In this document: piece by piece, positions 1 through 64,000 of the stretch | How the letters are laid out: each line of letters begins with the position of its first letter | Numbering within the stretch: the stretch's first letter is position 1 | Source: Candidatus Falkowbacteria bacterium | GTDB taxonomy: Bacteria > Patescibacteriota > Patescibacteriia > UBA11705 > JACRDX01 | NCBI GenBank assembly: GCA_043798985.1 | Contig: JAZDOE010000008.1 | Location: 2,332-66,331 of the forward strand | Reading direction: 5' to 3' | Length of the DNA: 64,000 nucleotides | Program-made: the position numbers and the translations under genes | Notes under the pieces: generated by a model | Databases searched by the model: none | The model's input: only the letters and a program-made list of their open reading frames with translations | Told to the model about the DNA's origin: nothing

Positions 1-1002
1 GCCGCGCACGCGAGTCAAACCAGAAAGCTCGCCTGACTTTTCGTATCTATAAACTGTACCACACTCTGCCCAGCGTAATGGTAAATCCCGATATGACCAC
101 ATTTGAGATTTGTAAGTGCGAACATGAAATGGGCAGTTCATTGGCTTTAACAAATATTCTTCTTTGGGTTTATCAACAATTTCGCCTGTTTGCGCTTCTT
201 TCAACGACAGCCCGACCTCTAATGTCGGGTACATGTTTTCATTGAAAAAATTCCAATGACCAGACGTTTCCCAAAGCTGGCGACTGCCAATATGCGGAGA
301 ACGGACAAGCGCATAACCATTTTTCAAATGTTCCTTGTACCAAAAATCTTCAATCACGCGCCAAAGCATGGCTCCTTTTGGTTTCCACATTGCTAAACCA
401 AGCCCGACAATTGGATCCAATATAAATAAATCTTTTCCAATAATTCGATGATCGCGTTTTTCTGCCTCTTCCAACATTTTCAAATAATTTGCCAGATCTT
501 CTTTTGTTTCAAACGCCAAACCATAAATACGTTGCAACATCGGTCGTTTTTCACTGCCTCGCCAATACGCGCCTGCTAATTTTTGCAATTTAAACGCTCC
601 AACATCTTTCGTTGTCTCAACATGCGGGCCGCGGCACATATCTTCAAAAACAACTTCGCCATTTTTATTCAAATTTTTATAAAAACTGATTTGTGTCTCA
701 CCTGCCGCGGCCAACTCTTCTATCATTTCTTTTTTGTATTCATTGCTATCAACTTTTTTAACCGCATCTTCAACTGACAAAAAATATTGTTCAAACATTT
801 GTTTTTCTTTAACAATATCTTTCATTAATTTTTCCAGCTTGGCCAAATCGTCTGGCGAAAAAGTTTTTCCATTTAAATCAAAATCATAATAAAAACCATT
901 GTCAATCGCAGGTCCAATCGCCAATTTTGCGTCAGGATATAATTTTAACACTGCCTGCGCGAGAACATGCGACAAAGAATGCCGTATTGTTTCGATATTC
1001 AT
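1..1002 (-). CDS. thrS: Threonyl-tRNA synthetase, N-terminal part only; the 3' end of the gene runs off the window. It begins at the editing/second-additional domain with no TGS domain.
   Basis: Reverse translation from the ATG at 1002..1000 gives MNIETIRHSLSHVLAQAVLKLYPDAKLAIGPAIDNGFYYDFD..., then RDHRIIGKDLFILD and the class II motifs NCPFHVRTY / YRYEKSGELSGLTRVRG. The frame stays open to position 1. Confidence 0.8.
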   Translation of the reverse strand, partial: MNIETIRHSLSHVLAQAVLKLYPDAKLAIGPAIDNGFYYDFDLNGKTFSPDDLAKLEKLMKDIVKEKQMFEQYFLSVEDAVKKVDSNEYKKEMIEELAAAGETQISFYKNLNKNGEVVFEDMCRGPHVETTKDVGAFKLQKLAGAYWRGSEKRPMLQRIYGLAFETKEDLANYLKMLEEAEKRDHRIIGKDLFILDPIVGLGLAMWKPKGAMLWRVIEDFWYKEHLKNGYALVRSPHIGSRQLWETSGHWNFFNENMYPTLEVGLSLKEAQTGEIVDKPKEEYLLKPMNCPFHVRTYKSQMWSYRDLPLRWAECGTVYRYEKSGELSGLTRVRG

Positions 1003-1008
1003 AAAGTT

Positions 1009-2139
1009 TTATTTTACTTGAACAAAAATTTTGTTCAGGTTGTTTGGAGTCTTCTTGACCCAAAACGGAGAAAGCTGAACATCAACATTTTCTATTTCAT
1101 CAAAATTCAATAAATATAATTGTACGCCTTTTGGCGTTAATCCAACCAACTTTGATTTGTCTAAAATGGAATTCGTTTCTTTTATAACAGTCTTCGCTTC
1201 CGCGTGAATTTTAATTTCAGCGCTTTTTGTTTTTGCGTCATATTTGCTGGTAGTATATGACAAAGAGTCTGAATCAATATCCAAAACATTGCGGTCTTCA
1301 CTCACAATTGTTTTAACCTTTGTGTTAGCAAGCGCTATGATTTGTTGTTTTTCAACCGCGATTAAACTTACTTTTTGCTTAACGCTCACGTCAAAAGAAG
1401 AAACCGCGTCGCCAATTTTGGCGCCAACAGATTCATCAATGCTCTCACGGTTCACAACGGCAATGAGAAAATTCTGACTGGCTGGCAAATTATTTGAAAA
1501 CTCCTGAATGGCCTTTGCGTCAACATCTTTGGCAATATTTTCTTTAGCTTTCACAATGTCAGCCGCCTTAACAACTTTAATTTCAGATGGCTTGTTTTTT
1601 ATCACATCTTTGCTTTCAGCGTAAATCTTATCCTGCAAACCCTGCCACAATCCCGGAATCAAGAACATTGTCGCTGGAATTTCTTTAAACGCGTCCTGAT
1701 CGTCCGCGTAAACTTGCGCTGTAATTTTTCCGCCGGCAGGAATTGTCACCTTATCTTTTAACCGCAACAAAACTTTATCAGGAGAAAGCAATCTTGTAGT
1801 CGCGACCAATGTCTGCTCCTTTGTATAATTGTTTATCAACGTGACAACGCCGACAATGTTCGTGTCTTTTGGAACTTCTGTGCCAGTTGCTTCGCCTTTG
1901 CCGCTCGTTGACACCGTTGTTTCAAAAAGCGTGCCCGAAAGCGCGTCTTTGCTGCTGCCGTCTGTGGCTATCTGACTGGAAAAATCAGTGGCAACGTTTG
2001 AAACGCGTGGTGTCACAATAATTACAGCCTTGCCCATAGAAAAAACCCCGATCAAACCAATGATGCCCGCCACAATGATTACAACCGCAACCACAGTTGA
2101 ATAATTTACTGAAAAATTTCCAAAATTGCGTTGATACAT
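1009..2139 (-). CDS. Hypothetical membrane-anchored protein: N-terminal TM helix followed by an extracytoplasmic Thr/Val/Lys-rich domain.
   Basis: 376-aa ORF with hydrophobic N-terminus VVAVVIIVAGIIGLIGVF. No family recognised. Confidence 0.4.
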   Translation of the reverse strand: MYQRNFGNFSVNYSTVVAVVIIVAGIIGLIGVFSMGKAVIIVTPRVSNVATDFSSQIATDGSSKDALSGTLFETTVSTSGKGEATGTEVPKDTNIVGVVTLINNYTKEQTLVATTRLLSPDKVLLRLKDKVTIPAGGKITAQVYADDQDAFKEIPATMFLIPGLWQGLQDKIYAESKDVIKNKPSEIKVVKAADIVKAKENIAKDVDAKAIQEFSNNLPASQNFLIAVVNRESIDESVGAKIGDAVSSFDVSVKQKVSLIAVEKQQIIALANTKVKTIVSEDRNVLDIDSDSLSYTTSKYDAKTKSAEIKIHAEAKTVIKETNSILDKSKLVGLTPKGVQLYLLNFDEIENVDVQLSPFWVKKTPNNLNKIFVQVK

Positions 2140-2204
2140 ACATTTTATATTACTTACCCCCTATCCTTTTAATTCTATCATCAACTTCAACGCGTGGCAA
2201 TATT

Positions 2205-5200
2205 CTAAAACGCGTTGGCGCCCAGAACCGCGATTATTCCTTTTTTAAGCGGTTCTGCCATTGAAACCTTAAAATTCGTCTTAACAAACTTTTCGCCAAC
2301 GCGCAAATATACGATGAAATCTCCGGGGTTAGCTAAAAATAGCTCCTTAACTTTCGCCGCAAGCTCTGGCGTGGCATTCGCAGGATAATTTATTACCACG
2401 TGTTTATCTTCATTTTTTTCCTTGTTTCGCCAAAAATTATTGGTCTTAAAATTTCCCTCATCTGCCAAAATTTTCTTTATATCCGCACGGCTTTCCTGCA
2501 AAATTTCCCAAACTTTATTGGCAATTATTCTTGGACTTTCATCCTTGTCTGTAATTTCGCCGAATACAGCAATCATTTTCCCTTCAACAAGCAACGTTGA
2601 CTTATCTTTATACAACCTAGGAAAAATGATTACCTCAACGTTTCCACTAAAATCTTCCAGCTTCAAAAAAAGCATTGGCTCGCCTTTTTTCGTAATAATC
2701 TTTTTTGTCACGCCAACGACGCCTGCAATTTTAACATGACCATCGGTAATTGTTTTTTTGATAATACTATCAATCGGCCGAACCAGCCCGCGCAATTCCT
2801 CGCCCACGCCATTAAACGGATGGTCAGAAATATACAATCCAAGAAATTCTTTTTCCCAATCCATTTTTTGCCACTTGGTCACCTCCTCTTTGATTTCCAT
2901 ATTTAGCGGCATGTATTTGATATTTGTTTTTCCTGTATTGTCGCCAAATAAACTTACCTGCGGATTATTTTGCTGTTCATCAACAAGTTTTGCATAACTT
3001 AAAATTTTATCAACATTATGAAGCAACGTATTTCTATTTGAAAAAGCATCAAACGCTCCGCTTTTAGTCAGTCCTTCAATGGACTTTTTGTTCAAATCCT
3101 TTGACTTCACGCGATTTAAAAAATCCTCCATACCAACAAATTTGCCGTGCTCTTTGCGCTCTTCTGTAATCGCCCTTACCACATTTTCGCCAACATTACG
3201 AATAGCGTTCATCCCAAAACGGATTGCTGGTTTTCCCTGCGACAAACTTTCAGCAACAACGCCAAAATTACTAAAACTTTCATTAATATCCGGCGGTAAA
3301 ATTTTTATGCCCATTTTCTTACATTCATCAATTTCACTCGCCACCCGCTCCATGTCTCCCTGATCAGAAGTCAAAAGAGCCGCCATAAATTCAGCCGGAT
3401 AATTGGATTTCAAATACGCTGTCTGGTACGCGATTAACGCGTAGCAAGCCGCGTGGCTGCGGTTAAAGCCATAACCAGCAAACGGCTCAATAAATTTGAA
3501 AACCTCTTCGGCCTGCGACTTTGAAACGCCCTTGACTATGCACCCTTTTATAAATTTCTCTTTTTGTTCTGCCAAAAGCGTGGCAATTTTTTTACCAATA
3601 GCTTTTCTTAAAATATCCGCCTCACCAAGTGAAAAGCCGGCCAAATCTCTAGACAATTGCAATAATTGTTCCTGATAAACTGCAATGCCATAAGTTTTTT
3701 CCAAAGAATTTTTCAACAATGGATGAAGATATTCAACTTTTTGCTTGCCATGCTTGCGCTTAATAAAATCTGGAATCAACTCCATCGGACCCGGACGATA
3801 CAGCGCTACCATCGCGATTAAATCTTCAAATTCGGTCGGCTTCAGCTGGCGCAAATATGAACGCATGCCATCAGATTCAAACTGAAACACGCCGGTTGTG
3901 CGGCCATCCTGAAAAAGTTTATAAGTTTTTTTGTCGGCAAGCGGAATATTATCAATGTCAACGTTGGTTTTATGAATCGCGTAAATGATTTTTGAGGCGT
4001 GTTCCAAAATCGTCAAATTTTTTAAACCCAAAAAGTCCATTTTCAAAAGCCCTAAATCTTCAATTGGATGCAAAGAATATTGGCTGATAATATTTTCGTC
4101 ATTGCCGCTGGCATATTGAAGAGGAACAAAATTATCCAGCGGTTCTGGGGCAATGACCACGCCGCAGGCGTGGACAGAAGAATGGCGCGCCGCACCTTCT
4201 ATTTTTTTTGCCAAATCAATTACGCGGCGCGCCTGCTCATCATTTTCATAAATTTCTTTGACTTCACTAATCTTAGCAACGGCCTGACTTAATGAAGTTC
4301 CGCTTGGAATTAATTTTGAAAGTTTGTCACAAAAAGAATATGGCACGTCAAGCACGCGCCCAACATCACGAATCGCGGCGCGCGCTGCCATTGTTCCAAA
4401 TGTAATAATTTGCGACACACGGTCTTTTCCATATTTTTGCTCAACATAACGCAGAACCTCATCACGCCTAATATCCGCGAAGTCAGTATCAATATCAGGC
4501 ATTGAAATTCTCTGCGGATTTAAAAACCTCTCAAAAAGCAATTCGTATTTTATCGGATCAAGATTTGTGACATTAATCAAATAAGAAACAATACTGCCTG
4601 CGGCCGATCCACGACCAGGGCCAACAACAATGCGATTATTTTTCGCCCAGTTTATAAAATCCTGAACAATCAAAAAATAACCCGCGTATCCTGTTGTTTT
4701 AATTACTGACAATTCATATTCTATCCGATCAATCACCGCCTTCTGCGCATCGGTCAACGACTTTGTCGTTGGATTAAACCCATAACGTCGCTCAACATTC
4801 GCATAACAAAGTTCTCTTAAATATTCAAATGGATCTTTCGCGCATGGAACCTCAAACGTTGGCAGTAAAATTTTTCCGAGTTCAATTTGCAAATTGCATT
4901 TGTCAGCCACCAGCATTGTGTTTTCAATAACATCCGAATGCTCACGAAAAAATCCTTCCATTTGGCTGGTCGCGAAAAAAGAAAAATCTTCTCCGAGCAT
5001 TGACAGCCTGCCCATATCGTCACGCTTTTTCTTTGTCTGCAAGCATAGCAAAACATCGTGCGCTTCAGCGTCTTCAGTATTCAAATAATGTACGTCATTT
5101 GTCGCGACAACCTTAATATTATGTTCGCGACCAAGTTCAAAAATTGTTTCATTAACCGGCTGTTGATCCGGAATGTTTGGATTATATTGAACTTCCAAAT

Positions 5201-5696
5201 AAAAATCTTCGCCAAATAAATTTTTATATTTTTCAATAATCGCAAAGACATTGCCCTTGCGCAAAATCGCGCGTGGAATTTCGCCCTGCAAACAAGCTGA
5301 CAAACACACAAGCCCCTCGCGATATTTTTCCAAAAGCGGCCAGTCTATTCTTGGCTTATAATAAAAACCCTCCAGATGCGCGAGGGTCGTCAATTTAATC
5401 AAATTTTTATAACCAACTTCATTTTTTGCCAATAAAATCACATGAAAACGCTCATTGTCAGTCATCTCTTTTCGTAAATGATCTTTGACCAAATACATTT
5501 CACAACCAATAATCGCTTTGATTCCAGCCTTTTTACATTTTTGGTAAAATTCAATCGCGCCATACATCACCCCATGGTCAGTCAACGCCATCGCTGACAT
5601 GCCATCATTTTTTGCTTTATCAACCAGCTCGCCAATTTTAGCAAGACCATCAAGCAAACTATAGTGCGAATGCACATGCAGGTGGACGAATTTCAC
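2205..5696 (-). CDS. dnaE: DNA polymerase III alpha subunit.
   Basis: 1163 aa. N-terminal PHP domain MKFVHLHVHSHYSLLDG, polymerase core and C-terminal OB-fold. Probable GTG start. Confidence 0.9.
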   Translation of the reverse strand: MKFVHLHVHSHYSLLDGLAKIGELVDKAKNDGMSAMALTDHGVMYGAIEFYQKCKKAGIKAIIGCEMYLVKDHLRKEMTDNERFHVILLAKNEVGYKNLIKLTTLAHLEGFYYKPRIDWPLLEKYREGLVCLSACLQGEIPRAILRKGNVFAIIEKYKNLFGEDFYLEVQYNPNIPDQQPVNETIFELGREHNIKVVATNDVHYLNTEDAEAHDVLLCLQTKKKRDDMGRLSMLGEDFSFFATSQMEGFFREHSDVIENTMLVADKCNLQIELGKILLPTFEVPCAKDPFEYLRELCYANVERRYGFNPTTKSLTDAQKAVIDRIEYELSVIKTTGYAGYFLIVQDFINWAKNNRIVVGPGRGSAAGSIVSYLINVTNLDPIKYELLFERFLNPQRISMPDIDTDFADIRRDEVLRYVEQKYGKDRVSQIITFGTMAARAAIRDVGRVLDVPYSFCDKLSKLIPSGTSLSQAVAKISEVKEIYENDEQARRVIDLAKKIEGAARHSSVHACGVVIAPEPLDNFVPLQYASGNDENIISQYSLHPIEDLGLLKMDFLGLKNLTILEHASKIIYAIHKTNVDIDNIPLADKKTYKLFQDGRTTGVFQFESDGMRSYLRQLKPTEFEDLIAMVALYRPGPMELIPDFIKRKHGKQKVEYLHPLLKNSLEKTYGIAVYQEQLLQLSRDLAGFSLGEADILRKAIGKKIATLLAEQKEKFIKGCIVKGVSKSQAEEVFKFIEPFAGYGFNRSHAACYALIAYQTAYLKSNYPAEFMAALLTSDQGDMERVASEIDECKKMGIKILPPDINESFSNFGVVAESLSQGKPAIRFGMNAIRNVGENVVRAITEERKEHGKFVGMEDFLNRVKSKDLNKKSIEGLTKSGAFDAFSNRNTLLHNVDKILSYAKLVDEQQNNPQVSLFGDNTGKTNIKYMPLNMEIKEEVTKWQKMDWEKEFLGLYISDHPFNGVGEELRGLVRPIDSIIKKTITDGHVKIAGVVGVTKKIITKKGEPMLFLKLEDFSGNVEVIIFPRLYKDKSTLLVEGKMIAVFGEITDKDESPRIIANKVWEILQESRADIKKILADEGNFKTNNFWRNKEKNEDKHVVINYPANATPELAAKVKELFLANPGDFIVYLRVGEKFVKTNFKVSMAEPLKKGIIAVLGANAF

Positions 5697-7648
5697 AGCC
5701 TTACATCAAAGTCGCTCTCCACAACGCCCTTGAATATTACACGATTTGGACTGATTTTCGTACCAATCGCAGGAATGCTTGGCACATTTTTTGGTAATGT
5801 TAAATCAAGCGAAACATCAATGCTCGGCAAACCAATTTGTTTTTGAATAATCAATGAATAGCCCAATTGCTTCAACTGCTCCTGCCAATTTTTTCCAAAT
5901 TTATACTTTATCATTATCACTTCACTTGTCTGCGGCTCAACATTTAAAAACAAACCAACAACCTTTTTATCCAGCTCATCGCTTACAACATAATCTGTAA
6001 TCTTTTTCCCGGAAATTTGCACATCTAAAATTTCAATATCCTTTGGCAAATAAACGCGTGTCCAGCTGCGATATCGCGTGACGAGCAAATCAAACTTTCC
6101 CTGATGATCATATTTAATTTTCAATTCAGCGCTGGGATTTTCAACATTCGCAGATAGCGTATACTGAATTGAACGTTTAACAAACGGATCTGTTTTCAAC
6201 GCTGCCAAATTCGCGTCAACCACCATTAAATAATCCCCAGCCGTCTTTTTAACTAACCCTGCCCACTCGTACTTTTTTGCCACTGCCTGCTGGATCGGAT
6301 CATTAAAATAAAAAACCATTTGTTTTTGTTCAACGCTGTTTTTCAAAGCCGTCGCCAGCTCACCGATTTTTGCCAAAGGCAATTTGAACAACCGTGTTTG
6401 CAGCTCTATGCCCAATTTACCGACAATAGACTTTCTTTCCTGAAAAGCAACGCCTTTTGTTTTATAGCCATATTCAACTTCGTATTGTAAAGTGTCAGTA
6501 AAATTGTCCGCAGTAAATTTCAAACCATCTACCTCAATCGGCCCGACAATTTTCAACAGACTGGCGATCATTGTTGGCGTCACGCCGATTACTCCGTCAA
6601 ATTTTTCCACTTCGCCTTTTTCAAGCGCGTAAAATTCCTCTACTTTTTTCGCTGATTCGCTAAAATCAGGCGACCAGTTTGCGTCGCGCATAAACCATTT
6701 TGGCTGGCTCATGTATTTTTTCATTGGTTCTGGCGATGGAATATTTAATGTCGCTTCGGATTTTTTGTCCAAATTATAAATGTTATCAGTGAAAAACTTT
6801 TCAATGTCCGCGTTTAAAACTTTGACCACGCCATAAGTCCCCAAAAATCCGCCGCCTGGCCGCATTTCGCTGTTGTTCATCAATAAAAACAAGTATGTTT
6901 TTTCACGCAAATATCCTAAAAATTCCGGCAAAAAATCGCTGGCCACTCTCAATTTTCCCGTTATATCGCCCAGCAAATAAATCTCGTTGCCAAGTTCCTC
7001 GTTCGCAAAAACGCCGCGCAACCAACTGTTCTGTTGGAAATTTTCAAATTCGTGTAGCGCGACTTGCATATTGTCGTCTGTTTTTTTCAAGTCTCCGGCG
7101 ACCGAATCCAACAATGACAAAAACTCTACCTTATTCTTTTCAGACAAATCACCAAAATTCTTAATGCCAACACCAGCAACCATCATTTTCTGTCCTATAT
7201 CTGTCAAATCAAACAACACACCAGAGACGCGCCTGATAGAATCTATTGTCGTCATCACCAAATTAATTTGCTCGCTCACCATTGGCGCTTGACTCAAAAA
7301 AGATTTTTTTAAAACATTCAGCTGCGCGTTAGCCTGTTCAAAATTCTTGCCTGCCAATTGGAATTTAACCTTTGCTGTATCCAAATTAAACTTCACGGCA
7401 TCGTTTTTGCCAGATTCAAGATATGCCTGCCCAATTTTTATTTGTCCATAGCCGGTTTTGATTGCTGAATAATATGGCGCGAAATTCAATGCGGCAATTA
7501 TTAAACAAATTATTCCAACAACTAACGCTGACAAAGCGCAGTACGCTAAAATCTTAAAAAACGCCAACAAAAAATTTCGTACGCTCACAAAAGATCCGCG
7601 GCGCGCGCGCTTTACTTCGCTTAATAAATCCACATTAAACGGCTCCAT
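5693..7648 (-). CDS. DUF4012 domain-containing membrane-anchored protein.
   Basis: 651 aa. N-terminal TM helix; the motif LLMNNSEMRPGGGFLGTYGVVKV matches the DUF4012 signature (NNAE(I/L)RPTGGFIGSYG). Confidence 0.55.
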   Translation of the reverse strand: MEPFNVDLLSEVKRARRGSFVSVRNFLLAFFKILAYCALSALVVGIICLIIAALNFAPYYSAIKTGYGQIKIGQAYLESGKNDAVKFNLDTAKVKFQLAGKNFEQANAQLNVLKKSFLSQAPMVSEQINLVMTTIDSIRRVSGVLFDLTDIGQKMMVAGVGIKNFGDLSEKNKVEFLSLLDSVAGDLKKTDDNMQVALHEFENFQQNSWLRGVFANEELGNEIYLLGDITGKLRVASDFLPEFLGYLREKTYLFLLMNNSEMRPGGGFLGTYGVVKVLNADIEKFFTDNIYNLDKKSEATLNIPSPEPMKKYMSQPKWFMRDANWSPDFSESAKKVEEFYALEKGEVEKFDGVIGVTPTMIASLLKIVGPIEVDGLKFTADNFTDTLQYEVEYGYKTKGVAFQERKSIVGKLGIELQTRLFKLPLAKIGELATALKNSVEQKQMVFYFNDPIQQAVAKKYEWAGLVKKTAGDYLMVVDANLAALKTDPFVKRSIQYTLSANVENPSAELKIKYDHQGKFDLLVTRYRSWTRVYLPKDIEILDVQISGKKITDYVVSDELDKKVVGLFLNVEPQTSEVIMIKYKFGKNWQEQLKQLGYSLIIQKQIGLPSIDVSLDLTLPKNVPSIPAIGTKISPNRVIFKGVVESDFDVRL

Positions 7649-8429
7649 GTTTTTTAATATATTTTATCCAACTTTTTATATGCTCACGAGTCAATTTATC
7701 AAATATGGCGCGCGCACCGCCCTTATCCGCCGACTGCCTGCGATGTAAGTGAATTACTTTCGCATCAGGAAAATAAACCACCCGTTTTCCCATTTGCCAA
7801 ATCCTACGACACAAGTCCGCGTCCTCAAAATACATGAAAAATTGTTCGTCAAACAACCCTGCCTCCATTAAAACATCTTTGCGCGCCAACCAGCAAGAAC
7901 CTTGCGCCCAGTCAATGTCGCGCGTGTCATTATGATCCCAATCAATCATCAAAAATCTGGCCAATTCTCGTTTACCCAATTTGGTTTTTCCCAAAATCGT
8001 TCTGCGGCAAAGCGGAGTTAATAATTTGTGTAATTTATAACAAGAATATTGCAAACTGCCATCTGGATTTAAAAGTTGTGGCGCAATAATTCCAACATCA
8101 TTGTGCGCTTTCAGATATTCCAGCATCTTATCTATGGCGCCCGGAAAAACAAAGATGTCAGGATTCATCAGCAAAATAAATTCACCTTTTGCGGCATTGA
8201 TCCCAATATTTGTGCCAGCCCCCATCCCTATGTTTTCTCCATTTTGGATATATCTGATTTCAGGATGAATCTCTTTCAAATATTCTTCCGCGCAATCTTG
8301 AGAATTATTATCAACAACAACTATTTCAAATGGCTCTGCAATTGCCGCTTCTTTAAGCCATTGAACACAATTTTTGATCAACCGCTTCATTTTGTAATTA
8401 ACTATCACGATAGAAATCATACAAACCAT
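7635..8429 (-). CDS. Glycosyltransferase family 2.
   Basis: ISIVIVNYK...VVVDNNSQD...ILLMNPD, a GT-A fold DXD-type signature. The true start may be the ATG at about 8420. Confidence 0.75.
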   Translation of the reverse strand: MVCMISIVIVNYKMKRLIKNCVQWLKEAAIAEPFEIVVVDNNSQDCAEEYLKEIHPEIRYIQNGENIGMGAGTNIGINAAKGEFILLMNPDIFVFPGAIDKMLEYLKAHNDVGIIAPQLLNPDGSLQYSCYKLHKLLTPLCRRTILGKTKLGKRELARFLMIDWDHNDTRDIDWAQGSCWLARKDVLMEAGLFDEQFFMYFEDADLCRRIWQMGKRVVYFPDAKVIHLHRRQSADKGGARAIFDKLTREHIKSWIKYIKKHGAV

Positions 8430-9418
8430 TTCAACAGATCCTCCTTGTGCACACGACTAGTATGTGCGATTCTGTGACGTTTTTTCATTAATTTAGAAAA
8501 ATTTCTAAACAATTCTCTTATAGCTCGCAAATTTTTAGTTTCAAAAATCAAAACGTAAACAAATTTTAATTTTTCATACCACAAAACATTAAGAAAAAAT
8601 CTCCATTGAACAAAATTTTTGTTCAAGAGATATAAATGATTGCGATATGAATAAAAATTTACAAGATTACTTTTGCTTCTGCGATGTTTCAGTGTTTCTA
8701 ACCATGAACGCCTCCTCTTTTCACGCGCCGTACGCGCGTGATACGCAATGGCTCTACCGACGCGCCAAATCTGCCAACCACGCATTCTCATTCGCAATGA
8801 CAAATCAATGTCTTCTTGATACGAAAAAAAGTCTTCATCAAAAAATTCTTTTTCATATCGCACATCTTCCAGCGCCTCGCGCCTTAAAATCGGACAAGCA
8901 CCGGAAAAACCAAAAACCTCTTCGTCTATTTCATATTTGCCGTTATCCAACTCCCCTTGCGCAATATCTTCAACTTTATAATTCTTAAAAATTCGCAACC
9001 CAACAGAATCAATATAATTTGTTTTCTCATCGTTTTGCAAACGCAAAAGTTTTGGTGTGGCAACGCCTGCTTCCTTATGATTTTCCATGAATTGAACCAA
9101 TTGTTCAAGACATTTTGGTTCCAAAACAATATCTTGATTCAGACACAAAACATACTCGCTCTTTGTCCAATGAATTGCCTGATTATGCGCTTTCGCAAAA
9201 CCAACGTTATCCTCATGCCGCACAACTCGTATCTGCGGATAATTTTCTTTCAAAAAATCAATGGTCTTGTCCGTTGAACCATTATCAATAATCAGCAAAG
9301 AAAAATCTTTAAACGTTTGCGCCTCAAGAGAATCTAAACAACTTTTCAAAAATCTTTCTCCATTCCAAGTTACTAAATTAACGGCTAATTTCATATCAAC
9401 TATCTTACCATATCCCAA
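8417..9418 (-). CDS. Glycosyltransferase family 2 (rhamnosyltransferase-like).
   Basis: LAVNLVTWNGERFLKSCLDSLEAQTFKDFSLLIIDNGSTD...VRHEDNVGFAKAHNQAI. Confidence 0.75.
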   Translation of the reverse strand: MGYGKIVDMKLAVNLVTWNGERFLKSCLDSLEAQTFKDFSLLIIDNGSTDKTIDFLKENYPQIRVVRHEDNVGFAKAHNQAIHWTKSEYVLCLNQDIVLEPKCLEQLVQFMENHKEAGVATPKLLRLQNDEKTNYIDSVGLRIFKNYKVEDIAQGELDNGKYEIDEEVFGFSGACPILRREALEDVRYEKEFFDEDFFSYQEDIDLSLRMRMRGWQIWRVGRAIAYHARTAREKRRRSWLETLKHRRSKSNLVNFYSYRNHLYLLNKNFVQWRFFLNVLWYEKLKFVYVLIFETKNLRAIRELFRNFSKLMKKRHRIAHTSRVHKEDLLKWFV

Positions 9419-10545
9419 ATCGCATACACAATGCCAGCCGAAAACATTATCAGCAATAAAATTTCCATTAACGCACTGCGGGACAATGCGAAAACTGGCC
9501 GCTGGTCGCCTAACTTTTTGGCTCTACGATATGCTGTCACTATCAAAATTCCGGACGCGCCAAAGCTAAAAGCGCCAACCACGCCAAGTATTGTGATAAA
9601 ATCTCTGATTCCGCTCAAAAAAAGCAAAAAAGGCACAAAAACAACCAGCAACCATGCTACTCTGTGATTTATTTTAAGGTCATATTCAAAAATCTGTTTC
9701 AAGCCAAGCCCAACACTCAAAAAACTTGTGCTCAACGTGAAAAATGCAAAAAGATTTCCCACTATTATCGCCCACCTACCAAGCGCGCTGCCCAATCCGA
9801 CCGTTGCCACTTCCGTCACATTTCCACCGCAAATCGCCAATACGGTTGCTGTAAATAAAACATAAACAACCATCGCAATCAGCCCTGCGTAGACAATTGC
9901 TTTTTTTATCAACCGCCGCTCTTCATTCAAAATTTTCTTTACTGAAAAAATCGCTCCTGTCCCGGCATACGCAAAAAGGATCACGCCATACAGCAAAAAC
10001 GTGTTGTGAAAACCAATATTCTCAAACCATGTTATTTGCGACAAAGACGACGCGCCCGCGCCAGAAATTATTAAAACAACCGAGAACACGCCAATCACCA
10101 TTATCAGCTCAATAACTTTGACCCATTTTAGGCCAAAATATAAAACAATTGATCCGGCCAACCAAAAAATAATGCTATGCCACTCTGCGTCGCCGCCCCA
10201 CATCGCGCTCAAAACCGCGCCAATAGCAATAATATATGCCAACAACGCGCCATAATTGCCAATGAAAATTGCCAAATATTCTAAATACTGCCATCCATGT
10301 CCAACATATTTTTTTACACATCCTGCGATTTGATGATCCTCCTTATTGCGCAACATCATTTCTCCTACCATCAAATGTACGAACATCACGGCAATGCCCA
10401 AAACAAAAAGAAATATCAATCCCGCGCCAAAACCAACTTTATGCACGGCAAATGGAATCCCTAAAATTCCAGCGCCGATTATGGTGCCAACAAGCGTGGC
10501 AACAGCTTCCCAAAAATTAAGCGACTTTGACATAAATATTATCAA
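9400..10545 (-). CDS. Amino-acid permease, resembling the aromatic/hydroxy amino-acid transporter family (TnaB/Mtr/TyrP/SdaC-like).
   Basis: 381-aa polytopic membrane protein. The N-terminal motif NFWEAVATLVGTIIGAGILGIPFAV is typical of this family. Confidence 0.55.
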   Translation of the reverse strand: MIIFMSKSLNFWEAVATLVGTIIGAGILGIPFAVHKVGFGAGLIFLFVLGIAVMFVHLMVGEMMLRNKEDHQIAGCVKKYVGHGWQYLEYLAIFIGNYGALLAYIIAIGAVLSAMWGGDAEWHSIIFWLAGSIVLYFGLKWVKVIELIMVIGVFSVVLIISGAGASSLSQITWFENIGFHNTFLLYGVILFAYAGTGAIFSVKKILNEERRLIKKAIVYAGLIAMVVYVLFTATVLAICGGNVTEVATVGLGSALGRWAIIVGNLFAFFTLSTSFLSVGLGLKQIFEYDLKINHRVAWLLVVFVPFLLFLSGIRDFITILGVVGAFSFGASGILIVTAYRRAKKLGDQRPVFALSRSALMEILLLIMFSAGIVYAIWDMVR

Positions 10546-11899
10546 CGCTCACAACAACAATTTTATCTTTAGTTTTTATTATTTTATTTTTTTTCAAATT
10601 GTTAATTGCGCTTACGACATTCTTGGCAATAATCGCGGCGGCTCCCCAAACGACAGAATATTGCCGCCGCCGTCTTTCATTTTCACAGATTACAACAACC
10701 AACAATTCAGGACGAAAACTTGTAATGGCGCGCGCCAAAGGTTCAGAACCTATTACTAACAATATTTTTGCTTTGATATTTTCAGCTAAGGCGCGCGCCA
10801 AACCACTCAACGCTCCGTCAGCAATTGTCGTTTGCGCTAGCCGTTTGCGAATATCCAAATCATCATACGATGACGCTTCTGTGACGTTGATTATTTTCAT
10901 CATTTCAAAGGCCGCTTGAATAGGATATTTTCCATTTGCCGTTTCGCCGGACAACATCACCGCGTCCGCGTGATCAATTACAGCATTGGCAACGTCGCTC
11001 GCTTCCGCTCGCGTTGGTATTGGATTGTTAATCATTGATTCAAGCATTTGTGTCGCGACAATTACTGGCTTTGCCGCAGCCAAACATTTTTCAATAATAT
11101 TTTTCTGAATTATTGGCACTTCTTCAGTGGACAATTCTATGCCCAAATCACCACGCGCGATCATAATCGCGTCTGCTGTTTCAATAATTTCATCTATCTT
11201 TTCAACCGCGACTCGCCGCTCAATTTTTGCGATAATCTTGATCCCGTTGATGGCGGGATCAACGATCGTCTTTTGTTTCTTTTCTATTTTATTAATTAAA
11301 TTTCTAAGTTCAACAATGTCTTTGGCTGATTGGACAAAAGACAGCGCCACAAAATCAACTTTGTTCGCCACGCCAAACATCAAATCTTGTTTATCCTTGG
11401 TCGTCAACGCTGACAATCTGACATGTGTATCTGGCAAATTCACGCCTTTATGCGAAATAATTTCGCCGCCGATTTTAACCAAACAATAAATTTTATTACC
11501 AACTATTTTTTGAATAACCAATTCAACGGCTCCGTCAGCGATTAACACGCGCTCCTTGGCTTTAACATCTTTATGCATGTTCGCGTAAGTGACAGGAATG
11601 GTTCCGCGCTCTACTTTGCCTGTTGTCAAAACAACCTTACTGCCATTTGCCAGTTTCAATTTTCCATCAAACTCACCCAACCTTATCCGCGGTCCCTGCA
11701 AATCCTGAATAATCGCAATCGGATTTTTGGTTTGTTTTTCCATTGCCCTGATTCGTTTTAATACTGCCAGATGATATGCGTGCGTATTGTGCGAAAAATT
11801 AAGCCGGCACACATTCATGCCTGCTTTTGCCAATCTTAACAAAGCTGCCGAGCTGTCAGCCGCTGGTCCGATTGTGCAAATCATTTTAGTCCTTTTCAT
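10517..11899 (-). CDS. pyk: Pyruvate kinase.
   Basis: MKRTKMICTIGPA...NVCRLNFSHN...MIARGDLGIE. Full-length, 460 aa. Confidence 0.85.
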   Translation of the reverse strand: MKRTKMICTIGPAADSSAALLRLAKAGMNVCRLNFSHNTHAYHLAVLKRIRAMEKQTKNPIAIIQDLQGPRIRLGEFDGKLKLANGSKVVLTTGKVERGTIPVTYANMHKDVKAKERVLIADGAVELVIQKIVGNKIYCLVKIGGEIISHKGVNLPDTHVRLSALTTKDKQDLMFGVANKVDFVALSFVQSAKDIVELRNLINKIEKKQKTIVDPAINGIKIIAKIERRVAVEKIDEIIETADAIMIARGDLGIELSTEEVPIIQKNIIEKCLAAAKPVIVATQMLESMINNPIPTRAEASDVANAVIDHADAVMLSGETANGKYPIQAAFEMMKIINVTEASSYDDLDIRKRLAQTTIADGALSGLARALAENIKAKILLVIGSEPLARAITSFRPELLVVVICENERRRRQYSVVWGAAAIIAKNVVSAINNLKKNKIIKTKDKIVVVSVDNIYVKVA

Positions 11900-12255
11900 A
11901 AAATGACATTTTCTTGTTGCCTAAAATTAACTTTGTCACCTTCTTTTTCAACCACTAAAATATCAAACCGACAATCAACGTCTCGTCCGATATTTTTCGC
12001 CTGAATATAATATTTAATCAGCCGTTTTATGGTGTCACGCTTTTCATAATTCACCGCGCGCTCACCCGGCAAAAAATTAGTCGATCGTGTTTTAACTTCT
12101 ATAAAAACGATTTCGTTTCCTTTCGCGCAAATCAAATCAATTTCGCCAAATCTGCGACGATAATTCCGCTCAATCACGCTATATCCTTGTTTCGCGTAAA
12201 ATTCAGTTGCCATGTCTTCGCCCCATTGGCCAAACTGTTTATTGTGAAGCGTCAT
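11896..12255 (-). CDS. yraN: YraN-family endonuclease (UPF0102).
   Basis: FGQWGEDMATEFYAKQGYSVIERNYRRRFGEIDLICAKGNEIVFIEVKTRS. Confidence 0.7.
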   Translation of the reverse strand: MTLHNKQFGQWGEDMATEFYAKQGYSVIERNYRRRFGEIDLICAKGNEIVFIEVKTRSTNFLPGERAVNYEKRDTIKRLIKYYIQAKNIGRDVDCRFDILVVEKEGDKVNFRQQENVIL

Positions 12256-12256
12256 A

Positions 12257-12508
12257 TCAGGTTGATTGCGATGGCACGATTAAACCGACCAGCCAGTTTA
12301 AAAATCCTCCGATCAGGCCTGTCATTGTCAAAACTCCCATCAAACAAACAACAATGCCAATAAGCTTATAAAGCATACGGCTGCTGCCAAACCATTTTTC
12401 GCCCCACATTGAGTAACCAATGAATTCCTGAATCCATTGCGTTCTCCAAACAAAAACAAATCCCACGCCAGCGATAATTAGTCCCAGAAAAAATTGTCCG
12501 ATTGTCAT
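12257..12508 (-). CDS. Small hypothetical membrane protein with two TM helices.
   Basis: 83-aa hydrophobic ORF in operon context. Confidence 0.35.
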   Translation of the reverse strand: MTIGQFFLGLIIAGVGFVFVWRTQWIQEFIGYSMWGEKWFGSSRMLYKLIGIVVCLMGVLTMTGLIGGFLNWLVGLIVPSQST

Positions 12509-12530
12509 ATATTATTTAAATTTTGTAATA

Positions 12531-12574
12531 TTCGCAGATTCGTAACATTCGTAAGATTTGTAGCTTCGTAGCCA
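12531..12574. repeat. Copy C1 of a 44-nt dispersed repeat (TTCGCAGATTCGTAACATTCGTAAGATTTGTAGCTTCGTAGCCA), in an intergenic position.
   Basis: About 39 of 44 positions match a second copy at 55840..55883, which lies in frame inside the U32 peptidase CDS. Confidence 0.6.
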
Positions 12575-12609
12575 TGTTATTATACCATTTCTTTCGACAC
12601 AATAAAAAA

Positions 12610-12692
12610 TGGGCGAGGAGAGATTTGAACTCTCATGACCTTGCGGTCGCTACCACCTCAAGGTAGTGCGTATGCCGTTTCGCCACTCGCCC
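12610..12692 (-). tRNA. tRNA-Leu (anticodon GAG), long variable arm; no CCA encoded.
   Basis: Cloverleaf reconstructed by hand: acceptor GGGCGAG/CTCGCCC, anticodon stem CTACC/GGTAG, loop TTGAGGT, T-arm GAGAGTTCAAATCTCTC. Confidence 0.8.
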
Positions 12693-12724
12693 AATTCACC
12701 CCGCCAAAGGCGGGGCTACAATTT

Positions 12725-12904
12725 TTACTCAACCGCAATCGCTCCAACAGGGCAACCGGCTTTTGCGTCAGCAACGCATGGCAATCCAATGTCAGCGCCC
12801 TCTTTTGCCTGCGCTTTTCCGTCAGCGCCTATCTCAAAAACATCAGCGCATGTTGCCGCGCACGCGCCGCAGCTTATACATTTTTCTTTGTCCACTGTAA
12901 TCAT
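12725..12904 (-). CDS. Small 4Fe-4S ferredoxin (59 aa). It is absent from the ORF track because it falls below the length cut-off.
   Basis: Translation MITVDKEKCISCGACAATCADVFEIGADGKAQAKEGADIGLPCVADAKAGCPVGAIAVE. The CxxCxxC...CP cysteines are typical of a single-cluster ferredoxin. The listed ORFs 12635..12958 and 12666..12917 are antisense to it. Confidence 0.6.
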   Translation of the reverse strand: MITVDKEKCISCGACAATCADVFEIGADGKAQAKEGADIGLPCVADAKAGCPVGAIAVE

Positions 12905-12908
12905 ATTT

Positions 12909-13709
12909 TTATTTTAATAATTTACTGCGATTTTTCCCAACAATTAATTTTAATTTAGCGCTGGCAATTTTTATTTTTGCCGGAGTTTTTATCACACGAT
13001 AATTGTCCAACACTAATGGCAAATACTCATAACTTTTAACCATAAACTCGTCGCGTTCAACAAATGTATCTGCCTGAACTTCTTTTTTCCCACTGAATAT
13101 CTTCAAAATTCCCTTTGTTCCAGCTATCTCGCTTCTCGCAACCAAATTCAACTTTTGATCTTGCGCGTCAATTTTATTCAGCTCTGGCAAAACATCCTCT
13201 TCTCTTTTCATTGGATAATAGAAATTGTAAACGCACACTTCTTTACAACTATTGGTCGGCATGATTTTAAAATTGCCATGCTCAATCAGCAAGCGATTCA
13301 CGCTCTTGCTCATTTTCACATTTGAAAAAAAGAACTGCCCGTTCGCGTCGCCAATATCAACTTCAACCAGTTTACGCGCGGCAATCGCCTCGCACGCTTC
13401 ATCATCCACGCCAATTCCAAGCAATGGCGCGATATTATTATTTTGCCCGACAGGAATAAAACCAAGCGTCAGTCCATTGCGAACAACCGGATCAATAACC
13501 TTCAAAAAACTGCTGTCATTACCGACAATCACCAAGGTTTTAATCCCACGCCGTGCCTCATCATCAATAATTTCCTCAATGCGTTTTAACAAAGAAAGAC
13601 GGATGTGCTTTCCGTTTATATCCAGCTCCAGCAGCTTTTCTTTGATTTTATCTATCGTGCGGTCAAACTTCTTATCATTCAGAAAAGTATCGTACAAATA
13701 ATAATACAT
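12909..13709 (-). CDS. Lipid-kinase-like protein (DAGK catalytic-domain fold); its catalytic motifs look degenerate.
   Basis: LVIVGNDSSF aligns with the GGDGT motif and LGFIPVGQNNNIAPLLG with the LGxIPxGTGNDxA motif, but the key Gly/Asp residues are substituted. Confidence 0.4.
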   Translation of the reverse strand: MYYYLYDTFLNDKKFDRTIDKIKEKLLELDINGKHIRLSLLKRIEEIIDDEARRGIKTLVIVGNDSSFLKVIDPVVRNGLTLGFIPVGQNNNIAPLLGIGVDDEACEAIAARKLVEVDIGDANGQFFFSNVKMSKSVNRLLIEHGNFKIMPTNSCKEVCVYNFYYPMKREEDVLPELNKIDAQDQKLNLVARSEIAGTKGILKIFSGKKEVQADTFVERDEFMVKSYEYLPLVLDNYRVIKTPAKIKIASAKLKLIVGKNRSKLLK

Positions 13710-13712
13710 AGC

Positions 13713-14096
13713 CTATTCAACGACTTCGCTTGTCTTTTTATCCATCTTGCACGCGCCGTTAAATGTCGCGCCTTCAGCAATACTCAAACTGCTCGCTTGA
13801 ATGTCACCATCAACGCGCGCGGCATTCATCAATTCCAACCGACCCTTAACGATAATATTTCCCTCAACTGTCCCGGAAACAACAGCTGCCTCTGCCTCAA
13901 CATTTGCCGTCACTTTGGCATGATCACCGACCTTTAAAAACTTGCCTGTCTTTATACTGCCCTTTACCTCGCCCTCAATCACAATGTTTCCGTCACTGCT
14001 CAAATCTCCTTCAATTTTGATCGCGCGACCAATGATTGTGTCTTCGCTACTGTCCCCTTTAAAAAATTCCTGCTCCGTTTGATTGGTTTTAAACAT
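13713..14096 (-). CDS. Bactofilin-family cytoskeletal protein.
   Basis: Repetitive beta-helix sequence IIGRAIKIEGDLSSDGNIVIEGEVKGSIKTGKFLKVGDHAKVTANVEAEAAVVSGTVEGNIIVKG. Confidence 0.7.
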   Translation of the reverse strand: MFKTNQTEQEFFKGDSSEDTIIGRAIKIEGDLSSDGNIVIEGEVKGSIKTGKFLKVGDHAKVTANVEAEAAVVSGTVEGNIIVKGRLELMNAARVDGDIQASSLSIAEGATFNGACKMDKKTSEVVE

Positions 14097-14110
14097 ATTT
14101 ATTCGCCCCC

Positions 14111-15847
14111 CTACATCATTTGTACTTCCTTTATATTTAATAATCGCAAACCTTTTGTCAATACGTCTTTAACGTTGTTGGATAAAAATAATCGCGCAGC
14201 CGCCAGCTCTGGGTTTTCGCCAATGACACGGCATTTTTGATAAAAATTGTTAAACAATTGTGACAAATCCAACAAATATTTGCACAAACCGCTTGGGTCT
14301 AACTCTATTTCGGCCTTTTTAACCGCGTCGTTAAACATTCCAATTTTCAAAGCCAATTCGCGCTCAATATTCTCAACCAGCAAATCCAATTTGCAATTCT
14401 TCTGCTTTAATTTAGCGGCAGATGCCTTTTCAAAAAGAGAGTTTATGCGCGCGATTGTATAAAGCACGTATGGGCCAGTATCGCCATCAAACGCAGTCGC
14501 CTTATCAATGTCAAAAACAATCACACTGTTATTTTCATATTTTAAAATCCAAAACTTTATTGCAGCCAACGCGAGTTTCGTTGAAACATCTTCAACTTGC
14601 CGCGTTGACCAATCTACATGCCGCGCGTTTGTTTCTGCTTTTGCTTTTTCCAAAACAGCGTTAAACAACGAATCAAATGAAACAACATTACCCTTTCGCG
14701 ACGCCATGGCGCCCTCTGGCAAAGTGACAAAATCATAGCTAACGTGCGCTTTTTCCTTTTTATCATAGCCTAGCAAGTCCAGCAACTTGAAAATTTGTTT
14801 TAAATACAATGACTGGCGGACATCAACTACGTAAATTGACTTGTCAATTTTATATTTTTCAAACTTTTTAATTCCCAATGGCAAATCTTTGGCGCCATAA
14901 AGAACATTACCGTCAGATTTTATCAAAACCAAAACATCCAAACCATATTCCTGCAAATCAGCTATTAACGCGCCTTCGCTCATTTTTACTTCTTTAATTT
15001 TTCCTTCCTTAACAATACGTGCTAACAATTTTCGCCCCTCTTTTTCCTCTGCGCTTTCCCAAAACCATTCGTCAAATTTATTGCCCAATATTCCATAAAT
15101 CTTATGAAAATCATCCATGCTCCATTTTTTTGTTTTTTTCCAAAGCGCTGTTGCTTTGCGCTCGCCAGCTTCCAAACGCTTTTGTACTTCAGCAATCTCA
15201 ACCATCAACTCTGGTTTTTCCGCCAACAAGTTAACAGCTTCAGAATAAACTTTTCCCAAATACTCCGCCTTATTTTTACCTTTTTCAATAATCAGCTTAG
15301 GATTATTTTTCTCCAAATACCATATACATTTTGCAACATGAACGCCTGTGTCGCCAATATAATTCGCAACAATCACCTTCTTTCCGGCTTCGCGCAAAAT
15401 ATTAACCACTGCCGCGCCAAGGCAGGCATTTCGCAAATGGCCGACATGAAATTCTTTGTGCGTGTTCGGCTGCGAATATTCAACCATAACCCTTTTACCA
15501 CCCGTAGAGACGAGATATATCTCGTCTCTACATTGCCTTGAACACAAAATTTGTTCAAGCAGCCATTTTCGCTTGAAAGTAAAATTCACATACGGCCCCA
15601 CAATCTTCAATTCCTCAATAAAATCTCCGCGCTTGTCATTTCGACCTCGCTTTAGCGAGGGAGAAATCCCTCGTAAAATTTCCGCCCCAACATCCATCGG
15701 AGACTTCTTCATCTTCTTCGCCAAATTAAAACACGGCAAAGCCAAATCACCCATTTTAATATCCGGCGGTGCGACAAAATCGCTTGCGCTGACATCAAAT
15801 CCCGCTTGTTGCAACAATTTTGCCAACTGTTCTTTAATTTTCTGCAT
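14111..15847 (-). CDS. argS: Arginyl-tRNA synthetase; the sequence carries two in-frame repeat insertions.
   Basis: HIGH-type motif EFHVGHLRNACLG and the DALR anticodon-binding C-terminus. Probable ATG start at 15847 (MQKIKEQ); the track ORF begins at a TTG at 15856. Confidence 0.9.
   Translation of the reverse strand: MQKIKEQLAKLLQQAGFDVSASDFVAPPDIKMGDLALPCFNLAKKMKKSPMDVGAEILRGISPSLKRGRNDKRGDFIEELKIVGPYVNFTFKRKWLLEQILCSRQCRDEIYLVSTGGKRVMVEYSQPNTHKEFHVGHLRNACLGAAVVNILREAGKKVIVANYIGDTGVHVAKCIWYLEKNNPKLIIEKGKNKAEYLGKVYSEAVNLLAEKPELMVEIAEVQKRLEAGERKATALWKKTKKWSMDDFHKIYGILGNKFDEWFWESAEEKEGRKLLARIVKEGKIKEVKMSEGALIADLQEYGLDVLVLIKSDGNVLYGAKDLPLGIKKFEKYKIDKSIYVVDVRQSLYLKQIFKLLDLLGYDKKEKAHVSYDFVTLPEGAMASRKGNVVSFDSLFNAVLEKAKAETNARHVDWSTRQVEDVSTKLALAAIKFWILKYENNSVIVFDIDKATAFDGDTGPYVLYTIARINSLFEKASAAKLKQKNCKLDLLVENIERELALKIGMFNDAVKKAEIELDPSGLCKYLLDLSQLFNNFYQKCRVIGENPELAAARLFLSNNVKDVLTKGLRLLNIKEVQMM
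15504..15531. repeat. Family B palindrome, copy B1 (GTAGAGACGAGATATATCTCGTCTCTAC), inside the argS CDS.
   Basis: Perfect 28-nt palindrome translated in frame as CRDEIYLVST. Related copies lie at 54489..54516 and 56058..56083. Confidence 0.65.
15645..15673. repeat. GC-rich double-hairpin segment (CCTCGCTTTAGCGAGG / CGAGGGAGAAATCCCTCG) inside the argS N-terminal region; probably another in-frame insertion.
   Basis: It encodes RGISPSLKRGRNDKRGD between the conserved ArgRS N-terminal blocks. Its GC content is far above the surrounding sequence. Confidence 0.35.
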
Positions 15848-15848
15848 A

Positions 15849-17171
15849 TTAAACAACTTTAACGAAAAACCGCTTGCCCTTTTGGATCACACTGCCCCTT
15901 TTAACAACAATTTCCAATGTTTCAATAACCTTGCCGTCAATTTTGACGCCTCCTTGTTCAATCGCGCGGCGCGCTTCTCCTTTTGATTTAACAAGCCCGG
16001 CCACCAGCAACGCGTCAGTAATATTCATACCTGCGACTTTCGCGTCAGGCATTTCATCTGGTGTTTCTTTTTTTGAAAAAGTTTTAATAAAATTTTCGCG
16101 CCCTGACACTGCTTCTTTTTCTCCATGATAAATTTTTACAATGGCTTCTGCCAATTCCAGTTTCAAATCACGCGGATTTTCCCCTCCTTTTAGTCTCTTT
16201 TCAACCGCGCCAACGCTTTCGGCCGGTTCTAACTTGCAAAGTTCAAACCCCGGAACAATCATTCCGTCAGTCCAGCTCATAACTTTTCCAAACATTTGTT
16301 CAGCCATATCATCTAACGTAATCATATTGCCCTCGCTCTTTCCCATTTTCTTTCCTGTTGTGTCAGTCAGCAATTTGTTCGCCAAAACGAATTTTTCTTT
16401 TCCTTTCATTGATTTCATCAAATCGCGGCCAACCAACATGTTGAACGTCTGATCATTCCCACCGATTTCACCATCAACATCCATCGCCACCGAATCATAC
16501 CCCTGCATCAACGGATATAAAAACTCATGCAACCCAATCGGGGATGGGCTAATTAAATCTTCAATCTTATCACAAGCCACGGCATGCAAACATTTTTTAC
16601 AAACACCACCGACTGGCGGAACAGTTGTTTGCCCCAACAAAATCAACTCCCCGCAATGTTCGCAAATCTTTTTCCAATGCATTCTTTTTCTGAACATATC
16701 ACGAGAAAGCATTTGTTGCACAGTAAAATGGCTCGCCAGATCAATAATTTCTTTAAACGTCAATTTATCCAACCAGTCGCCGTTGAATTTGATTTCAGCC
16801 GGATTTGCGCCGTCAAATTTAATCAAAGCGCTTGCTTGCTTTTTATAATTCTCACAATTTTTCAAAACCTGTTCGCGCGTCAATGGTTTACGCATTGCCA
16901 ATTTGTCAGTCGGGTCGCCAATCATTGCCGTAAAACTGCCAATCAACATTATTATTTTGTGACCCAACTCTTGAAACTGGCGCAACTTCATTAAACTAAT
17001 CGCATGACCAAGATGCAAACTCGGGCCAGTTGGATCAATGCCCAAATATATACGCAACTGTTTTCCTGATTTTAATTTTTCTTCTAAAAATTCTCGCGCC
17101 GGAAAAATATTTTCCACGCCACGAGTCAAAAGTTCCTCTATCTTTTTTGCATCTACGTTTATTTTGGGCAT
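15849..17171 (-). CDS. tyrS: Tyrosyl-tRNA synthetase carrying a zinc-ribbon insertion of about 45 aa.
   Basis: GIDPTGPSLHLGHAISL (HIGH motif), KMGKS motif and the C-terminal S4 domain are all present. The insertion HWKKICEHCGELILLGQTTVPPVGGVCKKCLHAVAC has a CxxC-x18-CxxC pattern. Confidence 0.9.
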   Translation of the reverse strand: MPKINVDAKKIEELLTRGVENIFPAREFLEEKLKSGKQLRIYLGIDPTGPSLHLGHAISLMKLRQFQELGHKIIMLIGSFTAMIGDPTDKLAMRKPLTREQVLKNCENYKKQASALIKFDGANPAEIKFNGDWLDKLTFKEIIDLASHFTVQQMLSRDMFRKRMHWKKICEHCGELILLGQTTVPPVGGVCKKCLHAVACDKIEDLISPSPIGLHEFLYPLMQGYDSVAMDVDGEIGGNDQTFNMLVGRDLMKSMKGKEKFVLANKLLTDTTGKKMGKSEGNMITLDDMAEQMFGKVMSWTDGMIVPGFELCKLEPAESVGAVEKRLKGGENPRDLKLELAEAIVKIYHGEKEAVSGRENFIKTFSKKETPDEMPDAKVAGMNITDALLVAGLVKSKGEARRAIEQGGVKIDGKVIETLEIVVKRGSVIQKGKRFFVKVV

Positions 17172-17177
17172 AAATTT

Positions 17178-20100
17178 TTACATTAAACCTTTTGTTTGTT
17201 CAAGAATCTTTTTTAATTTTTCTTTTGCCTCTGCCAATCTTGTTTTCTCCGCGGCGACAACTTTTTCCGGCGCGTTTTTTATAAATTCAACATTGCTTAA
17301 CTTTCTTTCCAGCCCGCCAATATAATTTTCCAAATTATCTTTTTCCTTTTCCAACCGTTGCTTTTCTTTTCCAGAATCAATCAATCCAGCAAGCGGCATA
17401 TAAATTTCAATTTTTCCAATAATTGCACAGGCCGCTTGCTCTGGCTTTCTTGAAACAAAATTCAAATTCTCAACTTTAGCTAACGCCTTTATTATGTTTG
17501 CCGCGTCTGCCAACGCCTTGCCACCAATAATTTCAATGTCGATTTTTTTTGCCAAATCAACTTTATGTTCAGCTCGCAAATTTCTTATTTTCGTCACAAC
17601 TTCAACAATCGCGGAAAATTCTTTATCAACTTTTTCGTTAATCAACTTCTTATCAACTTTTGGCCATTCCGCAACTATTAAATTCTCGCGAATGCCCCCG
17701 CTTGTCATCCTGAGGCTCTCGAAGGATGACCATATTGCCTCCGTCACAAACGGCGCGAATGGATGCCACAACTTCAACAAATCTTTCAATATACTCAACA
17801 AAATCGCGTCTTTGTTTTTTTCAACTTTGCTGATTTCCAAATACCAATCAGCAAAATCATTCCATGTAAATTCGCGCAACAATTCGCCTGCCGCAGAAAA
17901 ATTATATTCATCTAAAAACTTCGTGACATCTCGTTTTAAACAATTCAACCGCGACAAAATCCATCGATCTGCTAACGTCGCGCCTGTCATTTCGAACCCG
18001 CCCACGGCGGGTGAGAAATCCCTTGTAGTCGTCAGCACGAACCTAGAAATATTCCACAATTTATTAACCAAATTTCTGCATCCCTCAACTTTTTCTTCAA
18101 AAAATCTAATGTCATTGCCCGGCGTTGTGCCAATTAACAATGCCAACCGCGACGCATCTGCTCCATATTTTTCAATCATGTCCAACGGATCAATTCCATT
18201 GCCGCGCGACTTGCTCATCTTTTTGCCATTTTTATCAAGCACCATTCCGTGCAAATAAACTTTTTCAAAAGGAATTTCGCCAAGTGCAAAAAAACTCATC
18301 ATCACCATTCGCGACACCCACAAAGTAATAATTTCATAACCAGTTTCCAACATTTGCGTCGGATGAAACCTTGCAAGATCGCCGGTTTTATTCAGCGTTG
18401 AAAAAGTCCACATTCCGGACGAAAACCAAGTGTCCAAAGAATCTTCATCTTGCTTCAAATTGAACGAACCGCACGAGCAAACTGCCGGCGGTAATTTTAT
18501 ACGCACATCTTTCGCGTTGTCCGGATATGTTAATTTATAAATCTCCAAATCGCTCAAATTTGTATTAAATCCTTTTACCACACGGGCAACATCGCCATGC
18601 GCCACCGCCAAAATTTTCTTGCCTGGATATTTTTTCGCGACTTCATCAAAAAAGGAAAAAACTCGTGATTTTAAACTATCAAATGACTCAATGCCTCGCG
18701 GAGAGTCATGATGCCACGCTTCAAAATCTTTTTTGCGAAACGCGCCCAATTCTTTGTCAGATTTTCCCTCAAACTCACCCATACCAACCTCGCGCAACCG
18801 TTTATCAAAAATTATTTTCTTGATTCCCAATTTGCCTGCCACGATTTTGGCGGTTTCCTGCGCTCTCTTAAAATCCGATGAAAAAATAATGTCTATTTTT
18901 TCTGCAAGCAACTCTTCCGCGACGGAAACAGATTGCGCTTTTCCTTTTTCTGTCAAACCATTTTCTTGATTTTTTATGTCAGAATTTAATTTGTCTTCAA
19001 CGTTGCTGCGCGATTCGCCATGCCGCAAAACGATAATTTCCGTATTTAATTTTTCAGTCACTTTAACTTCATTGCATTTTTCGCAATACCAAACAGGAAT
19101 TCTATGACCAAACCAAATCTGTCGGCTGATGCACCAATCCTGCATATTTTTCATCCAATCCAAATATCTCTTTTCAAATCTCTCCGGAATAAACTCAATC
19201 GCATGTTTTTCAGCGGCTTCAATCGCTTTTTCTTTCAAAGATTTGTTGCCTAATTTTTTAATCTTTTTATCAACCGCGACAAACCATTGTTTGCTTGGCA
19301 ATGGCTCAATCGCTGTGCCACAACGATAACAAATGGATAAATTATTATCTATTTCTTCTTCTTTTTCCAACAAATTCTGCGCGCGCAACCTTTCAACAAC
19401 CATTTGGCGCGCGCCCAAAACATCTTTTCCAGAATATTCTCCAAAATTTTCTTTAATTTTTCCATTCTCATCAATTACTTTTACAACTTCCAAATTGTTC
19501 GCCCGCGCCATTTGCCAATCAACAATGGAATGCGCGGGCGTTACGCCGAGCGCTCCGGTGCCGAAATTCATATCAACCTGCCAATCACCAATGATTTTAA
19601 TTTTAAGCGGCACACCGACAAAATCAACGCTAAATTCTTTGCCAATATATTTTTTATAGCGCTCGTCTTTCGGATTTACCGCGACAGCAGTGTCGCCAAG
19701 TTTTGTTTCCGGCCGAGTCGTGGCAATTGTAATCGGAAAATTTTTATTGTATTTAAAAGTATAAAGTTTTGCTTTTTGCTCCTGATATTCCACTTCGTCA
19801 TCGGCCAAAGTTGACTGGCATCGCGGGCACCAATTTACCACTCGTTCGCCACGATAAATCACACCTGAATCATACATATCCGCGAACATTTTTGCCACAG
19901 CCTTTATCCGCGGCTCATCTAATGTAAAAGCCTGCCGCGACCAATCCAAAGACGCGCCCATTTTCTTTATTTGATGCAAAATGGTTGTTTGCGTTTCTCT
20001 CAAAAACTCCCAAACTTTTTCCAAAAATTTTTCGCGCCCCAAATCATGCCGCGTCTTTTTTTCTTCTTTCCATAATTGCTTTTCCACAACATTTTGCGTG

Positions 20101-20369
20101 GCAATTGCCGCGTGATCAGTTCCGGGTAACCACAGCGCCCTAAATCCATTCATCCGTTTGTATCGAATTATCAAATCTTCAATCGCCAAAGTCAACGCTT
20201 GGCCCATGTGTAATTTTGCGGTAATATTCGGCGGCGGCAAAATAATTGTGTATGGTTTTGCCTTTTTCGGCAAATTCAAATTGTCTGGATTAAAAAATCC
20301 ACTTTCTTCCCAATCCTTGTAAATTTTATCTTCAAAATCTTTGGGAATGTACGCCTTTGGAATCTCCAT
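17178..20369 (-). CDS. valS: Valyl-tRNA synthetase with an inserted histidine-phosphatase (PGAM-like) domain of about 200 aa.
   Basis: PNITAKLHMGQALT (HIGH), the editing domain and the KMSKS region are present. Between the two zinc-knuckle Cys pairs (WYCEKC ... CSCG) lies a full His-phosphatase fold with VLRHGESRSN and AVAHGDVARV. Confidence 0.9.
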   Translation of the reverse strand: MEIPKAYIPKDFEDKIYKDWEESGFFNPDNLNLPKKAKPYTIILPPPNITAKLHMGQALTLAIEDLIIRYKRMNGFRALWLPGTDHAAIATQNVVEKQLWKEEKKTRHDLGREKFLEKVWEFLRETQTTILHQIKKMGASLDWSRQAFTLDEPRIKAVAKMFADMYDSGVIYRGERVVNWCPRCQSTLADDEVEYQEQKAKLYTFKYNKNFPITIATTRPETKLGDTAVAVNPKDERYKKYIGKEFSVDFVGVPLKIKIIGDWQVDMNFGTGALGVTPAHSIVDWQMARANNLEVVKVIDENGKIKENFGEYSGKDVLGARQMVVERLRAQNLLEKEEEIDNNLSICYRCGTAIEPLPSKQWFVAVDKKIKKLGNKSLKEKAIEAAEKHAIEFIPERFEKRYLDWMKNMQDWCISRQIWFGHRIPVWYCEKCNEVKVTEKLNTEIIVLRHGESRSNVEDKLNSDIKNQENGLTEKGKAQSVSVAEELLAEKIDIIFSSDFKRAQETAKIVAGKLGIKKIIFDKRLREVGMGEFEGKSDKELGAFRKKDFEAWHHDSPRGIESFDSLKSRVFSFFDEVAKKYPGKKILAVAHGDVARVVKGFNTNLSDLEIYKLTYPDNAKDVRIKLPPAVCSCGSFNLKQDEDSLDTWFSSGMWTFSTLNKTGDLARFHPTQMLETGYEIITLWVSRMVMMSFFALGEIPFEKVYLHGMVLDKNGKKMSKSRGNGIDPLDMIEKYGADASRLALLIGTTPGNDIRFFEEKVEGCRNLVNKLWNISRFVLTTTRDFSPAVGGFEMTGATLADRWILSRLNCLKRDVTKFLDEYNFSAAGELLREFTWNDFADWYLEISKVEKNKDAILLSILKDLLKLWHPFAPFVTEAIWSSFESLRMTSGGIRENLIVAEWPKVDKKLINEKVDKEFSAIVEVVTKIRNLRAEHKVDLAKKIDIEIIGGKALADAANIIKALAKVENLNFVSRKPEQAACAIIGKIEIYMPLAGLIDSGKEKQRLEKEKDNLENYIGGLERKLSNVEFIKNAPEKVVAAEKTRLAEAKEKLKKILEQTKGLM
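17704..17730. repeat. Family A palindromic element, copy A1 (GTCATCCTGAGGCTCTCGAAGGATGAC), inside the valS CDS.
   Basis: Hairpin with stem GTCATCC/GGATGAC, translated in frame as ESLRMTSG. Related copies lie at 52292, 55329 and 56273. Confidence 0.65.
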
Positions 20370-20427
20370 ATAACTCTGACTCTTTATCTATAAATTTTAT
20401 CAAAATACAGCGATTTAGGCAACAACC

Positions 20428-21468
20428 TTGCTCTTTTTTTCCAAATCAGCTATCCTGAATGGATTTATGCTATCTCAAACCGCGAAGTTATTTATGTCAT
20501 CTCTTGCCAATGCGCAAGATATTTTAATTGCTTATCCGAATAATTTTGACGCAGACGCCGTTGCGGCGAGCATCACATTAGGGCGCGTTGCCGAAAAATT
20601 AAATAAACGTTTTAAAATCACGGGCAACGCGCCATTTATTCCGGATATAATTAAAACTTTGCCGCTTGGTGAAACTCTTTTTTTGCGACCAGATTCTTGG
20701 GTTGAACCACGCGATTTAACAAACAGCCACGACCTTTTGATCACAATCAACGCGCCAACAATATCCAGTCTTGAAACATTTTTTTACACCAAGCCCGGGC
20801 TAATCTATCAAACCCCTTTAGTCAACATTAACCATGGCAATGGCAATGAAAAATTTGGAACATTAAACATCATTCAGGAAGCAGCATCGTCTGTCTCCGA
20901 GATCATCTACGATATTTTAAAAGCCAGCGACAACACTTTTATGGACGAGAACATTGCCACATGTCTGCTTGCTGGCATGCTTTATAAAACAAAACGCTTC
21001 AAGTCAACCAGCATCGCAGGGCAGACACTTTCAACATTCAAACAAATCGTAGAAAGTGGCGCGCAAAAAAATGAAGTTTTCAAACATCTGTATCGCACAA
21101 AAACAATAAGTTCCATAAAACTTTGGAGTCGAATTTTGTTAAAATTAAAAATGAATCTCGCGGAAACAGTCGGCTGGGTGACGATTCAACAAAGAGACAT
21201 CGCGGAAACAGGAGCTTTCTCATGTGAATTTATTAATATAACCAATGAGCTTTTACACCTTACCCCAACGTTGCAATTTGTTATTTTCTACTATCAGGAA
21301 AACGATACGCCAACCGCGCTCGTAATCAACCGCTCGCAACACAATCTTCTGCGCGAACTAAAAACGTTCAACCCTATTGGGTCAAAAGACATTGTCAAAA
21401 TCTCTATACCCGACATGCCGATGCTTTTGACAGCAATGAACAAAACCGCATCCTTATCAATTTTGTAA
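20428..21468 (+). CDS. DHH-family phosphoesterase-like protein (NrnA-like); catalytic motifs partly non-canonical.
   Basis: ILIAYPNNFDADAVAASITLGRVAEKL resembles DHH motifs I and II. A DHHA1-like block NINHGNGNEKF stands where the GGGH motif would be. 346 aa. Confidence 0.35.
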   Translation: MLFFSKSAILNGFMLSQTAKLFMSSLANAQDILIAYPNNFDADAVAASITLGRVAEKLNKRFKITGNAPFIPDIIKTLPLGETLFLRPDSWVEPRDLTNSHDLLITINAPTISSLETFFYTKPGLIYQTPLVNINHGNGNEKFGTLNIIQEAASSVSEIIYDILKASDNTFMDENIATCLLAGMLYKTKRFKSTSIAGQTLSTFKQIVESGAQKNEVFKHLYRTKTISSIKLWSRILLKLKMNLAETVGWVTIQQRDIAETGAFSCEFINITNELLHLTPTLQFVIFYYQENDTPTALVINRSQHNLLRELKTFNPIGSKDIVKISIPDMPMLLTAMNKTASLSIL

Positions 21469-21502
21469 AAACAAAAACCGGCGTTCGCCGGAAAATTGGA
21501 AA

Positions 21503-21576
21503 TGGGTGCTATAGGAGTCGAACCTATGACCTTCTCGACGTCAACGAGACGCTCTAGCCAGCTGAGCTAAGCACCC
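21503..21576 (-). tRNA. tRNA-Val (anticodon GAC).
   Basis: Reverse complement GGGTGCTTAGCTCAGCTGGCTAGAGCGTCTCGTTGACGTCGAGAAGGTCATAGGTTCGACTCCTATAGCACCCA; anticodon loop TTGACGT. Confidence 0.8.
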
Positions 21577-21596
21577 ATGGTACTAAGTACCAATGG

Positions 21597-21680
21597 TGGG
21601 CATGGTGGGAGTTGAACCCACATGGCCAAAGGCCACACGATTTTGAGTCGTGCGCGTATGCCAATTCCGCCACATGCCCA
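21597..21680 (-). tRNA. tRNA-Leu (anticodon CAA), long variable arm.
   Basis: Reverse complement GGGCATGTGGCGGAATTGGCATACGCGCACGACTCAAAATCGTGTGGCCTTTGGCCATGTGGGTTCAACTCCCACCATGCCCA; anticodon loop CTCAAAA. Confidence 0.75.
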
Positions 21681-21729
21681 AACAATACTACGCATTATAC
21701 CAGATTTTTTTATAAAATAAAGAGCCATC

Positions 21730-21806
21730 TGGTGGTCGCACCTGGGCTCGAACCAGGGACCTTTCGGATGTGAACCGAACGCTCTAACCAGCTGAGCTAT
21801 GCGACC
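21730..21806 (-). tRNA. tRNA-Val (anticodon CAC), with CCA encoded.
   Basis: Reverse complement GGTCGCATAGCTCAGCTGGTTAGAGCGTTCGGTTCACATCCGAAAGGTCCCTGGTTCGAGCCCAGGTGCGACCACCA. Confidence 0.8.
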
Positions 21807-22038
21807 TTTGTAAATATTTTTCTACTCGTTTCCTTAAATATCCTCGGCCAAAACCCGTTTTTAATTGTCGCTCCCTTTTCATTGCATCGTCCTTCACTAA
21901 ACATACCTCGTAATACGCCATCTCTATGCTCCCCATCCTGATCGTAGTGTGCGTTTTGCCCGAGAGATGCTCTGCCAATCTCCTTTCTAAGTTCCCTGTA
22001 CATCCAACATAAAACCTATCTAAATCTTTGCTATACAT
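21784..22038 (-). CDS. Small GIY-YIG nuclease-domain protein (UPF0213 / YhbQ-like, about 84 aa). Its reading frame runs into the 5' part of tRNA-Val(CAC).
   Basis: From the internal ATG at 22038: MYSKDLDRFYVGCTGNLERRLAEHLSGKTHTTIRMGSIEMAYYEVCLVKDDAMKRERQLKTGFGRGYLRKRV, which shows the GIY..YIG..R..H..E fold hallmarks. The stop codon is the TAG in the tRNA D-loop (GGTTAG). Confidence 0.6.
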   Translation of the reverse strand: MYSKDLDRFYVGCTGNLERRLAEHLSGKTHTTIRMGSIEMAYYEVCLVKDDAMKRERQLKTGFGRGYLRKRVEKYLQRSHSSAG

Positions 22039-22045
22039 ACCACAT

Positions 22046-22162
22046 ATCTTTTGCGCTCCCCGCCCAAAGCCCGAAGGGCATTGTGGCGGGCCCGCCAGAC
22101 TGCGAAGCTGTCGGCGGGTAACCAGCCCCAAGGGGGCCCCTTCGGGGCTGAGCTATGCGACC
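22046..22162. mobile_element. GC-rich structured element followed by a 16-nt duplicate of the tRNA-Val(CAC) 5' end. It forms the terminal portion of a tRNA-linked insertion.
   Basis: CCCCGCCCAAAGCCCGAAGGGCATTGTGGCGGGCCCGCC...CCCCAAGGGGGCCCCTTCGGGGC, then GCTGAGCTATGCGACC, the reverse complement of tRNA nucleotides 1-16. The motif is homologous to 44692..44897 and 46596..46672. Confidence 0.45.
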
Positions 22163-22779
22163 TTTTTACCAACTAATTTTTCAATTTTCAAAACCAGTGT
22201 ATCAACCTCCTGCGGCCTACCACGAAAATCAGTTCCTTCAATCGGCACAACTAAAATTGGCGCGCGCTCAAAATTTTTCGCCCAATCATTATATTTATCA
22301 TTCAAACACGCAATATATTCTTTATTTTTTTGGATTTCCTGTTCCATCATTCTACCGCGTCGCCGTATCCTATCAAGCAATGTTTCAACCTCACCCTTTA
22401 AATAAATTATCACATCCGGCGACGGCAACAAATCGGCCGCGCTTTCATAAATATCCGAATAAACACGCCATTCGTCATCACTCATAAAACCATCTGCCCT
22501 CAAAAGCTTCGCAAAAACCTCGGCGTTTTCATAAATACTGCGATCTTGAATCACTGAATTTTTTGCCTCGGCAATATCATGATGATTCTTTATGCTCTGC
22601 GCGAGAAAGAACAATTGAGAATGAAACGCCCACGTTTTTTTATCCTGATAAAATCTTTCAAGATAAGGATTTTCAGCAAAAAAATCTTCCAGACAAGTTT
22701 TAAAATTTAATCTTGCTGCCAATGTTTTTGTCAGATTGGTTTTTCCAGACCCAATATTTCCGGCAATCGCGATAAACAT
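22153..22779 (-). CDS. Deoxynucleoside kinase (dAK/dGK/dCK family).
   Basis: MFIAIAGNIGSGKTNLTKTLA (P-loop) ...ENPYLERFYQD... ; 208 aa. Confidence 0.8.
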   Translation of the reverse strand: MFIAIAGNIGSGKTNLTKTLAARLNFKTCLEDFFAENPYLERFYQDKKTWAFHSQLFFLAQSIKNHHDIAEAKNSVIQDRSIYENAEVFAKLLRADGFMSDDEWRVYSDIYESAADLLPSPDVIIYLKGEVETLLDRIRRRGRMMEQEIQKNKEYIACLNDKYNDWAKNFERAPILVVPIEGTDFRGRPQEVDTLVLKIEKLVGKKVA

Positions 22780-22782
22780 ATT

Positions 22783-22960
22783 TTGGTGGGCACAGATGGA
22801 CTTGAACCATCGACCCCCGCCTTACCCGCCTGCCAGAGTCTGTGGGCGCAACTGGACTCGAACCAGTGACCCCCGCCTTATAAGGGCGATGCTCTAACCA
22901 GCTGAGCTATGCGCCCACAGACGGCGGGCAGGTAAGGGCGGTGCGGCTATGTGCCCATTA
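22783..22960 (-). other. Composite tRNA locus: a complete tRNA is embedded between the two halves of a tRNA-like sequence. The outer 5' acceptor strand GGGCACA and the outer 3' half with T-arm and CCA are complementary, and the flanks are imperfect inverted repeats.
   Basis: The reverse complement of 22783..22846 is ...GGCGGGGGTCGATGGTTCAAGTCCATCTGTGCCCACCA, a perfect T-arm plus acceptor plus CCA. The reverse complement of 22948..22954 is GGGCACA. Flanks CCGCCTTACCCGCCTGCC and GGCGGGCAGGTAAGGGCGG are near inverted repeats. Confidence 0.3.
22843..22916 (-). tRNA. tRNA with anticodon TAT, Ile-type and unusual in bacteria. It is the inner gene of the composite locus.
   Basis: Reverse complement GGGCGCATAGCTCAGCTGGTTAGAGCATCGCCCTTATAAGGCGGGGGTCACTGGTTCGAGTCCAGTTGCGCCCA. 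Anticodon stem TCGCC/GGCGG, loop CTTATAA. Confidence 0.55.
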
Positions 22961-23003
22961 GATGCTCAAACGATATCACAAAAAAAGTAAATATTCAACC
23001 TTA

Positions 23004-23630
23004 TTATATCCAAATTCTCATTTCTCTTTCAAATAACCTCTCAACATTATCCTTTAACGCCGCGCCTAAAGAACCCAGCTCATCACGAGATATAGCCAAC
23101 TCGCTCTGTGGTTTTAGCAGCGCTTGAACAATTTTCTTGTTCAACGCAGTACTAATATCCAATTCAAGTGATTTGCGCGAGATATATCCAAAATGAATCA
23201 CCGCGCGAATTGCCCAAATATAACAAAAAAGCCGCACCTGTTCAAATTTTTTGTTCAAAAAAACTGTAAGCAAAAACTGTTCCAATAAATCCCAAAACCC
23301 CACGTCCCGTTCTTCGCCTGCGGCAACCTGCGAAACAAATCCGCGAATAAAATCGCGCACAAGTATCCATTCAGCAATGTCTTCTCCCATGCGATGCAAT
23401 AGCGCTGCGCCAATTAATTGCTTAATATCTTTTGCCCCTGCGATATTGAATTCAACAATACCAAAGCTCGCCAAATGACCGGCAAGTTTGCTATTCATTT
23501 TTTTTATACCACGACCAGCAACAACGACCTTTCCGAGCTCACGTGTATAAACCAAAAAAAGAGCATCCGCTCCGTTTTTTGCCTCATACTGATTCAGCAC
23601 TATTCCTTTTGTTTTTATTATAGAGAACAT
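23004..23630 (-). CDS. recO: DNA repair protein RecO.
   Basis: The N-terminal OB fold (KGIVLNQYEAKNGADALFLVYTRELGKVVVAGRGIKKMNSKLAG) fits RecO, and the gene sits next to ruvX. Confidence 0.65.
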   Translation of the reverse strand: MFSIIKTKGIVLNQYEAKNGADALFLVYTRELGKVVVAGRGIKKMNSKLAGHLASFGIVEFNIAGAKDIKQLIGAALLHRMGEDIAEWILVRDFIRGFVSQVAAGEERDVGFWDLLEQFLLTVFLNKKFEQVRLFCYIWAIRAVIHFGYISRKSLELDISTALNKKIVQALLKPQSELAISRDELGSLGAALKDNVERLFEREMRIWI

Positions 23631-24007
23631 ATCTGCTTACTGTCCAAAAAATTCTGCAAAATAATCATAGCTGCCACGCTATCCTCGTCCTTTTTGCTTT
23701 TACCAAGCATCCCTCCAGCTAACCTTGTCGTCATGCGTTCGTCAACAATGTGCAATGGCAAAGCGAGCTCTTTCTTTAAAGATTCAATAAATATATCCAA
23801 TAATCTCGTTGGCACTTTTGTTTTCGTCGGGACACCTATAACCAGCTCGCTAATATTATTCTCTAATGCAATTTTTTTAAGTCGTAAAACCGCGGCATTA
23901 ACGTCTTGAAGCCGAATAATTTCAAATGGCACGGCAATCATTGTTTCATCGCTACCGATTGCCACACCAATTTTGCTTTTCCCCCAATCTAGTCCTAAAA
24001 AATTCAT
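23618..24007 (-). CDS. ruvX: Holliday junction resolvase-like protein RuvX/YqgF.
   Basis: MNFLGLDWGKSKIGVAIGSD... ; 129 aa. Confidence 0.8.
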   Translation of the reverse strand: MNFLGLDWGKSKIGVAIGSDETMIAVPFEIIRLQDVNAAVLRLKKIALENNISELVIGVPTKTKVPTRLLDIFIESLKKELALPLHIVDERMTTRLAGGMLGKSKKDEDSVAAMIILQNFLDSKQICSL

Positions 24008-24011
24008 AAAT

Positions 24012-24770
24012 TTACTTTGTAATTACTATTGCCCCACGTTCAGTCACTGCCACAGTATGTTCAAAATGCGCGGAGCATGACCCATCTTTTGTGACCACTG
24101 TCCATCCGTCTTTTTTGGTTTCCACCTCCCATTCACCAGCATTAATCATCGGCTCAAATGCCAAAACCATTCCGGGCGTCAAAACAAAATGAAAATTATT
24201 AATTACATAATTTGGAATTTGCGGCTCTTCATGCACATCATGCCCAACGCCATGGCCAACCAGTTGCCGCACAACAGAAAACCCCTCTGTCTCAACCGTC
24301 TTTTGAATAGCGCGCGAAACATCTTGCAAATCAACATTTGGCCGCGTCTTTTTAATCGCCACGAGTAGAGCCTTTTCCGCGGTTTTTATCAACCGCTTAT
24401 TCTTAGTTGTCATCTTTCCAACGCCAACGGTCATTGCTGTATCCGTATACAAACCCTTATATTCCATCCCAAGATCCAACCCAACAATGTCGCCATCTTT
24501 TAACACCTTCGTTGCCAACGGAATCCCATGAACCACTTCGTTATTTATTGAAACACAAAGCGCCGCTGGAAACGGGTTCCTATTCCCGCCAAAATCTTTA
24601 AAAGACGGCTGGCCGCCGGCCTTTTTAATTAAATTCTCTGCGAGCGCATTCAGATCAGACGCGCGCACATTAACCTTTGCCGCACGTGCCACTGTACGCA
24701 AAATTCGCCCAAGCTTTTTCCCGCCTTCGCGCAAAATGACTAAATCTTCCTTACTTTTTATCAAACTCAT
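24012..24770 (-). CDS. map: Methionine aminopeptidase type I.
   Basis: VHGIPLATKVLKDGDIVGLDLGMEYKGLYTDTAMTVGVG ... HGVGHDVHEEP. Confidence 0.9.
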   Translation of the reverse strand: MSLIKSKEDLVILREGGKKLGRILRTVARAAKVNVRASDLNALAENLIKKAGGQPSFKDFGGNRNPFPAALCVSINNEVVHGIPLATKVLKDGDIVGLDLGMEYKGLYTDTAMTVGVGKMTTKNKRLIKTAEKALLVAIKKTRPNVDLQDVSRAIQKTVETEGFSVVRQLVGHGVGHDVHEEPQIPNYVINNFHFVLTPGMVLAFEPMINAGEWEVETKKDGWTVVTKDGSCSAHFEHTVAVTERGAIVITK

Positions 24771-24847
24771 ATAAACTGATCATACCAAAAATTATCAAAA
24801 ATGCCCATTAAACGGGCAAGTTGATGTTCAACGTTTGTAATTTATCT

Positions 24848-26119
24848 TTATAGCCCCTCGTAATCTCTCATAACCAACTGTGATTCTATTTGTTTGATCG
24901 TTTCAATAACGACGCTGACTACGATCAACAAGCTCGTACCGCCAATCACCATAGATTGCAAACCTGTCGCCTGCCTCATAACTAATGGTAGCACCGCTAT
25001 AATACTCAAAAATAATGCCCCGGCCAATGTAATTCTGCTAATTATATTCTGTAAATAACCAGACGTTTGCGTACCCGGTCTAATCCCGGGAATAAAGCCG
25101 CCGTGTTTCTGCAAATTATCAGCAATTTGCGTCGGATGAAAAATGACCGCCGTATAAAAATAAGTAAACCCGAAAACCAACACAAAATAAGCAATCCCGT
25201 AAAATATCTGATTCTGAAAAGCATCAATGATCCATTGCGCCGCATTCGCGATGAATGCGGTTTTCGCACGCAACATAAATTGTGCGATCATTGGCGGGAA
25301 TAAAATTACCGAAATAGCAAAGATAATTGGAATAACACCCGCCTGATTTATCCGTAGCGGCAAATGCGTGCTCGTACCGCCATACATGCGCGCGCCGCGG
25401 ACACGTTTAGCGTAAACAACAGGAATGTTTCTTTGCGCCTCGTTGATAATGACTACGCCGGCGATCGTAATAATCGCAATTGCTATAAATACCAATGCAT
25501 TAATCAACTGCGCCTTATTAAAATTAATTGCAATTTCCTGTATTGTGGACGGCAATTGCGCCACGATTCCAGCAAAAATCAACAACGATATTCCGTTTCC
25601 AATCTTCCTTTCGGTGATCAGTTCGCCAAGCCACATTAAAAATACGGTGCCAGCGGTAATAACAATCATTGTTCCTGCCAAATTCCAAAAAGACATGTTC
25701 TCTAAAATCGGACGAGAAGACTGGCTCAACAAATTAATCATGCCAAACGCCTGCAATAATGCTAACGGCACCGTCGCAATTCGCGTATACATGTTTATTT
25801 TTTGTCTGCCGCCTTCTTCTTTGCTCATCTCTTCCAGCTTAGGAATAATCATTGCCAACAATTGAAATATAATTGAGGCCGTGATATACGGCGCAACTCC
25901 AAGCATGACAATAGAAAAATTGCTCATTCCTCCGCCGGCAAAAATATTCATCAAGCCCAAAAGCTGATTGCCAGAAAAAAATGAGCGCAGATTTTCTACG
26001 TTAACGCCAGGCACAGGAATGTGCGCCAATAACCTGAAAATCACCAACGCGCCCAAAACAAATAATATATTTTTTCTCAAATCTTTTGCCTTCCAGATTT
26101 GCAAAAGTTTTTCAAACAT
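24848..26119 (-). CDS. secY: Preprotein translocase subunit SecY.
   Basis: 423 aa, ten TM helices, conserved SecY N-terminus. Confidence 0.9.
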   Translation of the reverse strand: MFEKLLQIWKAKDLRKNILFVLGALVIFRLLAHIPVPGVNVENLRSFFSGNQLLGLMNIFAGGGMSNFSIVMLGVAPYITASIIFQLLAMIIPKLEEMSKEEGGRQKINMYTRIATVPLALLQAFGMINLLSQSSRPILENMSFWNLAGTMIVITAGTVFLMWLGELITERKIGNGISLLIFAGIVAQLPSTIQEIAINFNKAQLINALVFIAIAIITIAGVVIINEAQRNIPVVYAKRVRGARMYGGTSTHLPLRINQAGVIPIIFAISVILFPPMIAQFMLRAKTAFIANAAQWIIDAFQNQIFYGIAYFVLVFGFTYFYTAVIFHPTQIADNLQKHGGFIPGIRPGTQTSGYLQNIISRITLAGALFLSIIAVLPLVMRQATGLQSMVIGGTSLLIVVSVVIETIKQIESQLVMRDYEGL

Positions 26120-26132
26120 ATTTTTAAAACGG

Positions 26133-26573
26133 CTACTCTATTTTTCCACCGGCTGCCTCTATTTTCTTTTTAGCTGACTCAGCAACAAAACAATTACTTA
26201 TTGTCACTTTTTTTGTTATTTGCCCAATACCCAAAATCTTTACTGGCAAATCAGTTCTCTTAATCAAATTCTTTTCCTTCAGAATTACTGGAGAAATGAT
26301 TGCATCTACGGCAAATTTCTTTTCTATATCGCACAAATTAACCGCTTGATTTTCAGGCTTTATGCTTTTTATCCCTTTAAACTTAGGCAAACGCAATAGA
26401 GTAAAACGCAATCCACGCAATTTCAAACCTCTCTTTCCACCAGATCTAGCGCGCTGTCCTTTTGAACCGCGGGTACTAAAAGTGCCATGCCCAGAAGCAT
26501 TGCCGCGGCCAACGATTTTGCGTTTCTTTATTCCACGCCCTTTATTCGTTAATGTATTTAATTGCATCGTCAT
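26133..26573 (-). CDS. rplO: 50S ribosomal protein L15.
   Basis: Gly/Arg-rich N-terminus GRGNASGHGTFSTRGSKGQRARSGG. Confidence 0.9.
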   Translation of the reverse strand: MTMQLNTLTNKGRGIKKRKIVGRGNASGHGTFSTRGSKGQRARSGGKRGLKLRGLRFTLLRLPKFKGIKSIKPENQAVNLCDIEKKFAVDAIISPVILKEKNLIKRTDLPVKILGIGQITKKVTISNCFVAESAKKKIEAAGGKIE

Positions 26574-26588
26574 AACTCAAAATTTATT

Positions 26589-27104
26589 TTATTCCTTCAC
26601 ATTCTGGCTCGCAGGAACAACTTGCTCTTTTTTCTTTTTAGCCACCATCGAGCTAGGCTTAAAACTCTTTAACGCCACCAATACCGCGCGTACATTATTA
26701 ATCTTATTTCTTGAACCAAAAATCTTACTGACAACATTCGGAACTCCCGCTAATTTCAAAACCACACGAACAGCTCCTCCTGCTTTCACGCCGGTTCCTC
26801 TTGGCGCTGGTTTCAAAAACAATCTAGCCGCTCCTTCTTTAACAATAATCGCATGTGGAATTGTTTCATTAACCAACGTCACATTAATTACGCTTTTCTC
26901 TGCTTTGCGCGACGCTTTTTCTACAGCCAATGCCACGTCTGCGCCCTTAGCCAATCCAATTCCAATTCTGCCTTTTCCATCACCAACCGCCACGCAAGCC
27001 CGAAAACGCAAACGTTTGCCACCAGCGGTGACACGCGTTACTCTCGCCAAATCTATAATTTTCTGAGCAAATTCTTTTTTTTCTTGTGGTCGTCTATATG
27101 CCAT
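26589..27104 (-). CDS. rpsE: 30S ribosomal protein S5. L15 follows it directly with no L30 gene between them.
   Basis: RFRACVAVGDGKGRIGIGLAKGADVALAVEKA. Confidence 0.9.
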   Translation of the reverse strand: MAYRRPQEKKEFAQKIIDLARVTRVTAGGKRLRFRACVAVGDGKGRIGIGLAKGADVALAVEKASRKAEKSVINVTLVNETIPHAIIVKEGAARLFLKPAPRGTGVKAGGAVRVVLKLAGVPNVVSKIFGSRNKINNVRAVLVALKSFKPSSMVAKKKKEQVVPASQNVKE

Positions 27105-27118
27105 ACGATATTTTAAAA

Positions 27119-27478
27119 TTAAAATTTCAAACCAGCCTCTCTCGCACCTTCAGCCGCAGCCTTAATTCGTCCATGATATTTAGCGCTACCACGATCAAAA
27201 ACTACAACCTTAACGCCTTTTTCTATAGATTTTTTGGCCACTAACGTTCCAACTTCCTTGGCAACCTCAACTGGCTTTTTCTTTTTCACATCAACTTCTC
27301 CATCCCACGCGGCGGCAACAGTGCTTTGTTTAGCGTCATCAATAATCTGCGCATAAATATGTTTCAACGTTCTTCGCACGCACAACCGCGGTTTGCCGCC
27401 TTGACTTACGCGCTTAAAAACACGCTCTTTGCGCAATGTCCTTTTAAATCTTTTTGCTTTTATCGTCTTTGTGTCCAT
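27119..27478 (-). CDS. rplR: 50S ribosomal protein L18.
   Basis: Sequence and position between L6 and S5. Confidence 0.85.
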   Translation of the reverse strand: MDTKTIKAKRFKRTLRKERVFKRVSQGGKPRLCVRRTLKHIYAQIIDDAKQSTVAAAWDGEVDVKKKKPVEVAKEVGTLVAKKSIEKGVKVVVFDRGSAKYHGRIKAAAEGAREAGLKF

Positions 27479-27489
27479 ATACCTAAAAT

Positions 27490-28044
27490 TTAACTAGAAG
27501 CTTTACCAGCGCTCTTGCCTTCTTTCAATTTTATTTCTTCACCAAAATAGCGAATTCCTTTGCCTTTGTATGGCTCGGGCTTCCTTATTTTACGGATAAC
27601 GGCCGCTGTCTCACCAACCAACTGCTTATCAATTCCTTGCAATGTGATTACATTTTTTGTCACGCTTGCAGTTATCCCTATTGGTACAAAAAACTCAACT
27701 GGATGAGAAAATCCAACATGTAAGACAAGCGTTGTTCCTTTCATTTCTGCCTTAAAACCAATGCCGCGCATTTCTAATTTTTTCTCAAACCCTATTGACA
27801 CACCAACAACCATGTTCTGTATCAAGCTTCTATACAACCCCCAAAAAGCATTAACTCGCTTATCTTCTTTTTCGGTCTTCGTTGGAATAACAAGAAGCTG
27901 ATTATCTTTTTGCTCAACCTTAACGAGCGAATGTATCACTTGTTTAAGCGTTCCTTTCGCGCCAGACACAATCAAAACAGAGTCTTCCACCTTAATAGTG
28001 ACGCCAGCTGGGATTTCAATTGGTTTCTTTCCTATGCGTGACAT
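27490..28044 (-). CDS. rplF: 50S ribosomal protein L6.
   Basis: MSRIGKKPIEIPAGVTIKVED... Confidence 0.9.
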   Translation of the reverse strand: MSRIGKKPIEIPAGVTIKVEDSVLIVSGAKGTLKQVIHSLVKVEQKDNQLLVIPTKTEKEDKRVNAFWGLYRSLIQNMVVGVSIGFEKKLEMRGIGFKAEMKGTTLVLHVGFSHPVEFFVPIGITASVTKNVITLQGIDKQLVGETAAVIRKIRKPEPYKGKGIRYFGEEIKLKEGKSAGKASS

Positions 28045-28049
28045 ATAAT

Positions 28050-28436
28050 TTAATAAATTTCGCAGACAAACTCTCCTCCGACATTCAATCGTTTTGCCTC
28101 TTTGCTGGTCATCACGCCCCTTGACGTAGAAACAATAGCAACGCCATGCCCACCTAAAACACGCGGAACATTCCCTGCTCCTACATACAATCTACGCCCC
28201 GGCGTACTAATTCGTTTAATACTCATAATGGCCGGCTGTCTATGTTTATCATACAACAATTTAACGCTAAAGTTACGCCCATCTTCTTCCGAAATATTGC
28301 CGAGATATCCTTCTTTTTCCAGAATCTTTGCTATCACAAGTTTCATCTTTGAAAAAGGAATTAAAACATCTGGCTTTCGTACGGCCGAAGCATTTCGAAT
28401 TCTTGTAAGCATGTCAGCGATTGGATCAATAATCAT
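28050..28436 (-). CDS. rpsH: 30S ribosomal protein S8.
   Basis: MIIDPIADMLTRIRNA... Confidence 0.9.
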   Translation of the reverse strand: MIIDPIADMLTRIRNASAVRKPDVLIPFSKMKLVIAKILEKEGYLGNISEEDGRNFSVKLLYDKHRQPAIMSIKRISTPGRRLYVGAGNVPRVLGGHGVAIVSTSRGVMTSKEAKRLNVGGEFVCEIY

Positions 28437-28466
28437 ATTTTACAAAAAATTTTATTTATCAAATAT

Positions 28467-28661
28467 CTACCAGCTACTTCTTCGAACTCCGGGAATATCG
28501 CCCTTTTCCGCCAATTCACGAAAACAAATTCTGCACAAACCAAAATCACGCATATAACCATGTCTGCGCCCACATTTCCAACAACGGTTCAATCTGCGCG
28601 TTGAAAATTTCGGAGCTATATTGGCTTGTTTTGTTTTTTCAATTTGTCCTTGTGTTGCCAT
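28467..28661 (-). CDS. rpsN: 30S ribosomal protein S14, zinc-binding type Z.
   Basis: 61-64 aa with [23 protein letters not shown]. Confidence 0.9.
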
Positions 28662-28666
28662 ATATT

Positions 28667-29227
28667 CTATTTCTTTTCTTTTTTATCGTCTTCTTTAAAC
28701 GGAAAACCCAAAAGTTTTAACAACGTAAATCCTTTTTCCCTGTCTTTAGCCGTTGTCTGAATTGTTATCTGCAATCCATGAACGCGCTCAACCTCATCTG
28801 GCCTGATCTCTGGAAACGGTAAATATTCCTTAAAACCAATAGAACAACTGCCAGCTTTATCAAGACATTTTGATGTAATGCCACGAAAATCTTTTACTCG
28901 CGGCAATGTCACATCAATAAGTTTATTCAAAAAATCCCACATTCGTTGTTTGCGCAACGTCACCTTCGCGCCGATCACCATCCCTTTTCTTATCTTAAAA
29001 TTAGAAATAGACAACCGCGATTTTGTGAACACTGGTTTCTGTCCTGTGATACGCGACAAAACTTTTTCAACAATTTCTTTAAGGTCAGCTTCTTTAGAGC
29101 TGGCATTCATGCCAACATTAACAGAAATCTTCTCTATTGTAGGAACTGACAAATTATTTTTGTAACCAAAAAGCTTCTTCATTTCAGCAACAACCTTTTT
29201 ATTGTATTTTTCTTTCAATGCGTTCAT
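28667..29227 (-). CDS. rplE: 50S ribosomal protein L5.
   Basis: Position and sequence. Confidence 0.9.
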
Positions 29228-29235
29228 ATTATTTT

Positions 29236-29571
29236 TTATTCAAGCGCCTCTTTACATTTTTTACAAATTCTAATTTTTGTCTCGCCTTGCGCGCCTTTTT
29301 CAATGGTCTGAAAGCCCACTCTGGTCACTTGATGACAATGCGAACAAACCAATCCGACTTTTGCCACTGTGACTGGCGCTGGCACACGAATCTGCTGCCC
29401 TTTTTCACCAGCTTTCTTTGGTCTCACATTCTTTGTCCTCAAATTCAACCCTTCAACAACCACCCGTCCATCAACAGGAAAAACTCTTAGCACTTTTCCA
29501 TCCTTTCCTTTATCTTTTCCCGCGAGCATTTTTACCTTATCGCCCTTTTTAATTTTTTTATAAATTGCCAT
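29236..29571 (-). CDS. rplX: 50S ribosomal protein L24 with a C-terminal CxxC...CxxC extension.
   Basis: KOW motif KKGDKVKMLAGKDKGKDGKV. The tail VCSHCHQ...RICKKCKE suggests a zinc ribbon. Confidence 0.85.
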   Translation of the reverse strand: MAIYKKIKKGDKVKMLAGKDKGKDGKVLRVFPVDGRVVVEGLNLRTKNVRPKKAGEKGQQIRVPAPVTVAKVGLVCSHCHQVTRVGFQTIEKGAQGETKIRICKKCKEALE

Positions 29572-29578
29572 ATACTTT

Positions 29579-29950
29579 TTACAAAACTTCTGGCGCTAAA
29601 GATATAATTTTGGTAAATCCCTTTGCGCGCAATTCTCTTGCCACTGGGCCCAATACACGCGTACCCTTTGGCTCTTTATTTTTCTTATCAATAATAATGG
29701 CAGCATTATCATCAAACCTAATATATGTTCCATCTGAACGGCGTATTTCTTTTCTTGTTCTAACAACTACCGCTGGCAAAATGTCGCTCTTCTTTACCAT
29801 GGAATGTGGCCGCGCCTCCTTCACAACAACCATAATAATATCGCCAATAGTAGCGTATCCCTTTCTATAGCCGCCATAAACCCTAATGCATTCCAGTCGT
29901 TTTGCGCCTGTATTGTCAGCTGATTTCAATATTGTTCTATGCTGGACCAT
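29579..29950 (-). CDS. rplN: 50S ribosomal protein L14.
   Basis: [17 protein letters not shown]... Confidence 0.9.
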
Positions 29951-29981
29951 ATGTGTGAAATATCAAATATCAAATTTCCAA

Positions 29982-30239
29982 TTATTGATTAATCTTTTTA
30001 ATTATCCGCCATCTTTTTGTCTTGCTCAATGGCCGACATTCAACAAACTCAACCAAATCGCCTTCTCTATATTTATTAGCCTGATTATCAACTGCGAATC
30101 TATTGGAAACACGAATCCTCTTTTTATATAATGGATGAATGATCGTCGTTTCAACCTTAACAATGGCGGTGTTTTGCATTTTCGTGCTCACCACTCTACC
30201 TTGAAACTTGCGCAATATTTTGCTTTTTTTATCTTCCAT
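29982..30239 (-). CDS. rpsQ: 30S ribosomal protein S17.
   Basis: RKFQGRVVSTKMQNTAIVKVE... Confidence 0.85.
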   Translation of the reverse strand: MEDKKSKILRKFQGRVVSTKMQNTAIVKVETTIIHPLYKKRIRVSNRFAVDNQANKYREGDLVEFVECRPLSKTKRWRIIKKINQ

Positions 30240-30250
30240 ATTATAATAAT

Positions 30251-30451
30251 TTAACTTTTCACCACGCCCTCTTTTTCCTGCAATATCGTCTGAATTTTAG
30301 CAATGTTCTTTTTCAAATCACGAACCTCGCGAATATTTTTTAATTGCTTATTAGCAACTTTAAAGTTCAAATCCAAACGTTTATCGCTATATTCCAAAAG
30401 TAGCTTTTTCAATTCTTCAACAGATTTATCTCTAATTTCTCTGATATTCAT
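30251..30451 (-). CDS. rpmC: 50S ribosomal protein L29.
   Basis: 66 aa, MNIREIRDKSVEELKKLLLE. Confidence 0.8.
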   Translation of the reverse strand: MNIREIRDKSVEELKKLLLEYSDKRLDLNFKVANKQLKNIREVRDLKKNIAKIQTILQEKEGVVKS

Positions 30452-30454
30452 ATC

Positions 30455-30871
30455 TTATTGCTTAGTTACAAATTTCGTCTTTACCGGTAACTTATGCGCG
30501 GCCAATCTAAATGCTTCACGCGCTGTTTCTTCGCTAACTCCAGCCATTTCAAAAACCATCATTCCAGGATCAACCACGGCCACATGCTTTTCAGGACCAC
30601 CTTTTCCACCACCCATAGTCGTCTGACTTCCTTTTGACGTCACCGGCTTATGCGGAAATATGCGAATCCAGACCTTTCCGCCACGTTTAACATATCTTGT
30701 AATAGCGCGGCGCGCCGCTTCAATCTGCCTAGAGTCAACCCACGCGCCAGTCATTGCCTTTAAACCGAAATCGCCAAAATCAATATTTGTTCTGTTTGTT
30801 GCCAAATTCTCACGGTTTCTTCCGCGTCCTTTGTGCCACTTTCTATGCTGTTCTTTTTTCGGCATCAACAT
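30455..30871 (-). CDS. rplP: 50S ribosomal protein L16.
   Basis: [19 protein letters not shown]... Confidence 0.9.
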
Positions 30872-30887
30872 AACCTTAAAAACAAAT

Positions 30888-31562
30888 TTATTTGCTATCC
30901 TTTAATTCTTTATTTTTTATATCCTTAAAAACCTCACCCGTATAAAGCCAAACCTTCACGCCAATCGTTCCGTAAAGTGTGTATGCTATTTCATAAGCAT
31001 ATTCAATGTTCGCGCGGATGGTTGACAATGGCAAATTACCAAAAACAAATTTTTCCGTTCTGGCAATTTCAACACCATTCAACCGACCAGACAATCTGAT
31101 CTTCATGCCTTTTGCGCCAGCCTTGTTTGCTTTTGCCATTACCTGTTTTGCCGCTTTACGAAAAGGCACGCGTTTTTCAATCGCAAAGACAACATCCAAC
31201 GCCAACAATCTCGCGCTTAAACTTGGGTTTGCAACTTCCTTGATATCTATCTGAACCTCCGTATTCTTGCCTTGCAAAAATTTGCTCTTGATTTCCTTTT
31301 TCAAATCTTCTACGCCAGTACCTCCGCGACCGATAATAACACCGGGACGCGCCGAATGCAACGTAATGTTAAGCGCCTTTGATCGTCTATCAAAAACAAT
31401 CGCGCTAACAAAAGATTCTCTTAGCCGCTTTAACAAAAACTCCTTAACGCGCACGTCGTCACGCAAAAGAGAAGGCACCTGTTTTCTGTCAGCGTACCAT
31501 CTTGACCCCCACTCTTTGTTGGTCAACATTCTGAAAATTATTGGATGTATTTTCTTTCCCAT
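30888..31562 (-). CDS. rpsC: 30S ribosomal protein S3.
   Basis: [12 protein letters not shown]... with KH domain. Confidence 0.9.
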
Positions 31563-31565
31563 ATT

Positions 31566-32162
31566 TTACATTCCTGATTTGCGATTAAAAAGTTTTTGCA
31601 AAAATTTTTTATCTGCTCTTTTTGAGACATCCTGATGCTGTTTATTTCTATGCTTTCCTTTCATTCTTATATCCATAATTTCTGGCTTTACGCCATCCGC
31701 TTTACCAACCTTGAATCTTGCTTCAGTATCTGAACTTCCGTCTTTTCTGTTATCCGCGACTTTTTCGACTGTCGCGCCCATAGCAACCTTTTTAGTCGCT
31801 TTTGTTTTTACAACTTTTTTCTGAGACTCAACAATTTCTTCCAAAACTAAATTTATATGTGAAGTTCTCTTTCTAATAACCGTCGCGCGGCCATGCGCTT
31901 TAGGCATGTATCTCTTGAATTTAGGACCTTCATCAACTGTAATTGATTTTATTCTTAAATTGCTTTTTTCAATGTTCAAATTGTGGTGCGCGTTAGCAAT
32001 CGCAGAAAGCAAAACTTTCTTTACTGGAATAGCTGCCAACTTATTCAAAAACTCCAAACACGACAAAGCATTGTCCACGTTTTTGCCGCGTATGACATTA
32101 ACAACCAATCGCACTTTTCTTGGCGACATCCTTAAAAATCTTGCTTTTGCCGTTATTTCCAT
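31566..32162 (-). CDS. rplV: 50S ribosomal protein L22 with a C-terminal basic extension of about 88 aa.
   Basis: The L22 core ends at about aa 110 and is followed by a Lys-rich tail. Confidence 0.85.
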   Translation of the reverse strand: MEITAKARFLRMSPRKVRLVVNVIRGKNVDNALSCLEFLNKLAAIPVKKVLLSAIANAHHNLNIEKSNLRIKSITVDEGPKFKRYMPKAHGRATVIRKRTSHINLVLEEIVESQKKVVKTKATKKVAMGATVEKVADNRKDGSSDTEARFKVGKADGVKPEIMDIRMKGKHRNKQHQDVSKRADKKFLQKLFNRKSGM

Positions 32163-32163
32163 A

Positions 32164-32463
32164 TTATTTTGCTTTTACTTGCGCTGACTTGGCCTGCTCT
32201 TTTGCCATCTTACCACCATGGACAACAAATTTACGCGTTGGAGCAAACTCGCCTAAACGATGCCCAACCATATCTTCAACAACCGTGACGTCAATAAATG
32301 TTTTACCATTATGGACAGCAAATTTAAAGCCGACCATCTCTGGCGTAATTACTGAATCTCTTGCCCAAGTTTTAATTGCGGTTGCATCGCCAATGCGCAG
32401 CTTGGAAACTTTTTCCATCAACCGCGCGTTAACAAATGCCCCCTTTTTTAAACTTCTTGCCAT
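32164..32463 (-). CDS. rpsS: 30S ribosomal protein S19.
   Basis: [11 protein letters not shown]... Confidence 0.9.
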
Positions 32464-32466
32464 ATT

Positions 32467-33303
32467 TTATTTCTGGTTTCTCCTCTTTAAAATTAAACGA
32501 CTGGATGCTTTTTTCGGATTTCTCGTCTTTCCGCCAATAGCTATCCTGCCCCACGGAGTTTTTGGATGTTTCAATCCAATCGGTTGCGCGCCTTCACCAC
32601 CACCATGCGGATGATCAACCGGATTCATTGCCTTTCCGCGAACGGTCGGCCTGATTCCCATGTGTCGCGTTCTGCCCGCCTTGCCAATCTTAATATGCAT
32701 AAACTCTGGGTTATTCACTTCTCCAACCGTTGCCAAAGCTTCTTTTGGAATCATGCGAAATTCTCCAGATGGCATTTTTAATTGAGCATACTTACCTTCA
32801 ACAGCCATTAATTTTACCTTTGTGCCGGCTGACCGCGCAATTTTGCCACCTTGCCCTGGCGTCAATTCAACATTATAAACCAATGAACCAACAGGAATAT
32901 TTTCCAACGTTGTCGCATTGCCAGGCTTGTACTCAACCTGCCCCTTTGATGAAACCAACATTTCTCCAACGCCAACGCCAACCGGTAAAATTGTATATCG
33001 TTTTTCACCATCTTTATAAAACAATAAACCAATTCTCGCGTTTCTACCAGGATCATATTCTATTGTCGCGACTCTTGCGGGAATATCAAACTTATCACGC
33101 TTAAAATCAATTATTCTACAATATCTTTTATGCTCGCCGCCGCGATGTCTGACGGTAATTCTACCAGTAGCATTACGGCCGGATGTCTTTTTCTTTATAA
33201 AAATCAAAGACTTTTCCGGCGTTTTTGTCGTAAGATCGCGAAAATCGCTTACGCTCATTTGGCGTCTCGCATTGCTTGTTGGTTTGTAAACCTTAATAGC
33301 CAT
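32467..33303 (-). CDS. rplB: 50S ribosomal protein L2.
   Basis: MAIKVYKPTSNARR... GGEGAQPIG. Confidence 0.9.
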   Translation of the reverse strand: MAIKVYKPTSNARRQMSVSDFRDLTTKTPEKSLIFIKKKTSGRNATGRITVRHRGGEHKRYCRIIDFKRDKFDIPARVATIEYDPGRNARIGLLFYKDGEKRYTILPVGVGVGEMLVSSKGQVEYKPGNATTLENIPVGSLVYNVELTPGQGGKIARSAGTKVKLMAVEGKYAQLKMPSGEFRMIPKEALATVGEVNNPEFMHIKIGKAGRTRHMGIRPTVRGKAMNPVDHPHGGGEGAQPIGLKHPKTPWGRIAIGGKTRNPKKASSRLILKRRNQK

Positions 33304-33309
33304 ATTTCT

Positions 33310-33732
33310 TTAAACTCCTTCGTAAATTTCAATTTTATCGCCGGCATTCAACGTCACAATTGCTTTTTTCTTATCTTTCGTTGCGCCAAACTTTCTGCCA
33401 TGTCGCACCTTTTTTCCAAGCGTTCGCACAATATTAACCTTTGCCGGAGAAACGCCATAAATTTTTTCAACCATTTCAGCAATCTGCGACCGAGTCGCGT
33501 CGCGACTTACCAAAAATTCATATTTACTCAATTCCACAGCTTCCGTCGCCTTTTCTGTAATAAGAGGCTTCAATAAAACTTTAAAAGCATTCAAATCTTT
33601 CTTTTTATCAAGCTTTTTTTTGGCAATCTTTTTTTCAACCTTTTCAACTACTACTTTTGTTTCAATATTAACATCCGCCTTCTTTTCATCAGCCTTTTTC
33701 TTAGAAAAAATTTTTTTAAATAAAGCTGCCAT
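33310..33732 (-). CDS. rplW: 50S ribosomal protein L23 with a Lys-rich N-terminal extension.
   Basis: The L23 core (LLKPLITEKATEAVELSKYEFLV) is preceded by about 45 basic residues. Confidence 0.8.
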   Translation of the reverse strand: MAALFKKIFSKKKADEKKADVNIETKVVVEKVEKKIAKKKLDKKKDLNAFKVLLKPLITEKATEAVELSKYEFLVSRDATRSQIAEMVEKIYGVSPAKVNIVRTLGKKVRHGRKFGATKDKKKAIVTLNAGDKIEIYEGV

Positions 33733-33735
33733 ATT

Positions 33736-34377
33736 TTATTTACTGACCTTTTTCTTAAAAATCTTTTCAATAATCTCAACCGCAGGTTCTGTCATTAACA
33801 AATTTTTATATTTCAAAATTACCTGCGCATTCAAACTGTCCGCACAAATCGCTTCAACCTTTGGCAAATTATTCAAAGATTTAACTATTGCCGCATTGAA
33901 TTTATCAAAAACCACCAAGATGCTGGATTTTAATTTAAGACTATTCAAAATATTTTTAAATTCCTTTGTTTTTGCGTCTTTCATCTCAAACGTATCAACA
34001 ACTGTAATAAGCTCATTTCTAAAACGATCGCTCAATGCCATCAACATTGCCTTTTGGCGCATCTTTTTATTTATCTTTTGTTTAAAATTGCGTATGTTTC
34101 TTGGGCCAAAAGTTATTCCACCACCAATCCAAATCGGAGAACGGCTTGAGCCATGTCTCGCGCGGCCAGTTCCTTTTTGTCTCCATGGTTTTTTACCGCC
34201 ACCGCGCACTTCGTCTTTTGTTTTGGTATGCGCCAAAATCTCGCGCTGATTTGCCGCCATTGCAACGACAACTTGGTGTATAACCTTTGAATTTAGCTTA
34301 ACATTAAAAATAGCAGGAGAAACTTTTATTTCCTTCTTTTGCTCACCCTTTTGATTCAATACTACCATCTTTGGCAT
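33736..34377 (-). CDS. rplD: 50S ribosomal protein L4.
   Basis: Position and sequence. Confidence 0.9.
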   Translation of the reverse strand: MPKMVVLNQKGEQKKEIKVSPAIFNVKLNSKVIHQVVVAMAANQREILAHTKTKDEVRGGGKKPWRQKGTGRARHGSSRSPIWIGGGITFGPRNIRNFKQKINKKMRQKAMLMALSDRFRNELITVVDTFEMKDAKTKEFKNILNSLKLKSSILVVFDKFNAAIVKSLNNLPKVEAICADSLNAQVILKYKNLLMTEPAVEIIEKIFKKKVSK

Positions 34378-34383
34378 AATATC

Positions 34384-35034
34384 CTACTTTTTTATTTCAA
34401 ACTCGCCATTTCCGCGTAATGTCAACATGCCATGTCTAGCGCCCGGAACACCGCCCTTCACATATAAGATATTCTGTTCTGGAAAAACATCAATAATCTC
34501 TAAACCTTTAATAGTCACTTTCGCGTCACCCATATGTCCAGGCATGCGCATACCTTTAAAAACATGGTTTGGATGTGTCGCGCCGATAGACCCGGGCATC
34601 CTTACTTGGTCTTTGGTCCCGTGCGTTTTCGACGCGCCTGCAAATCCATGACGTTTAACCACGCCCTGAAATCCACGTCCCTTGGATGTCCCAGAAACAG
34701 CAACAGCGTCACCTTTTACAAACACATTAGCATCCAATTTTTGACCGACCTCTAATCTAGAAAACATTGGATCGCTTTGTTCCATTCTAAACTCTTGAAT
34801 GTGTCTAAAATATTTTGGTCCGCCAAAAATCTTTTCAAAAAATTTAGAAATCGGACGATTTGCTTTTTTAATTTCATCACAAGCAACCTGAATCGCGTTA
34901 TATCCATCCTTTTCCTTCGTCTTTTTACCAATAACAAAACAAGGCAACACCTCTATTTTTGTGACAGATATTACATCGCGTTTTTCATCCAAAACTTGCG
35001 TCATTTCAATTTTGCGTCCTATAATGAATTTCAT
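34384..35034 (-). CDS. rplC: 50S ribosomal protein L3.
   Basis: MKFIIGRKIEMTQV... Confidence 0.9.
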   Translation of the reverse strand: MKFIIGRKIEMTQVLDEKRDVISVTKIEVLPCFVIGKKTKEKDGYNAIQVACDEIKKANRPISKFFEKIFGGPKYFRHIQEFRMEQSDPMFSRLEVGQKLDANVFVKGDAVAVSGTSKGRGFQGVVKRHGFAGASKTHGTKDQVRMPGSIGATHPNHVFKGMRMPGHMGDAKVTIKGLEIIDVFPEQNILYVKGGVPGARHGMLTLRGNGEFEIKK

Positions 35035-35047
35035 AATCTACGGAAAC

Positions 35048-35072
35048 GAGAAAAACCGGACTAAATGTCCGG
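35048..35072 (-). terminator. Intrinsic-terminator-like hairpin between rpsJ and rplC: CCGGACATTTAGTCCGG followed by TTTTTCTC on the transcribed strand. It could be an attenuator.
   Basis: It lies in an unusually long, 160-nt rpsJ-rplC spacer. A second GC hairpin, GCCCCAAAGGGGC, sits upstream at about 35111..35125. Confidence 0.45.
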
Positions 35073-35194
35073 ATTTTCCGATTTAGTCACCTTTTACCTT
35101 AATGGTCTGCGCCCCTTTGGGGCTTAGATAGAAAACTTCCACGTCAATGGGTTTTTCCATCCTGACTTATATCAATTTTCATGCTTACGCTATT

Positions 35195-35533
35195 TTATAT
35201 CATCTTAATCTCTATGTCAACACCTGACGGCAAATTCAAATTGCTCAAAGTATCAACTATTTTAGGGTTCGGATTAAGAATATCAATCAAGCGCTTATGC
35301 GTACGAATTTCATATTGATCACGTGCGTCCTTATGGACAAAAGTCGATCTATTAACAGTATACTTTCTGATATCGCGCGGCAAAGGAATTGGACCGCAAA
35401 ATTCTGCGCCAATTCGTTCGGCCGCTTCTTTAATCGTTTTTGTGCATTGATCAATCACTTTGTGATCATAAGCGCGAATCTTAATCCGTAGCTTTGGAGA
35501 TTCTGCTGCCTCTGCCTGTTTTTTTGTCGTCAT
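35195..35533 (-). CDS. rpsJ: 30S ribosomal protein S10.
   Basis: [16 protein letters not shown]... Confidence 0.9.
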
Positions 35534-35557
35534 ATTAAAGAACGGGTGTTCAATGGA

Positions 35558-36751
35558 TTATTTTATAATTTTCGTTACGACGCCAGCGCCGACAGTTTTA
35601 CCTCCCTCACGAATAGCAAATTTTTGCTGCTCTTCCATGGCAACAGGAACAATCAATTTGACGGTTAAATTAACAGTATCGCCGGGCATAACCATTTCCA
35701 CGCCCTCTGGCAAAGCCACAACATCACCGGTAATGTCCGCAGTTCTAAAGAAAAACTGTGGCTTGTATCCTTTAAAGAATGGCTTATGCCGCCCACCTTC
35801 GTCCTTTGACAATACATAAATCTTACCTTCAAATTCCGCGTGTGGATTAACACTGCCAGGTTTTGCCAAAACCTGTCCGCGCTCAACATCTTCGCGCTTT
35901 ACACCGCGCAACAAAACACCGGCATTATCACCTGCTTGTCCTTCGCCTAAAGACTTATTGAACATTTCAATGCCTGTCACAACAGTTTTTTGCGTAGGTC
36001 GGATACCCACGATTTCAGCTTCCTCGCCAACCTTGACCATACCGCGCTCAATTCTGCCTGTCACAACAGTGCCGCGTCCCTCAATTGAAAAGATATCTTC
36101 AATAGGCATTAAGAATGGTTTATCAATGTCGCGTTTTGGGGTTGGAATATATGTGTCCAACGCAGCAATCAAATCCAAAATTGGTTTTGCGGCTGCCTCA
36201 TCTTTTGGATTTTCCAAAGCTTTTGTGGCTGACCCACGGATAACAGGAACAGAATCTCCGGGAAATTCATATTTCTTCAACAACTCGCGAACCTCTTCCT
36301 CAACCAAATCAATAAGTTCCTTTTCTTCAACCATGTCGCATTTATTCAAGAAAACGACCATATATGGAACGCCTACTTGGCGAGCCAACAAAATATGCTC
36401 GCGCGTTTGAGGCATTGGACCATCTGGAGCGGCCACAACCAAAATCGCGCCGTCCATTTGTGCCGCGCCGGTAATCATGTTTTTGATGTAATCAGCATGT
36501 CCAGGACAATCAATGTGCGCATAGTGTCGTGTTGCGCTTTCGTATTCAACGTGCGCGGTGTTAATCGTAATACCACGAGCCTTTTCTTCAGGCGCGCTAT
36601 CAATCTGATCAACGCTTTTGTCCTGCGCTGTAAGACCTTGCGCTTTTAACACCTGCAAAATTGCAGCGGTCAAGCTAGTCTTGCCATGGTCAATATGACC
36701 AATAGTACCCACATTAACGTGTGGCTTTGTTCTTTCAAATGTTCCTGCCAT
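35558..36751 (-). CDS. tuf: Elongation factor Tu.
   Basis: [14 protein letters not shown]... 397 aa. Confidence 0.95.
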
Positions 36752-36808
36752 AAACTATTTAATTAATTCAAAGATAATTATATCAGATATTTTTAAATTT
36801 GCAAGAGC

Positions 36809-37060
36809 CTATTCTAAAGGCTCTATATAAAACTGCTCGTCCTCTTTTGCTACAACGGCTTTATCATCCTCTGAAAGCTCCTCTGTTACTGGCTCAACAA
36901 AATCATTAATATCTGATAAATCAACAAGCTCATCTTGCGCAAGCTGTTGCTCATATTCATCAAGCGGCATCATGACATAAACTTTTTCCTTGTTTTTGTC
37001 CACAATAAAATGCCTGCCGCCAACCTGATCAATTAAAGAAAAAATCTTTTCCCAATTCAT
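36809..37060 (-). CDS. Hypothetical small acidic protein located between fusA and tuf.
   Basis: 83 aa, Glu/Asp-rich C-terminus; no family recognised. Confidence 0.35.
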   Translation of the reverse strand: MNWEKIFSLIDQVGGRHFIVDKNKEKVYVMMPLDEYEQQLAQDELVDLSDINDFVEPVTEELSEDDKAVVAKEDEQFYIEPLE

Positions 37061-37074
37061 ATTTTTAAAAAAAT

Positions 37075-39159
37075 TTATGCTGCCTTGTCTCTTTCCGCCC
37101 TAATCTTTTCAACAACATTTTTCGGAACGACCGCATAATGATTAAATTCCATTGTATAGCTCGCGCGCCCCTGCGTAAATGAACGAAGCGCTGTCGCGTA
37201 GCCAAACATTTCTGCCAGCGGCACCATCGCATCAACAACCTTAGTATTGGCGCGCTCGCCGATATTCTGTATCTGCGCGCGTCTGGAATTTAAATCACCG
37301 ACAACTTCACCCAAAAAATCTTCTGGGCAAACCACCTCAACTTTCATAATTGGTTCTAACAAAGATGGTTCGGCTCTTTTTGACGCTTCTTGAAAAGCCA
37401 TTGAACCAGCAATCTTAAACGCGGCTTCAGACGAATCAACTTCATGGTATGAACCATCAAAAACCGTCACTTTTATATCAACCATCGGGTAACCAAGCAA
37501 CACGCCTTTATCAAGCGCTTCTTTAACGCCCTTTTGAATAGCAGGCACATATTCACGTGGAATTACGCCGCCCTTAGTCGCATCCTCAAAGTCAAAACCC
37601 TTGCCCCGCTCCTGTGGCTCAACTCGCAGCCAGCAATGACCATATTGACCACGGCCGCCAGATTGACGAATATACTTACCCTCTGCTTCAGCTTCTTTTA
37701 CAATTGTTTCTTTATATGCCACTTGTGGTTTTCCTGTGTTTGCCTCAACTTTAAACTCGCGCCGCATGCGATCAACTATAATATCAAGATGCAATTCGCC
37801 CATTCCGGAAATAATAGTCTGCATTGTATCTGGATCTGTTTTAATTTTGAATGTAGGATCTTCTTCTGACAATTTTTGCAAAGCAACGCCCATTTTTTCC
37901 TGATCAACCTTAGTCTTTGGCTCAATCGCCATCGAGATTACAGGCTCTGGAAAAGTAATTGATTCCAAAATAACCGGTCGTTTTTCATCGCAGAGCGTAT
38001 GCCCGGTAAAGGTCGCTTTCAAACCAATGACCGCCGCGATTTCGCCAGAATAAACCTCGGTAATTTCTTCGCGCTTATTAGCATGCATTCTGACAACACG
38101 ACTGATTCTTTCTTTTTCTCTTGTAATCGTGTTGAAAACATAAGAGCCGGATTTTAAGACGCCAGAGTACACACGAACAAAGCATAATCTTCCAACAAAT
38201 GGATCTGTCGCAACCTTAAAGGCCAATGCAACCAATGGCTCATCATCATTCGCAATAATATCAATCATTTTTTCCGTATCTTTAAAGTCGTTCGCTTGCA
38301 ACGCCGGCACATCTAACGGAGATGGCAAATACGCTACAATCGCGTCCAAAAGCATTTGCATTCCTTTATTTTTTAACGCGCTTCCCGTCAAAATCGGCAC
38401 GATTTTGTTTGCGACAACAGCATTGCGCAAGGTTTTCTTAATTTCTTCAATCGTCACTTCTTCGCCAGCCAAAAATTTATTCATCACGGCCTCGTCATAT
38501 TCAACCACTGCCTCAACAAGTTTCGCACGATGCTCCTCAACTTGCTCTTTCATGTCTTCTGGCACTTCAATTTCCTGAATATCAACGCCCAAATCATCGC
38601 CGAAAATGTATGCCTTGCGAGCAATTATATCAACAACGCCTTTAAATGTTTCTGCCGCGCCGATTGGCAGTTGAATAGGATACGCGCTCTTTGTTAAGCG
38701 ATCATGAATAGATTTTACGTCAGCATAAAAATCCGCGCCCATTCGATCCATTTTATTGACAAACGCAATGCGCGGAACATGATATTTATCAGCTTGATGC
38801 CACACGGTTTCTGATTGAGGCTCAACCCCAGCAACTCCATCAAAAACAACTACCCCGCCATCCAACACACGCAACGAACGCTCAACTTCAGCGGTGAAAT
38901 CCACGTGCCCCGGAGTATCAATAATATTAATTTGATGCTCTAACCAAAAACAAGTCGTAGCCGCAGAAGTAATAGTAATTCCGCGCTCGCGCTCCTGCTC
39001 CATCCAATCCATTTCTGCGGCGCCCTCATGAACCTCTCCGATTTTATGTTTTTTCCCAGTATAAAACAAAATGCGCTCACTTACCGTTGTTTTACCAGCG
39101 TCAATATGAGCAATAATTCCAATGTTTCTAACTTTTTCAATTGGCATTAATCTAGACAT
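37075..39159 (-). CDS. fusA: Elongation factor G.
   Basis: Start at the internal Met [25 protein letters not shown], 4 nt after the rpsG stop. The track ORF extends spuriously upstream to 39264. Confidence 0.9.
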
Positions 39160-39163
39160 AACT

Positions 39164-39661
39164 TTAAATGGCAAAGTGCGCGAACGCGCGGTTAGCTTCT
39201 GCCATTCTGTGCACATCATTCTTTTTCTTAACCGCGGCGCCAGTATTATTAAAAGCGTCAGCAAGCTCTATTGCCAATTTTTCAGCCATTGGCTTGCCTT
39301 TTCTTGCATTGGCCGCGGCCAAAATCCAACGAAAAGTTAGCGCGACTTTGCGCTCGCCGCGGACAGGGTACGGAATCTGATAGTTCGCGCCACCGACGCG
39401 GCGGCCGCGAATTTCCAATTGTGGCGCGACATTTTTCAATGCCCCGTCAAAAACCATCAAAGCGTCTTTGGTTTCAGCGCCAAATTCTTTTTTATCAACT
39501 TTTTTTTGTAAAATATCAAAACACCCGTAAACAATTCTTTGTGCGGTGCTCTTTTTTCCGCGTTTCATCACGTAGTTTGTAAATTTTGCAACCACTACGT
39601 TGTTATAACGCAAATCTGGTTTGATTTTTCTTTTCGGTGCTTGTTTCCCACGCATATTCAA
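39164..39661 (-). CDS. rpsG: 30S ribosomal protein S7.
   Basis: Position and sequence. Confidence 0.9.
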
Positions 39662-39666
39662 TTATA

Positions 39667-40077
39667 TTATTTAGGTCTTTTAACGCCATAAGATGAGCGG
39701 CTTTTGCGCCGACCATCAACGCCTTGCGTATCAAAAACTCCTCTGACAATATGATAGCGCACGCCCGGCAAATCTTTTACCCTTCCGCCGCGCACCATTA
39801 CAACAGAGTGTTCCTGCAAATTGTGTCCTTCTCCCGGAATGTAGGCCGTCACTTCTTGCCCGTTTGACAAGCGAACACGCGCGATTTTTCGCAAAGCTGA
39901 ATTTGGTTTTTTTGGTGTCGTTGTGGTCACTTTCAAACAAACGCCGCGTCGAAACGGACCATGCAATAAACTTCTACGTCGTTTAATAGTATCAAAAATC
40001 GTCTGAAGCGCAGGCGCTTTAGACTTTTGAGTTATTCTTTTTCTTCCTTTTTTAATAAGCTGATTGATTGTTGGCAT
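39667..40077 (-). CDS. rpsL: 30S ribosomal protein S12.
   Basis: [13 protein letters not shown]... Confidence 0.9.
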
Positions 40078-40165
40078 AGTAGAAAATTAAAAACAGCTGT
40101 TTAAGCTGCTATCAGGATATCACTTCTTTTTTTTAGAGTCAAGAGCTATCCCCCATAATATCTTC

Positions 40166-40807
40166 TTAAAATAAAATCTTGGAAACTACGTTGACGAAAA
40201 ACATGAAAATGCTTTGAAAAATATTCAGATTCAGCCATGAATCAAAAATTATCAGAACAATCAACAAAATCGGGCCGCGAGTATCTAACCAAATTTTGAT
40301 GTGGTCATACTTTGGCGCGTCTAAAATGCCGAACAGCAACTTTGAACCATCGAGCGGCGGTATTGGAATTAAATTAAAAACAGCCAGCATTAAATTTATA
40401 AAAACTAAATATTGCAAAAAATAAATCAGCAAATTTGTTTCCGGCAAAACTTCCGTGGCAATAAAAATCTTCAAAAAAATTCCAGCGACAATTACCAGCA
40501 ATAAGTTGGAAACAGGACCAGCAATCGCGACCAGTGTCGCGCCCCAACGCTGATACCGCAAATTATATGGATTGTACGGCACTGGCTTGCCCCAACCAAA
40601 ACCAGCGAGCAACAACATTAATGATCCAACCAAACTCAAATGCGCCGCGGGATTTAAAGTGAGCCGACCGGCGTTTTTCGCGGTTTGATCGCCCAGCCAA
40701 GTGCTAGCAAGCGCGTGCGCAAACTCATGGATAGTAATCGCGACAACCATGCCCAGCGCGACAACCAAAAAAATCAAAGGATTTGTAAATAATAAATTAA
40801 GCAACAT
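40166..40807 (-). CDS. Site-2 protease / peptidase M50-family membrane metalloprotease.
   Basis: HEFAHAL zinc motif within a TM helix; 213 aa, polytopic. Confidence 0.7.
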   Translation of the reverse strand: MLLNLLFTNPLIFLVVALGMVVAITIHEFAHALASTWLGDQTAKNAGRLTLNPAAHLSLVGSLMLLLAGFGWGKPVPYNPYNLRYQRWGATLVAIAGPVSNLLLVIVAGIFLKIFIATEVLPETNLLIYFLQYLVFINLMLAVFNLIPIPPLDGSKLLFGILDAPKYDHIKIWLDTRGPILLIVLIIFDSWLNLNIFQSIFMFFVNVVSKILF

Positions 40808-40837
40808 AATTGTTGACTTATTATATCATGACTGCTA

Positions 40838-40965
40838 CAATCGTAAAATAATTTTGAATTTCCAATTTCGAATTTTGATTGAATTCCGAAATCTGAATTT
40901 TGAAACATTCAAACATTCATACATTCAACGTTGAATCAAAATTCAAAATTCTAATTTCAAAATTT
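40838..40965. repeat. AT-rich intergenic repeat cluster (gaattt/aaattc, ttcgaa-type short repeats) upstream of rpmB.
   Basis: Related in style to the repeats at 48291..48410, 51283..51400 and 52141..52200. Confidence 0.4.
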
Positions 40966-40974
40966 TCTACTTCT

Positions 40975-41151
40975 ATGTCTAAAACATGTGAAATATGCGG
41001 TCGCAAGGCTTTGGCCGCGCAAAATCGAAGTCACTCTAATGTCGCGACAAAACGCCGCCAATTTTTAAACTTACAGTCAAAGACAATTGATGGCAAAAAA
41101 ACAAAGATTTGCGCCAAGTGCATTAAAACCATGAGCAAGAAAAGGAAATAG
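40975..41151 (+). CDS. rpmB: 50S ribosomal protein L28.
   Basis: Internal start MSKTCEICGRKALAAQNRSHSNVATKRRQF... Confidence 0.75.
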   Translation: MSKTCEICGRKALAAQNRSHSNVATKRRQFLNLQSKTIDGKKTKICAKCIKTMSKKRK

Positions 41152-41563
41152 AATCTCCGATTGATATTTGATTCTTTTCAACAAACCCAGCATTAACTTC
41201 TAAAAGATACTTCGCCACCGCAGTTGATGCGTAGGCAGGACAATTTTCAACCAGACAAGGTTGAAAATTTTGTTTTATATCAACAATTTTCTTATCCTTT
41301 GAAATGAAAATCAAATCCAGCGGAAATTTCATATTCTTCATCCAAAAGCTGGTCGTTCCAACGTTCATAAACAACATTCCGTGTCCATCTTGCAACTTGT
41401 CTCTGAACATTAAACCTTGCTGACGTTCAACGTACGAGTCAGCGCGTTCAACTTTTACTTTAACGTTGCTGTTATCAAAAACAACTTGCTTCGGCGCCAA
41501 AATAAAAAAGCCGAAAATAACAACAAGCAACACCATGCTAAGCATTGTTAATCGCTTCAACAT
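41123..41563 (-). CDS. DUF192 domain protein (COG1430) with an N-terminal TM helix or signal peptide.
   Basis: RQQGLMFRDKLQDGHGMLFMNVGTTSFWMKNMKFPLDLIFISKDKKIV matches the DUF192 pattern. The start is uncertain (Met at 41563 or 41545). Confidence 0.6.
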   Translation of the reverse strand: MLKRLTMLSMVLLVVIFGFFILAPKQVVFDNSNVKVKVERADSYVERQQGLMFRDKLQDGHGMLFMNVGTTSFWMKNMKFPLDLIFISKDKKIVDIKQNFQPCLVENCPAYASTAVAKYLLEVNAGFVEKNQISIGDSISFSCSWF

Positions 41564-42287
41564 ATTGACAATAATCGCAATCTTTCCCGGTAGCCGGAAC
41601 GTCATCGCCATCCAAACATTCTCGCGCGGCCAACAAAGTTTTTTCTATCCAACCATCATTGCCAACATACGGAATCAATTTAACATCAAATTCTAATCTG
41701 CCATCAAATGCCGCGCGGTCTGTTTTTCCATTTACATAAACAAAATAGCCTGTTTTAGAAACCTCAAAACCATTTTGGCGCAACAGCCATTGATAAACTT
41801 CCATTTGCCGTTTATAACCAATCTGCCAATCCGCGTCCAACGAAACCTCGCCGGCCTTGCTCGTGGCCTTGTAATCTACAACAATCAACTCGCCGGCCGG
41901 ATTTACCCAAACATCATCCACGCCACCAGTCACAAAAAAATTAGTAGGCGCGTGCAAAAATTCCACGCCCTTGCGCATGGCGTCGCGCCAGTCATTCATT
42001 TTTTCATGTTGAAATGGGACAGCGTCAATTCCATACGCTTCCATGATCGGATGTTTTGTTTGGCCAGCACGATGAATATCAAATTCTTTTTTCAACAATA
42101 AATCAACCGCGCTGTTCAAAGAAAATGGGAATCCCGGCGGCCGGCCGATTCCAACGCGACGGTCCAAATAAAAACAGCGCGGGCATTCCAAAAATAAATC
42201 AATTTTTGAACGACTCAACCTGAATGGCGCCTCATCGTTTGGGTTGAACAAATATTTTGTTCGGCGCGGATTGTAATATTGCGACAT
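41538..42287 (-). CDS. PD-(D/E)XK nuclease with a Cys cluster (RecB-family / Cas4-like, COG2887-type).
   Basis: N-terminal CPRC, catalytic GVDDVWVNPAGELIVVDYKATSK (D...D/E-x-K) and C-terminal C...CDYC. No cas genes or CRISPR array nearby. Confidence 0.55.
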   Translation of the reverse strand: MSQYYNPRRTKYLFNPNDEAPFRLSRSKIDLFLECPRCFYLDRRVGIGRPPGFPFSLNSAVDLLLKKEFDIHRAGQTKHPIMEAYGIDAVPFQHEKMNDWRDAMRKGVEFLHAPTNFFVTGGVDDVWVNPAGELIVVDYKATSKAGEVSLDADWQIGYKRQMEVYQWLLRQNGFEVSKTGYFVYVNGKTDRAAFDGRLEFDVKLIPYVGNDGWIEKTLLAARECLDGDDVPATGKDCDYCQYVEAINNA

Positions 42288-42294
42288 AAATTTT

Positions 42295-43980
42295 TTAACT
42301 TGGCGCGACCGGAGTGACAGTCACGCTTCCAACCGTTGACTCGTATGAACTCCCATCAAGAAACAAAACCTTGCTGTAATATTTCAACGTACCGCCTTGA
42401 TTTGGATTTGTGCCCATCATTATATATATTTGTTTGGAATAAGAACAAGTCGCTGACATACAATTAGCCTGATTCACACCATTTACATATATCCAATGCG
42501 CAAATATCGTTTTCCCGTCTGGATCAACAACCGAATTTATCGTGCCAATCTCGGTAGCGGGAATTGCGTTGACAACCGGAGCGAACGAAGCTGAAATCTT
42601 TGGAGCTGGCGCGGTAATTGTCACGGTTTTTGCCGCACTGCTTTTGTTACGACCGTCTGTAAAGTAAGCTCGAGCGTAAAAAGTAATAGTTTTACCGGCA
42701 TAATCGGTAAAAGGCCCAAAGGAAAAAGCGCAACTGGCATAACAAACTTTTACCACCTGCGTATCAAAATAATAATTTATGTAATCAATCTTCTTGCTTC
42801 CCGGATTGACGGTGACGCTGAAAGTCGCCGAAGCGCTGTAAGCAATGGTGTCGCTGGAAGCTTTAACGGTAATAGTCGGCTCAATAATCGTCGCCGGAGC
42901 AACCGTCAAATATTTAATCGCGGTTGTCTGCCAATTTCCAGCCGCGTCAAAAGCTTCGGCTTTATATAGATACTGTTTATTTTCCAAAATTCCATAAAAC
43001 GGTCCGATTTCTTGCGAACAACTTGTCACGTTAAAACACTCTTTAATCAAAACTGAATCAAACGTCAGCGCGATTTTCGTCACGCCAACATTATCGCTGG
43101 CAACCGATTGAATCACAACGGTTTCGTCAGCTTTAATTGTGTCATTAGCAACACTTACCAAAATACTAGGAGCCTGCTTGTCCGGCGCAACCGGTGCAAC
43201 AGGGATCAAAGCCGCGGAAACGGTAAACGTTCCATTGAGCTGACTAGTTTGCCCGCCAATGGTCTTAACAATAAAAGAATAGGCGTGTCTACCGATATCT
43301 GCTGTGTTCATCGGACCAAGCACCATTTTACAACTGGTGACGCTTTTGCATGTTTTGAAAGTATAACCATCGGCGCTCGCCTGAATTTGATCAATGATAA
43401 CGGTGTCTTTAACGTACACGGTCGCGCTAAAAACTTCTCCTGTTTTAACATTATCTCCGGAAGTGACAACTGAACTGATTTCTAGCGGCGCTTCCTTTGG
43501 TTGCGTAGGCAAAGCAGGGGTGTCAATCGTAGCCAGAGGAACAATCACCGGCACAGTTGTCTGCGCGCCAACAACAACAAATGTTCCAGAATAAACCGCA
43601 GTCGCCCCATTTTTCTTAACAATTTCCACTGAATAATTATGGCTGCCAATATCTTTCTTTACAAAAGCCGCTGTCTGATACAAACACAAACCAAAATCTT
43701 TTTCGCAAGTCTTTACAACCTTGGCATCAATTTTAATAACAACCTTTGAGGTATTGTCCTCATTAACGCCACTAACATTAATCGTAAAAACTTCGCCCAA
43801 TTTTGGATTGGCGTTTGACGTCATTATCAATTTCCTAGGCTCGGGCTTATCCATTCTGCTCAAACTTTGAACAATTATTTCGTTGCCAGCCGGATTATTC
43901 ATCTTTAAAAAATAAAATGCCGCGACCCCTCCTACCGCGACAACAACCAGTAGAATAAAAAATACACTTTTTCTTGTCAT
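42295..43980 (-). CDS. Secreted or membrane-anchored repeat protein with five Ig-like beta-rich repeats, each carrying a conserved Cys pair.
   Basis: N-terminal TM helix. Repeats contain VVKTCEKDFGLC, FKTCKSVTSC, LIKECFNVTSC, VVKVCYASC and ANCMSATC. Confidence 0.45.
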   Translation of the reverse strand: MTRKSVFFILLVVVAVGGVAAFYFLKMNNPAGNEIIVQSLSRMDKPEPRKLIMTSNANPKLGEVFTINVSGVNEDNTSKVVIKIDAKVVKTCEKDFGLCLYQTAAFVKKDIGSHNYSVEIVKKNGATAVYSGTFVVVGAQTTVPVIVPLATIDTPALPTQPKEAPLEISSVVTSGDNVKTGEVFSATVYVKDTVIIDQIQASADGYTFKTCKSVTSCKMVLGPMNTADIGRHAYSFIVKTIGGQTSQLNGTFTVSAALIPVAPVAPDKQAPSILVSVANDTIKADETVVIQSVASDNVGVTKIALTFDSVLIKECFNVTSCSQEIGPFYGILENKQYLYKAEAFDAAGNWQTTAIKYLTVAPATIIEPTITVKASSDTIAYSASATFSVTVNPGSKKIDYINYYFDTQVVKVCYASCAFSFGPFTDYAGKTITFYARAYFTDGRNKSSAAKTVTITAPAPKISASFAPVVNAIPATEIGTINSVVDPDGKTIFAHWIYVNGVNQANCMSATCSYSKQIYIMMGTNPNQGGTLKYYSKVLFLDGSSYESTVGSVTVTPVAPS

Positions 43981-44087
43981 ACTAAAATTAATTTAATTTA
44001 TATTTACATTATACAACATAACACCGCGCGTCAACAAATTGTTGCAACAAAAAAATCCGGCTCTGAATTTCAGAACCGGACACAATC

Positions 44088-44447
44088 TCACTCGCCCGAT
44101 AGCTTGAAAAATATTTCCACCGGGTAAATTGTCTGCGCTGGCAGTAGCTTCGCGCAAAACATCCCATCCTTGCTGACCGCGCCCACCTTGTCCTCTTGAA
44201 CTTCAACGCGGACAGCAGAAGCATCATCGCGGATGAGCCAGCCAGTCACCTTACCGCGCGGATCAGTCTCGACCTTGTCCAGCCGCGCGGAAAAGGTTCC
44301 CTCCGGACACACCTGAACTGTCAGTGCCTGCTTCTGGTAGTAGCCGAGCACTCGCGGCCCGAAACTGACGAGCGCCGCAACCAAAACCACAATTATAACA
44401 CCAACGCTCCTCTTGATTTTCGCTGCCATGCCAGCCTCCTTTTTCAA
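44088..44447 (-). CDS. Hypothetical membrane-anchored protein in a GC-rich island.
   Basis: 119 aa with a TM helix VGVIIVVLVAALV. GC is much higher than in neighbouring genes. A terminator hairpin lies downstream at about 44056..44083. Confidence 0.4.
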   Translation of the reverse strand: MKKEAGMAAKIKRSVGVIIVVLVAALVSFGPRVLGYYQKQALTVQVCPEGTFSARLDKVETDPRGKVTGWLIRDDASAVRVEVQEDKVGAVSKDGMFCAKLLPAQTIYPVEIFFKLSGE

Positions 44448-44536
44448 TCAGTTTCCTTTATCAAATGCCATATTATAACTCTAATCACAAAATGTCAATA
44501 AAAACAAAAAATGCCCAACAATGAGCATTAACTTAA

Positions 44537-44611
44537 TCGGGCTAGGCAGATTCGAACTGCCGGCCTCACCCACCCCAAGGGTGCGCGCTAACCAAACTGC
44601 GCTATAGCCCG
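44537..44611 (-). tRNA. tRNA-Pro (anticodon GGG).
   Basis: Reverse complement CGGGCTATAGCGCAGTTTGGTTAGCGCGCACCCTTGGGGTGGGTGAGGCCGGCAGTTCGAATCTGCCTAGCCCGA. C1-G72 pair and G37. Confidence 0.75.
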
Positions 44612-44619
44612 TTCCTATA

Positions 44620-44691
44620 TCCTCTCGGAAGGAATCGAACCTTCATCGCAGGTTCCGGAAACCTGTGTTCTATCCATTGAACTACGAGAGG
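44620..44691 (-). tRNA. tRNA-Arg (anticodon CCG).
   Basis: Reverse complement CCTCTCGTAGTTCAATGGATAGAACACAGGTTTCCGGAACCTGCGATGAAGGTTCGATTCCTTCCGAGAGGA. Confidence 0.75.
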
Positions 44692-44897
44692 GTAAATTGT
44701 GTTCCCCGCCCAAAGCCCAAATGGCATTGTGGCGGGCCCGCCTGCTTGCCGCCCTTGGCGGCTGGCGGCGGGTATCCATTGAACTACGAGAGGGTAAATT
44801 GTGTTCCCCGCCCAAAGCCCAAAGGGCATTGTGGCGGGCCCGCCTGCTTGCCGCCCTTGGCGGCTGGCGGCGGGTATCCATTGAACTACGGGAGGGG
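44692..44897. repeat. Two tandem 102-bp direct repeats, each made of a GC-rich structured element plus a 22-nt copy of the tRNA-Arg 5' end (acceptor and D-arm).
   Basis: TATCCATTGAACTACGAGAGGG occurs at about 44671, 44773 and 44875. The GC segment shares CCCCGCCCAAAGCCC-AA-GGCATTGTGGCGGGCCCGCC with 22046..22085. The four overlapping ORFs in the track are artefacts of the repeat. Confidence 0.7.
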
Positions 44898-44902
44898 AAA
44901 AA

Positions 44903-44986
44903 TGCCGCGAGTGGGAGTTGAACCCACACACCCTTGCGGGCACACGGCTCTGAACCGTGCGCGTCTGCCGATTCCGCCATCGCGGC
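44903..44986 (-). tRNA. tRNA-Leu (anticodon CAG), long variable arm.
   Basis: Reverse complement GCCGCGATGGCGGAATCGGCAGACGCGCACGGTTCAGAGCCGTGTGCCCGCAAGGGTGTGTGGGTTCAACTCCCACTCGCGGCA. Confidence 0.75.
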
Positions 44987-44998
44987 TGATTTTTCCAA

Positions 44999-45069
44999 TG
45001 GACTCACCGGGAATCGAACCCGGGACTCGGCAATGCGAATGCCGCGTGATACCACTTTACTATGAGCCC
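44999..45069 (-). tRNA. tRNA-Ala (anticodon CGC) with the G3:U70 identity pair.
   Basis: Reverse complement GGGCTCATAGTAAAGTGGTATCACGCGGCATTCGCATTGCCGAGTCCCGGGTTCGATTCCCGGTGAGTCCA. Confidence 0.7.
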
Positions 45070-45070
45070 G

Positions 45071-45997
45071 TTAAATTTTATTTTTCCTTCTCGCCGCTTT
45101 GCGAACAGCATATTGAATAATCTCACCGGCAATATCGCGGCCGGTCGCTTTTGTTATTCCCTCCAACCCGGGATTGGAATTTACTTCCAAAACTTTTGGA
45201 CCACTTTTTGTCCGTATTAAATCTACACCTGCAATGTCCAAGCCACAAGCCTCAATCGCCGCGAACGCCACATCTTTTTCTTTGCGCGTCATTGTCGCCA
45301 CGCGGATTCTACCACCAAGATGGAAATTTGATCTAAACTCGCCGCGCTTGCTCGCGATTCTCTCCATTGCCCCGACAATCCGTTTTCCGACAATAAACAC
45401 GCGCACATCTTTACCTTTTGATTCTTTAACATATTCCTGCACCATGATTGGTTCAGCTTCGTTGCTGCGCACAATCATGTCAATAATAGACCGCAACCCT
45501 CGTTTGCTTTCAACAATTGAGACTCCACTGCCATGCGATCCAATCATTGATTTTATAATAACCGGAAATGGGCCAATGTCCGCAATAATATCCTCAATGT
45601 TTTGCGACTGGCTTACCATGTAAGTCTTGGGAATCGGAATATTTTTCTGGCTCAAAATCTGCAATGTTTTCAGTTTGTTTTTCGCGCGCATCACGCCAAT
45701 GCTTTTGTTGACAATCAAAACGCCGACCAATTCAAACTGACGAATCAATGATCCATTAAAATCAACGTTCGCTGTCAAAAAATTAGCTCTGGTTATTAAA
45801 ACATCAACGTCTTTTAACTTTAAATTTTTAACAATCAATCCCGGTGTCCGCGACAATTTAATCTGGCAATCGCTCGCGTAAATTATATTAAAATTATGCC
45901 CGCGTTTTTCCGCCGCTTCACGTAAAAGCGTTAAATCCATGTCCGTGATAGAGCTTGATTTTTGCGGAGTTGAAAAAGTTAAAACAGCGATATTCAT
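45071..45997 (-). CDS. rimK: RimK-family ATP-grasp ligase (alpha-L-glutamate ligase-like).
   Basis: ATP-grasp motifs PVIIKSMIGSHGSGV, VQEY, GVDLIRTKSGPKVLEVNSNPG. Confidence 0.7.
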   Translation of the reverse strand: MNIAVLTFSTPQKSSSITDMDLTLLREAAEKRGHNFNIIYASDCQIKLSRTPGLIVKNLKLKDVDVLITRANFLTANVDFNGSLIRQFELVGVLIVNKSIGVMRAKNKLKTLQILSQKNIPIPKTYMVSQSQNIEDIIADIGPFPVIIKSMIGSHGSGVSIVESKRGLRSIIDMIVRSNEAEPIMVQEYVKESKGKDVRVFIVGKRIVGAMERIASKRGEFRSNFHLGGRIRVATMTRKEKDVAFAAIEACGLDIAGVDLIRTKSGPKVLEVNSNPGLEGITKATGRDIAGEIIQYAVRKAARRKNKI

Positions 45998-46145
45998 ATT
46001 AAATACTAAACCAATATAGCACGAAAAAACCCTAAATCCAACCCTCCTATTGACTTTTTAATTCAGATGGTATACAATGTATCCAGTTTGTAAGTTATCT
46101 CAAAAAGAGAGTGGGTCGTCTTACAAGGTTATTAACACAATTACT

Positions 46146-46424
46146 ATGGCAAAAAAACTATACGTTGGTGGACTTCCATACACTACCAATGAGGAACGTT
46201 TGAAAGAATTTTTCTCACAGGCAGGTACAGTCGCATCAACAGCGGTCATCATGGACAAAATGACAGGCCGATCAAGAGGTTTTGGTTTCGTTGAAATGGC
46301 TACTGACGAAGAAGCGTTGAACGCTGTAAAGATGTTCAATGGCGCTGAAATGGACGGTAGAAAAATCATCGTGAATGAGGCAAGAGAAATGGAAGAAAGA
46401 AAACCAAGAACAAACAATTGGTAA
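46146..46424 (+). CDS. RNA-binding protein with a single RRM (RNP-1/RNP-2).
   Basis: KLYVGGLPY (RNP-2) and RGFGFVEM (RNP-1). Confidence 0.8.
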   Translation: MAKKLYVGGLPYTTNEERLKEFFSQAGTVASTAVIMDKMTGRSRGFGFVEMATDEEALNAVKMFNGAEMDGRKIIVNEAREMEERKPRTNNW

Positions 46425-46442
46425 AAATCCAATAAAAAATTT

Positions 46443-46471
46443 CCCCTGTCGAATGACGGGGGAGTTTTTTT
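46443..46471 (+). terminator. Rho-independent terminator after the RRM gene.
   Basis: Hairpin CCCCTGTCGAATGACGGGGG followed by TTTTTTT. Confidence 0.7.
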
Positions 46472-46488
46472 ATTTCAAAGGTAGAAAA

Positions 46489-46562
46489 TCGGGGTGACCC
46501 GACTTGAACGGGCGACCTCACGCACCCGAAGCGCGCGCTCTAGCCAACTGAGCTACACCCCG
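46489..46562 (-). tRNA. tRNA-Pro (anticodon CGG).
   Basis: Reverse complement CGGGGTGTAGCTCAGTTGGCTAGAGCGCGCGCTTCGGGTGCGTGAGGTCGCCCGTTCAAGTCGGGTCACCCCGA. Confidence 0.75.
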
Positions 46563-46595
46563 AGTTTCTACCCCACGAAAAAATGAGTACCTTTA

Positions 46596-46672
46596 CCCCG
46601 CCATCGGCGGGGCGAAGCGTGCGCGCTACCAACCCCAACGGGGCCCCTTCGGGGCCGCGCTAATCCCCGAAA
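46596..46672. repeat. Degenerate third copy of the tRNA-linked GC-rich element, upstream of tRNA-Pro(CGG).
   Basis: On the minus strand: CGGGGATTAGCGCGG (a degenerate tRNA-Pro 5' fragment) followed by CCCCGAAGGGGCCCCGTTGGGGTTGGTA. Compare GGTCGCATAGCTCAGC + CCCGAAGGGGCCCCCTTGGGGCTGGTTA at the tRNA-Val locus. Confidence 0.4.
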
Positions 46673-46885
46673 AAAAACTCCCCGCTGACGTCGTTCCGGC
46701 TTTGCGCCAAATGGTCGCGAATCCGCGACGCTGGTGGCCGCTCGCTAAGTCCAAAAACCCAACGAATGTAGCCTCCTATGTTGAACGATGACCCAGAATT
46801 TGCCAGCAAGGAGCTATTTTTATTATACCAAACAATCCACAAAAATAAAAAAATGCCCTTGCTAATTTTTAGCAAGAGCTGCTCT

Positions 46886-47671
46886 CTATTTCTCCGGCAC
46901 CTTTTCTCCATACACACCATTAACCGGGTGCATAGAATCAAAGCGCATCAACAGCATGCCATGCGTACTGCGCCCAAAGTCAAACCGTTCATTCCCTCCG
47001 CCAACTTTGTCGAAGCAGAGAGCGTTCCCTTGGTCAAAAAACGTCATGCCCCGCGCAAGGGAAAATCCGACCGCAGCATACACCAATGCCCGCGCAGTCG
47101 GAACAATCTCTCTTTCAACACTACCCGCTGGCAGTGTCGTCTTGCCAATCAACCGCCAGCAAGGCGCAGCCGCTTTGGCAGTAAACCCAAAGACAAATGG
47201 CTCTCGCTCAAACACGCTCGCCTGATCCACGTGATGAAACAACGATATGTTTGTTTCAAAAAGCTGCTTGATTGAGATGCCGAGATCAGCGACAAGCACA
47301 TGCGTGTGCTGGTATTTCAACAACTCTTCAAGCGAGTATGGGATCTTTTCCAACGCTGTGAAAACTTCGGGCGACGGCGCAGCTCCAAGAAAAATGATCG
47401 CCTCTTCCAACCCGAAAAAATGGCGCGCCATTGCCTGCCGCGCTGCCCAATGGCTGGCTGGTCTTTGTCGCGTCTCTGTCTTGCGAGTCGCAGGATCAGT
47501 CACCGGAATGTTTCCGTCCATGATGCGTTGCCGCAAAGCAATCTCATCCAGCGCTTCTTTAGCCGAATTAACAAACAACGCGCTCGGCTTTTCCATGACC
47601 ACCCCCCTTGTTTGCAATAGCCAATTCAAAGAACAACGCCCTATCTTAGCATTCAATTTTAAAATCGTCAA
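46886..47671 (-). CDS. Hypothetical protein in a GC-rich island; family not recognised.
   Basis: 261-aa ORF with a probable internal start MEKPSALF at 47596. GC content and codon usage differ from flanking genes. Confidence 0.35.
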   Translation of the reverse strand: MTILKLNAKIGRCSLNWLLQTRGVVMEKPSALFVNSAKEALDEIALRQRIMDGNIPVTDPATRKTETRQRPASHWAARQAMARHFFGLEEAIIFLGAAPSPEVFTALEKIPYSLEELLKYQHTHVLVADLGISIKQLFETNISLFHHVDQASVFEREPFVFGFTAKAAAPCWRLIGKTTLPAGSVEREIVPTARALVYAAVGFSLARGMTFFDQGNALCFDKVGGGNERFDFGRSTHGMLLMRFDSMHPVNGVYGEKVPEK

Positions 47672-48265
47672 CTATTCCAAAATTCCGTCCAAGTTGACAT
47701 CGTACAAAATCTGCTCCTGAACCAACCGATAATTTATAACCTCCTCTTTTGTAAACCAATGCGCAATTTCCATATTTGCCTCTTCAACCGAACCAGACGC
47801 GTGAATTAAATTGCGAACAGACCGACCATCTTTGTCTGACAATTGATAAGAATCCAAAACAAAGTCTCCGCGAATCGTGCCAACATCAGACGTTAATGGC
47901 TCTGTGCCGCCGACCAATTTGCGGACGATCTCAACCGCGTGCGCGCCGTTCCATATCATCGCGATAACTGGCCCGCTGGTCATGTAGCTTTTCAAAAAAG
48001 ACAAAGTCCGCGCCGCTGCTTCCAGCGGATTATTTGTCGGCGGCGTCAAACCTTTATCCAAATAACCTTTTATTGTTTTTTCACCATTGCGCTTTCGCCA
48101 AGTTGGATCAAGCGTATAATGTTTTTCAATAAATTCCGGCGATGACACTAACATTTTCATTGCGCAAAGTTTTAATCCCGCGCGTTCAAATCTTTTAATA
48201 ATTTCGCCAATCAATGTTCTCTGCACTGCGTCTGGCTTGATTACCACCAATGTTTTTTCAATCAT
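47672..48265 (-). CDS. ndk: Nucleoside diphosphate kinase carrying an internal insertion.
   Basis: MIEKTLVVIKPDAVQR...NLIHASGSVEEANMEIAHWF with the active-site His. An extra segment of about 50 aa lies mid-protein. Confidence 0.75.
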   Translation of the reverse strand: MIEKTLVVIKPDAVQRTLIGEIIKRFERAGLKLCAMKMLVSSPEFIEKHYTLDPTWRKRNGEKTIKGYLDKGLTPPTNNPLEAAARTLSFLKSYMTSGPVIAMIWNGAHAVEIVRKLVGGTEPLTSDVGTIRGDFVLDSYQLSDKDGRSVRNLIHASGSVEEANMEIAHWFTKEEVINYRLVQEQILYDVNLDGILE

Positions 48266-48290
48266 ACTTTTTAAAAACCCCAAACTCGAA

Positions 48291-48410
48291 ACACTAAATC
48301 CGAAACAAGCACGAAATTCGAATTTTCCAATGTTTGAAATATTCTGATTTCGTATTTTAAATTTGTTTAGGATTTCGGATTTCGTATTTATTTATTAATC
48401 CAAGTTTAAC
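48291..48410. repeat. Intergenic AT-rich repeat unit R1 (CGAAAC ... AAACAAGCACGAAATTCGAAT ... GATTTCGTATTT).
   Basis: Homologous to 51283..51400. The arms are inverted: CGAAACA... versus ...TGTTTCG-type. Confidence 0.55.
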
Positions 48411-48417
48411 AAATTTT

Positions 48418-49425
48418 TTAATAACTATCAATCATCACGTTTGCCCCATCGGAGGTTGCGACAACGCTACCATCCAAATCGGTTCTAAAAATTTCAATAC
48501 CCAAGCGCTCCAACCTGCTTACAATTTTCGGATGAGGAAAACCAAAATCATTATTTTTCGCGCAAAAAATTACCGCGTATGTTGGCGCAACAGCTTTCAA
48601 AAATTCCTGCGAACTCGCGGTTTTACTTCCATGATGCCCCAGTTTAATGACATCTGATTGCAGTTGTTGTCCACTGTTCAACAAGGCGGCTTCAACTTTT
48701 TCTCCGGCATCGCCCATAAACAAAAATTTGGTATTTCCAAAAATCAATTGACTGACAATTGAACTGTCATTCAAATCTTCAACTTTTTGTCCGACCAAAT
48801 TTGGCGCCGGCGACAAAATTTTAAATTTCGCCGCACCGGCCAGTTCAATGCCTCTGCCGGCGCCAACTATTATCAATGGAATTTTTTGTTGTTTTATCAA
48901 ATTCAAAAATTCTAAATAAACGCTGGATGTATGCAAAACGCCAGTGTAATAAATTTTATCAACTTTATATCGTTTCAAAACCTCAATAAACCCTGCCACA
49001 TGGTCGGCGTGCGGATGCGTCAAAATCGCCACATCAATTTCATTGTCAAAAAACGGCATTGCCTTGCCCAATTGTTCAATCACTTTCGCGTCAGGACCAG
49101 CGTCAATCAAAATGTCCTGCTTTTCCGGCGTGCGAATATAAATGCTATCGCCTTGTCCAACATCTAAAAAACGCACGCTCAACAAACTGGAATCGGTTTT
49201 CTGCGCCAAACTCGCGCCAAAATCTTTATAATAATCGCTAAAAACAATACCAACCAATATAATGGCCAGCAATGGAAAAAATAATCTTATAATTTTATTC
49301 TTGACCATCGCAAATAAATACGCTATTATATTAATGACCTCTGTTTGTCGCCGTGTTGGCGCCTTGCACGCTGGCATGGCAATCGCTTCCTTCCTGTTTT
49401 GCGTCCCCCGTCCTGATGTCGACAC
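48418..49425 (-). CDS. Metallo-beta-lactamase-fold protein corresponding to the ComEC C-terminal domain. ComEC is split here.
   Basis: VGQGDSIYIRT...ILTHPHADHVAGFIEVL. N-terminal TM helix; probable internal start. Confidence 0.65.
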   Translation of the reverse strand: MSTSGRGTQNRKEAIAMPACKAPTRRQTEVINIIAYLFAMVKNKIIRLFFPLLAIILVGIVFSDYYKDFGASLAQKTDSSLLSVRFLDVGQGDSIYIRTPEKQDILIDAGPDAKVIEQLGKAMPFFDNEIDVAILTHPHADHVAGFIEVLKRYKVDKIYYTGVLHTSSVYLEFLNLIKQQKIPLIIVGAGRGIELAGAAKFKILSPAPNLVGQKVEDLNDSSIVSQLIFGNTKFLFMGDAGEKVEAALLNSGQQLQSDVIKLGHHGSKTASSQEFLKAVAPTYAVIFCAKNNDFGFPHPKIVSRLERLGIEIFRTDLDGSVVATSDGANVMIDSY

Positions 49426-49450
49426 ATCGGGACGGGCCTTTTTTTATTTT

Positions 49451-50830
49451 TTACAACTGCAAAATTGACCATGAAAACGACGCATAAACACGCGCCACGC
49501 GAATTACATAATCAAGCAAAATAAAAGTTCCAACACCAACAATCTTCGCGGCTGGCAACCAAATGAACGCGAGAATCAGTTGAATAAAACCAACCAACAT
49601 GATCAGCGGAATCGTTGGCAAAACCAAAAAATTTACTGCCAAAGCCACAACTGAAAATCTGTGAAAATAATAAATCGTCACTGGCAATGTCATTACAATC
49701 GCTGAAAAACTGCTGCAAACATTCTCGCGCGTGCCCGCAAATTCAGGCACCAATGAAAAATATTTCTGAATTTTTGGAGACAAATAAATCAGTCCGATTG
49801 TTGATAAAAACGAAAGCTGAAATCCAACGTCACGCCAAACATTTGGTTCAATCAGCAACATTATAACAAGCGCGATTGTCAAAATGTTTTTAATTTTCGC
49901 AATTTGACCAAGCTGTTTTGCCAATAAAACAATGACTCCCATTATTCCGGCGCGCACCACTGACGCGGGCGCGCCGGCCAATATTACAAAGCAACAAATT
50001 CCCGCGACCGCGAACCAAAACGCTTGCTGTCTCCGCATTAGACAAAAAATCAGCAAGTTCATTGTCATGGCGCTAACAATTGTAATATTGTATCCGGACA
50101 TTGCGATTATATGCGAAATTCCGGCGCGCCGGAAATCTTCTGCCAAATTCCGCGGAATTCCGTCAGCCGCACCAACTAAAATTCCGGCAAGCAATGATGC
50201 GTGCGGTTCCCGCAACGTTAAATTAAGTTTATTGATAAACACTTTTTTCGCTTTGAACAATCCACTTTTAATAACATTGCCTTGCCCGCGAGCAATCAAT
50301 CGTATTGTTGGAAAATTACAACTCACAACAACATTGTCATTCAGATATTGATCGGACATTAATAATTCTACTTGTCTACAATCAACAAATAGTTGATCGC
50401 CGTATTCAAAATTTGGCTGCGCTTTTAATGTCAGCAAAATTTTGCCGCTTGCCACTTCCGTCATTGCGACACCGCCAGCGGCGGGGGAAGCAATCTCGCT
50501 GACATTAACAACCAGCTTCTGCGAACCATTGGAAACAATCGGCTCATCCAAAACTACGCCAACAAAAGAAACTGGTTGGTCAACGTAAAATGAAATATCA
50601 GCCAACGATACAGACGGCGAACGAATCAAAACATAAAAAATGCCGAGAGAGAATATTAAAATAATAATTGCCAAATCAGCGCGATGTCGCGACATGACAA
50701 TAATCAACGCGACAATCAACCAACAAACAACAGCCAAGAAAAAATTTATTGACGCCAAGATAATTCCAATCGCAAACCCCGCGCTTGCCAAAAATATTTT
50801 GTCAGATTTTTTCATTTTTTGAACGTTCAT
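49451..50830 (-). CDS. comEC: ComEC/Rec2 competence-channel protein (DUF4131 plus Competence domains).
   Basis: Polytopic membrane protein containing DFRRAGISHIIAMSGYNITIV. Confidence 0.7.
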   Translation of the reverse strand: MNVQKMKKSDKIFLASAGFAIGIILASINFFLAVVCWLIVALIIVMSRHRADLAIIILIFSLGIFYVLIRSPSVSLADISFYVDQPVSFVGVVLDEPIVSNGSQKLVVNVSEIASPAAGGVAMTEVASGKILLTLKAQPNFEYGDQLFVDCRQVELLMSDQYLNDNVVVSCNFPTIRLIARGQGNVIKSGLFKAKKVFINKLNLTLREPHASLLAGILVGAADGIPRNLAEDFRRAGISHIIAMSGYNITIVSAMTMNLLIFCLMRRQQAFWFAVAGICCFVILAGAPASVVRAGIMGVIVLLAKQLGQIAKIKNILTIALVIMLLIEPNVWRDVGFQLSFLSTIGLIYLSPKIQKYFSLVPEFAGTRENVCSSFSAIVMTLPVTIYYFHRFSVVALAVNFLVLPTIPLIMLVGFIQLILAFIWLPAAKIVGVGTFILLDYVIRVARVYASFSWSILQL

Positions 50831-50897
50831 AACGATTTAATAAATTGGGCGGACTCGACGTTGTCGAGTCCGCCTTGCAACATCGTTGCGCGCAACA

Positions 50898-51140
50898 TTA
50901 CCACTGCCTGCAATTCCTTGCCTTTGCAAAACCAGCAAGCTGGGCTTCGTCTTCTGTCATGAAGTATTGCTCACCGCTGTCAGAATCAACCGCGGTCAAT
51001 TTGTACGACGAGCATGTTGGCAAATGGTAAATCTTTTTTCCATCGCGTGAAACATTGCCCTTGATTGGCAAATACTGCCCTGTTGACACGCATCCAACGA
51101 CAACACACAAAACCATCAGCGCCAGCCACACCCTCTTCAT
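50898..51140 (-). CDS. Small putative lipoprotein with a conserved YHxPxC...C motif.
   Basis: MKRVWLALMVLCVVVGC signal and lipobox, then KIYHLPTCSSY...DEAQLAGFAKARNC. Confidence 0.4.
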   Translation of the reverse strand: MKRVWLALMVLCVVVGCVSTGQYLPIKGNVSRDGKKIYHLPTCSSYKLTAVDSDSGEQYFMTEDEAQLAGFAKARNCRQW

Positions 51141-51282
51141 GACAAAACCCCCATTGGGAAAGGTCAAAATCCAAAGCTCAAAATCCAGAAGACGTTGAGC
51201 AAGGATTCATATTGCCATCATAAAAAATCCTGCGCGAAAACAAAAAAAGAGGGCTGTTGATAATCAATACCCTCAATAAAAA

Positions 51283-51400
51283 ATTCGAAGCACGAAACAC
51301 GAAACCCTAAACAAGCACGAAGCACGAAATTCCAATGTTTCAATATTGGAACATTCTAATTTCTAATTTGTTTCGTATTTCGATATTCGGATTTCGAATT
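51283..51400. repeat. Intergenic AT-rich repeat unit R2.
   Basis: Shares AAACAAGCACGAAG...CGAAATTCCAATGTTTCAATATT...TTTCGTATTTCGATATTCGGATTTCGAATTT with R1. Confidence 0.55.
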
Positions 51401-52465
51401 TTAAAATATTTTCTGTAAGAACCTATATATTCCCAATTGAACCGGTTGGTAAATTTTTTCATAAGTCCCGACATATTCAACAATTTCCGCAGTCGGCGAA
51501 AATCCCATTTTGAACTTCGTGAATCCCGCCCAGTTTTCCAGTCTTCCGGTTGCATCTTGCGGCGCGACACCCCAAAAATCATAAAACCAAAATCCGTCAC
51601 GTTTCGCGTCTTTTATTGCCTGCCATTGCAACAAATATGGAGCCATGGCATTGCGAAAATCATGGTCAGACGCGCCAAATAAATATGTTGCCGTGTTATC
51701 CCAAAAAATCACAATATTTGCCGCGATAATTTTTCCTTCCAACTTTGCAACATACAATTTGACAAATGGAACTTTCAGAAGTTCCTTAAAATAATCTTGT
51801 CCGTAAAATTTTATTTTCTGTCGCGCTTCTGTTTTTTTCTCAAGTTCGTAAAATTCTTTAAACATTAAATTGTCCACCACAATTTCAACCCCGCGTTTTT
51901 TTGCCACGCCAATGTTGTATCTGGTTTTTTCGTGCATTTGTTTTAACAAATTTTCTTCGTCCCCGCGCAAATCCAACATTAACGTATGTCTCGGTAAAAT
52001 ATCTTTTTCGCATTTTACAAACCCCATTTCATCAAAAATCCCACACCAACTCTTATCTTCTGAAAACGGGTCAATCTGAAACGCCATCGCCCCTTCCTGC
52101 TTCGCAATCTTATCTATTTCCTGCATGATCATTTTTGTGATTTCGGATTTAGAATTTGTTTCGGATTTCGGATTTCGAATTTCGGACTTTATAACTGGAC
52201 CTCGTGGAGAGTAAAGAATGCTTCGTCCCAATTTCGCTTTTGATTCAAACAAAAACACGACAGCGCACCATTCTTTATCACTTTGAGCGCTGTCGCCCTG
52301 AGCTTGTCGAGGGGTCACCTCAACAATCAATCTCCAAATTTTTTCATTTTGCGTATTCAAAAAATCACCCCATTCCCATGATTGAGTAAATCCGCCGGTA
52401 TCATTTTCTTTCACAAAATCATTCCAGCGCTCTTTATCCTCAATTGTTGCGTAGCTAATCGTCAT
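51401..52465 (-). CDS. FemAB-family protein (peptidoglycan interpeptide-bridge aminoacyltransferase-like). It carries two in-frame repeat insertions.
   Basis: FemAB-type sequence SWEWGDFLNTQ...ILYSPRGP... The inserted segments encode KSEIRNPKSETNSKSEITK (the atttcgg repeat, 52141..52200) and PRQAQGDSAQ (family A, 52292..52318). Confidence 0.55.
   Translation of the reverse strand: MTISYATIEDKERWNDFVKENDTGGFTQSWEWGDFLNTQNEKIWRLIVEVTPRQAQGDSAQSDKEWCAVVFLFESKAKLGRSILYSPRGPVIKSEIRNPKSETNSKSEITKMIMQEIDKIAKQEGAMAFQIDPFSEDKSWCGIFDEMGFVKCEKDILPRHTLMLDLRGDEENLLKQMHEKTRYNIGVAKKRGVEIVVDNLMFKEFYELEKKTEARQKIKFYGQDYFKELLKVPFVKLYVAKLEGKIIAANIVIFWDNTATYLFGASDHDFRNAMAPYLLQWQAIKDAKRDGFWFYDFWGVAPQDATGRLENWAGFTKFKMGFSPTAEIVEYVGTYEKIYQPVQLGIYRFLQKIF
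52292..52318. repeat. Family A palindromic element, copy A2 (variant GTCGCCCTGAGCTTGTCGAGGGGTCAC), inside the FemAB-like CDS.
   Basis: Same architecture as 17704..17730, with compensatory stem changes. Confidence 0.5.
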
Positions 52466-52588
52466 ATACAAAAATAATACACCGCAACCAATATTTTTTC
52501 AATCTTTTTCAAAAATTAAAATAGGGGCAACTGTTTCAGTTGCCCCTGACCAAGAGACCTAGAATCCGAGAGCCCTAGTGTCTAGACA

Positions 52589-53665
52589 CTACTTGCCCGC
52601 CTCTACCGAGGCGGGCGAGAGCGCGACCAACCCACCCGCGAAACTGCCACGAGCACCATCAAGACTCTGACTGCCATAGAAGTAAGCGTCATCACCATCG
52701 GCAAAGCAAAAGAGCGACCAGCCGCGCCACGCAAGCGCTGCCATGTCATAGCACGGCGTCTTGTTGTCCCGCAGCAGTTCTGCCGCGTACATACTCATTG
52801 CTGCCAGCGTATCCAATCCGCCTGCAAGCATGAACATTTCCGGCAAGGTTTCCATCTGCTCTCTGTCTGCATTGATGGAATATCCCTGCAGCGCGGTCGG
52901 GAAGTAAATCCCCACCACCGGCTCCTTACTTGCCGCTTCCAACACTCTCTCATGTCTGCTTCCCGCCCAGATTGTCACTTCTCCGGCAAGCTGCCCCGTG
53001 ATATTGTTGTGGAAGGGACGGTTGGGAAACGCCTTCGTGTATGCTCTTGCCACTGTTGGCACAAGCACCTTGTCCAGCTTTGCCCCGTAGTTTGCCGCCG
53101 TCACGCCAAGCCCTGCCGGAATGCAGAACGGGTACCATGCGCCTTTCAGCACATTCTTAACCGTTTCATCTGCTTCAATCTTCTGCACTAAAGCGTTGAT
53201 GCGCAGTGCGAACTCTTCGGCAGACACAAACTCCAACTTCTCGTCGACAAATGCTTCTTTCGCAAGCACCAATCTTTCGGCAAAGGACAACCGCTCTATC
53301 CGCGTCGGATAGTAACCGTAATTCGCGTCGCATACCGAGCTTCTCATTCCGGTCGGTGGGATTCTGCGGCCATTCTTGTCATAGACCAGCGTTGGCGTCG
53401 GCTCTATCACCATCTCGTTTGGCCCCATGAAAATCGCGTGCATTTCACCCGACAGCAAACAATCAACCACCGATTCCCCAAGCTTGTTCTCCAACAGCTC
53501 AAGATGCCCGAGCGTTCTCTGAGGATACTTGGCAGGATCTCCGGACCGCTTCATCTGCGTGAGCGTTGCCAGCACCGCATCTGCGCCACCGTGCAAAGCC
53601 ACGTAATCCACGATATCCGCGACCGTCAACTTCTTCCACCCGTCACAACTCATAGCATCCTCCAT
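52589..53665 (-). CDS. Conserved hypothetical protein, GC-rich, paralog 1 of a duplicated gene.
   Basis: 358 aa. The C-terminal 260 aa are about 85-90% identical to 54516..55466 (for example LEAASKEPVVGIYFPTALQGYSINADREQM, AAELLRDNKTPCYDMAALAWRGWSL). No family recognised. Confidence 0.5.
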   Translation of the reverse strand: MEDAMSCDGWKKLTVADIVDYVALHGGADAVLATLTQMKRSGDPAKYPQRTLGHLELLENKLGESVVDCLLSGEMHAIFMGPNEMVIEPTPTLVYDKNGRRIPPTGMRSSVCDANYGYYPTRIERLSFAERLVLAKEAFVDEKLEFVSAEEFALRINALVQKIEADETVKNVLKGAWYPFCIPAGLGVTAANYGAKLDKVLVPTVARAYTKAFPNRPFHNNITGQLAGEVTIWAGSRHERVLEAASKEPVVGIYFPTALQGYSINADREQMETLPEMFMLAGGLDTLAAMSMYAAELLRDNKTPCYDMAALAWRGWSLFCFADGDDAYFYGSQSLDGARGSFAGGLVALSPASVEAGK

Positions 53666-53822
53666 TGGGCTCTTTGCCCAGAAAAGAACTTACTCCTCCC
53701 CGGAGCAGGGTTTCGTGTTTCGCCACGTTAACAACGAAGCGAATTATCACGAACAACTTATATTACCATACAAAAAACAAAAAAGCAACTCGCCAAAGTT
53801 GCATCGTAAATTTACAACAAAA

Positions 53823-54401
53823 TCACTCCCTAACAATTCTCAACGCTTGTTTCACCCTTTCACCAATATCCAATGTTGAATCGGTCTTTTTCAAAGCCTC
53901 ACGCGCCTTGTCGCGTGCGTATCCCAGTGCGATCAGCGCCTCAACCGCGTCTATGTCAGAATCCATTTCTTCGCGCGACCGCACCTCGCCAATACCCACG
54001 ATTCCCGCGACTTTGTTTTTCAATTCCAAAATAATCCGCTCCGCTGTTTTCGCGCCGATTCCCGAAACTTTCCGCAAAATTGACGCGTCCTGATTTATAA
54101 TCGCTGATTTTATGTCATTGATTTTTGCCACTGACAAAACGCCCAACGCGGATTTTGGCCCGATTCCTGAAATTGAAATCAGTAATTCAAACAATTTTAA
54201 TTCCTCTGCTGTCGCAAATCCGAAAAGTTGAAGCGCGTCTTCGCGGACATGCTGATGAGCAAAAAGCTCAATGTCATCGTTAATTTCAATTTTCAACAAA
54301 AATTCTTGCGGAACAAAAATTTGATAGCCGATTCCATTGTTTTCCAGCACAACAAAATTCTCTTCCTTAAATTTAATTTTTCCCTTTATATACGCGATCA
54401 T
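53823..54401 (-). CDS. ruvA: Holliday junction DNA helicase RuvA.
   Basis: MIAYIKGKIKFKEENFVVLENNGIGYQIFVP...ISISGIGPKSALGVLS. Confidence 0.85.
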   Translation of the reverse strand: MIAYIKGKIKFKEENFVVLENNGIGYQIFVPQEFLLKIEINDDIELFAHQHVREDALQLFGFATAEELKLFELLISISGIGPKSALGVLSVAKINDIKSAIINQDASILRKVSGIGAKTAERIILELKNKVAGIVGIGEVRSREEMDSDIDAVEALIALGYARDKAREALKKTDSTLDIGERVKQALRIVRE

Positions 54402-54488
54402 ACATACAAATAATACATCACAACCAATATTTTTTCAATCTTCTGAAATTAAAATAGGGAATGTTGTTTCAACATTCCCAAATTCTCC

Positions 54489-54516
54489 GTAGAGCCGAGA
54501 TATATCTCGGCTCTAC
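54489..54516. repeat. Family B palindrome, copy B2 (GTAGAGCCGAGATATATCTCGGCTCTAC), abutting the stop codon of paralog 2.
   Basis: Perfect palindrome; differs from B1 by a compensatory A/T to C/G change. Confidence 0.6.
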
Positions 54517-55466
54517 TACGCGAGGGCGACCAAACCGCCGGCGATATAGTCATAAGCACCCGCAAGACGCCGACCGTCACGGAAGAAGGCAGAAACATCA
54601 TAAGCATAGCAATCGAGCGACCAGCCGCGCCAAGCGAGCGCTGCCATGTCATAGCACGGCGTCTTGTTGTCGCGCAGCAGTTCTGCCGCGTACATACTCA
54701 TTGCGCACATGGTATCCAACCCACCTGCAAGCATGAACATTTCCGGCAAGGTTGCCATCTGCTCTCTGTCTGCATTGATGGAATATCCCTGCAGCGCGGT
54801 CGGGAAGTAAATCCCCACCACCGGCTCTTTGCTTGCCGCTTCCAGCACCCTCTCATGCCTGCTTCCCTGCCAAATCGTCACTTCTCCGGAAAGCTGACCG
54901 TTGAGATTGTTGTGGAAGGGACGATTGGGAAACGCCTTCGTGTATGCTCTTGCCACTGCCGACAAAAGCACCTTGTCCATCTTATCCCCGTAGTTTGCCG
55001 CCGTCACTCCGAGCCCTCCGGGGATGACGAACGGGTACCATGCGCCTTTCAGCACGTTCTTAATCGTTTCGTCCGCCTCAATCTTCATTACCAGCGCATT
55101 GATGCGCTCAAAAAACTGCTCAACGGACACGAACGTCAGCGACTTGTCATTGAACACCTCCTGCGCCAATTTCAGCTTCGCGCCAAACGGCAACTGCTCA
55201 AGTCGCGTCGGGCAGTAACCATAGTTCGCGTCGCACACCGAACTTTTCATCCCCTGCGGCGGGATTCTGCGCCCGTTCTTGTCATAGACCAGCGTCGGCG
55301 TCGGCTCTATCACCACCTCATGCGTCTTGTCACCCTGAGGCTCTCGAAGGGCGACCACTCTGACCGTCAGCTCGCCGTTCGCAATTTTGCGCGCAATTTC
55401 CGTGCCACCGAGACGATTCAACAATGCTTCGTCCTCATTGCGCATCCAGTCACCATACTTTCCCAT
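54516..55466 (-). CDS. Conserved hypothetical protein, GC-rich, paralog 2; its N-terminus contains a family A palindrome insertion.
   Basis: 316 aa; VVALREPQGDKTHEV is encoded by 55329..55355. Confidence 0.5.
   Translation of the reverse strand: MGKYGDWMRNEDEALLNRLGGTEIARKIANGELTVRVVALREPQGDKTHEVVIEPTPTLVYDKNGRRIPPQGMKSSVCDANYGYCPTRLEQLPFGAKLKLAQEVFNDKSLTFVSVEQFFERINALVMKIEADETIKNVLKGAWYPFVIPGGLGVTAANYGDKMDKVLLSAVARAYTKAFPNRPFHNNLNGQLSGEVTIWQGSRHERVLEAASKEPVVGIYFPTALQGYSINADREQMATLPEMFMLAGGLDTMCAMSMYAAELLRDNKTPCYDMAALAWRGWSLDCYAYDVSAFFRDGRRLAGAYDYIAGGLVALA
55329..55355. repeat. Family A palindromic element, copy A3 (GTCACCCTGAGGCTCTCGAAGGGCGAC).
   Basis: In-frame within paralog 2. Confidence 0.55.
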
Positions 55467-55624
55467 GGCATCCTCCTTGCAGGCGGTAAACCCGCAATGC
55501 TTTTGCCCCTGCCCGAGGCTCGGGTTTCTCTTTTGCGCCGATAGACAACCGGTGACCGCAAAAAAGAAATTGACGCTTGTATATTACCAAACGTCAACGA
55601 ATCTGTCAACGGCAAACGCTAATT

Positions 55625-56893
55625 TTACACAATTTTCCTGCGCAACAATGTCATTTCCGGAACATTTTTATTTATTTCCAAATAAATTTCCTGCTTTTGC
55701 CCACCATGTGCTTCTTTTATCCGTTTCATATCTTTATCAAAAATCTTTGTAATTTTTTGTTTAAAAACTTTACCCACTGGTGGTACGAACTCAATCTCAT
55801 CACCCACAAAAATCTGATTATGCACCAAAACTTTAATTATTCGCAGATTAGTAACATTCGAATGATTCGTAGCTTCGTAGCCACCAACAACTTCGCCGCA
55901 AAACTCCCATTCGCACGTTTCATGGCTCGCGTCTGTTTTTTGCCCTTGCCACGCCGAAGCTCCGCGAAGGCGGGCGCATTTTTCCTTTCCAAATAAAAAT
56001 CCTGTTGTAAATCCGCGGTTCTGATATTTTTTTAATTCTTTAATATAATATTTATCCAGAGACGAGACATGCCTCGTCTCTACAAGAGAATCAATTGCCG
56101 CGCGATAAACTTTTGTCACGCCGGCAACATAATAAATACTTTTTGACCGGCCCTCAATTTTAAACGACGAAATGCCGGCTTTTGCCAAATCTCTCAAATA
56201 TTCAACCAAACACAAATCTTTTGAATTCATAATATAACTCCCGCTATCATCCTCTTCAATCAACAACACTCTGTCATGCTGAGGCTCTCGAAGCATCTTA
56301 TAACTCCATCTGCATGGCTGCGTGCAATCACCGAGATTTGCGCTTCGTTTTGTAAAAAACTGCGACAACAAACAACGGCCAGAATATGACATGCACATTG
56401 CGCCATGGACAAAACATTCCAGCTCAACTTTTGGCGCGGCTTTGTGGATTTTTTTAATTTCTTCCAGCGTGGTCTCGCGCGCCAAAATGACGCGCGAGAC
56501 ACCTTGCCGCGCCCAAAATTTCGCAGACTCTGAATTTATACAATTTGCTTGCGTTGAAAGATGGATATTCGCTTTTGGCCAGATCTTTTTTATTAAAACC
56601 AACACACCCGGATCAGAAACAACTAAAGCATCGGGTTTTACTGTCCGCAACCATTTAATATGTTCTGCCAATTTTGCGAAATGTTTTTCACGCGGAAAAA
56701 TGTTCAAAGTTATGTAGACTTTTTTATTGCGCGAGCGCGCGAAGTCAATTCCTTGATGCAATGTTTTTAAATTAAAATCATTCACTCGCGCGCGCAAAGA
56801 AAAATCAGGGATGCCGCAGTAAACCACGTCAGCCCCAAATTCAATCGCGTATTTTAATTTTTTCAAACTCCCTGCTGGTGAAATCAGCTCCAT
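55625..56893 (-). CDS. Peptidase U32 family protein (PrtC / RlhA-like). It carries at least four in-frame repeat insertions.
   Basis: MELISPAGSLKKLKYAIEFGADVVYCGIPDFSLRARVNDFNLKTLHQGIDFARSRNKKVYITLN is canonical U32. Insertions: C2 at 55840..55883 (TNHSNVTNLRIIK), D2 at 55949..55976 (ARLRGASAWQG), B3 at 56058..56083 (ETRHVSSL) and A4 at 56273..56297 (MLREPQHD). Confidence 0.7.
   Translation of the reverse strand: MELISPAGSLKKLKYAIEFGADVVYCGIPDFSLRARVNDFNLKTLHQGIDFARSRNKKVYITLNIFPREKHFAKLAEHIKWLRTVKPDALVVSDPGVLVLIKKIWPKANIHLSTQANCINSESAKFWARQGVSRVILARETTLEEIKKIHKAAPKVELECFVHGAMCMSYSGRCLLSQFFTKRSANLGDCTQPCRWSYKMLREPQHDRVLLIEEDDSGSYIMNSKDLCLVEYLRDLAKAGISSFKIEGRSKSIYYVAGVTKVYRAAIDSLVETRHVSSLDKYYIKELKKYQNRGFTTGFLFGKEKCARLRGASAWQGQKTDASHETCEWEFCGEVVGGYEATNHSNVTNLRIIKVLVHNQIFVGDEIEFVPPVGKVFKQKITKIFDKDMKRIKEAHGGQKQEIYLEINKNVPEMTLLRRKIV
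55840..55883. repeat. Copy C2 of the 44-nt repeat, in frame inside the U32 CDS.
   Basis: TTCGCAGATTAGTAACATTCGAATGATTCGTAGCTTCGTAGCCA; compare C1 at 12531..12574. Confidence 0.6.
55949..55976. repeat. Family D GC hairpin, copy D2 (CCACGCCGAAGCTCCGCGAAGGCGGGCG).
   Basis: Shares GCCGAAGC...CGAAGGC with 58059..58086 in ileS. Confidence 0.45.
56058..56083. repeat. Family B palindrome, copy B3 (AGAGACGAGACATGCCTCGTCTCTAC variant).
   Basis: Same arms as B1 with a different central loop (ACATGC versus ATATAT). Confidence 0.5.
56273..56297. repeat. Family A palindromic element, copy A4 (GTCATGCTGAGGCTCTCGAAGCATC).
   Basis: The central CTGAGGCTCTCGAAG is conserved; the stem is changed compensatorily (ATGC/GCAT). 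Confidence 0.5.
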
Positions 56894-56897
56894 ATTT

Positions 56898-57512
56898 TTA
56901 CGCGCTCCACCACGCCGCAATGCCAGCGAAAAATTCCCGTATTTTAAATTTCCACATTCCTGAATAATCGCTCAAATCAGACGCCACGCCAACCGCGTCA
57001 ACGCCCAGTTTATTGCAAACATACAACGCTCGTCCAAGATGCGCGCTTTGTGTCACCAAAATCGCGTCATTGATTTTAAAAACATTTTTCAAACGGTTGC
57101 ACGTGTCAAAAGTTGAAAGTCCAAGCGGATCCAAAATTAAATTATCGCTTTTCAACCCATGCGTGACAGCGAAATTCACCATTGCTTTTATCTCGTCGTG
57201 CGTCAAATCTGCGCTATCTCCGCTCATTAAAATTTTTTTGACCTTGCCTTCTTTATAAAGTTCCATTGCCATTAAAATTCTGTCTCTCAAAAAATCCCCG
57301 GGCCAATCTTTAAACTTTAAGCCGGCGCCGAACACAACTGCCACTTGCTTTTTCGGCGCCGAATCAAGCGTATAAATTTTATCAGCAATCTTGCGGTTTA
57401 TTAAAAAAAGAATTCCTGCAACAATCAACGCCAATAAAAAAATCAAAAAAATAAATCGTTTTGCCCATTTTTTCCACCTTTGCGGCCTGATTGTCTGTAT
57501 TATGGGATCCAC
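56898..57512 (-). CDS. SanA/YdcF (DUF218) family membrane protein.
   Basis: N-terminal TM helix, then KQVAVVFGAGL...ILMSGDSADLTHDEIKAMVNFAV... typical of DUF218. Confidence 0.65.
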   Translation of the reverse strand: MDPIIQTIRPQRWKKWAKRFIFLIFLLALIVAGILFLINRKIADKIYTLDSAPKKQVAVVFGAGLKFKDWPGDFLRDRILMAMELYKEGKVKKILMSGDSADLTHDEIKAMVNFAVTHGLKSDNLILDPLGLSTFDTCNRLKNVFKINDAILVTQSAHLGRALYVCNKLGVDAVGVASDLSDYSGMWKFKIREFFAGIAAWWSA

Positions 57513-60436
57513 AGTTTGATTTTAACAATTTCTTCGTTGACTTTTACGTCAACATTGCCCTCGCCCTCTTTAATGTCACTCGCCAAAACCGATTCCTTAA
57601 GTTTTGCCAGCATTTGTCCGTCAGCCAACAAATCTTTCAGCGCAACGCTGTCCGTTTGGTAGCTGATGACAACGCGGTCGCTAATGGTAAGCCCCTGCTT
57701 TTTTCGCAAAGAATTAATCTGCCGAACAAACTCACGCAACAAACCTTCTTTTTGTAGCTCCGCGGAAATTTCTTGTGCCAAATTTATTGACGCTGCCGAA
57801 TCAGTTTTGAGTTTGAATCCAACTTTGTTGTTAATTTTTGCCGCGGAAACAACCTCTTTCACGTTCACCTCTTCGGCAATAATGTTTTCAATTTCCGTGT
57901 CTAACGTTTTTTTATTGGGTAAAAAATATTCCAACGTTGCCAATGGCTGCCGAACTTTTATTTTCAATTCTTCGCGGCTAGCCAAGGCCAACTCAACGAT
58001 TTTCCTCGCCAACTCCATTTGCCCCAAAATTTCATTTTGCGACTTTTCTAATGCTTGCCGGCCGAAGCCTTGGCGAAGGCTGGGCCAATCTTCAAGGTGC
58101 ACTGACTCACGCGCAGCCTCGACGTTCATTTCCAAATAAATATGCTCGCTCAAAAACGGGGTGAATGGCGCCATGACTAAACTCAATTTGTATAAAACAA
58201 ATCCCAGCGTTTTAATTGCATCATTTTTATCAACTTCATCCGTTCGTTTAAATCTGTCACGCGATCGGCGAACAAACCACGTGGAAAGTTCGTTGATAAA
58301 ATCGCCGATTGGACGTTCTGCGTCAGCAATATTATATTTTTCCATTTTTTCCGTTGTCTCGCGGATCAATAAATTCAATTTTGCCAAAATCCAACGATCC
58401 AAAATGTTTTTGCTTTTCGGAATCGCGCGTTCAACTTGAACTTCTGGTGCATACATTTTATAAAATGACAAAACATTCAACAAAATCAAAACGATCTTTC
58501 GGTAAGCTTCTTCAACGCACTTTTCCGAGAAACACAAATCTTCTGCCTTTGCTACTGGCGATGACATCAAATAATATCGCAAAGCATCTGCTCCGTACTT
58601 TTCAACAATTGCCATTGGATCTGGATAATTTCTTTTGCGTTTTGACATTTTTTGGCCATCTTCTGCCAAAACCGTACCATTCACAATGACATTTTTAAAC
58701 GCTGAACTTTTAAACAAGCCAGTACTCAAAACATGCATTACGTAAAACCACGCGCGAGTATGATCAACCCCTTCCGCGATAAATTCAGCCGGAAAATTTG
58801 CTTCAAATTTTTCTTTATTTTCAAAAGGATAATGAAATTGTCCGTATGGCATTGACGCTGACTCAACCCAACAATCCAAAACTTCCGGAACGCGTCGCGT
58901 TTTTTGTTGGCATTTGGGACACACCAACTCTATTTTATCCACAAATTGTTTGTGCAAATTTTCCACTTTTTTGCCGGACAATTTTTCCAATTCTTCTCGC
59001 GAACCAACCACAATCACCTCGCCGCACGCGCATTTCCAGACGGGCATTGGATTTCCCCAATAGCGCGAGCGAGAAATTGCCCAATCGCGAGCACCTTCCA
59101 GCCATTTGCCAAATCTACCTTCTTTAATATGTTCTGGAAACCAATAAATTTTTTTCGCCTGTTTTAATAAATCGTCTTTAATTTTCGTGACCGCGATAAA
59201 CCAAGATAATGTCGTGTAATTCAACAACGGCGTGTCGCAACGCCAGCAATGCGGGTAGCTGTGTGTATATTCTTTACTTTCAAAAACCAAACCTTGCTTT
59301 TGTAAATATTCAACGACCAATTTGTCAGTTGCCATTGGATTTTCTTTTGGCTTAACTTCAACTCCTGCAAAATCTTTGATCTCGTCAACAAATTTTCCAT
59401 TTTGCAAAACATGCTGAATAAACGGCAGATTTTTCTCTTTGCCAAGCAACATGTCATCCTCGCCAAAGGCCGGAGCAATATGAACAACGCCTGTTCCATC
59501 TTCAGTTGAAACAAAATCCGCTGTCACAACTTTGTACAAATTTTCTTTGTTCAACATGTCAACATTAACAAAATAATCAAACAACGGTTTATAACTTTTC
59601 TCGACTAACATTTTGCCTTTAAATTCAGAAACTATTTCAAATTCTTTTTCTGCAAAAACATCCGGCGCCAATACTTTGGCAACGATGTATTTAACATTTG
59701 GTTCAGACTTTTCAACAACCAACGCATAGTCAACATTAGCACCAACGGCCAAGGCAACATTGCCGGGCAATGTCCATGGAGTCGTTGTCCAAGCAAGGAC
59801 AAATGTTCCGGGTTGATCAACCAGCTCAAATTTTGCTGTCACTGACAAATCAACAATATCGCGATAACCTTCAGCAACTTCAATATTGCTCAAAGTCGTT
59901 TCGCACCGCGGACAAATATGCATGGATTTTTTGCCTTCGTAAATCAACTTTTTGTCCCAAAGAGATTTAAATACCCACCAGACAGATTCCATAAACTTCA
60001 AATCCATTGTTTTGTAATCGTTTTCCATGTCAACCCAACGCCCGATCCGCTCAATAATTTTTTTCCATTCTTCCGCGTATGTCAAAACTTTTGACTCGCA
60101 AGCTTCGTTAAATTTTGCCACTCCTAATTTCTCAATTTCTTGGCGGGAATTTAATTTTAATTCTTGTTCAACAATGTTTTCAATCGGCAAGCCATGACAA
60201 TCCCAGCCCCATTTGCGCTCAACGCGACGACCTTTCATTGTCCAAAAACGCGGCACAATATCTTTTATTGTGCTGGCAACAATGTGGCCATAATGCGGCA
60301 AACCCGTGGCAAATGGCGGGCCATCGTAAAAAACATAAGAATTTTTCGCGTCTCTTTGCTCAACCGACTTTTCAAAAATCTTATTTTCTTTCCAAAATTT
60401 CAATAATTCTTCTTCTCTTTTCTGAAATGGTGTCAT
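57500..60436 (-). CDS. ileS: Isoleucyl-tRNA synthetase, type 2 (eukaryote/archaeal-like, about 980 aa).
   Basis: PPFATGLPHYGHIVAS (HIGH), KMSKRKRN (KMSKS). Start at the internal Met MTPFQKREEELLKFW. Contains the family D insertion at 58059..58086. Confidence 0.9.
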   Translation of the reverse strand: MTPFQKREEELLKFWKENKIFEKSVEQRDAKNSYVFYDGPPFATGLPHYGHIVASTIKDIVPRFWTMKGRRVERKWGWDCHGLPIENIVEQELKLNSRQEIEKLGVAKFNEACESKVLTYAEEWKKIIERIGRWVDMENDYKTMDLKFMESVWWVFKSLWDKKLIYEGKKSMHICPRCETTLSNIEVAEGYRDIVDLSVTAKFELVDQPGTFVLAWTTTPWTLPGNVALAVGANVDYALVVEKSEPNVKYIVAKVLAPDVFAEKEFEIVSEFKGKMLVEKSYKPLFDYFVNVDMLNKENLYKVVTADFVSTEDGTGVVHIAPAFGEDDMLLGKEKNLPFIQHVLQNGKFVDEIKDFAGVEVKPKENPMATDKLVVEYLQKQGLVFESKEYTHSYPHCWRCDTPLLNYTTLSWFIAVTKIKDDLLKQAKKIYWFPEHIKEGRFGKWLEGARDWAISRSRYWGNPMPVWKCACGEVIVVGSREELEKLSGKKVENLHKQFVDKIELVCPKCQQKTRRVPEVLDCWVESASMPYGQFHYPFENKEKFEANFPAEFIAEGVDHTRAWFYVMHVLSTGLFKSSAFKNVIVNGTVLAEDGQKMSKRKRNYPDPMAIVEKYGADALRYYLMSSPVAKAEDLCFSEKCVEEAYRKIVLILLNVLSFYKMYAPEVQVERAIPKSKNILDRWILAKLNLLIRETTEKMEKYNIADAERPIGDFINELSTWFVRRSRDRFKRTDEVDKNDAIKTLGFVLYKLSLVMAPFTPFLSEHIYLEMNVEAARESVHLEDWPSLRQGFGRQALEKSQNEILGQMELARKIVELALASREELKIKVRQPLATLEYFLPNKKTLDTEIENIIAEEVNVKEVVSAAKINNKVGFKLKTDSAASINLAQEISAELQKEGLLREFVRQINSLRKKQGLTISDRVVISYQTDSVALKDLLADGQMLAKLKESVLASDIKEGEGNVDVKVNEEIVKIKLWIP
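58059..58086. repeat. Family D GC hairpin, copy D1 (CGGCCGAAGCCTTGGCGAAGGCTGGGCC), inside ileS.
   Basis: Hairpin AGCCTT-GGCG-AAGGCT, translated in frame as WPSLRQGFGRQA. Confidence 0.5.
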
Positions 60437-60544
60437 AAAAAAATGTAATTTGTAATATGAATACATAATACAAAATTTAGCGCTAAAAATCAACCTTAAA
60501 AATTTTGACATTTTTTGCGCAAAAACGGATAATAAATAAACATT

Positions 60545-61849
60545 ATGCTTCTAACAATTTCGTTAATTTTTCGCGCGATCAGTTTAATCAACATGCAGGC
60601 GGCCATTTGTGTTTTAATCGCGCTCTTACCAACATACCTGATTCGATTCAAACTTTTTGGGCTGCCGACAACATTCTTGGAAATAATGTTGATAATGGTA
60701 ATCGGCGGATGGATAGCGAAAAAATTGCTTGCGAAAAATTTTAAAAAATCAATCGCGGAAATTTTCAATAAAATTCCAAAAATCTTAAAAATCATTATCG
60801 GATTTTTTTTATTGTCCGCGACAATCAGCCTTTTCATTTCACCAAACACTTTGGATGCGCTGGGAATTTGGAAAGCGTACTTTATTGAACCAATTATCTT
60901 GTTTCTAATTTGTCTTGATGTTTTTCAAACAAAAGATGACGCGAAAAAAATCATTGGCGCGTTGGCAATCAGCGCGTTCTTTGTCAGTGCCATGGCAGTC
61001 GTACAAAAATTCAGCGGATGGTTTGTGCCTTACACTTTTTGGGGCAAAGATAACGTGTACCGCGTCACCAGTTTTTACGGGTTTCCAAACGCGATCGGCC
61101 TATACCTTGTCCCGATTTTTCCATTACTCCTTTTGAAACTAACAACCAGCTGGAAAAAATTTACAGCTGTACACAAACGAGAAAAAATAAAAAGTTTTGG
61201 CAAAATTTTTATTCTGATCTTATCAATCGCGTTCAGCGTGCTGGCCATAATTTGGTCTCATTCAACAGGAGCAATGGCCGCGATTATAGGCGGCGCTCTC
61301 ATTATTGCTTTACTAAACAAAAAAACGCGCTGGCTCGCGATTTTATTAATTATCATTGCAGGAGTTTTAATTTATTTAAACCCCGCGCCAAAAATCGTCA
61401 GTGAAATTTTATTGAAAGACTGGTCTGGCCAAGTAAGAATAAAAATGTGGCAAGAAACTTGGACAATGCTCAAAGATAATCCGATTTTTGGCGCGGGGTT
61501 ATCCGGATACCAAACAACAATCGCTCCGTATCACATCTGGCCATTCGTTGAAATATTCATGTACCCACACAATTTTATTTTAACATTTTGGTCTGAACTT
61601 GGATTGCTTGGATTGCTAAGCTGGATTGGTTTGTTAATATTTATTTTCAAACTATCAACGCGCACAGACAGAACAATCGCGCTCGCTGTAATTTGGAGCG
61701 TGTCCGCAATTATAATCCACGGACTGGTTGATGTTCCTTATTTTAAAAACGATTTATCAATTCTTTTTTGGTTATTATTCGCGCTGCTATGTTTATCTTC
61801 GCGGCAAAACGATCATGACCATCACGTCAACCTCATTCCCAAAAATTAA
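60545..61849 (+). CDS. O-antigen ligase / polymerase-like membrane protein (Wzy_C-type domain).
   Basis: 434 aa, polytopic. A periplasmic loop with SHSTGAMAAIIGGALIIALL is typical of the O-antigen ligase family. Confidence 0.55.
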   Translation: MLLTISLIFRAISLINMQAAICVLIALLPTYLIRFKLFGLPTTFLEIMLIMVIGGWIAKKLLAKNFKKSIAEIFNKIPKILKIIIGFFLLSATISLFISPNTLDALGIWKAYFIEPIILFLICLDVFQTKDDAKKIIGALAISAFFVSAMAVVQKFSGWFVPYTFWGKDNVYRVTSFYGFPNAIGLYLVPIFPLLLLKLTTSWKKFTAVHKREKIKSFGKIFILILSIAFSVLAIIWSHSTGAMAAIIGGALIIALLNKKTRWLAILLIIIAGVLIYLNPAPKIVSEILLKDWSGQVRIKMWQETWTMLKDNPIFGAGLSGYQTTIAPYHIWPFVEIFMYPHNFILTFWSELGLLGLLSWIGLLIFIFKLSTRTDRTIALAVIWSVSAIIIHGLVDVPYFKNDLSILFWLLFALLCLSSRQNDHDHHVNLIPKN

Positions 61850-61867
61850 TTTGCGAGAATGAAAAAA

Positions 61868-61940
61868 TGGACTGTAAGAGACTCGAACTCTTGACCCCCT
61901 GCTTGCAAAGCAGGTGCTCTACCAACTGAGCTAACAGCCC
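61868..61940 (-). tRNA. tRNA-Ala (anticodon TGC) with the G3:U70 pair.
   Basis: Reverse complement GGGCTGTTAGCTCAGTTGGTAGAGCACCTGCTTTGCAAGCAGGGGGTCAAGAGTTCGAGTCTCTTACAGTCCA. Confidence 0.8.
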
Positions 61941-62068
61941 AAAATTTAATTGTAATTTCATACTACACCAAAAAAAACAAAAAATCAATCCTGTTGCATG
62001 GTTTCAAACTATTTGCTGTGGACATTTATTTTATCAACGCCGAGCAAACGTGATATAATATTGTTAAT

Positions 62069-62203
62069 ATGTTCGGTTTTTTTATTGACATAATCGGATC
62101 AAGTTTAGACGACTTCCCTCTTGGCGCGCTAAAATTTGTTTTAAGCGGTATCGCGCTTTTCGGATTTGTTGGCGTTGCGATTTATTGCGCGTTCAATATT
62201 TAA
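62069..62203 (+). CDS. Possible small hydrophobic peptide (44 aa) preceded by a TATAAT-like box.
   Basis: MFGFFIDIIGSSLDDFPLGALKFVLSGIALFGFVGVAIYCAFNI; GTGATATAAT lies upstream. Speculative. Confidence 0.2.
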   Translation: MFGFFIDIIGSSLDDFPLGALKFVLSGIALFGFVGVAIYCAFNI

Positions 62204-62299
62204 TCAGTTATCCACAGATTTGAAATAAAAAATTTGTTATATCCAAAAAACATTTTATAATAGAAGAAAGGAACGAAAAAATAAAAGGGATCGAAAACT

Positions 62300-62491
62300 A
62301 TGCCAATGAAAAAACGCAAGGTGGCCAAAAGAAAGGTCGCTCGCCCGCCGCGAAGCAGGGCTAAAAAAACAAAAAAGGCAAGAAAACCAGCTTGCCGATG
62401 CAAGAAACCAGCGAAGAGAAAGGTTGCAAAAAGAAAAGTCGCGAAACGAAAGCCAGCAAAAAAACGAAAAGCCGCAAAACGACGCAAGTAA
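62300..62491 (+). CDS. Highly basic small protein (63 aa, about 60% Lys/Arg) with AKRKV/KRKPAKK repeats, resembling the histone H1-like C-terminal domains of Hc1 / AlgP / BpH-type nucleoid proteins.
   Basis: MPMKKRKVAKRKVARPPRSRAKKTKKARKPACRCKKPAKRKVAKRKVAKRKPAKKRKAAKRRK. A Shine-Dalgarno-like AAAGGGA lies upstream and a strong terminator follows immediately. Confidence 0.6.
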   Translation: MPMKKRKVAKRKVARPPRSRAKKTKKARKPACRCKKPAKRKVAKRKVAKRKPAKKRKAAKRRK

Positions 62492-62501
62492 GATATAAAA
62501 A

Positions 62502-62536
62502 TTGTCCCCCACTAAGTTAGTGGGGGACAATTTTTA
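62502..62536. terminator. Bidirectional Rho-independent terminator (TTGTCCCCCACTAAGTTAGTGGGGGACAA flanked by A/T runs).
   Basis: A perfect 12-bp stem serves both the basic-protein gene on the plus strand and the convergent EndoQ-like gene on the minus strand. Confidence 0.8.
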
Positions 62537-62545
62537 TTCAAACAT

Positions 62546-63874
62546 TTAAAACAAAACGTTTTGTCTCGGCTTCATTTCTTTCACCTCATCTTCTGAAAAA
62601 ACTTTTACGACACCATACTCGCCATCATATCCGGGTTTAATTGCAACTTTTCCATCGCGCACTTTCAAAATCGCGCCGGCTATTACGTCATTTGAAATCC
62701 TTACAAGTTCTTCTTGATTCAAATCAAGCAAAATTTCAAACTCTGTTTTTTGTTCCAACATTTTTTCATACGAACCGCGCACGCGCTTGCTCGCCGTTCC
62801 TTGTTGCAAACATTCTGCAATTATTTCTTTCAGCGGAACCAAGCTGCGAAACGGCACAACATTTTCCGGTCTAAAACCAACCTCGCGATCAGCCAAATCT
62901 TGCACGCGATGATCAACGCCAAGCGTCAATTCTTTTTTACAGACAGGACAAATATTTTTCAATTTTGCGCTATCTTTTGGCGCGCAAGAAAATTTACATT
63001 TCATGTGGCCATCCCAATGATATTTTCCCTCTTCCGGAAAAAATTCAACGGTGTATGCCAGCGATAGTCGATCGACTGATTGTGAAACAGACTGACGTCG
63101 CGCAAGAGAGCTGTTTTTTATTGCTTCAATAATATCTTCATAATCAAAATTTCCGCCAGAGGCGGATCGACCTTGGGTCGAAAAAACATTCGCTTCCCGC
63201 CCCAAATTTTCCGGACTGTGCGCGTCAGAATTTGAAATCAACGCGATCTTATCCAATTTGGAAAGCCGCCAATTCATACTCGGATCTGATGACAATCCAG
63301 TCTCTATCGCATAAATATCTGGCGTTAATTCTTCAAAACATTCTTCCAAAGAATCATAGCCGGACTTTGAACCAAAAACCGCGAACCATGGTGTCCACGC
63401 GTGCGCCGGAACCAAAAACATACGGTCATCAACCTCCAAACAAATTTTTAAAACTTCTTTTGCCGACAATCCGATTATTGGCCTGCCGTCAGATTTCAAA
63501 TTGCATCCGCGTTTTAACAATTCAGCGTTAAATTTATCAACAGCAGCAAAGCTTGGCGCGAATAACAGCAAATGCAATCTCCGCGTTTTTTCTTTGTCTT
63601 TGTAAATGCAACTTATTTCGCTGGACAGCAGAAAGCTGGTAGCTTGTAGGCTGGTAGCTGGTAGGTCGGAATTAACTAATTTCAATAAACCGCTACCATC
63701 TTCAACCAATTTTTCTTTCAGCTCTTTCAAATATTGCGGGTGCGTAAAATCTCCGGTTGCCAAAATCTGGATCCCCTTTTTGCGCGCCCATAAATCCAAA
63801 TGTTCAACATCCATTTGTTTGGATGTGGCGCGCGAATATTTTGAATGTATATGCAAATCCGCGATTACACGCAT
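62546..63874 (-). CDS. PHP-domain nuclease with a zinc ribbon, endonuclease Q-like (COG1379).
   Basis: MRVIADLHIHSKYSRATS...LISNSDAHSPENLGREANVF (PHP metal ligands) plus C...C...CPVC. An in-frame ctggtag-type repeat lies at 63612..63650. Confidence 0.5.
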   Translation of the reverse strand: MRVIADLHIHSKYSRATSKQMDVEHLDLWARKKGIQILATGDFTHPQYLKELKEKLVEDGSGLLKLVNSDLPATSLQATSFLLSSEISCIYKDKEKTRRLHLLLFAPSFAAVDKFNAELLKRGCNLKSDGRPIIGLSAKEVLKICLEVDDRMFLVPAHAWTPWFAVFGSKSGYDSLEECFEELTPDIYAIETGLSSDPSMNWRLSKLDKIALISNSDAHSPENLGREANVFSTQGRSASGGNFDYEDIIEAIKNSSLARRQSVSQSVDRLSLAYTVEFFPEEGKYHWDGHMKCKFSCAPKDSAKLKNICPVCKKELTLGVDHRVQDLADREVGFRPENVVPFRSLVPLKEIIAECLQQGTASKRVRGSYEKMLEQKTEFEILLDLNQEELVRISNDVIAGAILKVRDGKVAIKPGYDGEYGVVKVFSEDEVKEMKPRQNVLF

Positions 63875-63877
63875 ATT

Positions 63878-64000
63878 TTATTTTTTTAACAAACGCTCAA
63901 CTATTGCCAATTGCTCTGGCGTATTAACGCCAACGCACTCAATCGGATGAATTTTCAAACTATTTATTTTTATACCCTGCTCAACGGCCAGCTCAATTAA
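63878..64000 (-). CDS. C-terminal end of a gene running off the window, possibly a sugar-nucleotidyltransferase-like protein.
   Basis: ...LIELAVEQGIKINSLKIHPIECVGVNTPEQLAIVERLLKK, stopping at 63878..63880. Confidence 0.3.
   Translation of the reverse strand, partial: LIELAVEQGIKINSLKIHPIECVGVNTPEQLAIVERLLKK

Follow-up and report, generated by a model that had tools for sequence, protein, structure and literature searches.

A 64-kb stretch of DNA from Candidatus Falkowbacteria, hereafter the window, carries three closely similar palindromes, B1, B2 and B3 (Family B). One is situated in the gene for arginyl-tRNA synthetase (ArgRS), one in that for a U32 family peptidase, and one at the stop codon of an ORF encoding a conserved protein. 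Genomes in the Candidatus Falkowbacteria lineage are very small, and to our knowledge few mobile elements are known there. The question is what kind of element these palindromes represent. The analysis indicates that Family B probably consists of copies of "double-foot" GTAG-tagged REP sequences, with a cognate RAYT of subclass 2.4 in other bacteria.

Sequence and folding of the three palindromes

All three palindromes singled out by the sequence-only reading were found (Table 1), and its description of them was accurate: B1 is a perfect palindrome of 28 nt read as CRDEIYLVST in ArgRS, B2 lies at a stop codon and is one compensatory pair removed from B1, and B3 has kept its arms (AGAGACGAG/CTCGTCTCT) around a different centre, ACATGC. 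The sole difference between B1 and B2 is the pair A7:T22, replaced by C7:G22. The GTAG foot is present on both strands in B1 and B2, which are terminated by the second foot, CTAC. On its minus strand B3 has one intact GTAG foot, whereas the other foot has been lost (CTGG) and one centre base is asymmetric. The three copies are used in three different reading frames, giving CRDEIYLVST (B1), a TAG stop (B2) and VETRHVSSL (B3). The pattern AGAGNCGAG-N6-CTCGNCTCT, with at most two mismatches, has 3 matches in the window versus 0.00 expected (100 shuffles), in agreement with the earlier claim that the similarity is not due to chance.

Folding of single-stranded DNA gave −12.3 kcal/mol for B1 (z-score −6.5), −13.6 kcal/mol for B2 (z-score −5.3) and −9.3 kcal/mol for B3 (z-score −5.4), with stems of 12 bp in B1 and B2 and of 10 bp in B3. 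The arm GTAGAGACGAG contains 55% G+C, where a REP stem is expected to have at least 50% G+C. An Rfam scan of the window returned tRNAs only.

Table 1 Positions of the palindromes, their host genes and neighbouring hairpins in the window
Feature	Position	Strand	Description
B1	15504..15531	.	GTAGAGACGAGATATATCTCGTCTCTAC; intact 28-nt perfect palindrome, probable double-foot GTAG REP
B2	54489..54516	.	GTAGAGCCGAGATATATCTCGGCTCTAC; intact 28-nt perfect palindrome, probable double-foot GTAG REP
B3	56056..56083	-	GTAGAGACGAGGCATGTCTCGTCTCTGG, read 56083 down to 56056; decayed copy
Arginyl-tRNA synthetase, host gene of B1	14111..15856	-	Pfam tRNA-synt_1d, DALR_1, Arg_tRNA_synt_N
B2 host ORF ("paralog 2"), conserved protein	54516..55466	-	79% identical to ORF 52589-53665
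Intrinsic terminator, hairpin and T-run	54457..54479	-	downstream of B2
U32 family peptidase, host gene of B3	55625..56920	-	Pfam Peptidase_U32, Peptidase_U32_C; ortholog alignment
Possible relative, single-foot hairpin	12699..12719	-	GTAG-CCCCGCC-TTT-GGCGGGG, in ferredoxin-tRNA spacer

Host genes and probable insertion sites

The ArgRS of the window has a 100% identical counterpart among NCBI proteins, which comes from a MAG of Candidatus Falkowbacteria. Extended by a single base at either end, B1 forms an in-frame block of 30 nt or 10 codons (residues 109-118) in the linker between the Arg_tRNA_synt_N domain (residues 6-94) and the catalytic domain (116-442), as delimited by Pfam. In the ArgRS gene of the orthologous locus L001 this block is identical at 30/30 positions. 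The two genes share 71% identity and no longer identical run, and they diverge in the flanks of the block. The ArgRS genes of two closer relatives (L002 and L003, 80% identical) carry a different GC hairpin in place of B1, and the block is missing from 12 other ArgRS orthologs. Selection at the level of the element leaves unexplained why B1 is perfectly conserved between orthologs that have diverged this far; conservation at an orthologous site needs gene conversion, re-insertion or a constraint at the level of the host.

B3 is translated in frame within the U32 peptidase, at a hypervariable part of the U32 alignment where orthologs have inserts of 0 to ~45 residues. B2 is placed between the stop codon of its host ORF and a separate intrinsic terminator 10 nt further downstream. 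Its foot gives the G, the last base of B2, of the TAG stop of this ORF, and the same foot holds another in-frame TAG. Because this separate hairpin with its own T-run is present, B2 itself is not the terminator, and no T-run follows B1, B2 or B3, so the palindromes were rejected as intrinsic terminators. Searches with the B2 host ORF against Pfam, NCBIfam, PHROGs, PADLOC and PDB sequences gave no assignment. The only hint is that distant homologs are fused to TIR or bSEFIR domains.

The ArgRS and U32 sites had been proposed to be insertions. Presence and absence of the elements among orthologs agrees with this, whereas no clean empty site was recovered; MutS/MutL of locus L067, compared as a possible empty site, have no counterpart in the window. 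The suggested TA duplication at the insertion points was not seen: no target-site duplication was detected in the flanks of B1, in the window or in L001, nor in those of 53 non-redundant double-foot copies, which show nothing but a preference for pyrimidines at position -1 (T 49%, C 28%).

Relatives in other genomes

The core pattern occurs at more than 118 loci in reference genomes. Its GTAG...CTAC form was seen in Ignavibacteriota, Bacteroidota, Chlorobi, Acidobacteriota, Gammaproteobacteria and Cyanobacteria, and also in the CPR lineages Komeilibacteria, Parcubacteria and Falkowbacteria; identical 28-mers are shared by Patescibacteria, Ignavibacteriota and Bacteroidota. Within related Falkowbacteria the same 28-mers are found at unrelated loci, namely the ArgRS linker, the mutS-mutL spacer and the 3' end of a ferredoxin gene. 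The exact B1 28-mer is situated in the mutS-mutL spacer of another Falkowbacteria genome, and 28-nt siblings lie upstream of mutS in L067 and directly after the ferredoxin stop in L001. Viruses were considered as carriers and rejected, since none of the 35 viral matches has GTAG/CTAC feet; these matches are ordinary terminator-like hairpins.

A single compensatory pair among three copies would, taken alone, not prove selection on structure. Across the 53 non-redundant double-foot copies, pair 7:22 of the stem, which is free to vary, is Watson-Crick in every case (A:T in 36, C:G in 10 and G:C in 7), and the 6-nt centre is palindromic as well in 36 of them.

Link with RAYT transposases

All-against-all clustering of ORFs of at least 90 aa, aimed at a recurrent neighbour in 118 genome loci, returned generic families only. 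A link with RAYTs emerged only from a direct search with TnpA_REP of Escherichia coli. On a metagenome contig (L126) this search identified a RAYT-like ORF that resembles the E. coli enzyme (4ER8) with an E value of 3.6e-7 and matches NCBIfam NF047646 (REP_Tyr_transpos) with an E value of 4.9e-15, below the curated cut-off. This ORF is flanked by GTAGAGACG...CGTCTCTAC palindromes and contains the exact B1 28-mer in frame, just past its HUH motif. Sibling palindromes occupy the same protein position in the RAYT genes of two other loci (L073 and L114). Among 116 homologs with a recognisable HUH motif, at least 75 encode VET..SL or RD..VST after this motif, and the literature describes these peptides at that position of a RAYT as characteristic of subclass 2.4, which goes with double-foot REPs (Quentin et al. 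2018, PMC6006769). A RAYT-like ORF was found neither in the 64-kb window nor in ~42 kb of related CPR loci.

Dispersal over genomes, presence and absence among orthologs, covariation in 53/53 copies and the association with RAYT in other organisms, exemplified by L126, agree with one another and support the initial proposal of a mobile, structure-constrained mini-element. The sequence-only reading had also likened the palindrome to a cruciform or to a restriction- or transposase-like recognition site. The transposase-like part is strengthened by the exact B1 sequence in a RAYT gene and the palindromes next to it; for a restriction site or a cruciform no support was obtained.

Comparison with known palindromic elements

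Palindromes in coding sequence have a precedent in the Rickettsia palindromic elements (RPEs), which Ogata and co-workers reportedly recognised in 2000 as selfish DNA inserted in frame in essential protein-coding genes; RPE-1 is said to be ~100-150 bp long and Rickettsia-specific. Family B resembles the RPEs in that selfish palindromes reside in frame in essential genes, presumably in surface loops, of a small host-dependent genome. It differs in being 28 nt long, in having GTAG feet and in occurring in many phyla. Membership of the RPEs was rejected for these 28-nt elements of Candidatus Falkowbacteria, the in-frame lifestyle being the sole shared trait.

The closest likeness is to the double-foot REPs of RAYT subclass 2.4, or Bertels group 4 (Quentin et al. 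2018, BMC Genomics 19:475, PMC6006769). Both have 5' GT[AG]G, 3' C[TC]AC and a long perfect stem, and both co-occur with canonical GC-bottom REPs. The double-foot REPs of subclass 2.4 are accompanied by a canonical long REP with three G-C pairs at the bottom of the stem (PMC6006769). The single-foot hairpin in the ferredoxin-tRNA spacer of the window (Table 1) fits this description and, judged by its sequence, would belong to the same family; the orthologous site is occupied by GTGG-CCCCGCC-ATG-GGCGGGG in L002 and by a double-foot 28-mer in L001. The window differs from the published subclass 2.4 cases in that it contains no RAYT and that two of its three copies lie within housekeeping genes. 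The survey of Quentin et al. covered complete genomes, mainly of Cyanobacteria and Bacteroidetes, and CPR or Patescibacteria are unmentioned (PMC6006769).

Family B is likewise similar to the GTAG superfamily of REPs, which includes the SMAG elements of Stenotrophomonas maltophilia (Di Nocera, De Gregorio, Rocco 2013, PMC3733652). Both comprise short, perfectly paired GC-rich hairpins that carry a GTAG tag and fall into compensatory sub-families. The termini of GTAG REPs are known to give TAG stops, and intragenic in-frame copies have been described, also in tRNA synthetase genes (PMC3733652); in Family B the terminus of B2 serves as TAG stop and B1 is an in-frame copy in such a gene. The 11-nt arm of B2, GTAGAGCCGAG, is identical to the arms of matches in Stenotrophomonas, which have a GTAG foot and a perfect hairpin, the form of the published SMAG REPs (GTAG families 6-9; PMC3733652). 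In the GTAG superfamily the tag is found at one end and is unpaired, whereas in Family B it pairs with CTAC, and the perfect palindrome usually extends over all 28 nt. The copy density also differs, being ~1 per 20 kb in the window versus hundreds to thousands per genome for GTAG REPs (PMC3733652). REPs in the strict sense are extragenic and mostly positioned 3' of ORFs, while only B2 is at an ORF 3' end and B1 and B3 are intragenic. Since intragenic REPs are documented exceptions (PMC3733652), this weakens the fit to the name REP and not the fit to the family.

Family B shares with the REPIN/RAYT systems its non-autonomous, REP-derived nature, and for both kinds of element replication by a single-copy RAYT and long-term vertical inheritance are assumed (Bertels & Rainey 2011, PMC3116915). 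REPINs consist of two inverted REPs and a spacer, Family B of single 28-mers. According to Quentin et al. a double-foot REP resembles a REPIN dimer with a deleted centre (PMC6006769).

Alternative explanations

The hairpins might be retained by selection on the host, as stabilisers of mRNA 3' ends, signals for translation or processing, or structural sites in the DNA, and not be maintained by transposition. Such selection, which is compatible with a REP origin, is suggested by the position of B2 between stop codon and terminator, a classic REP position tied to mRNA stabilisation (PMC3733652), and by the complete identity of the B1 block in ArgRS orthologs with diverging flanks, which suggests constraint on B1. 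However, B1 and B3 are located mid-ORF in variable loops, B3 is decaying, the closer relatives have exchanged B1 for an unrelated hairpin and most orthologs are without it; moreover, a gene-specific role is disfavoured by the occurrence of the same sequence in unrelated genes and phyla. Host selection as the explanation is considered unlikely. An individual copy may have acquired a host role, for instance B2 in protecting an mRNA 3' end. It is practically ruled out that the similarity is due to chance or reflects a conserved functional peptide motif: nothing speaks for this beyond the translation of two copies, zero matches were expected, the translated copies are read in different frames while the third is untranslated, and most orthologs have neither CRDEIYLVST nor VETRHVSSL. 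The possibility of DNA uptake sequences was considered and rejected.

It is very improbable that the palindromes are recognised as duplex DNA by a dimeric protein, for instance a repressor or a restriction-modification enzyme. Perfect dyad symmetry that includes the centre in 36/53 copies would suit such a site, as would the inverted, BsmBI-like GAGACG...CGTCTC in B1, motifs also present in B3. In B2, however, the compensatory pair turns the motif into GAGCCG/CGGCTC, and G:C variants exist too, which points to a hairpin and not to a base-specific duplex site; the copies furthermore lie in coding loops and at 3' ends instead of in promoters, and the sequence spans phyla and is tied to RAYT genes. 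Classical MITEs, derived from IS elements, mobilised by a DDE transposase and bounded by terminal inverted repeats and target-site duplications, share with Family B an inverted-repeat sequence and dispersed occurrence. Yet 28 nt is far under the size of MITEs (50-500 bp), B1 lacks a target-site duplication in both the window and L001, the 53 copies show just the T/C bias at -1, and no DDE transposase is associated with the element, a Y1/HUH RAYT being its only recurrent neighbour among enzymes, so that a MITE origin is hardly credible.

Proposed mechanism

Double-foot GTAG REPs thus remain the preferred identification, and a mechanism can be proposed by analogy with published work on other RAYT/REP pairs; no system is known in which a RAYT demonstrably transposes a REP in vivo (PMC8266576). 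Family B would be a 28-nt non-autonomous hairpin element with, elsewhere, a subclass 2.4 HUH/Y1 transposase (RAYT, TnpA_REP) as its cognate enzyme. Where the DNA is single-stranded, as it is at a replication fork, the element would form its 12-bp stem. A RAYT would recognise the hairpin with the GTAG foot, then cut and rejoin the adjacent DNA, which would allow copying or movement of the element. With perfect palindromes such as B1 and B2, either strand would offer the same substrate. B1, B2 and B3 were presumably produced by a RAYT in this way, and the element was probably mobile in the genome of the window itself.

Only copies at harmless places would survive. The element leaves two frames open and places a TAG in the third, and the window contains all three outcomes: B3 represents frame 1, with VETRxxSSL in a loop of the U32 peptidase, and B1 frame 3, with CRDEIYLVST in the interdomain linker of ArgRS, while B2 has its TAG in frame and ends an ORF with the stop that lies in its foot. 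The activity in the Falkowbacteria lineage may be ancient, because the ATATAT-centred subfamily is rare (6 loci in a metagenome collection) and the copy density in the window is low.

Significance

The elements extend a known family to Candidatus Falkowbacteria, and this host is the only aspect that is mildly new. If a RAYT is absent from Falkowbacteria genomes, it becomes an interesting question how the copies stay identical; otherwise the finding is an ordinary one. In the case of true absence, the elements could have been spread or homogenised in trans across phyla, or could have been co-opted by the CPR host, a reading to which we give little credence. Action in trans, if true, could for example involve the RAYT of a host or neighbour cell, with transforming DNA or the genome of an episymbiotic CPR cell as its substrate. 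Co-option, if true, would mean that selection on the host maintains the hairpin as such within essential genes.

The assignment explains the recurrent ten-residue peptides (VETRxxSSL, CRDExxLVST) in variable loops or at C-termini of CPR and metagenome proteins. As these belong to a known family of selfish DNA, they should not be taken for functional motifs, and they are a source of artefacts in annotation and alignment. The GTAG REPs in the window are harmless, either in frame in protein loops or supplying a stop codon, and essential enzymes tolerate double-foot REPs: ArgRS here, and TsaD and PheT, in which such elements were found elsewhere.

Family B palindromes in the window

The sequence-only reading had described three short palindromes, B1, B2 and B3 (Family B), as copies of a mobile, structure-constrained mini-element. 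Their placement was exact, and the perfect symmetry of B1 and its single compensatory difference from B2 were both borne out by the sequences (see table). B3, as had also been noticed, retains the 9-nt arms around another, asymmetric centre; it has additionally lost one of its two end tetranucleotides. The three copies are the sole matches in the window to AGAGNCGAG-N6-CTCGNCTCT with at most 2 mismatches, and 100 dinucleotide-preserving shuffles indicated that none is expected by chance. Folding of B1, B2 and B3 as single-stranded DNA yielded -12.3, -13.6 and -9.3 kcal/mol, respectively, with z-scores of -6.5, -5.3 and -5.4 against shuffled controls.

Palindromes, host genes and related hairpins in the window and in fetched loci (L numbers)
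Feature	Location	Strand	Description
B1	15504-15531		perfect 28-nt palindrome GTAGAGACGAGATATATCTCGTCTCTAC
B2	54489-54516		GTAGAGCCGAGATATATCTCGGCTCTAC; sole difference from B1 is a compensatory pair at positions 7 and 22
B3	56083-56056	minus	GTAGAGACGAGGCATGTCTCGTCTCTGG
ArgRS gene (B1 host)	14111-15856	minus	Pfam N-terminal domain, residues 6-94; catalytic domain, 116-442
TyrRS gene	15849-17171		
ValRS gene	17178-20369		
Paralog 1	52589-53665		
Paralog 2 (B2 host ORF)	54516-55466		
U32 peptidase gene (B3 host)	55625-56920		
ARLRGASAWQ insert	about 55941-55970		within U32 peptidase gene
Canonical terminator	54479-54457	minus	separate, 10 nt beyond B2
GTAG-CCCCGCC-TTT-GGCGGGG	12719-12699	minus	ferredoxin-tRNA spacer
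CCCGCC...GGCGGG family	12700-12714, 17997-18011, 46597-46611, 52596-52615		
ArgRS hairpin	L002 ArgRS 4749-6527; L003 ArgRS 6934-8712		CGCCCCGTCGTTGGCGGGGC inside 21-residue insert at exact B1 site
28-nt sibling	L001		GTAGAGACAATTCATGAATTGTCTCTAC, directly 3' of ferredoxin stop
28-nt sibling	L067		GTAGAGACGGGATATATCCCGTCTCTAC, upstream of mutS
Exact B1 sequence	L067		mutS-mutL spacer
RAYT-like gene	L126		1.7-kb metagenome contig found by ATATAT-centred pattern; codes for 206-aa protein

Host genes and reading frames

The window derives from a genome of Candidatus Falkowbacteria (CPR/Patescibacteria); its ArgRS matches, at 100% identity, an NCBI entry for that organism encoded on a 70.5-kb contig. 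B1 is indeed read in it as CRDEIYLVST (residues 109-118), at the junction of the N-terminal and catalytic domains. In the U32 peptidase B3 is read as VETRHVSSL, and comparison with U32 orthologs, proposed earlier as a check, placed it in a stretch of variable inserts, ranging from none to ~45 additional residues. B2 had been said to abut a stop codon; its first base is the final G in the TAG stop codon of paralog 2, and another in-frame TAG lies within B2. Two frames of the element are open and the third carries TAG, and the copies in the window cover all three outcomes. The termini of GTAG-tagged REPs (repetitive extragenic palindromes) often furnish the ORF upstream with its TAG stop codon, and in-frame REPs inside genes, among which tRNA synthetase genes, have been documented (Di Nocera et al. 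2013; PMC3733652).

The U32 peptidase also holds an exact 10-residue insert (ARLRGASAWQ) relative to most orthologs, where ortholog P0123 has VETIHELSLQ, another reading of a double-foot REP, which suggests a second hot spot of insertion in this gene. ValRS appears to contain an inserted histidine-phosphatase domain (His_Phos_1, PGAM-like): Pfam assigns His_Phos_1 to its syntenic L002/L003 ortholog, and an RHGES motif is present in the window protein. A cysteine-rich insert in TyrRS (CEHCGE...CKKCLHAVAC) looks like a zinc ribbon. The two paralogs are 79% identical, with ~50% G+C in a 40% G+C genome, and their duplication takes in the terminator hairpin, the stems differing by compensatory changes. 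They showed no Pfam, NCBIfam or PDB family match. Their family comprises 471 clusters at 50% identity, and fusion of some longer members to TIR or bSEFIR domains (PADLOC bSEFIR, E 1e-57) hints at a defence-related domain.

Distribution of double-foot REPs

A core-pattern scan using one genome per species revealed at least 118 loci. Among the matches listed, ~40% have GT...AC immediately flanking the core and hence GTAG...CTAC ends (chance 1 in 256), and the commonest form is GTAGAGACGAGGCATGCCTCGTCTCTAC, found in Ignavibacteriota, Bacteroidota, Chlorobi, Acidobacteriota, Gammaproteobacteria and the CPR groups Komeilibacteria and Parcubacteria. Among these matches, L009 (Melioribacteraceae) and L067 (another Falkowbacteria genome) contain the 28-mer in exactly its B1 form. 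Absence of additional copies had been named as evidence against mobility; further copies were found both in related Falkowbacteria loci, by a generic double-foot scan, and in other genomes. Viral contigs searched with the same core pattern as a control gave 35 matches, 0 of which had GTAG/CTAC ends. Stenotrophomonas matches (GTAGAGCCGAGC...GCTCGGCTCTAC) combine a GTAG foot with a perfect hairpin and thereby share the form of the published SMAG repeats, to which they are probably equivalent; SMAG repeats are part of the GTAG-tagged REP superfamily (Di Nocera et al. 2013; PMC3733652).

The stem pair left free by the search pattern was Watson-Crick in all 53 non-redundant GTAG...CTAC copies (A:T 36, C:G 10, G:C 7), and the 6-nt centre is also palindromic in 36 of them. 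In 8/53 copies the flanks, unrelated in sequence (e.g. AAAAAA...TTTTTT, CATCCA...TGGATG), extend the palindrome by at least 4 further bp, far above chance; nesting within other hairpins, or a role as bidirectional terminators, might account for this. In-frame copies of GTAGAGACGAGGCATGCCTCGTCTCTAC were observed in TsaD (Komeilibacteria), PheT (B3_4 domain), PrmC, the T9SS Por_Secre_tail of two Ignavibacteria proteins, a SpoIIE phosphatase and a ResIII helicase (loci L029, L115, L028, L027/L050, L094 and L081).

A second hairpin type, CCCGCC-N3..8-GGCGGG, occurs 4 times in the window vs 0.01 expected. Of these copies, one is read in frame within ValRS (SPAVGGFE), one forms the final codons of paralog 1 (SPASVEAGK) and one, with a GTAG foot, lies in the ferredoxin-tRNA spacer. 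The equivalent spacer site holds GTGG-CCCCGCC-ATG-GGCGGGG in L002 and a double-foot REP in L001. The spacer hairpins of the window and L002 look like the canonical REP type, and the CCCGCC...GGCGGG family probably is the canonical type accompanying double-foot REPs.

Link to a REP-associated tyrosine transposase

Clustering of neighbouring ORFs at the core-pattern loci yielded no recurrent partner beyond generic families. E. coli TnpA_REP (identical to PDB 4ER8), a REP-associated tyrosine transposase (RAYT), gave two matches when used as query against all fetched DNA. The L126 protein contains PNHVHG and WQPRFHDHIIRN and matched NCBIfam NF047646 'REP-associated tyrosine transposase' (E 4.9e-15, score under the curated cut-off). 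Its gene is preceded by GTAGAGACGAGACATGTCTCGTCTCTAC, followed by GTAGAGACGTGATATATCACGTCTCTAC, and has an exact, in-frame copy of the B1 28-mer directly past the HUH motif. In homologous genes of L073 (Melioribacteraceae) and L114 this protein position is occupied by GTAGAGACGAGGCATGCCTCGTCTCTAC and GTAGAGACGCACTGCAGTGCGTCTCTAC. An HUH motif was recognisable in 116 of the best 120 database homologs of the L126 protein, and at least 75 of these 116 have VET..SL or RD..VST in the post-HUH loop.

This arrangement has already been described. TnpA_REP subclass 2.4, found in Cyanobacteria, Bacteroidetes and scattered phyla, is defined by NH[IFV]H, WQ and YIxNNP motifs; two types of REP go with this subclass, canonical long hairpins whose stem bottom has three G-C pairs and 'double foot' elements with 5' GT[AG]G and 3' C[TC]AC (Quentin et al. 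2018; PMC6006769). Family B fits the latter definition. No RAYT gene was found within the 64-kb window or the related CPR loci.

Probable insertion history of B1

Among 16 aligned ArgRS sequences, CRDEIYLVST is present only in the window protein and P0003 (67% protein identity, locus L001), and the element is absent from 12 other orthologs, an insertion-like pattern as had been expected. P0002 (78% identity; L002 and L003), a closer relative, has an unrelated GC-rich hairpin at this site. The ArgRS linker is a recurrent landing place for differing hairpin elements. The L002/L003 N-terminal domain also has a longer insert where the window has SPSLKRGRNDKRGD.

At the DNA level, argS of the window is 80% identical to that of L002 and both are 71% identical to that of L001, which makes L001 the outgroup. 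The simplest history would therefore be an old insertion, preserved without change in two lineages and replaced in the third. The TGTAGAG...CTCTACG block is identical between the window and L001 at 30/30 positions, with both flanks differing, and is the longest identical run of the whole gene. Element-level selection alone does not explain such constancy between orthologs; a further process is required, be it gene conversion from other copies, re-insertion or a host-level constraint. Alternatively, independent insertion at the same codon may have occurred.

Nature and mobility of Family B

A peptide motif or chance similarity is refuted by frame usage, absence in orthologs and the shuffles. 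The lack of a T-run argues against a terminator; B2 in particular has a separate canonical terminator downstream and so is not the terminator itself. A duplex recognition site would share the symmetry of Family B, but compensatory changes, which alter the supposed motif, speak against it. Against a MITE argue the element size, the lack of a DDE transposase and of target-site duplications. The TA duplication suggested earlier was not found, nor was any other target-site duplication; the sole flank signal in the 53 double-foot copies was T or C at position -1 (77%). Selection by the host for a structural element may apply to B2 and is compatible with a REP origin.

In other RAYT/REP pairs the RAYT binds the folded single strand and cuts at a CT or CA dinucleotide close by, cleavage being dependent on both the GTAG motif and an unbroken stem (PMC8266576). 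By analogy, Family B copies would be substrates of a subclass 2.4 RAYT working on single-stranded DNA, to which a perfect palindrome would present an identical substrate on both strands.

The original view of a mobile, structure-constrained mini-element was essentially right, and Family B copies are members of a described family. New are the host, a CPR bacterium outside the coverage of the REP/RAYT surveys consulted (PMC6006769 among them), these particular insertion sites, and the identical 28-mers common to several phyla.

Follow-up and report, generated by a model that had tools for sequence, protein, structure and literature searches.

A predicted histidine phosphatase nested in the CP3 zinc knuckle of a patescibacterial valyl-tRNA synthetase, and its relatives in and beside other class Ia synthetases

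The window analyzed here, a 64-kb stretch of a Candidatus Falkowbacteria contig, carries on its reverse strand a valS gene whose 1063-aa product contains a second enzyme domain nested inside the synthetase. The gene is followed directly downstream by tyrS and then by argS, with an 8-nt overlap between the end of tyrS and argS; relatives have argS ahead of a free-standing phosphatase gene. The ileS gene of the same genome also lies in the window and gives an uninterrupted ileS profile match of 876 bits, with no phosphatase domain inside it and no phosphatase gene alongside. The ValRS copy is the only His_Phos domain found in the whole 64-kb window. The features discussed below are as follows.

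17178..20369, minus strand: valS, encoding a 1063-aa valine-tRNA ligase that contains a nested phosphatase domain (open reading frame, Pfam, NCBIfam)
19065..20369, minus strand: ValRS N-terminal body, aa 1-435, aligning to residues 1-426 of 1GAX; AF2 pLDDT mostly 85-97
20199..20210, minus strand: HIGH signature, reading H54-M-G-Q57 (HMGQ), from the alignment of relatives
19074..19085, minus strand: first CP3 zinc-knuckle pair, C429-E-K-C432 (WYCEKC); CxxC conserved in zinc-type hosts
18495..19052, minus strand: nested His_Phos_1 domain, aa 440-625 (Pfam envelope 445-620), from PF00300, AF2 and Foldseek
19020..19025, minus strand: R449-H450 of the RHG motif (RHGESRSN); R in 102/105 and H in 104/105 synthetase-embedded copies
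18864..18866, minus strand: R502, second phosphate-binding Arg, motif SSDFKRAQETA; 104/105 embedded copies
18789..18791, minus strand: E527, predicted general acid, motif RLRE (LREVG); Glu in 103/105 embedded copies, Asp in the other 2
18597..18599, minus strand: H591, second catalytic His, motif AVAHGD; 105/105 embedded copies
18471..18479, minus strand: second CP3 zinc-knuckle pair, C631-S-C633, then G; CxCG or CxxCG in relatives
17181..18464, minus strand: ValRS C-terminal body, aa 636-1063, aligning to residues 435-856 of 1GAX; Pfam Anticodon_1 and Val_tRNA-synt_C
18207-18221, minus strand: KMSKS, aa 717-721, intact
15849..17171, minus strand: tyrS, directly downstream of valS (context)
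14111..15856, minus strand: argS (context)
57503..60550, minus strand: ileS, start codon provisional (context)

By its scores against curated equivalog profiles, the host protein is a bona fide ValRS: it reaches 1009.2 bits with NF004349 (valS; cutoff 704) and 948.2 bits with TIGR00422 (cutoff 612.1), each match falling in two stretches split by the phosphatase insert. Pfam likewise finds tRNA-synt_1 in two stretches (E=7e-131), together with Anticodon_1 and Val_tRNA-synt_C. The N-terminal body holds the first Rossmann half, the CP-core zinc site (C181/C184 and C347/C350), the CP1 editing domain, CP2 and the CP2-3 linker (DWCISRQIWFGHRIPVW), and the C-terminal body holds the DTWFSS motif, the second Rossmann half, KMSKS, the anticodon-binding domain and a C-terminal coiled coil. 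The editing aspartate is present as D284, aligned with D279 of the T. thermophilus enzyme, and both H280 and D284 are invariant in an alignment of 60 sequences. A preliminary description of this locus had called the rest of the ValRS intact, which holds for KMSKS, the editing Asp, the anticodon domain and the coiled coil and fails at the HIGH signature, where the second histidine is replaced by glutamine (H57Q, codon CAA at 20199-20201). The motif reads HxGH in 58/59 aligned relatives; the HMGQ of the window ValRS may reflect either genuine variation or a miscalled base in the assembly. The product is identical to NCBI MFH0814759.1 (MAG Candidatus Falkowbacteria). The annotation pipeline gives this record, like its relatives with the insert, no more specific name than 'class I tRNA ligase family protein', which leaves the nested domain effectively hidden.

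The insert lies in the zinc knuckle of CP3, described in T. thermophilus IleRS as a peripheral, structurally variable subdomain with a zinc motif (PMC7191050). In the window ValRS, 198 residues separate the cysteine pairs C429/C432 and C631/C633, compared with 12-17 residues in knuckles that carry no insert (12 in relatives such as P0155, WYCDDCGGITVSETDPAKCAKC, and 17 in T. thermophilus ValRS, 1GAX). Both halves of the synthetase align to 1GAX around the insert, query residues 1-438 with Tth 1-426 and 627-1057 with Tth 435-856, and the phosphatase takes the place of ~8 residues in this alignment, in agreement with the earlier reading of an in-frame internal insertion as opposed to a terminal fusion. 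Window positions 18465-19064, the segment singled out in that reading, correspond exactly to ValRS residues 436-635. Two elements of the synthetic site are each ~10-15 residues away from the anchor points of the insert: the CP2-3 linker, lining the tRNA-CCA pocket, and the DTWFSS motif of the amino-acid pocket. In yeast IleRS the CP2-3 linker lines the reveromycin/tRNA-binding pocket (PMC7955072). There is no GC step at the borders of the insert.

The intervening segment matches PF00300 with E=1.7e-35 and 122.9 bits (cutoff 21.7) over profile positions 1-175 of 194, bearing out the proposal that the cysteine pairs enclose a complete histidine-phosphatase domain; the motifs RHGESRSN and AVAHGD quoted in support of that proposal are present and supply R449, H450 and H591. 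AF2 folds the insert alone with pLDDT 96.1 and pTM 0.92, its first and last strands placed so as to suit insertion into a loop, and in the full-length ValRS model the insert retains pLDDT 86-96 with junctions at 85-91, as expected of a domain that folds autonomously. The best Foldseek matches are PhoE (1h2e), PspA (4ij5) and Rv2419c (4qih), with TM ~0.8 and probability 1.00 to many solved members. H450 is the predicted phospho-accepting nucleophile, and none of the five catalytic-core residues is kept in fewer than 102/105 synthetase-embedded copies. We predict from these features that the insert is a complete, catalytically competent histidine phosphatase of branch 1, of the small PhoE/PspA type.

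The label 'PGAM-like' used previously does not extend to an assignment as a mutase. The insert stays below the cutoffs of all NCBIfam equivalogs of characterized subfamilies, scoring 103 bits with dPGM_arch (cutoff 225), 87.5 with the CobC alpha-ribazole phosphatase model (162.9), 66.7 with the PspA phosphoserine phosphatase model (350) and 61.8 with GpmB (261), and the NCBIfam scan of the window ValRS lists no SixA match. Assignment to one characterized subfamily is rejected on these sub-cutoff scores, the Foldseek matches being to generic small phosphatases at ~25% identity. The scores point to no chemistry more specific than phosphoryl transfer via histidine, and the domain may be a mutase. 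ValRS copies of the domain have a median net charge of -2 and IleRS copies one of +1, near-neutral values that lend no support to extensive RNA binding.

Far from being a peculiarity of one genome, the architecture is common across Patescibacteria and is found again in IleRS. Among the 120 nearest ValRS, drawn from NCBI, JGI, ENA and Logan assemblies, 44 carry a histidine phosphatase in the same CP3 loop; they come from independent assemblies in all four data sources, and ValRS of this architecture span 50-82% identity. Large inserts in this loop are histidine phosphatases in 44 of 48 cases, of at least four subtypes. For most of the type-A orthologues that have diverged overall to a similar degree, identity to the window protein is 44-58% in the insert, with the catalytic core at 55-65% and the anticodon and coiled-coil domains at 42-65%. 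The insert has thus changed about as fast as the peripheral domains of its host, showing that the phosphatase domain is inherited with the host ValRS. Subtypes B, C and D adjoin insert-less sister ValRS in the tree of the synthetase body and fall in separate clades interleaved with free-standing proteins in the tree of the domain, both trees being neighbor-joining on ~180 columns and not robust; insertion into this same loop appears, on these sequences, to have been acquired repeatedly.

Other material is found in the CP3 loop as well. P0217 carries an unrelated alpha/beta serine hydrolase (Ser_hydrolase) there, in a body nearly identical to that of the insert-less P0201; the 95-195-aa inserts of P0148, P0157 and P0180 are also non-phosphatase and give zero Pfam matches; and low-complexity runs of ~10-45 aa occupy the loop in some relatives. 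Since the loop accepts unrelated inserts, permissiveness accounts for part of the pattern. The existence of many sister ValRS and IleRS that do without the domain indicates that it is not required for aminoacylation itself. At the one Falkowbacteria locus with an insert-less valS that was inspected (L083, in the order DHH / valS / 126-aa ORF / pheS / pheT), no free phosphatase gene lies beside valS.

The best 150 relatives of the insert in a search of 1.84 billion proteins (1.84e9 representatives) include ~62 long proteins, all of them IleRS or ValRS and all in one class Ia homology cluster. The IleRS copies likewise sit between the two CP3 knuckles. The free-standing form of ~190 aa is encoded immediately upstream of ileS in 41/51 loci from GTDB species genomes of reference Patescibacteria, with a median gap of ~1-2 nt and many overlaps of 4 or 8 nt, and argS usually lies upstream of the phosphatase gene (argS-hp-ileS). 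None of the 41 IleRS encoded downstream of a free phosphatase gene contains a nested copy, and the median IleRS length is 958 aa with a separate phosphatase and 1165 aa with a nested one; across these 41 loci the free and nested forms never occur together. Two ArgRS-phosphatase fusions, P0268 and L063, have the domain at the ArgRS C-terminus, and one IleRS, P0331, has both GNAT and phosphatase domains. The clade takes four arrangements: (i) a free protein of ~190 aa encoded immediately ahead of ileS in an argS-hp-ileS operon, (ii) a domain within CP3 of IleRS, (iii) a domain within CP3 of ValRS, the case in the window, and (iv) a fusion to the C-terminus of ArgRS. We read this as a Patescibacteria-wide phosphatase clade that is probably dedicated to class Ia synthetases. 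A full-text literature search, covering mostly journals outside subscription, returned no account that places a phosphatase within IleRS or ValRS or next to them, and a prior description is possible.

The nested domain shares its fold with the small histidine phosphatases PhoE/YhfR (1H2E, 1EBB), H. thermophilus PspA (4IJ5), M. tuberculosis Rv2419c (4QIH) and mycobacterial hydrolases (6S2Q, 6S2R), with Foldseek TM 0.77-0.81 and E ~1e-12 to 1e-15. It is alike in size to the PhoE/PspA/Rv2419c-type enzymes (~190-210 aa) and has the same RHG, Arg, Glu and His core, but is just 25-28% identical to them. Those enzymes are free-standing and act on small-molecule substrates, whereas the window clade is nested in, or operonic with, a tRNA synthetase. 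Within synthetases, the closest parallel in layout is the CP1 editing domain of IleRS, ValRS and LeuRS, also a hydrolytic-type domain placed in a connective polypeptide of the Rossmann fold and bracketed by a zinc-binding cysteine pair. CP1, however, is universal and ancient, has its own fold and hydrolyzes mischarged aminoacyl esters; by contrast, the phosphatase is lineage-restricted, lies in CP3, exists also as a separate gene and has predicted phosphoryl-transfer chemistry.

Joining a catalytic domain to a class Ia synthetase has a counterpart in NF040702 (ileS_w_GNAT), an NCBIfam 'exception' family in which the added enzyme is an N-acetyltransferase and not a phosphatase. Joining a nucleic-acid enzyme to a CobC-like histidine phosphatase is seen in the Rv2228c-type RNase H/acid phosphatase (NF005567), although that protein is an end-to-end fusion with RNase HI and not a nested domain, and the insert scores 83-86 bits against it in the phosphatase half, far under the 326-bit cutoff. 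The HD domain of the bacterial CCA-adding enzyme is a phosphatase/phosphodiesterase for tRNA 3'-end repair. It offers a shared concept, a phosphohydrolase on a CCA-end enzyme that clears blocking phosphates, though with a fold other than His_Phos and on a different host enzyme, and action on tRNA is for the present domain a hypothesis.

Several explanations other than a functional phosphatase partner deserve consideration. An assembly chimera or frameshift joining a phosphatase gene into valS might be suspected of a gene known from just one MAG contig and with one odd substitution (HMGQ), but the gene is a single unbroken ORF with both ValRS halves in frame, GC is continuous across the borders, the AF2 junctions are confident and no fewer than 44 independent proteins, drawn from four data sources and 50-82% identical, share the architecture; we regard misassembly as effectively ruled out by this recurrence and by the lack of a composition step. 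A mobile or selfish element, suggested earlier by analogy to repeat insertions in this genome, is not supported either, given only short, chance-level direct or inverted repeats around 18300-19250 and no intein, Hint or endonuclease families in the Pfam scan of the window ValRS; the near-invariant catalytic residues and a divergence rate like that of the host's peripheral domains speak against it too. That the domain is a catalytically silent structural module, providing an extra tRNA- or protein-binding surface and no phosphatase chemistry, seems to us highly improbable. Many appended synthetase domains are non-catalytic, and the subtype C inserts of P0132 and P0149 read VHGTT, without the first Arg, yet a catalytic core kept in at least 102/105 embedded copies at each of its five positions is not expected of a pseudo-enzyme. 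A more serious, if still unlikely, alternative is a passenger in a permissive loop, that is, an unrelated housekeeping phosphatase (a phosphoglycerate mutase, or a phosphoserine or general sugar-phosphate phosphatase) merely carried and co-expressed with the synthetase. It would agree with the unrelated CP3 inserts of P0217, P0148, P0157 and P0180 and the low-complexity runs, with top NCBIfam matches to the metabolic enzymes dPGM_arch, CobC and PspA, with nearest folds among small-molecule phosphatases, with the neutral charge of the domain and with the sister enzymes that have no insert. It is harder to reconcile with the 44/48 share of histidine phosphatases, in at least four subtypes, among large inserts, with the presence of the same clade at the homologous IleRS site and of a free form that abuts ileS in 41/51 loci but never alongside a nested copy, and with the fact that every long protein among the best 150 relatives is a class Ia synthetase. 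So repeated and specific an association with synthetases is not expected of an unrelated metabolic enzyme, and on balance we favor an active phosphatase that is functionally coupled to class Ia synthetases.

What such a coupled phosphatase might act on is a more tentative matter. The domain could be a self-repair protein phosphatase that strips an inhibitory phosphate from the synthetase, for example a KMSKS-loop phosphoserine set by HipA/HipT-like toxin kinases. The class I enzymes GltX and TrpS are known kinase targets, HipA phosphorylating GltX at S239 (KLSKR) and HipT phosphorylating TrpS at S197 (KMSKS) (PMC6581861). In our alignment KMSKS with its central Ser is kept in 56/60 ValRS/IleRS, and the insertion point is near synthetic-site elements in the sequence. 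The histidine phosphatase superfamily, moreover, includes the protein phosphatases SixA, PGAM5 and Sts. However, we know of no phosphorylation of IleRS or ValRS, and the nearest folds are small-molecule phosphatases, which makes this reading improbable. Our preferred reading remains that of a phosphatase coupled to the synthetase, in which the domain would serve as a phosphomonoesterase close to the synthetic active site, a placement suggested by anchor points near the CP2-3 linker and DTWFSS. The preferred substrate would be a tRNA whose 3' end is blocked by a 2'/3'-phosphate, a pyrophosphate or a cyclic phosphate; removal of the blocking group would make the tRNA chargeable again. Blocking groups of this kind have precedent in toxSAS toxins, which pyrophosphorylate the tRNA CCA end and so block aminoacylation (bioRxiv 10.1101/2021.04.30.441581; PMC11559606). 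The toxSAS toxin FaRel2 targets tRNAGly and tRNAThr (PMC11559606), and a phosphatase acting on tRNA ends in general would not have to be linked to the Ile and Val enzymes, which counts against a tRNA-end substrate. We accordingly put forward a phosphate that blocks the 3' end of the tRNA only as a tentative candidate for the specific substrate.

Aminoacyl-tRNA synthetases are among the best-studied enzymes, and new catalytic domains in their cores are rare; CP1, the known catalytic domain in a synthetase core, defines translational proofreading. The present domain would be a second hydrolytic domain nested near the synthetic site of two essential enzymes. Its apparently repeated acquisition, its kept catalytic core and its alternation with a free gene directly upstream of ileS make up a textbook 'Rosetta-stone' signal of shared function and point to a hitherto undescribed step, coupled to tRNA charging, in which phosphate is removed. 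One possible form of this step, which we offer with reserve, is that Patescibacteria have an unrecognized stage in tRNA charging at which a phosphatase built into IleRS or ValRS, or co-translated with IleRS, clears a blocking phosphate from the tRNA 3' end or from the KMSKS loop of the synthetase, as a built-in repair or anti-toxin activity by which cells with minimal genomes would sustain translation. If the domain is instead a mere passenger, CP3 would be a natural and highly permissive site for whole-domain insertion in class Ia synthetases, useful to protein engineering. Should its target be tRNA ends or the synthetase, the domain would add a further level at which translation is maintained or toxins are resisted in the Patescibacteria, a huge and mostly uncultured radiation with minimal genomes.

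The window valS gene encodes a valyl-tRNA synthetase (ValRS) with the following features.

17178-20369, minus strand: valS open reading frame, encoding 1063 aa
valS product, two separate stretches: split tRNA-synt_1 match (Pfam, E=7e-131)
valS product, aa 445-620: histidine-phosphatase domain His_Phos_1 (PF00300; Pfam, E=1.7e-35, 175/194 profile positions)
valS product: Anticodon_1 (Pfam match)
valS product: ValRS C-terminal coiled coil (Pfam match)

The significant PF00300 match bears out the preliminary description, which had placed a complete histidine-phosphatase domain between the two zinc-knuckle cysteine pairs at 18465-19064, corresponding to ValRS residues 436-635. The cysteine pairs C429xxC432 and C631xC633 bracket the insert, and alignment with Thermus thermophilus ValRS (1GAX) pairs window ValRS residues 1-438 with residues 1-426 and residues 627-1057 with residues 435-856, indicating that ~190 residues stand in place of a ~8-residue loop between the knuckles. 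Knuckle-bearing ValRS relatives without the insert have 12 residues between the cysteine pairs. The window protein exactly matches NCBI MFH0814759.1, which comes from a MAG of Candidatus Falkowbacteria and is annotated simply as 'class I tRNA ligase family protein'. Both NCBIfam ValRS equivalog cutoffs are exceeded (1009 bits vs 704; 948 vs 612). The view that the rest of ValRS is intact needs one correction: the HIGH motif reads HMGQ in the window assembly (20199-20210, minus strand), with the second histidine replaced by glutamine (codon CAA at 20199-20201). HxGH is present in 58 of 59 aligned relatives, among them P0122 and P0123 at 80% identity, and HMGQ could be a true variant or a single-base MAG error.

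The insert is predicted to fold autonomously: AlphaFold2 models it in isolation, from a 30-sequence alignment, at pLDDT 96.1 and pTM 0.92; full-length ValRS is modelled at pLDDT 88.4 and pTM 0.79, with pLDDT values of 86-96 in the insert and 85-91 at the junctions. The closest PDB folds found by Foldseek are small histidine phosphatases (TM ~0.8, 25-28% identity), with matches to the mycobacterial hydrolases 6S2Q and 6S2R, Rv2419c, PspA and PhoE. The insert scores under the cutoff of every characterised NCBIfam subfamily (dPGM_arch, 103 vs 225; CobC, 87.5 vs 162.9; PspA, 67 vs 350). Its catalytic core is near-invariant among 105 synthetase-embedded phosphatase copies.

R449: kept in 102/105 copies
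H450: kept in 104/105 copies
R502: kept in 104/105 copies
E527: kept in 103/105 copies, Asp in 2
H591: kept in 105/105 copies

With the isolated insert as query, a search of 1.84 billion representative proteins gave 19,523 matches at E<=1e-3. The best 150 of these include ~62 long proteins, all of which form one class Ia homology cluster after phosphatase masking and are either IleRS or ValRS. The published IleRS domain scheme assigns the stretch from CP2 to the second Rossmann-fold half to connective-polypeptide subdomain CP3, a peripheral part of variable structure that has a zinc motif in the T. thermophilus enzyme (PMC7191050). The IleRS copies again hold the phosphatase (HP) between two CP3 knuckles, in the pattern ...PIWKCxxC...[HP]...DLHRPYID...CxxCG..., while a minority of copies lie between DxWFxS and KMSKS or ~73 residues past KMSKS. 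ArgRS with a C-terminal phosphatase fusion occurs in P0268 and at locus L063. Several synthetases (P0241, P0243, P0245, P0250 and P0260) contain two to four copies of the phosphatase domain, arranged either in tandem or at different positions, the ValRS fragment P0241 having four; IleRS P0331 (1066 aa) combines the phosphatase with a C-terminal GNAT domain and, at aa 326-472, a domain resembling REP-associated tyrosine transposases. In P0261 (579 aa), the same phosphatase clade is fused C-terminally to a QueC-like PP-loop domain, a partner that also forms an adenylate and releases PPi.

A free-standing form of the phosphatase is usually encoded next to ileS. The first locus found, with precomputed Pfam labels, reads argS, His_Phos, then a gene for a 938-aa class Ia synthetase. 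An alignment of free-standing relatives, used to scan GTDB species genomes, yielded 80 loci, nearly all from Patescibacteria, whose open reading frames were called and labelled by BLAST. These contain 51 free phosphatase genes of ~190 aa, usually with argS upstream; ileS lies directly downstream in 41 of the 51, with gaps mostly of -8 to +10 nt, and none of these 41 IleRS carries a nested copy. At 29 loci IleRS itself contains the domain, and argS often immediately precedes the gene; median IleRS length is 958 aa with a separate phosphatase versus 1165 aa with a nested one. Locus L035 has two adjacent IleRS genes, each phosphatase-bearing. IleRS is split over two open reading frames at L048, where the break falls just past the phosphatase domain, and at L058; true gene splits and MAG frameshifts are the two candidate explanations.

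Among the 120 best ValRS homologues, 44 have a histidine phosphatase at the same loop, in hosts of both zinc-knuckle and zinc-less type and in assemblies from NCBI, JGI, ENA and Logan, with source labels including Falkowbacteria, Kuenenbacteria, Moranbacteria, Parcubacteria and Patescibacteria. The nested phosphatase in ValRS is neither an artefact nor confined to the window genome. At least four sequence subtypes are present.

Subtype A: RHGEAxxN...LNSD, the subtype of the window ValRS
Subtype B: RHGQTDWN
Subtype C: VHGTT
Subtype D: ARHGESEWN

When the insert columns are removed and the ValRS bodies are compared by neighbour joining, subtypes B, C and D adjoin insert-less sisters; in the domain tree these three fall into separate clades interleaved with free-standing proteins. 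The trees, which are not robust, suggest that the domain was gained independently several times. For most type-A orthologues of comparable overall divergence, identity to the window ValRS is 44-58% in the insert, 55-65% in the catalytic core and 42-65% in the anticodon and coiled-coil regions, so the insert appears constrained and to evolve with its host. The insert borders show neither repeats beyond chance nor a GC step.

The CP3 loop of ValRS is an insertion hotspot in which the phosphatase predominates, accounting for 44 of 48 large inserts. ValRS P0217 (1055 aa) carries an alpha/beta serine hydrolase (PF06821) there, and its body scarcely differs from that of P0201, which lacks an insert, implying a recent insertion. 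Inserts of 95-195 aa without family assignment (P0148, P0157 and P0180) and low-complexity runs of ~10-45 aa also occupy this loop.

The valS domain is the only His_Phos domain within the 64-kb window; the window ileS (57503-60550, minus strand) has neither a phosphatase domain nor an adjoining phosphatase gene, which fits one copy per genome, in IleRS, ValRS or a free gene. Other features of the neighbourhood are as follows.

15849-17171, minus strand: TyrRS, catalytic domain matched by Pfam in two stretches, with a Cys-rich insert at ~aa 166-205, KKICEHCGELILLGQTTVPPVGGVCKKCLHAVAC, resembling a zinc ribbon; tyrS and argS overlap by 8 nt
20428-21468, plus strand: DHH-family gene divergently upstream of valS, also present at 6737-7879 of L083, a Falkowbacteria valS locus without the insert, with conserved DHH/valS synteny
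21784-22131, minus strand: small GIY-YIG nuclease-domain open reading frame (Pfam, E=2e-12) within a higher-GC patch (0.48-0.51 vs ~0.40 nearby), which could be a mobile-element remnant

The DTWFSS motif, which contributes to the amino-acid pocket in class Ia structures, lies 12 residues after the second knuckle of the window ValRS. Directly preceding the insert, DWCISRQIWFGHRIPVW is homologous to the CP2-3 linker of yeast IleRS, which lines the reveromycin/tRNA-binding pocket (PMC7955072). Judged by proximity in linear sequence, the insert is thus anchored at both ends near synthetic-site elements. Tether points beside the CCA/aminoacyl-adenylate pocket lead us to favor, tentatively and as a possibility short of probable, a predicted phosphatase that would clear a blocking phosphate from the tRNA 3' end; blocks of this type are made by toxSAS toxins, whose pyrophosphorylation of the CCA end stops charging (10.1101/2021.04.30.441581; PMC11559606). 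The domain might instead reverse an inhibitory phosphorylation of the synthetase's KMSKS serine, of the kind that HipA and HipT impose on GltX and TrpS, respectively (PMC6581861), a reading we consider distinctly improbable. The main rival, itself rather unlikely, is that a housekeeping phosphatase or mutase rides as a passenger in a loop that tolerates insertions: the domain is charge-neutral and similar to small-molecule phosphatases, and sister lineages manage without it.

Additional synthetase domains are a familiar theme (CP1, the IleRS-with-GNAT family and eukaryotic appendages), and His_Phos is a familiar fold. In the literature covered, which is incomplete, we found no published description of IleRS or ValRS with a phosphatase nested inside it or encoded in its operon, and the class Ia synthetase association is the chief new result. 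That this phosphatase clade occurs both as a separate protein and fused to class Ia synthetases is a Rosetta-stone signal of the two working together; its seemingly repeated insertion at homologous positions in two paralogues is another such signal, and so is its intact catalytic core.

Follow-up and report, generated by a model that had tools for sequence, protein, structure and literature searches.

The window analysed here, a 64,000-nucleotide stretch of a Candidatus Falkowbacteria contig, carries four short palindromic sequences (family A) inside protein-coding genes, which raises the question of whether they are copies of a repeat that inserts in frame and, if so, of what kind. All four copies described in the earlier note were present (Table 1). 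The core they had been said to share was recovered exactly in three of them, with the 15-mer CTGAGGCTCTCGAAG starting at 17710, 55335 and 56279 (0.42 matches are expected by chance in shuffles, even with 3 mismatches allowed), but not in copy 2, whose core, CTGAGCTTGTCGAGG, lies 4 mismatches away and represents a sister subfamily. A covariance model built from external loci (R1) gave exactly four matches in the 64 kb, all on the plus strand, and no further convincing match in the window. The copies read T-GTCA at the start and TGAC at the finish. The family A repeat is real. All four copies sit within minus-strand genes; because the window is about 90% coding and the minus strand holds 91% of the coding bases, neither their location in coding sequences (chance of four out of four, about 0.67) nor their single orientation (about 0.13-0.2) is significant by itself. 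The window also contains another repeat, D13, distinct from family A, which carries GTAG.

Table 1. Positions of the family A copies and of the GIY-YIG open reading frame in the window.
Feature	Position	Strand	Unit or description	Location	Peptide	Covariance model R1
Copy 1	17704..17730	+	intact 27-nt hairpin unit, GTCATC-CTGAGGCTCTCGAAG-GATGAC	valS, antisense to gene	(W)SSFESLRMT	46.2 bits, E = 1e-13
Copy 2	52292..52318	+	sister-subfamily unit, GTCGCC-CTGAGCTTGTCGAGG-GGTCAC	FemAB-like gene (51401-52471, minus strand)	VTPRQAQGD	E = 8e-5
Copy 3	55329..55355	+	27-nt unit, GTCACC-CTGAGGCTCTCGAAG-GGCGAC	paralog 2 (54516-55466, minus strand)	VALREPQGD	E = 6e-11
Copy 4	56273..56297	+	truncated/degenerate, (GTC)ATG-CTGAGGCTCTCGAAG-CAT(C)	U32 peptidase gene (55625-56920, minus strand)	MLREPQHD	local match 56276-56296, E = 2e-6
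Small GIY-YIG ORF	21784..22040	-	divergent UPF0213/YhbQ-like	between tRNA genes

The arms of the copies had been proposed to stay complementary while diverging in sequence. This was true of copy 1, whose arms (GTCATC/GATGAC) are perfectly paired and whose minimum free energy (MFE) hairpin reaches -12.2 to -12.8 kcal/mol. Copy 3 has one A.C mismatch on the plus strand, which is a G.U pair on the mRNA strand, and folds with -10.3 kcal/mol (plus strand) and -14.4 kcal/mol (minus strand). The arms of copy 4 are reduced to ATGC/GCAT, those of copy 2 contain one mismatch and one wobble, and neither of these copies folded more stably than shuffled sequences (z = +0.2 and +0.6, respectively). Good folding is limited to copies 1 and 3; the other two are degenerate, and copy 2 is an older copy in decay. 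With half of the set degenerate, selection on a hairpin, as had been argued from the window copies, does not follow from these copies by themselves; it is a collection of more than 230 loci outside the window that provides the evidence for arm covariation.

We then compared the host genes with their orthologs. In-frame insertion was borne out for three genes: valS has a net gain of 8-9 codons, beginning directly after a conserved Trp codon; paralog 2 has a net gain of 9 codons over paralog 1 and over P0361/P0362; and the FemAB-like gene exceeds its family baseline by 12 codons, with copy 2 within the insert. These net inserts span 24-36 nt. The ortholog alignment that had been suggested as a check showed the element to be missing from close relatives of ValRS and paralog 2, but the FemAB-like insert is common to an 82% relative (L234, an independent assembly), in which the orthologous copy has decayed. 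We saw no direct duplication at the junctions in valS and the FemAB-like gene, whose flanks are strongly diverged from empty-site relatives. The U32 peptidase differs from these three genes. It is equal in length to its orthologs, its CRW-to-HG/SG spacing of 20 aa matches the shortest of them, and the element replaces the conserved L-x-E-E-K-R-P segment, with which the peptide aligns column by column; some orthologs read L-R-E at this site. Such a same-length replacement, likewise seen for a second repeat family in valS, is not explained by simple insertion. The element is defined at the nucleotide level, as had been claimed; unrelated genes share it, and its translation is a short peptide that falls in loops or other variable parts of the proteins. 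The copies had also been said to use different reading frames, but only two frames are used (LREPQ-type in three copies, FESLR in one). The ValRS and FemAB insert sites vary in length among CPR orthologs. Surface-loop placement was checked for U32, whose site is predicted to be a coil region (pLDDT < 50 in the AF2 model). A PDB sequence search gave no match for the U32 host; for the FemAB host, the insert site lay outside the region covered.

The hairpin is not a peculiarity of CPR genomes but belongs to a pan-bacterial family that is normally intergenic. The exact 17-mer was found, with covarying arms, in at least 120 genome stretches from many phyla and the 27-nt form in 111 metagenome stretches; the 27-mer is known from isolate genomes and metagenomes of many phyla. 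In two external sets, 25% and 12% of the copies fell within open frames 600 nt or more in length, compared with 78% of random positions. Copies of the 27-nt unit in frame were observed elsewhere too, in a racemase, in the interdomain linker of PheRS-beta and in another FemAB enzyme. The unit of about 27 nt consists of variable, mutually complementary arms of 6-7 bp (GTCAnn/nnTGAC in the window) around a conserved 15-nt core. Arm complementarity was assessed without pre-selection, by comparing the distribution of contiguous arm pairs with that of shuffled partners, and at the nn/nn arm positions (n = 114) we counted 98 Watson-Crick pairs, about 13 G.U pairs and about 3 mismatches. One arm-covariation alignment had been pre-selected for at least 4 arm pairs, and its statistics were therefore not taken as primary evidence.

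The fold of the core comprises C-G and U-A pairs together with a 3-bp GAG/CUC helix; its triloop is variable, and two nucleotides (GA) form a bulge. The inner helix is conserved despite changes of the triloop (GCT, GCA, GTT), in agreement with the MFE fold. We rejected an alternative model, a kink-turn-like core with tandem sheared G.A pairs, because it agrees less well with the loop variants and with the MFE fold. Likenesses to hammerhead, attC, T-arm and sarcin-ricin motifs were set aside as the core positions do not match. At the gathering threshold, Rfam returned only tRNAs in the window, and one tRNA and one Flavo-1 in 16 hairpin loci, with no hairpin family in either case; an E-value scan of one hairpin locus gave no family for the hairpin. 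Full-text literature searches returned no papers for the core sequences and nothing relevant for palindromic in-frame insertion in CPR.

Clustering of all ORFs from 231 loci yielded PF01541 as the largest cross-locus cluster and no recurrent transposase or RAYT cluster. The hairpin flanks a gene encoding a stand-alone GIY-YIG nuclease of about 100 aa, of the prokaryotic Slx1-like UPF0213/YhbQ family (E = 9e-22 to 1zg2 and 2e-17 to 1ywl), in 24 non-redundant lineages. These lineages correspond to 33 nuclease loci (24 groups at 90% identity) with a median pairwise identity of 47% and a GC content of 0.33-0.61. In 30 of the 33 loci, which were chosen via the hairpin (in the direction hairpin to gene), a hairpin lies at most 300 nt from the GIY-YIG domain (null mean 7.4, maximum 15). 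In one locus, L222, the flanking hairpin has a CTTGT core. Gene and inverted hairpins form a cassette of about 0.45 kb, and in five unrelated contexts the conserved block contains both hairpins and ends sharply at exactly their outer edges, which is consistent with the hairpins being the element's own ends. One lineage has a nuclease ORF that terminates within the hairpin, and hairpin arrays with half-unit tandem expansions occur around nuclease genes. Neither NCBIfam nor PADLOC placed the nuclease in a specific family or assigned it to defence. A plasmid collection gave one partial, unannotated match, and a viral collection twelve distant phage GIY-YIG relatives without nearby hairpins, which are uninformative for the bacterial subfamily. 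A literature search found no paper tying GIY-YIG proteins to REP, RAYT, MITE or hairpin repeats. Slx1-type enzymes are structure-specific nucleases, a specificity that fits a hairpin substrate.

The window copies, as matched by R1, have the form of the cassette-bounding hairpin (CTGAG-N5-CGAAG with complementary arms). They are solo copies, none lying within about 300 nt of a UPF0213-type GIY-YIG gene. The nearest such ORF, about 4 kb from copy 1, was detected by tblastn (E = 7e-7), by a profile match at 21858-22020 (E = 3e-9) and by hhalign (probability 96.7%, E = 4e-10). It is flanked by other repeats, with no R1 match beside it. Because family A hairpins do not flank it, its link to the system is circumstantial, and we regard it as a candidate relative of the nucleases that occur with the hairpin elsewhere.

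These data suggest that family A probably represents solo copies of a short, REP-like selfish hairpin repeat, lodged in genes as passenger peptides. We also put forward, more tentatively, the possibility that the UPF0213/YhbQ stand-alone GIY-YIG nucleases are the cognate enzymes of these pan-bacterial conserved-core hairpins, forming a REP/RAYT-like selfish system based on a GIY-YIG nuclease, whose solo hairpins invade coding sequences of gene-dense CPR genomes and remodel the loops of essential proteins. The link between nuclease and hairpin is purely associative, and it is from this association that we infer nuclease-driven mobilisation. In our model, the structure-specific nuclease would recognise a single strand of the hairpin, and its activity would cause both the cassette and solo hairpins to be copied. 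New copies would land mostly in genes because the Falkowbacteria genome is about 90% coding. Those that survive would lie in variable loops or linkers, where they may be retained because 27 nt (9 codons) preserve the frame, and would use one of the three stop-free frames out of six. Translation would turn them into passenger peptides of the form xLREPQxD or SxFESLRxT, after which they would decay, like copies 2 and 4. No benefit of the passenger peptides to the host proteins is implied.

An alternative, to which we give a rather low probability, is that the hairpins are the target of the nuclease gene and not its cargo: they would be an independent, older class of terminator-like or regulatory stem-loops, in or beside which a selfish homing-type GIY-YIG gene inserts. 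On this view solo hairpins would not owe their spread to the nuclease, and another route would have produced the coding copies in the window. Adjacency alone cannot separate cargo from target, and there is precedent in IS1397 or IS110-family elements, which target REPs. The nuclease was present in 5 of the 120 loci of the generic 17-mer set, so that the majority of hairpins have no such gene close by. Many external copies have A-run/T-run flanks resembling bidirectional terminators, one copy is inserted in a Flavo-1 RNA hairpin, whose apical loop it fills, and the GIY-YIG gene of the window sits in a duplicated tRNA 5' segment, a site-specific insertion behaviour. Against this reading stand the conserved block delimited by both hairpins and the half-unit tandem expansions described above. 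Moreover, an identical 17-mer in distant phyla would be unexpected for a purely host-encoded terminator, as would its occurrence in frame in genes for ValRS, PheRS-beta, a racemase and FemAB enzymes.

It is improbable, in our view, that the hairpin is instead a functional element, acting as RNA or single-stranded DNA on the CUGAGG strand (as a terminator, mRNA stabiliser or protein-binding site), with the window copies under selection, for example through antisense transcripts or translation pausing in the host genes. In the 27-mer set, G.U wobbles fall nearly all on the CTGAGG strand (about 14 versus 1); the bulged-helix core is conserved while the triloop varies, three window cores are identical, and some external copies are followed by T-runs. 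But in the generic set this bias is weak (22 versus 14), and strand-specific G.T tolerance is also expected for a nuclease recognising single-stranded DNA. In the window, it is the complementary strand that the mRNA bears. Of the four window copies, two have lost the ability to fold, and the one in the FemAB-like gene is in decay in both lineages. Close relatives of valS and paralog 2 do without the element, and there is no Rfam family. Finally, the copies might be no element at all but coding sequence, either ancestral or convergent, or else an artefact of assembly or contamination. The U32 alignment and the length variability of the valS and FemAB sites could be cited for this reading, but it is already contradicted, and retains almost no probability, given three exact 15-mers in unrelated genes, a 27-mer with covarying arms in isolates and metagenomes of many phyla, an orthologous copy in the independent L234 assembly and intact host ORFs.

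The interpretation of family A as a selfish hairpin repeat would extend selfish DNA inside protein-coding genes, as in Rickettsia palindromic elements (RPEs) and some REPs, to CPR/Patescibacteria, and proposes one concrete source for many lineage-specific loop insertions in CPR proteins. UPF0213/YhbQ proteins are very widespread and have solved structures, but we know of no function assigned to them; the identical 17-nt core found across distant phyla, together with the cassette borders, offers a testable candidate substrate. If the link is causal, it would constitute a second partnership of a repeat and a domesticated nuclease besides REP/RAYT. For annotators, the units yield spurious peptides (…LREPQGD…, …FESLRMT…, …LRLSKGD…) and ORF extensions.

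RPEs, reportedly described by Ogata et al. in 2000, are roughly 100-150 bp long and restricted to Rickettsia, and to our knowledge no nuclease or transposase is associated with them. Family A resembles RPEs (discussed in PMC3733652) in being a DNA-level palindromic repeat, in lying in frame in housekeeping genes, including those for aminoacyl-tRNA synthetases, with its passenger peptide in loops, and in being absent from orthologs of valS, paralog 2 and the FemAB-like gene, though not of U32. It differs in its 27-nt unit and its pan-bacterial distribution. The parallel with RPEs drawn in the earlier note thus holds for behaviour within genes, which in-gene REPs share, but not for length. MITEs such as Neisseria Correia/NEMIS and those of Coxiella are likewise small non-autonomous repeats found in ORFs, to which they add peptides (PMC5896051, PMC3184786), but they measure about 100-400 bp and have terminal inverted repeats and target-site duplications, whereas family A is a single 27-nt hairpin whose arms are the inverted repeats and which has no detectable duplication. 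Free-standing homing endonuclease genes, such as the phage T4 seg genes, are similar as small, selfish-looking GIY-YIG genes in unrelated contexts; they differ in having DNA-binding domains, in gene conversion into one cognate site and in having no dispersed hairpin repeats. UPF0213 proteins themselves have been described as minimal repair-type proteins that are inherited for the most part vertically, with no repeat link (PMC1564403).

REP/REPIN-RAYT systems, or REPtrons, share with family A hairpin repeats of 20-40 bp, with solo copies scattered and some in coding regions (PMC3733652, PMC3116915), as well as arrays and inverted pairs flanking a single small nuclease gene, and in both one strand appears to matter. 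REPs tagged with GTAG or CGTC have this tetranucleotide at one end, a stem of at least 8-9 bp and a 4-5-nt loop (PMC3733652), whereas the family A copies have no such tag and enclose a conserved, structured core of 13-15 nt. REPs are lineage-specific, while the family A core is identical across phyla, and the partner gene of family A encodes a GIY-YIG protein (UPF0213), where RAYT is a Y1 transposase of the IS200/IS605 type.

The earlier note had proposed four copies of a palindromic element of about 27 nt, family A, in valS (copy 1), a FemAB-like gene (copy 2), paralog 2 (copy 3) and a U32 peptidase gene (copy 4), and inspection of the sequence found all four in place. Three of them contain the 15-mer CTGAGGCTCTCGAAG without mismatch (17710, 55335 and 56279), against a mean of 0.42 matches with up to 3 mismatches in dinucleotide-preserving shuffles; the copy at 52292 has a different core, CTGAGCTTGTCGAGG. 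A covariance model of the hairpin trained on external copies (R1) was run over the 64-kb window with filters off and returned exactly these four copies (E = 1e-13, 6e-11, 2e-6 and 8e-5) and no further convincing one. Family A is thus a genuine repeat. Because about 90% of the window is coding and the minus strand holds 91% of coding bases, the location of all four copies in genes and in antisense is not significant alone.

Genes of the window that carry family A, their relatives and the GIY-YIG ORF
Feature	Positions	Strand	Remarks
valS	17178-20369	minus	intact ORF, hosts + strand copy 1
UPF0213-like GIY-YIG ORF	21784-22040	minus	divergent; tblastn E = 7e-7; profile E = 3e-9; hhalign probability 96.7%
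FemAB-like gene	51401-52471	minus	intact ORF, hosts + strand copy 2
other paralog	52589-53665		uncharacterised family
paralog 2	54516-55466	minus	intact ORF, hosts + strand copy 3; uncharacterised family
U32 peptidase	55625-56920	minus	intact ORF, hosts + strand copy 4

The proposal that the arms stay complementary held for copy 1, whose arms pair perfectly, but copy 3 has an A.C mismatch in its + strand arms (G.U on the mRNA strand), copy 4 retains only ATGC/GCAT, and the arms of copy 2 carry one mismatch and one wobble. Upon folding, copies 1 and 3 formed a bulged hairpin of -10 to -14 kcal/mol; copies 4 and 2 were no more stable than shuffled sequence. More than one reading frame is used, as had been stated, but there are just two, LREPQ-type three times and FESLR once. 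Read from the sequence, the full-arm unit has three of six frames open, two of them antisense to the CTGAGG strand. One closed frame terminates at the TGA within GGTGAC, which is the stop codon of some nuclease genes in other loci.

Ortholog comparison confirmed in-frame insertion in three of the four host genes. ValRS has 21 residues between the conserved Trp (…TEAIW) and the WP motif, compared to 12-13 in most orthologs; copy 1 begins directly after the Trp codon, and the insert is absent at this site in a 79% relative. Paralog 2 reads TVRVV-ALREPQGDKTH-EVVIEP where its closest homologs read TVRVV-G-NEVVIEP, a net gain of nine codons. In the FemAB-like gene, the copy is part of 12 extra codons that the family baseline lacks; an orthologous copy is present in an 82% relative (L234), and the element is decaying in both lineages. 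The U32 peptidase departs from the proposal: it has no net insertion relative to orthologs, its CRW-to-HG spacing is that of the shortest orthologs, and MLREPQH aligns onto the conserved L-x-E-E-K-R-P segment as a same-length replacement. The structure mapping suggested earlier, run for U32, placed this segment in a long coil of low confidence (pLDDT <50) in the AlphaFold model (mean pLDDT 83). Family A sits in loops, at U32 and at length-variable sites. Ancestral sequence and assembly artefact were both excluded as origins of the copies.

In an 80% relative (L233), the valS site is filled by a GC-rich hairpin of another kind, and in a 79% relative (L235) the FemAB site holds an unrelated GC-rich hairpin of equal total length. 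These hairpins (CCGCC-GAAT-GGCGG, CCCGCC-AAA-GGCGGG and TCCCGCC-GATT-GGCGGGA) stand exactly at the window's family-A sites, suggesting that the sites may be hot spots or that one element may replace another. A second in-frame repeat family, AGGGATTTCTCACCCGCCGTGGGCGGGTTCGAAATGACAGG, translated as RDFSPAVGGFEMTG, was seen in valS (17982-18023); it brings no net length change relative to orthologs, has a TCGAA.ATGAC end in common with family A, and recurs as a near-identical unit of ~40 nt reading RDFSPAMGGVEMTS in the FemAB gene of L234. Taken together, the U32 replacement, the similar behaviour of this second valS family and the swapping of hairpin families at the FemAB site hint at patch replacement as opposed to simple insertion.

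Other repeats were also observed. The near-perfect 30-nt GTAG-tagged palindrome CCGTAGAGACGAGATATATCTCGTCTCTAC has three copies (15502-15531, 54487-54516 and 56054-56083), the third within the U32 coding sequence (…ETRHVSSLD…), and by its sequence looks like a classical GTAG-type REP. AT-rich TTTCGGATTTCGAATTT-type repeats (40853, 48310, 48342, 51354, 52135; 12518, 55827) occupy intergenic spacers and coding sequence, reading SEIRNPKSETNSKSEI at residues ~97-112 of the FemAB-like gene, a second variable site where relatives carry other inserts. The two paralogs stand on both sides of ruvA, with 3' ends 86% identical over 300 nt and 5' ends unrelated upstream of the VIEPTPTLVYDKNGRRIPP motif; copy 3 is near the point where their similarity stops. 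ValRS contains an internal histidine-phosphatase domain (PF00300), common to many CPR ValRS of ~1060-1110 aa and missing from ~880-aa forms.

The hairpin is not CPR-specific. A genome scan found the exact 17-mer CCTGAGGCTCTCGAAGG in at least 120 genome stretches (the generic set), with Chloroflexota, Acidobacteriota, Bacteroidota, Armatimonadota, Treponema, Deltaproteobacteria, Planctomycetota, a cyanobacterium and Peribacteria among the matches listed, and the window-type form GTCAnnCTGAGGCTCTCGAAGnnTGAC was found in 111 metagenome stretches (the GTCA…TGAC set). The external arms covary: their sequence differs by copy, pairing is far above that of shuffled partners, and the free nn/nn positions of the GTCAnnCTGAGGCTCTCGAAGnnTGAC set comprise 98 Watson-Crick, ~13 G.U and ~3 mismatched pairs of 114, the wobbles being almost confined to the CTGAGG strand. 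Hairpins with other cores retain the GAG/CTC inner helix with a variable triloop (GCT, GCA, GTT), and a scrambled control pattern found zero hairpins. Most external copies lie outside coding sequence: open frames of 600 nt or more contain 25% and 12% of the two sets, versus 78% of random positions; in-frame coding copies were found in a racemase, the PheRS-beta interdomain linker and another FemAB enzyme. Arrays are frequent (L002, L116, L100). In an Aquimarina stretch (L054, 4069-4206), the hairpin lies on the opposite strand in the apical loop of a Flavo-1 RNA (RF01705), which measures 53 nt versus 4 in the consensus. Rfam searches of the window and of 16 external hairpin loci gave no family matching the hairpin, and a full-text literature search for its sequence found no paper. 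Half- or whole-hairpin tandem expansions with periods of 14, 16, 19 and 23 nt were seen (L128 versus L229; L100 and L016, Treponema; L035), with copy number varying among otherwise near-identical contigs, which suggests that the hairpin breaks or slips recurrently at one set position.

When every ORF of 90 aa or longer from the 231 hairpin loci was clustered, the largest cross-locus cluster was a stand-alone GIY-YIG protein of ~100 aa (PF01541, E = 5e-19); no recurrent transposase or RAYT cluster was found among these ORFs. The GIY-YIG protein matches 1zg2 at E = 9e-22 and 1ywl at 2e-17, which makes it a member of the UPF0213/YhbQ (prokaryotic Slx1-like) family, described in a 2006 superfamily survey as minimal, repair-type and mostly vertically inherited, with no link to repeats drawn (PMC1564403). 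A profile search found the gene in 33 loci, 28 of the 111 in the GTCA…TGAC set and 5 of the 120 generic-set matches listed, which fall into 24 groups when clustered at 90% identity, with a median pairwise identity of 47% and GC of 0.33-0.61. In 30 of the 33, a hairpin lies within 300 nt of the domain, versus 7.4 on average, and never more than 15, upon random placement. The common arrangement is a forward hairpin 5' and a reverse hairpin 3' of the gene. In five related loci from unrelated contexts, similarity runs from the forward hairpin through the ORF and ends exactly at the reverse hairpin; these limits define a cassette of ~0.45 kb. In this lineage the ORF terminates within the hairpin (…GHPSRASG*). 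Distant phage GIY-YIG genes had no such hairpins nearby, and literature searches gave no paper tying GIY-YIG genes to REP-like repeats.

The window's own UPF0213-like ORF is located between tRNA genes, beside a duplicated tRNA 5' segment and a 53-nt GC-rich repeat. Since R1 found no family-A hairpin flanking it, its link to the four copies is circumstantial. The tRNA 5' segment, GGTCGCATAGCTCAGC, occurs around 22160 and 21806, its upstream copy split by a 22-nt GC hairpin (21784-22160 region, minus strand), and the 3' end of the ORF extends into a tRNA gene; the region looks like a site-specific insertion beside a tRNA, judging from this layout. The 53-nt repeat lies at 22051-22103, upstream of the ORF, and at 44697-44749 and 44799-44851 within a 102-nt tandem duplication (44671-44874), which also has a segment like a tRNA 5' half, beside the tRNA cluster at 44.5-45.1 kb. 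A tRNA 3' half is partly duplicated (22786-22824 versus 22842-22880) directly downstream of the tRNA at 22843-22916.

The evidence best supports the view that the window copies are solo members of a selfish, REP-like family of hairpins. The nuclease would recognise one hairpin strand and promote copying, and coding copies may persist in loops in this gene-dense genome because a 27-nt unit leaves the reading frame intact. As the chief alternative, the nuclease gene may target hairpins that already exist, without mobilising them. A role of the window copies as functional RNA or single-stranded DNA is unlikely, because the mRNA has the complementary strand and two of the copies have decayed.

The parallel drawn earlier with Rickettsia palindromic elements stands for behaviour, but family A falls outside their length criterion. 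Intragenic REPs also behave alike (PMC3733652), although family A lacks the GTAG/CGTC tag, and neither the 4-5-nt loop nor the RAYT partner of REPs applies to it. Family A is best filed with REP-like repeats, from which its conserved core and the nature of its candidate enzyme set it apart.
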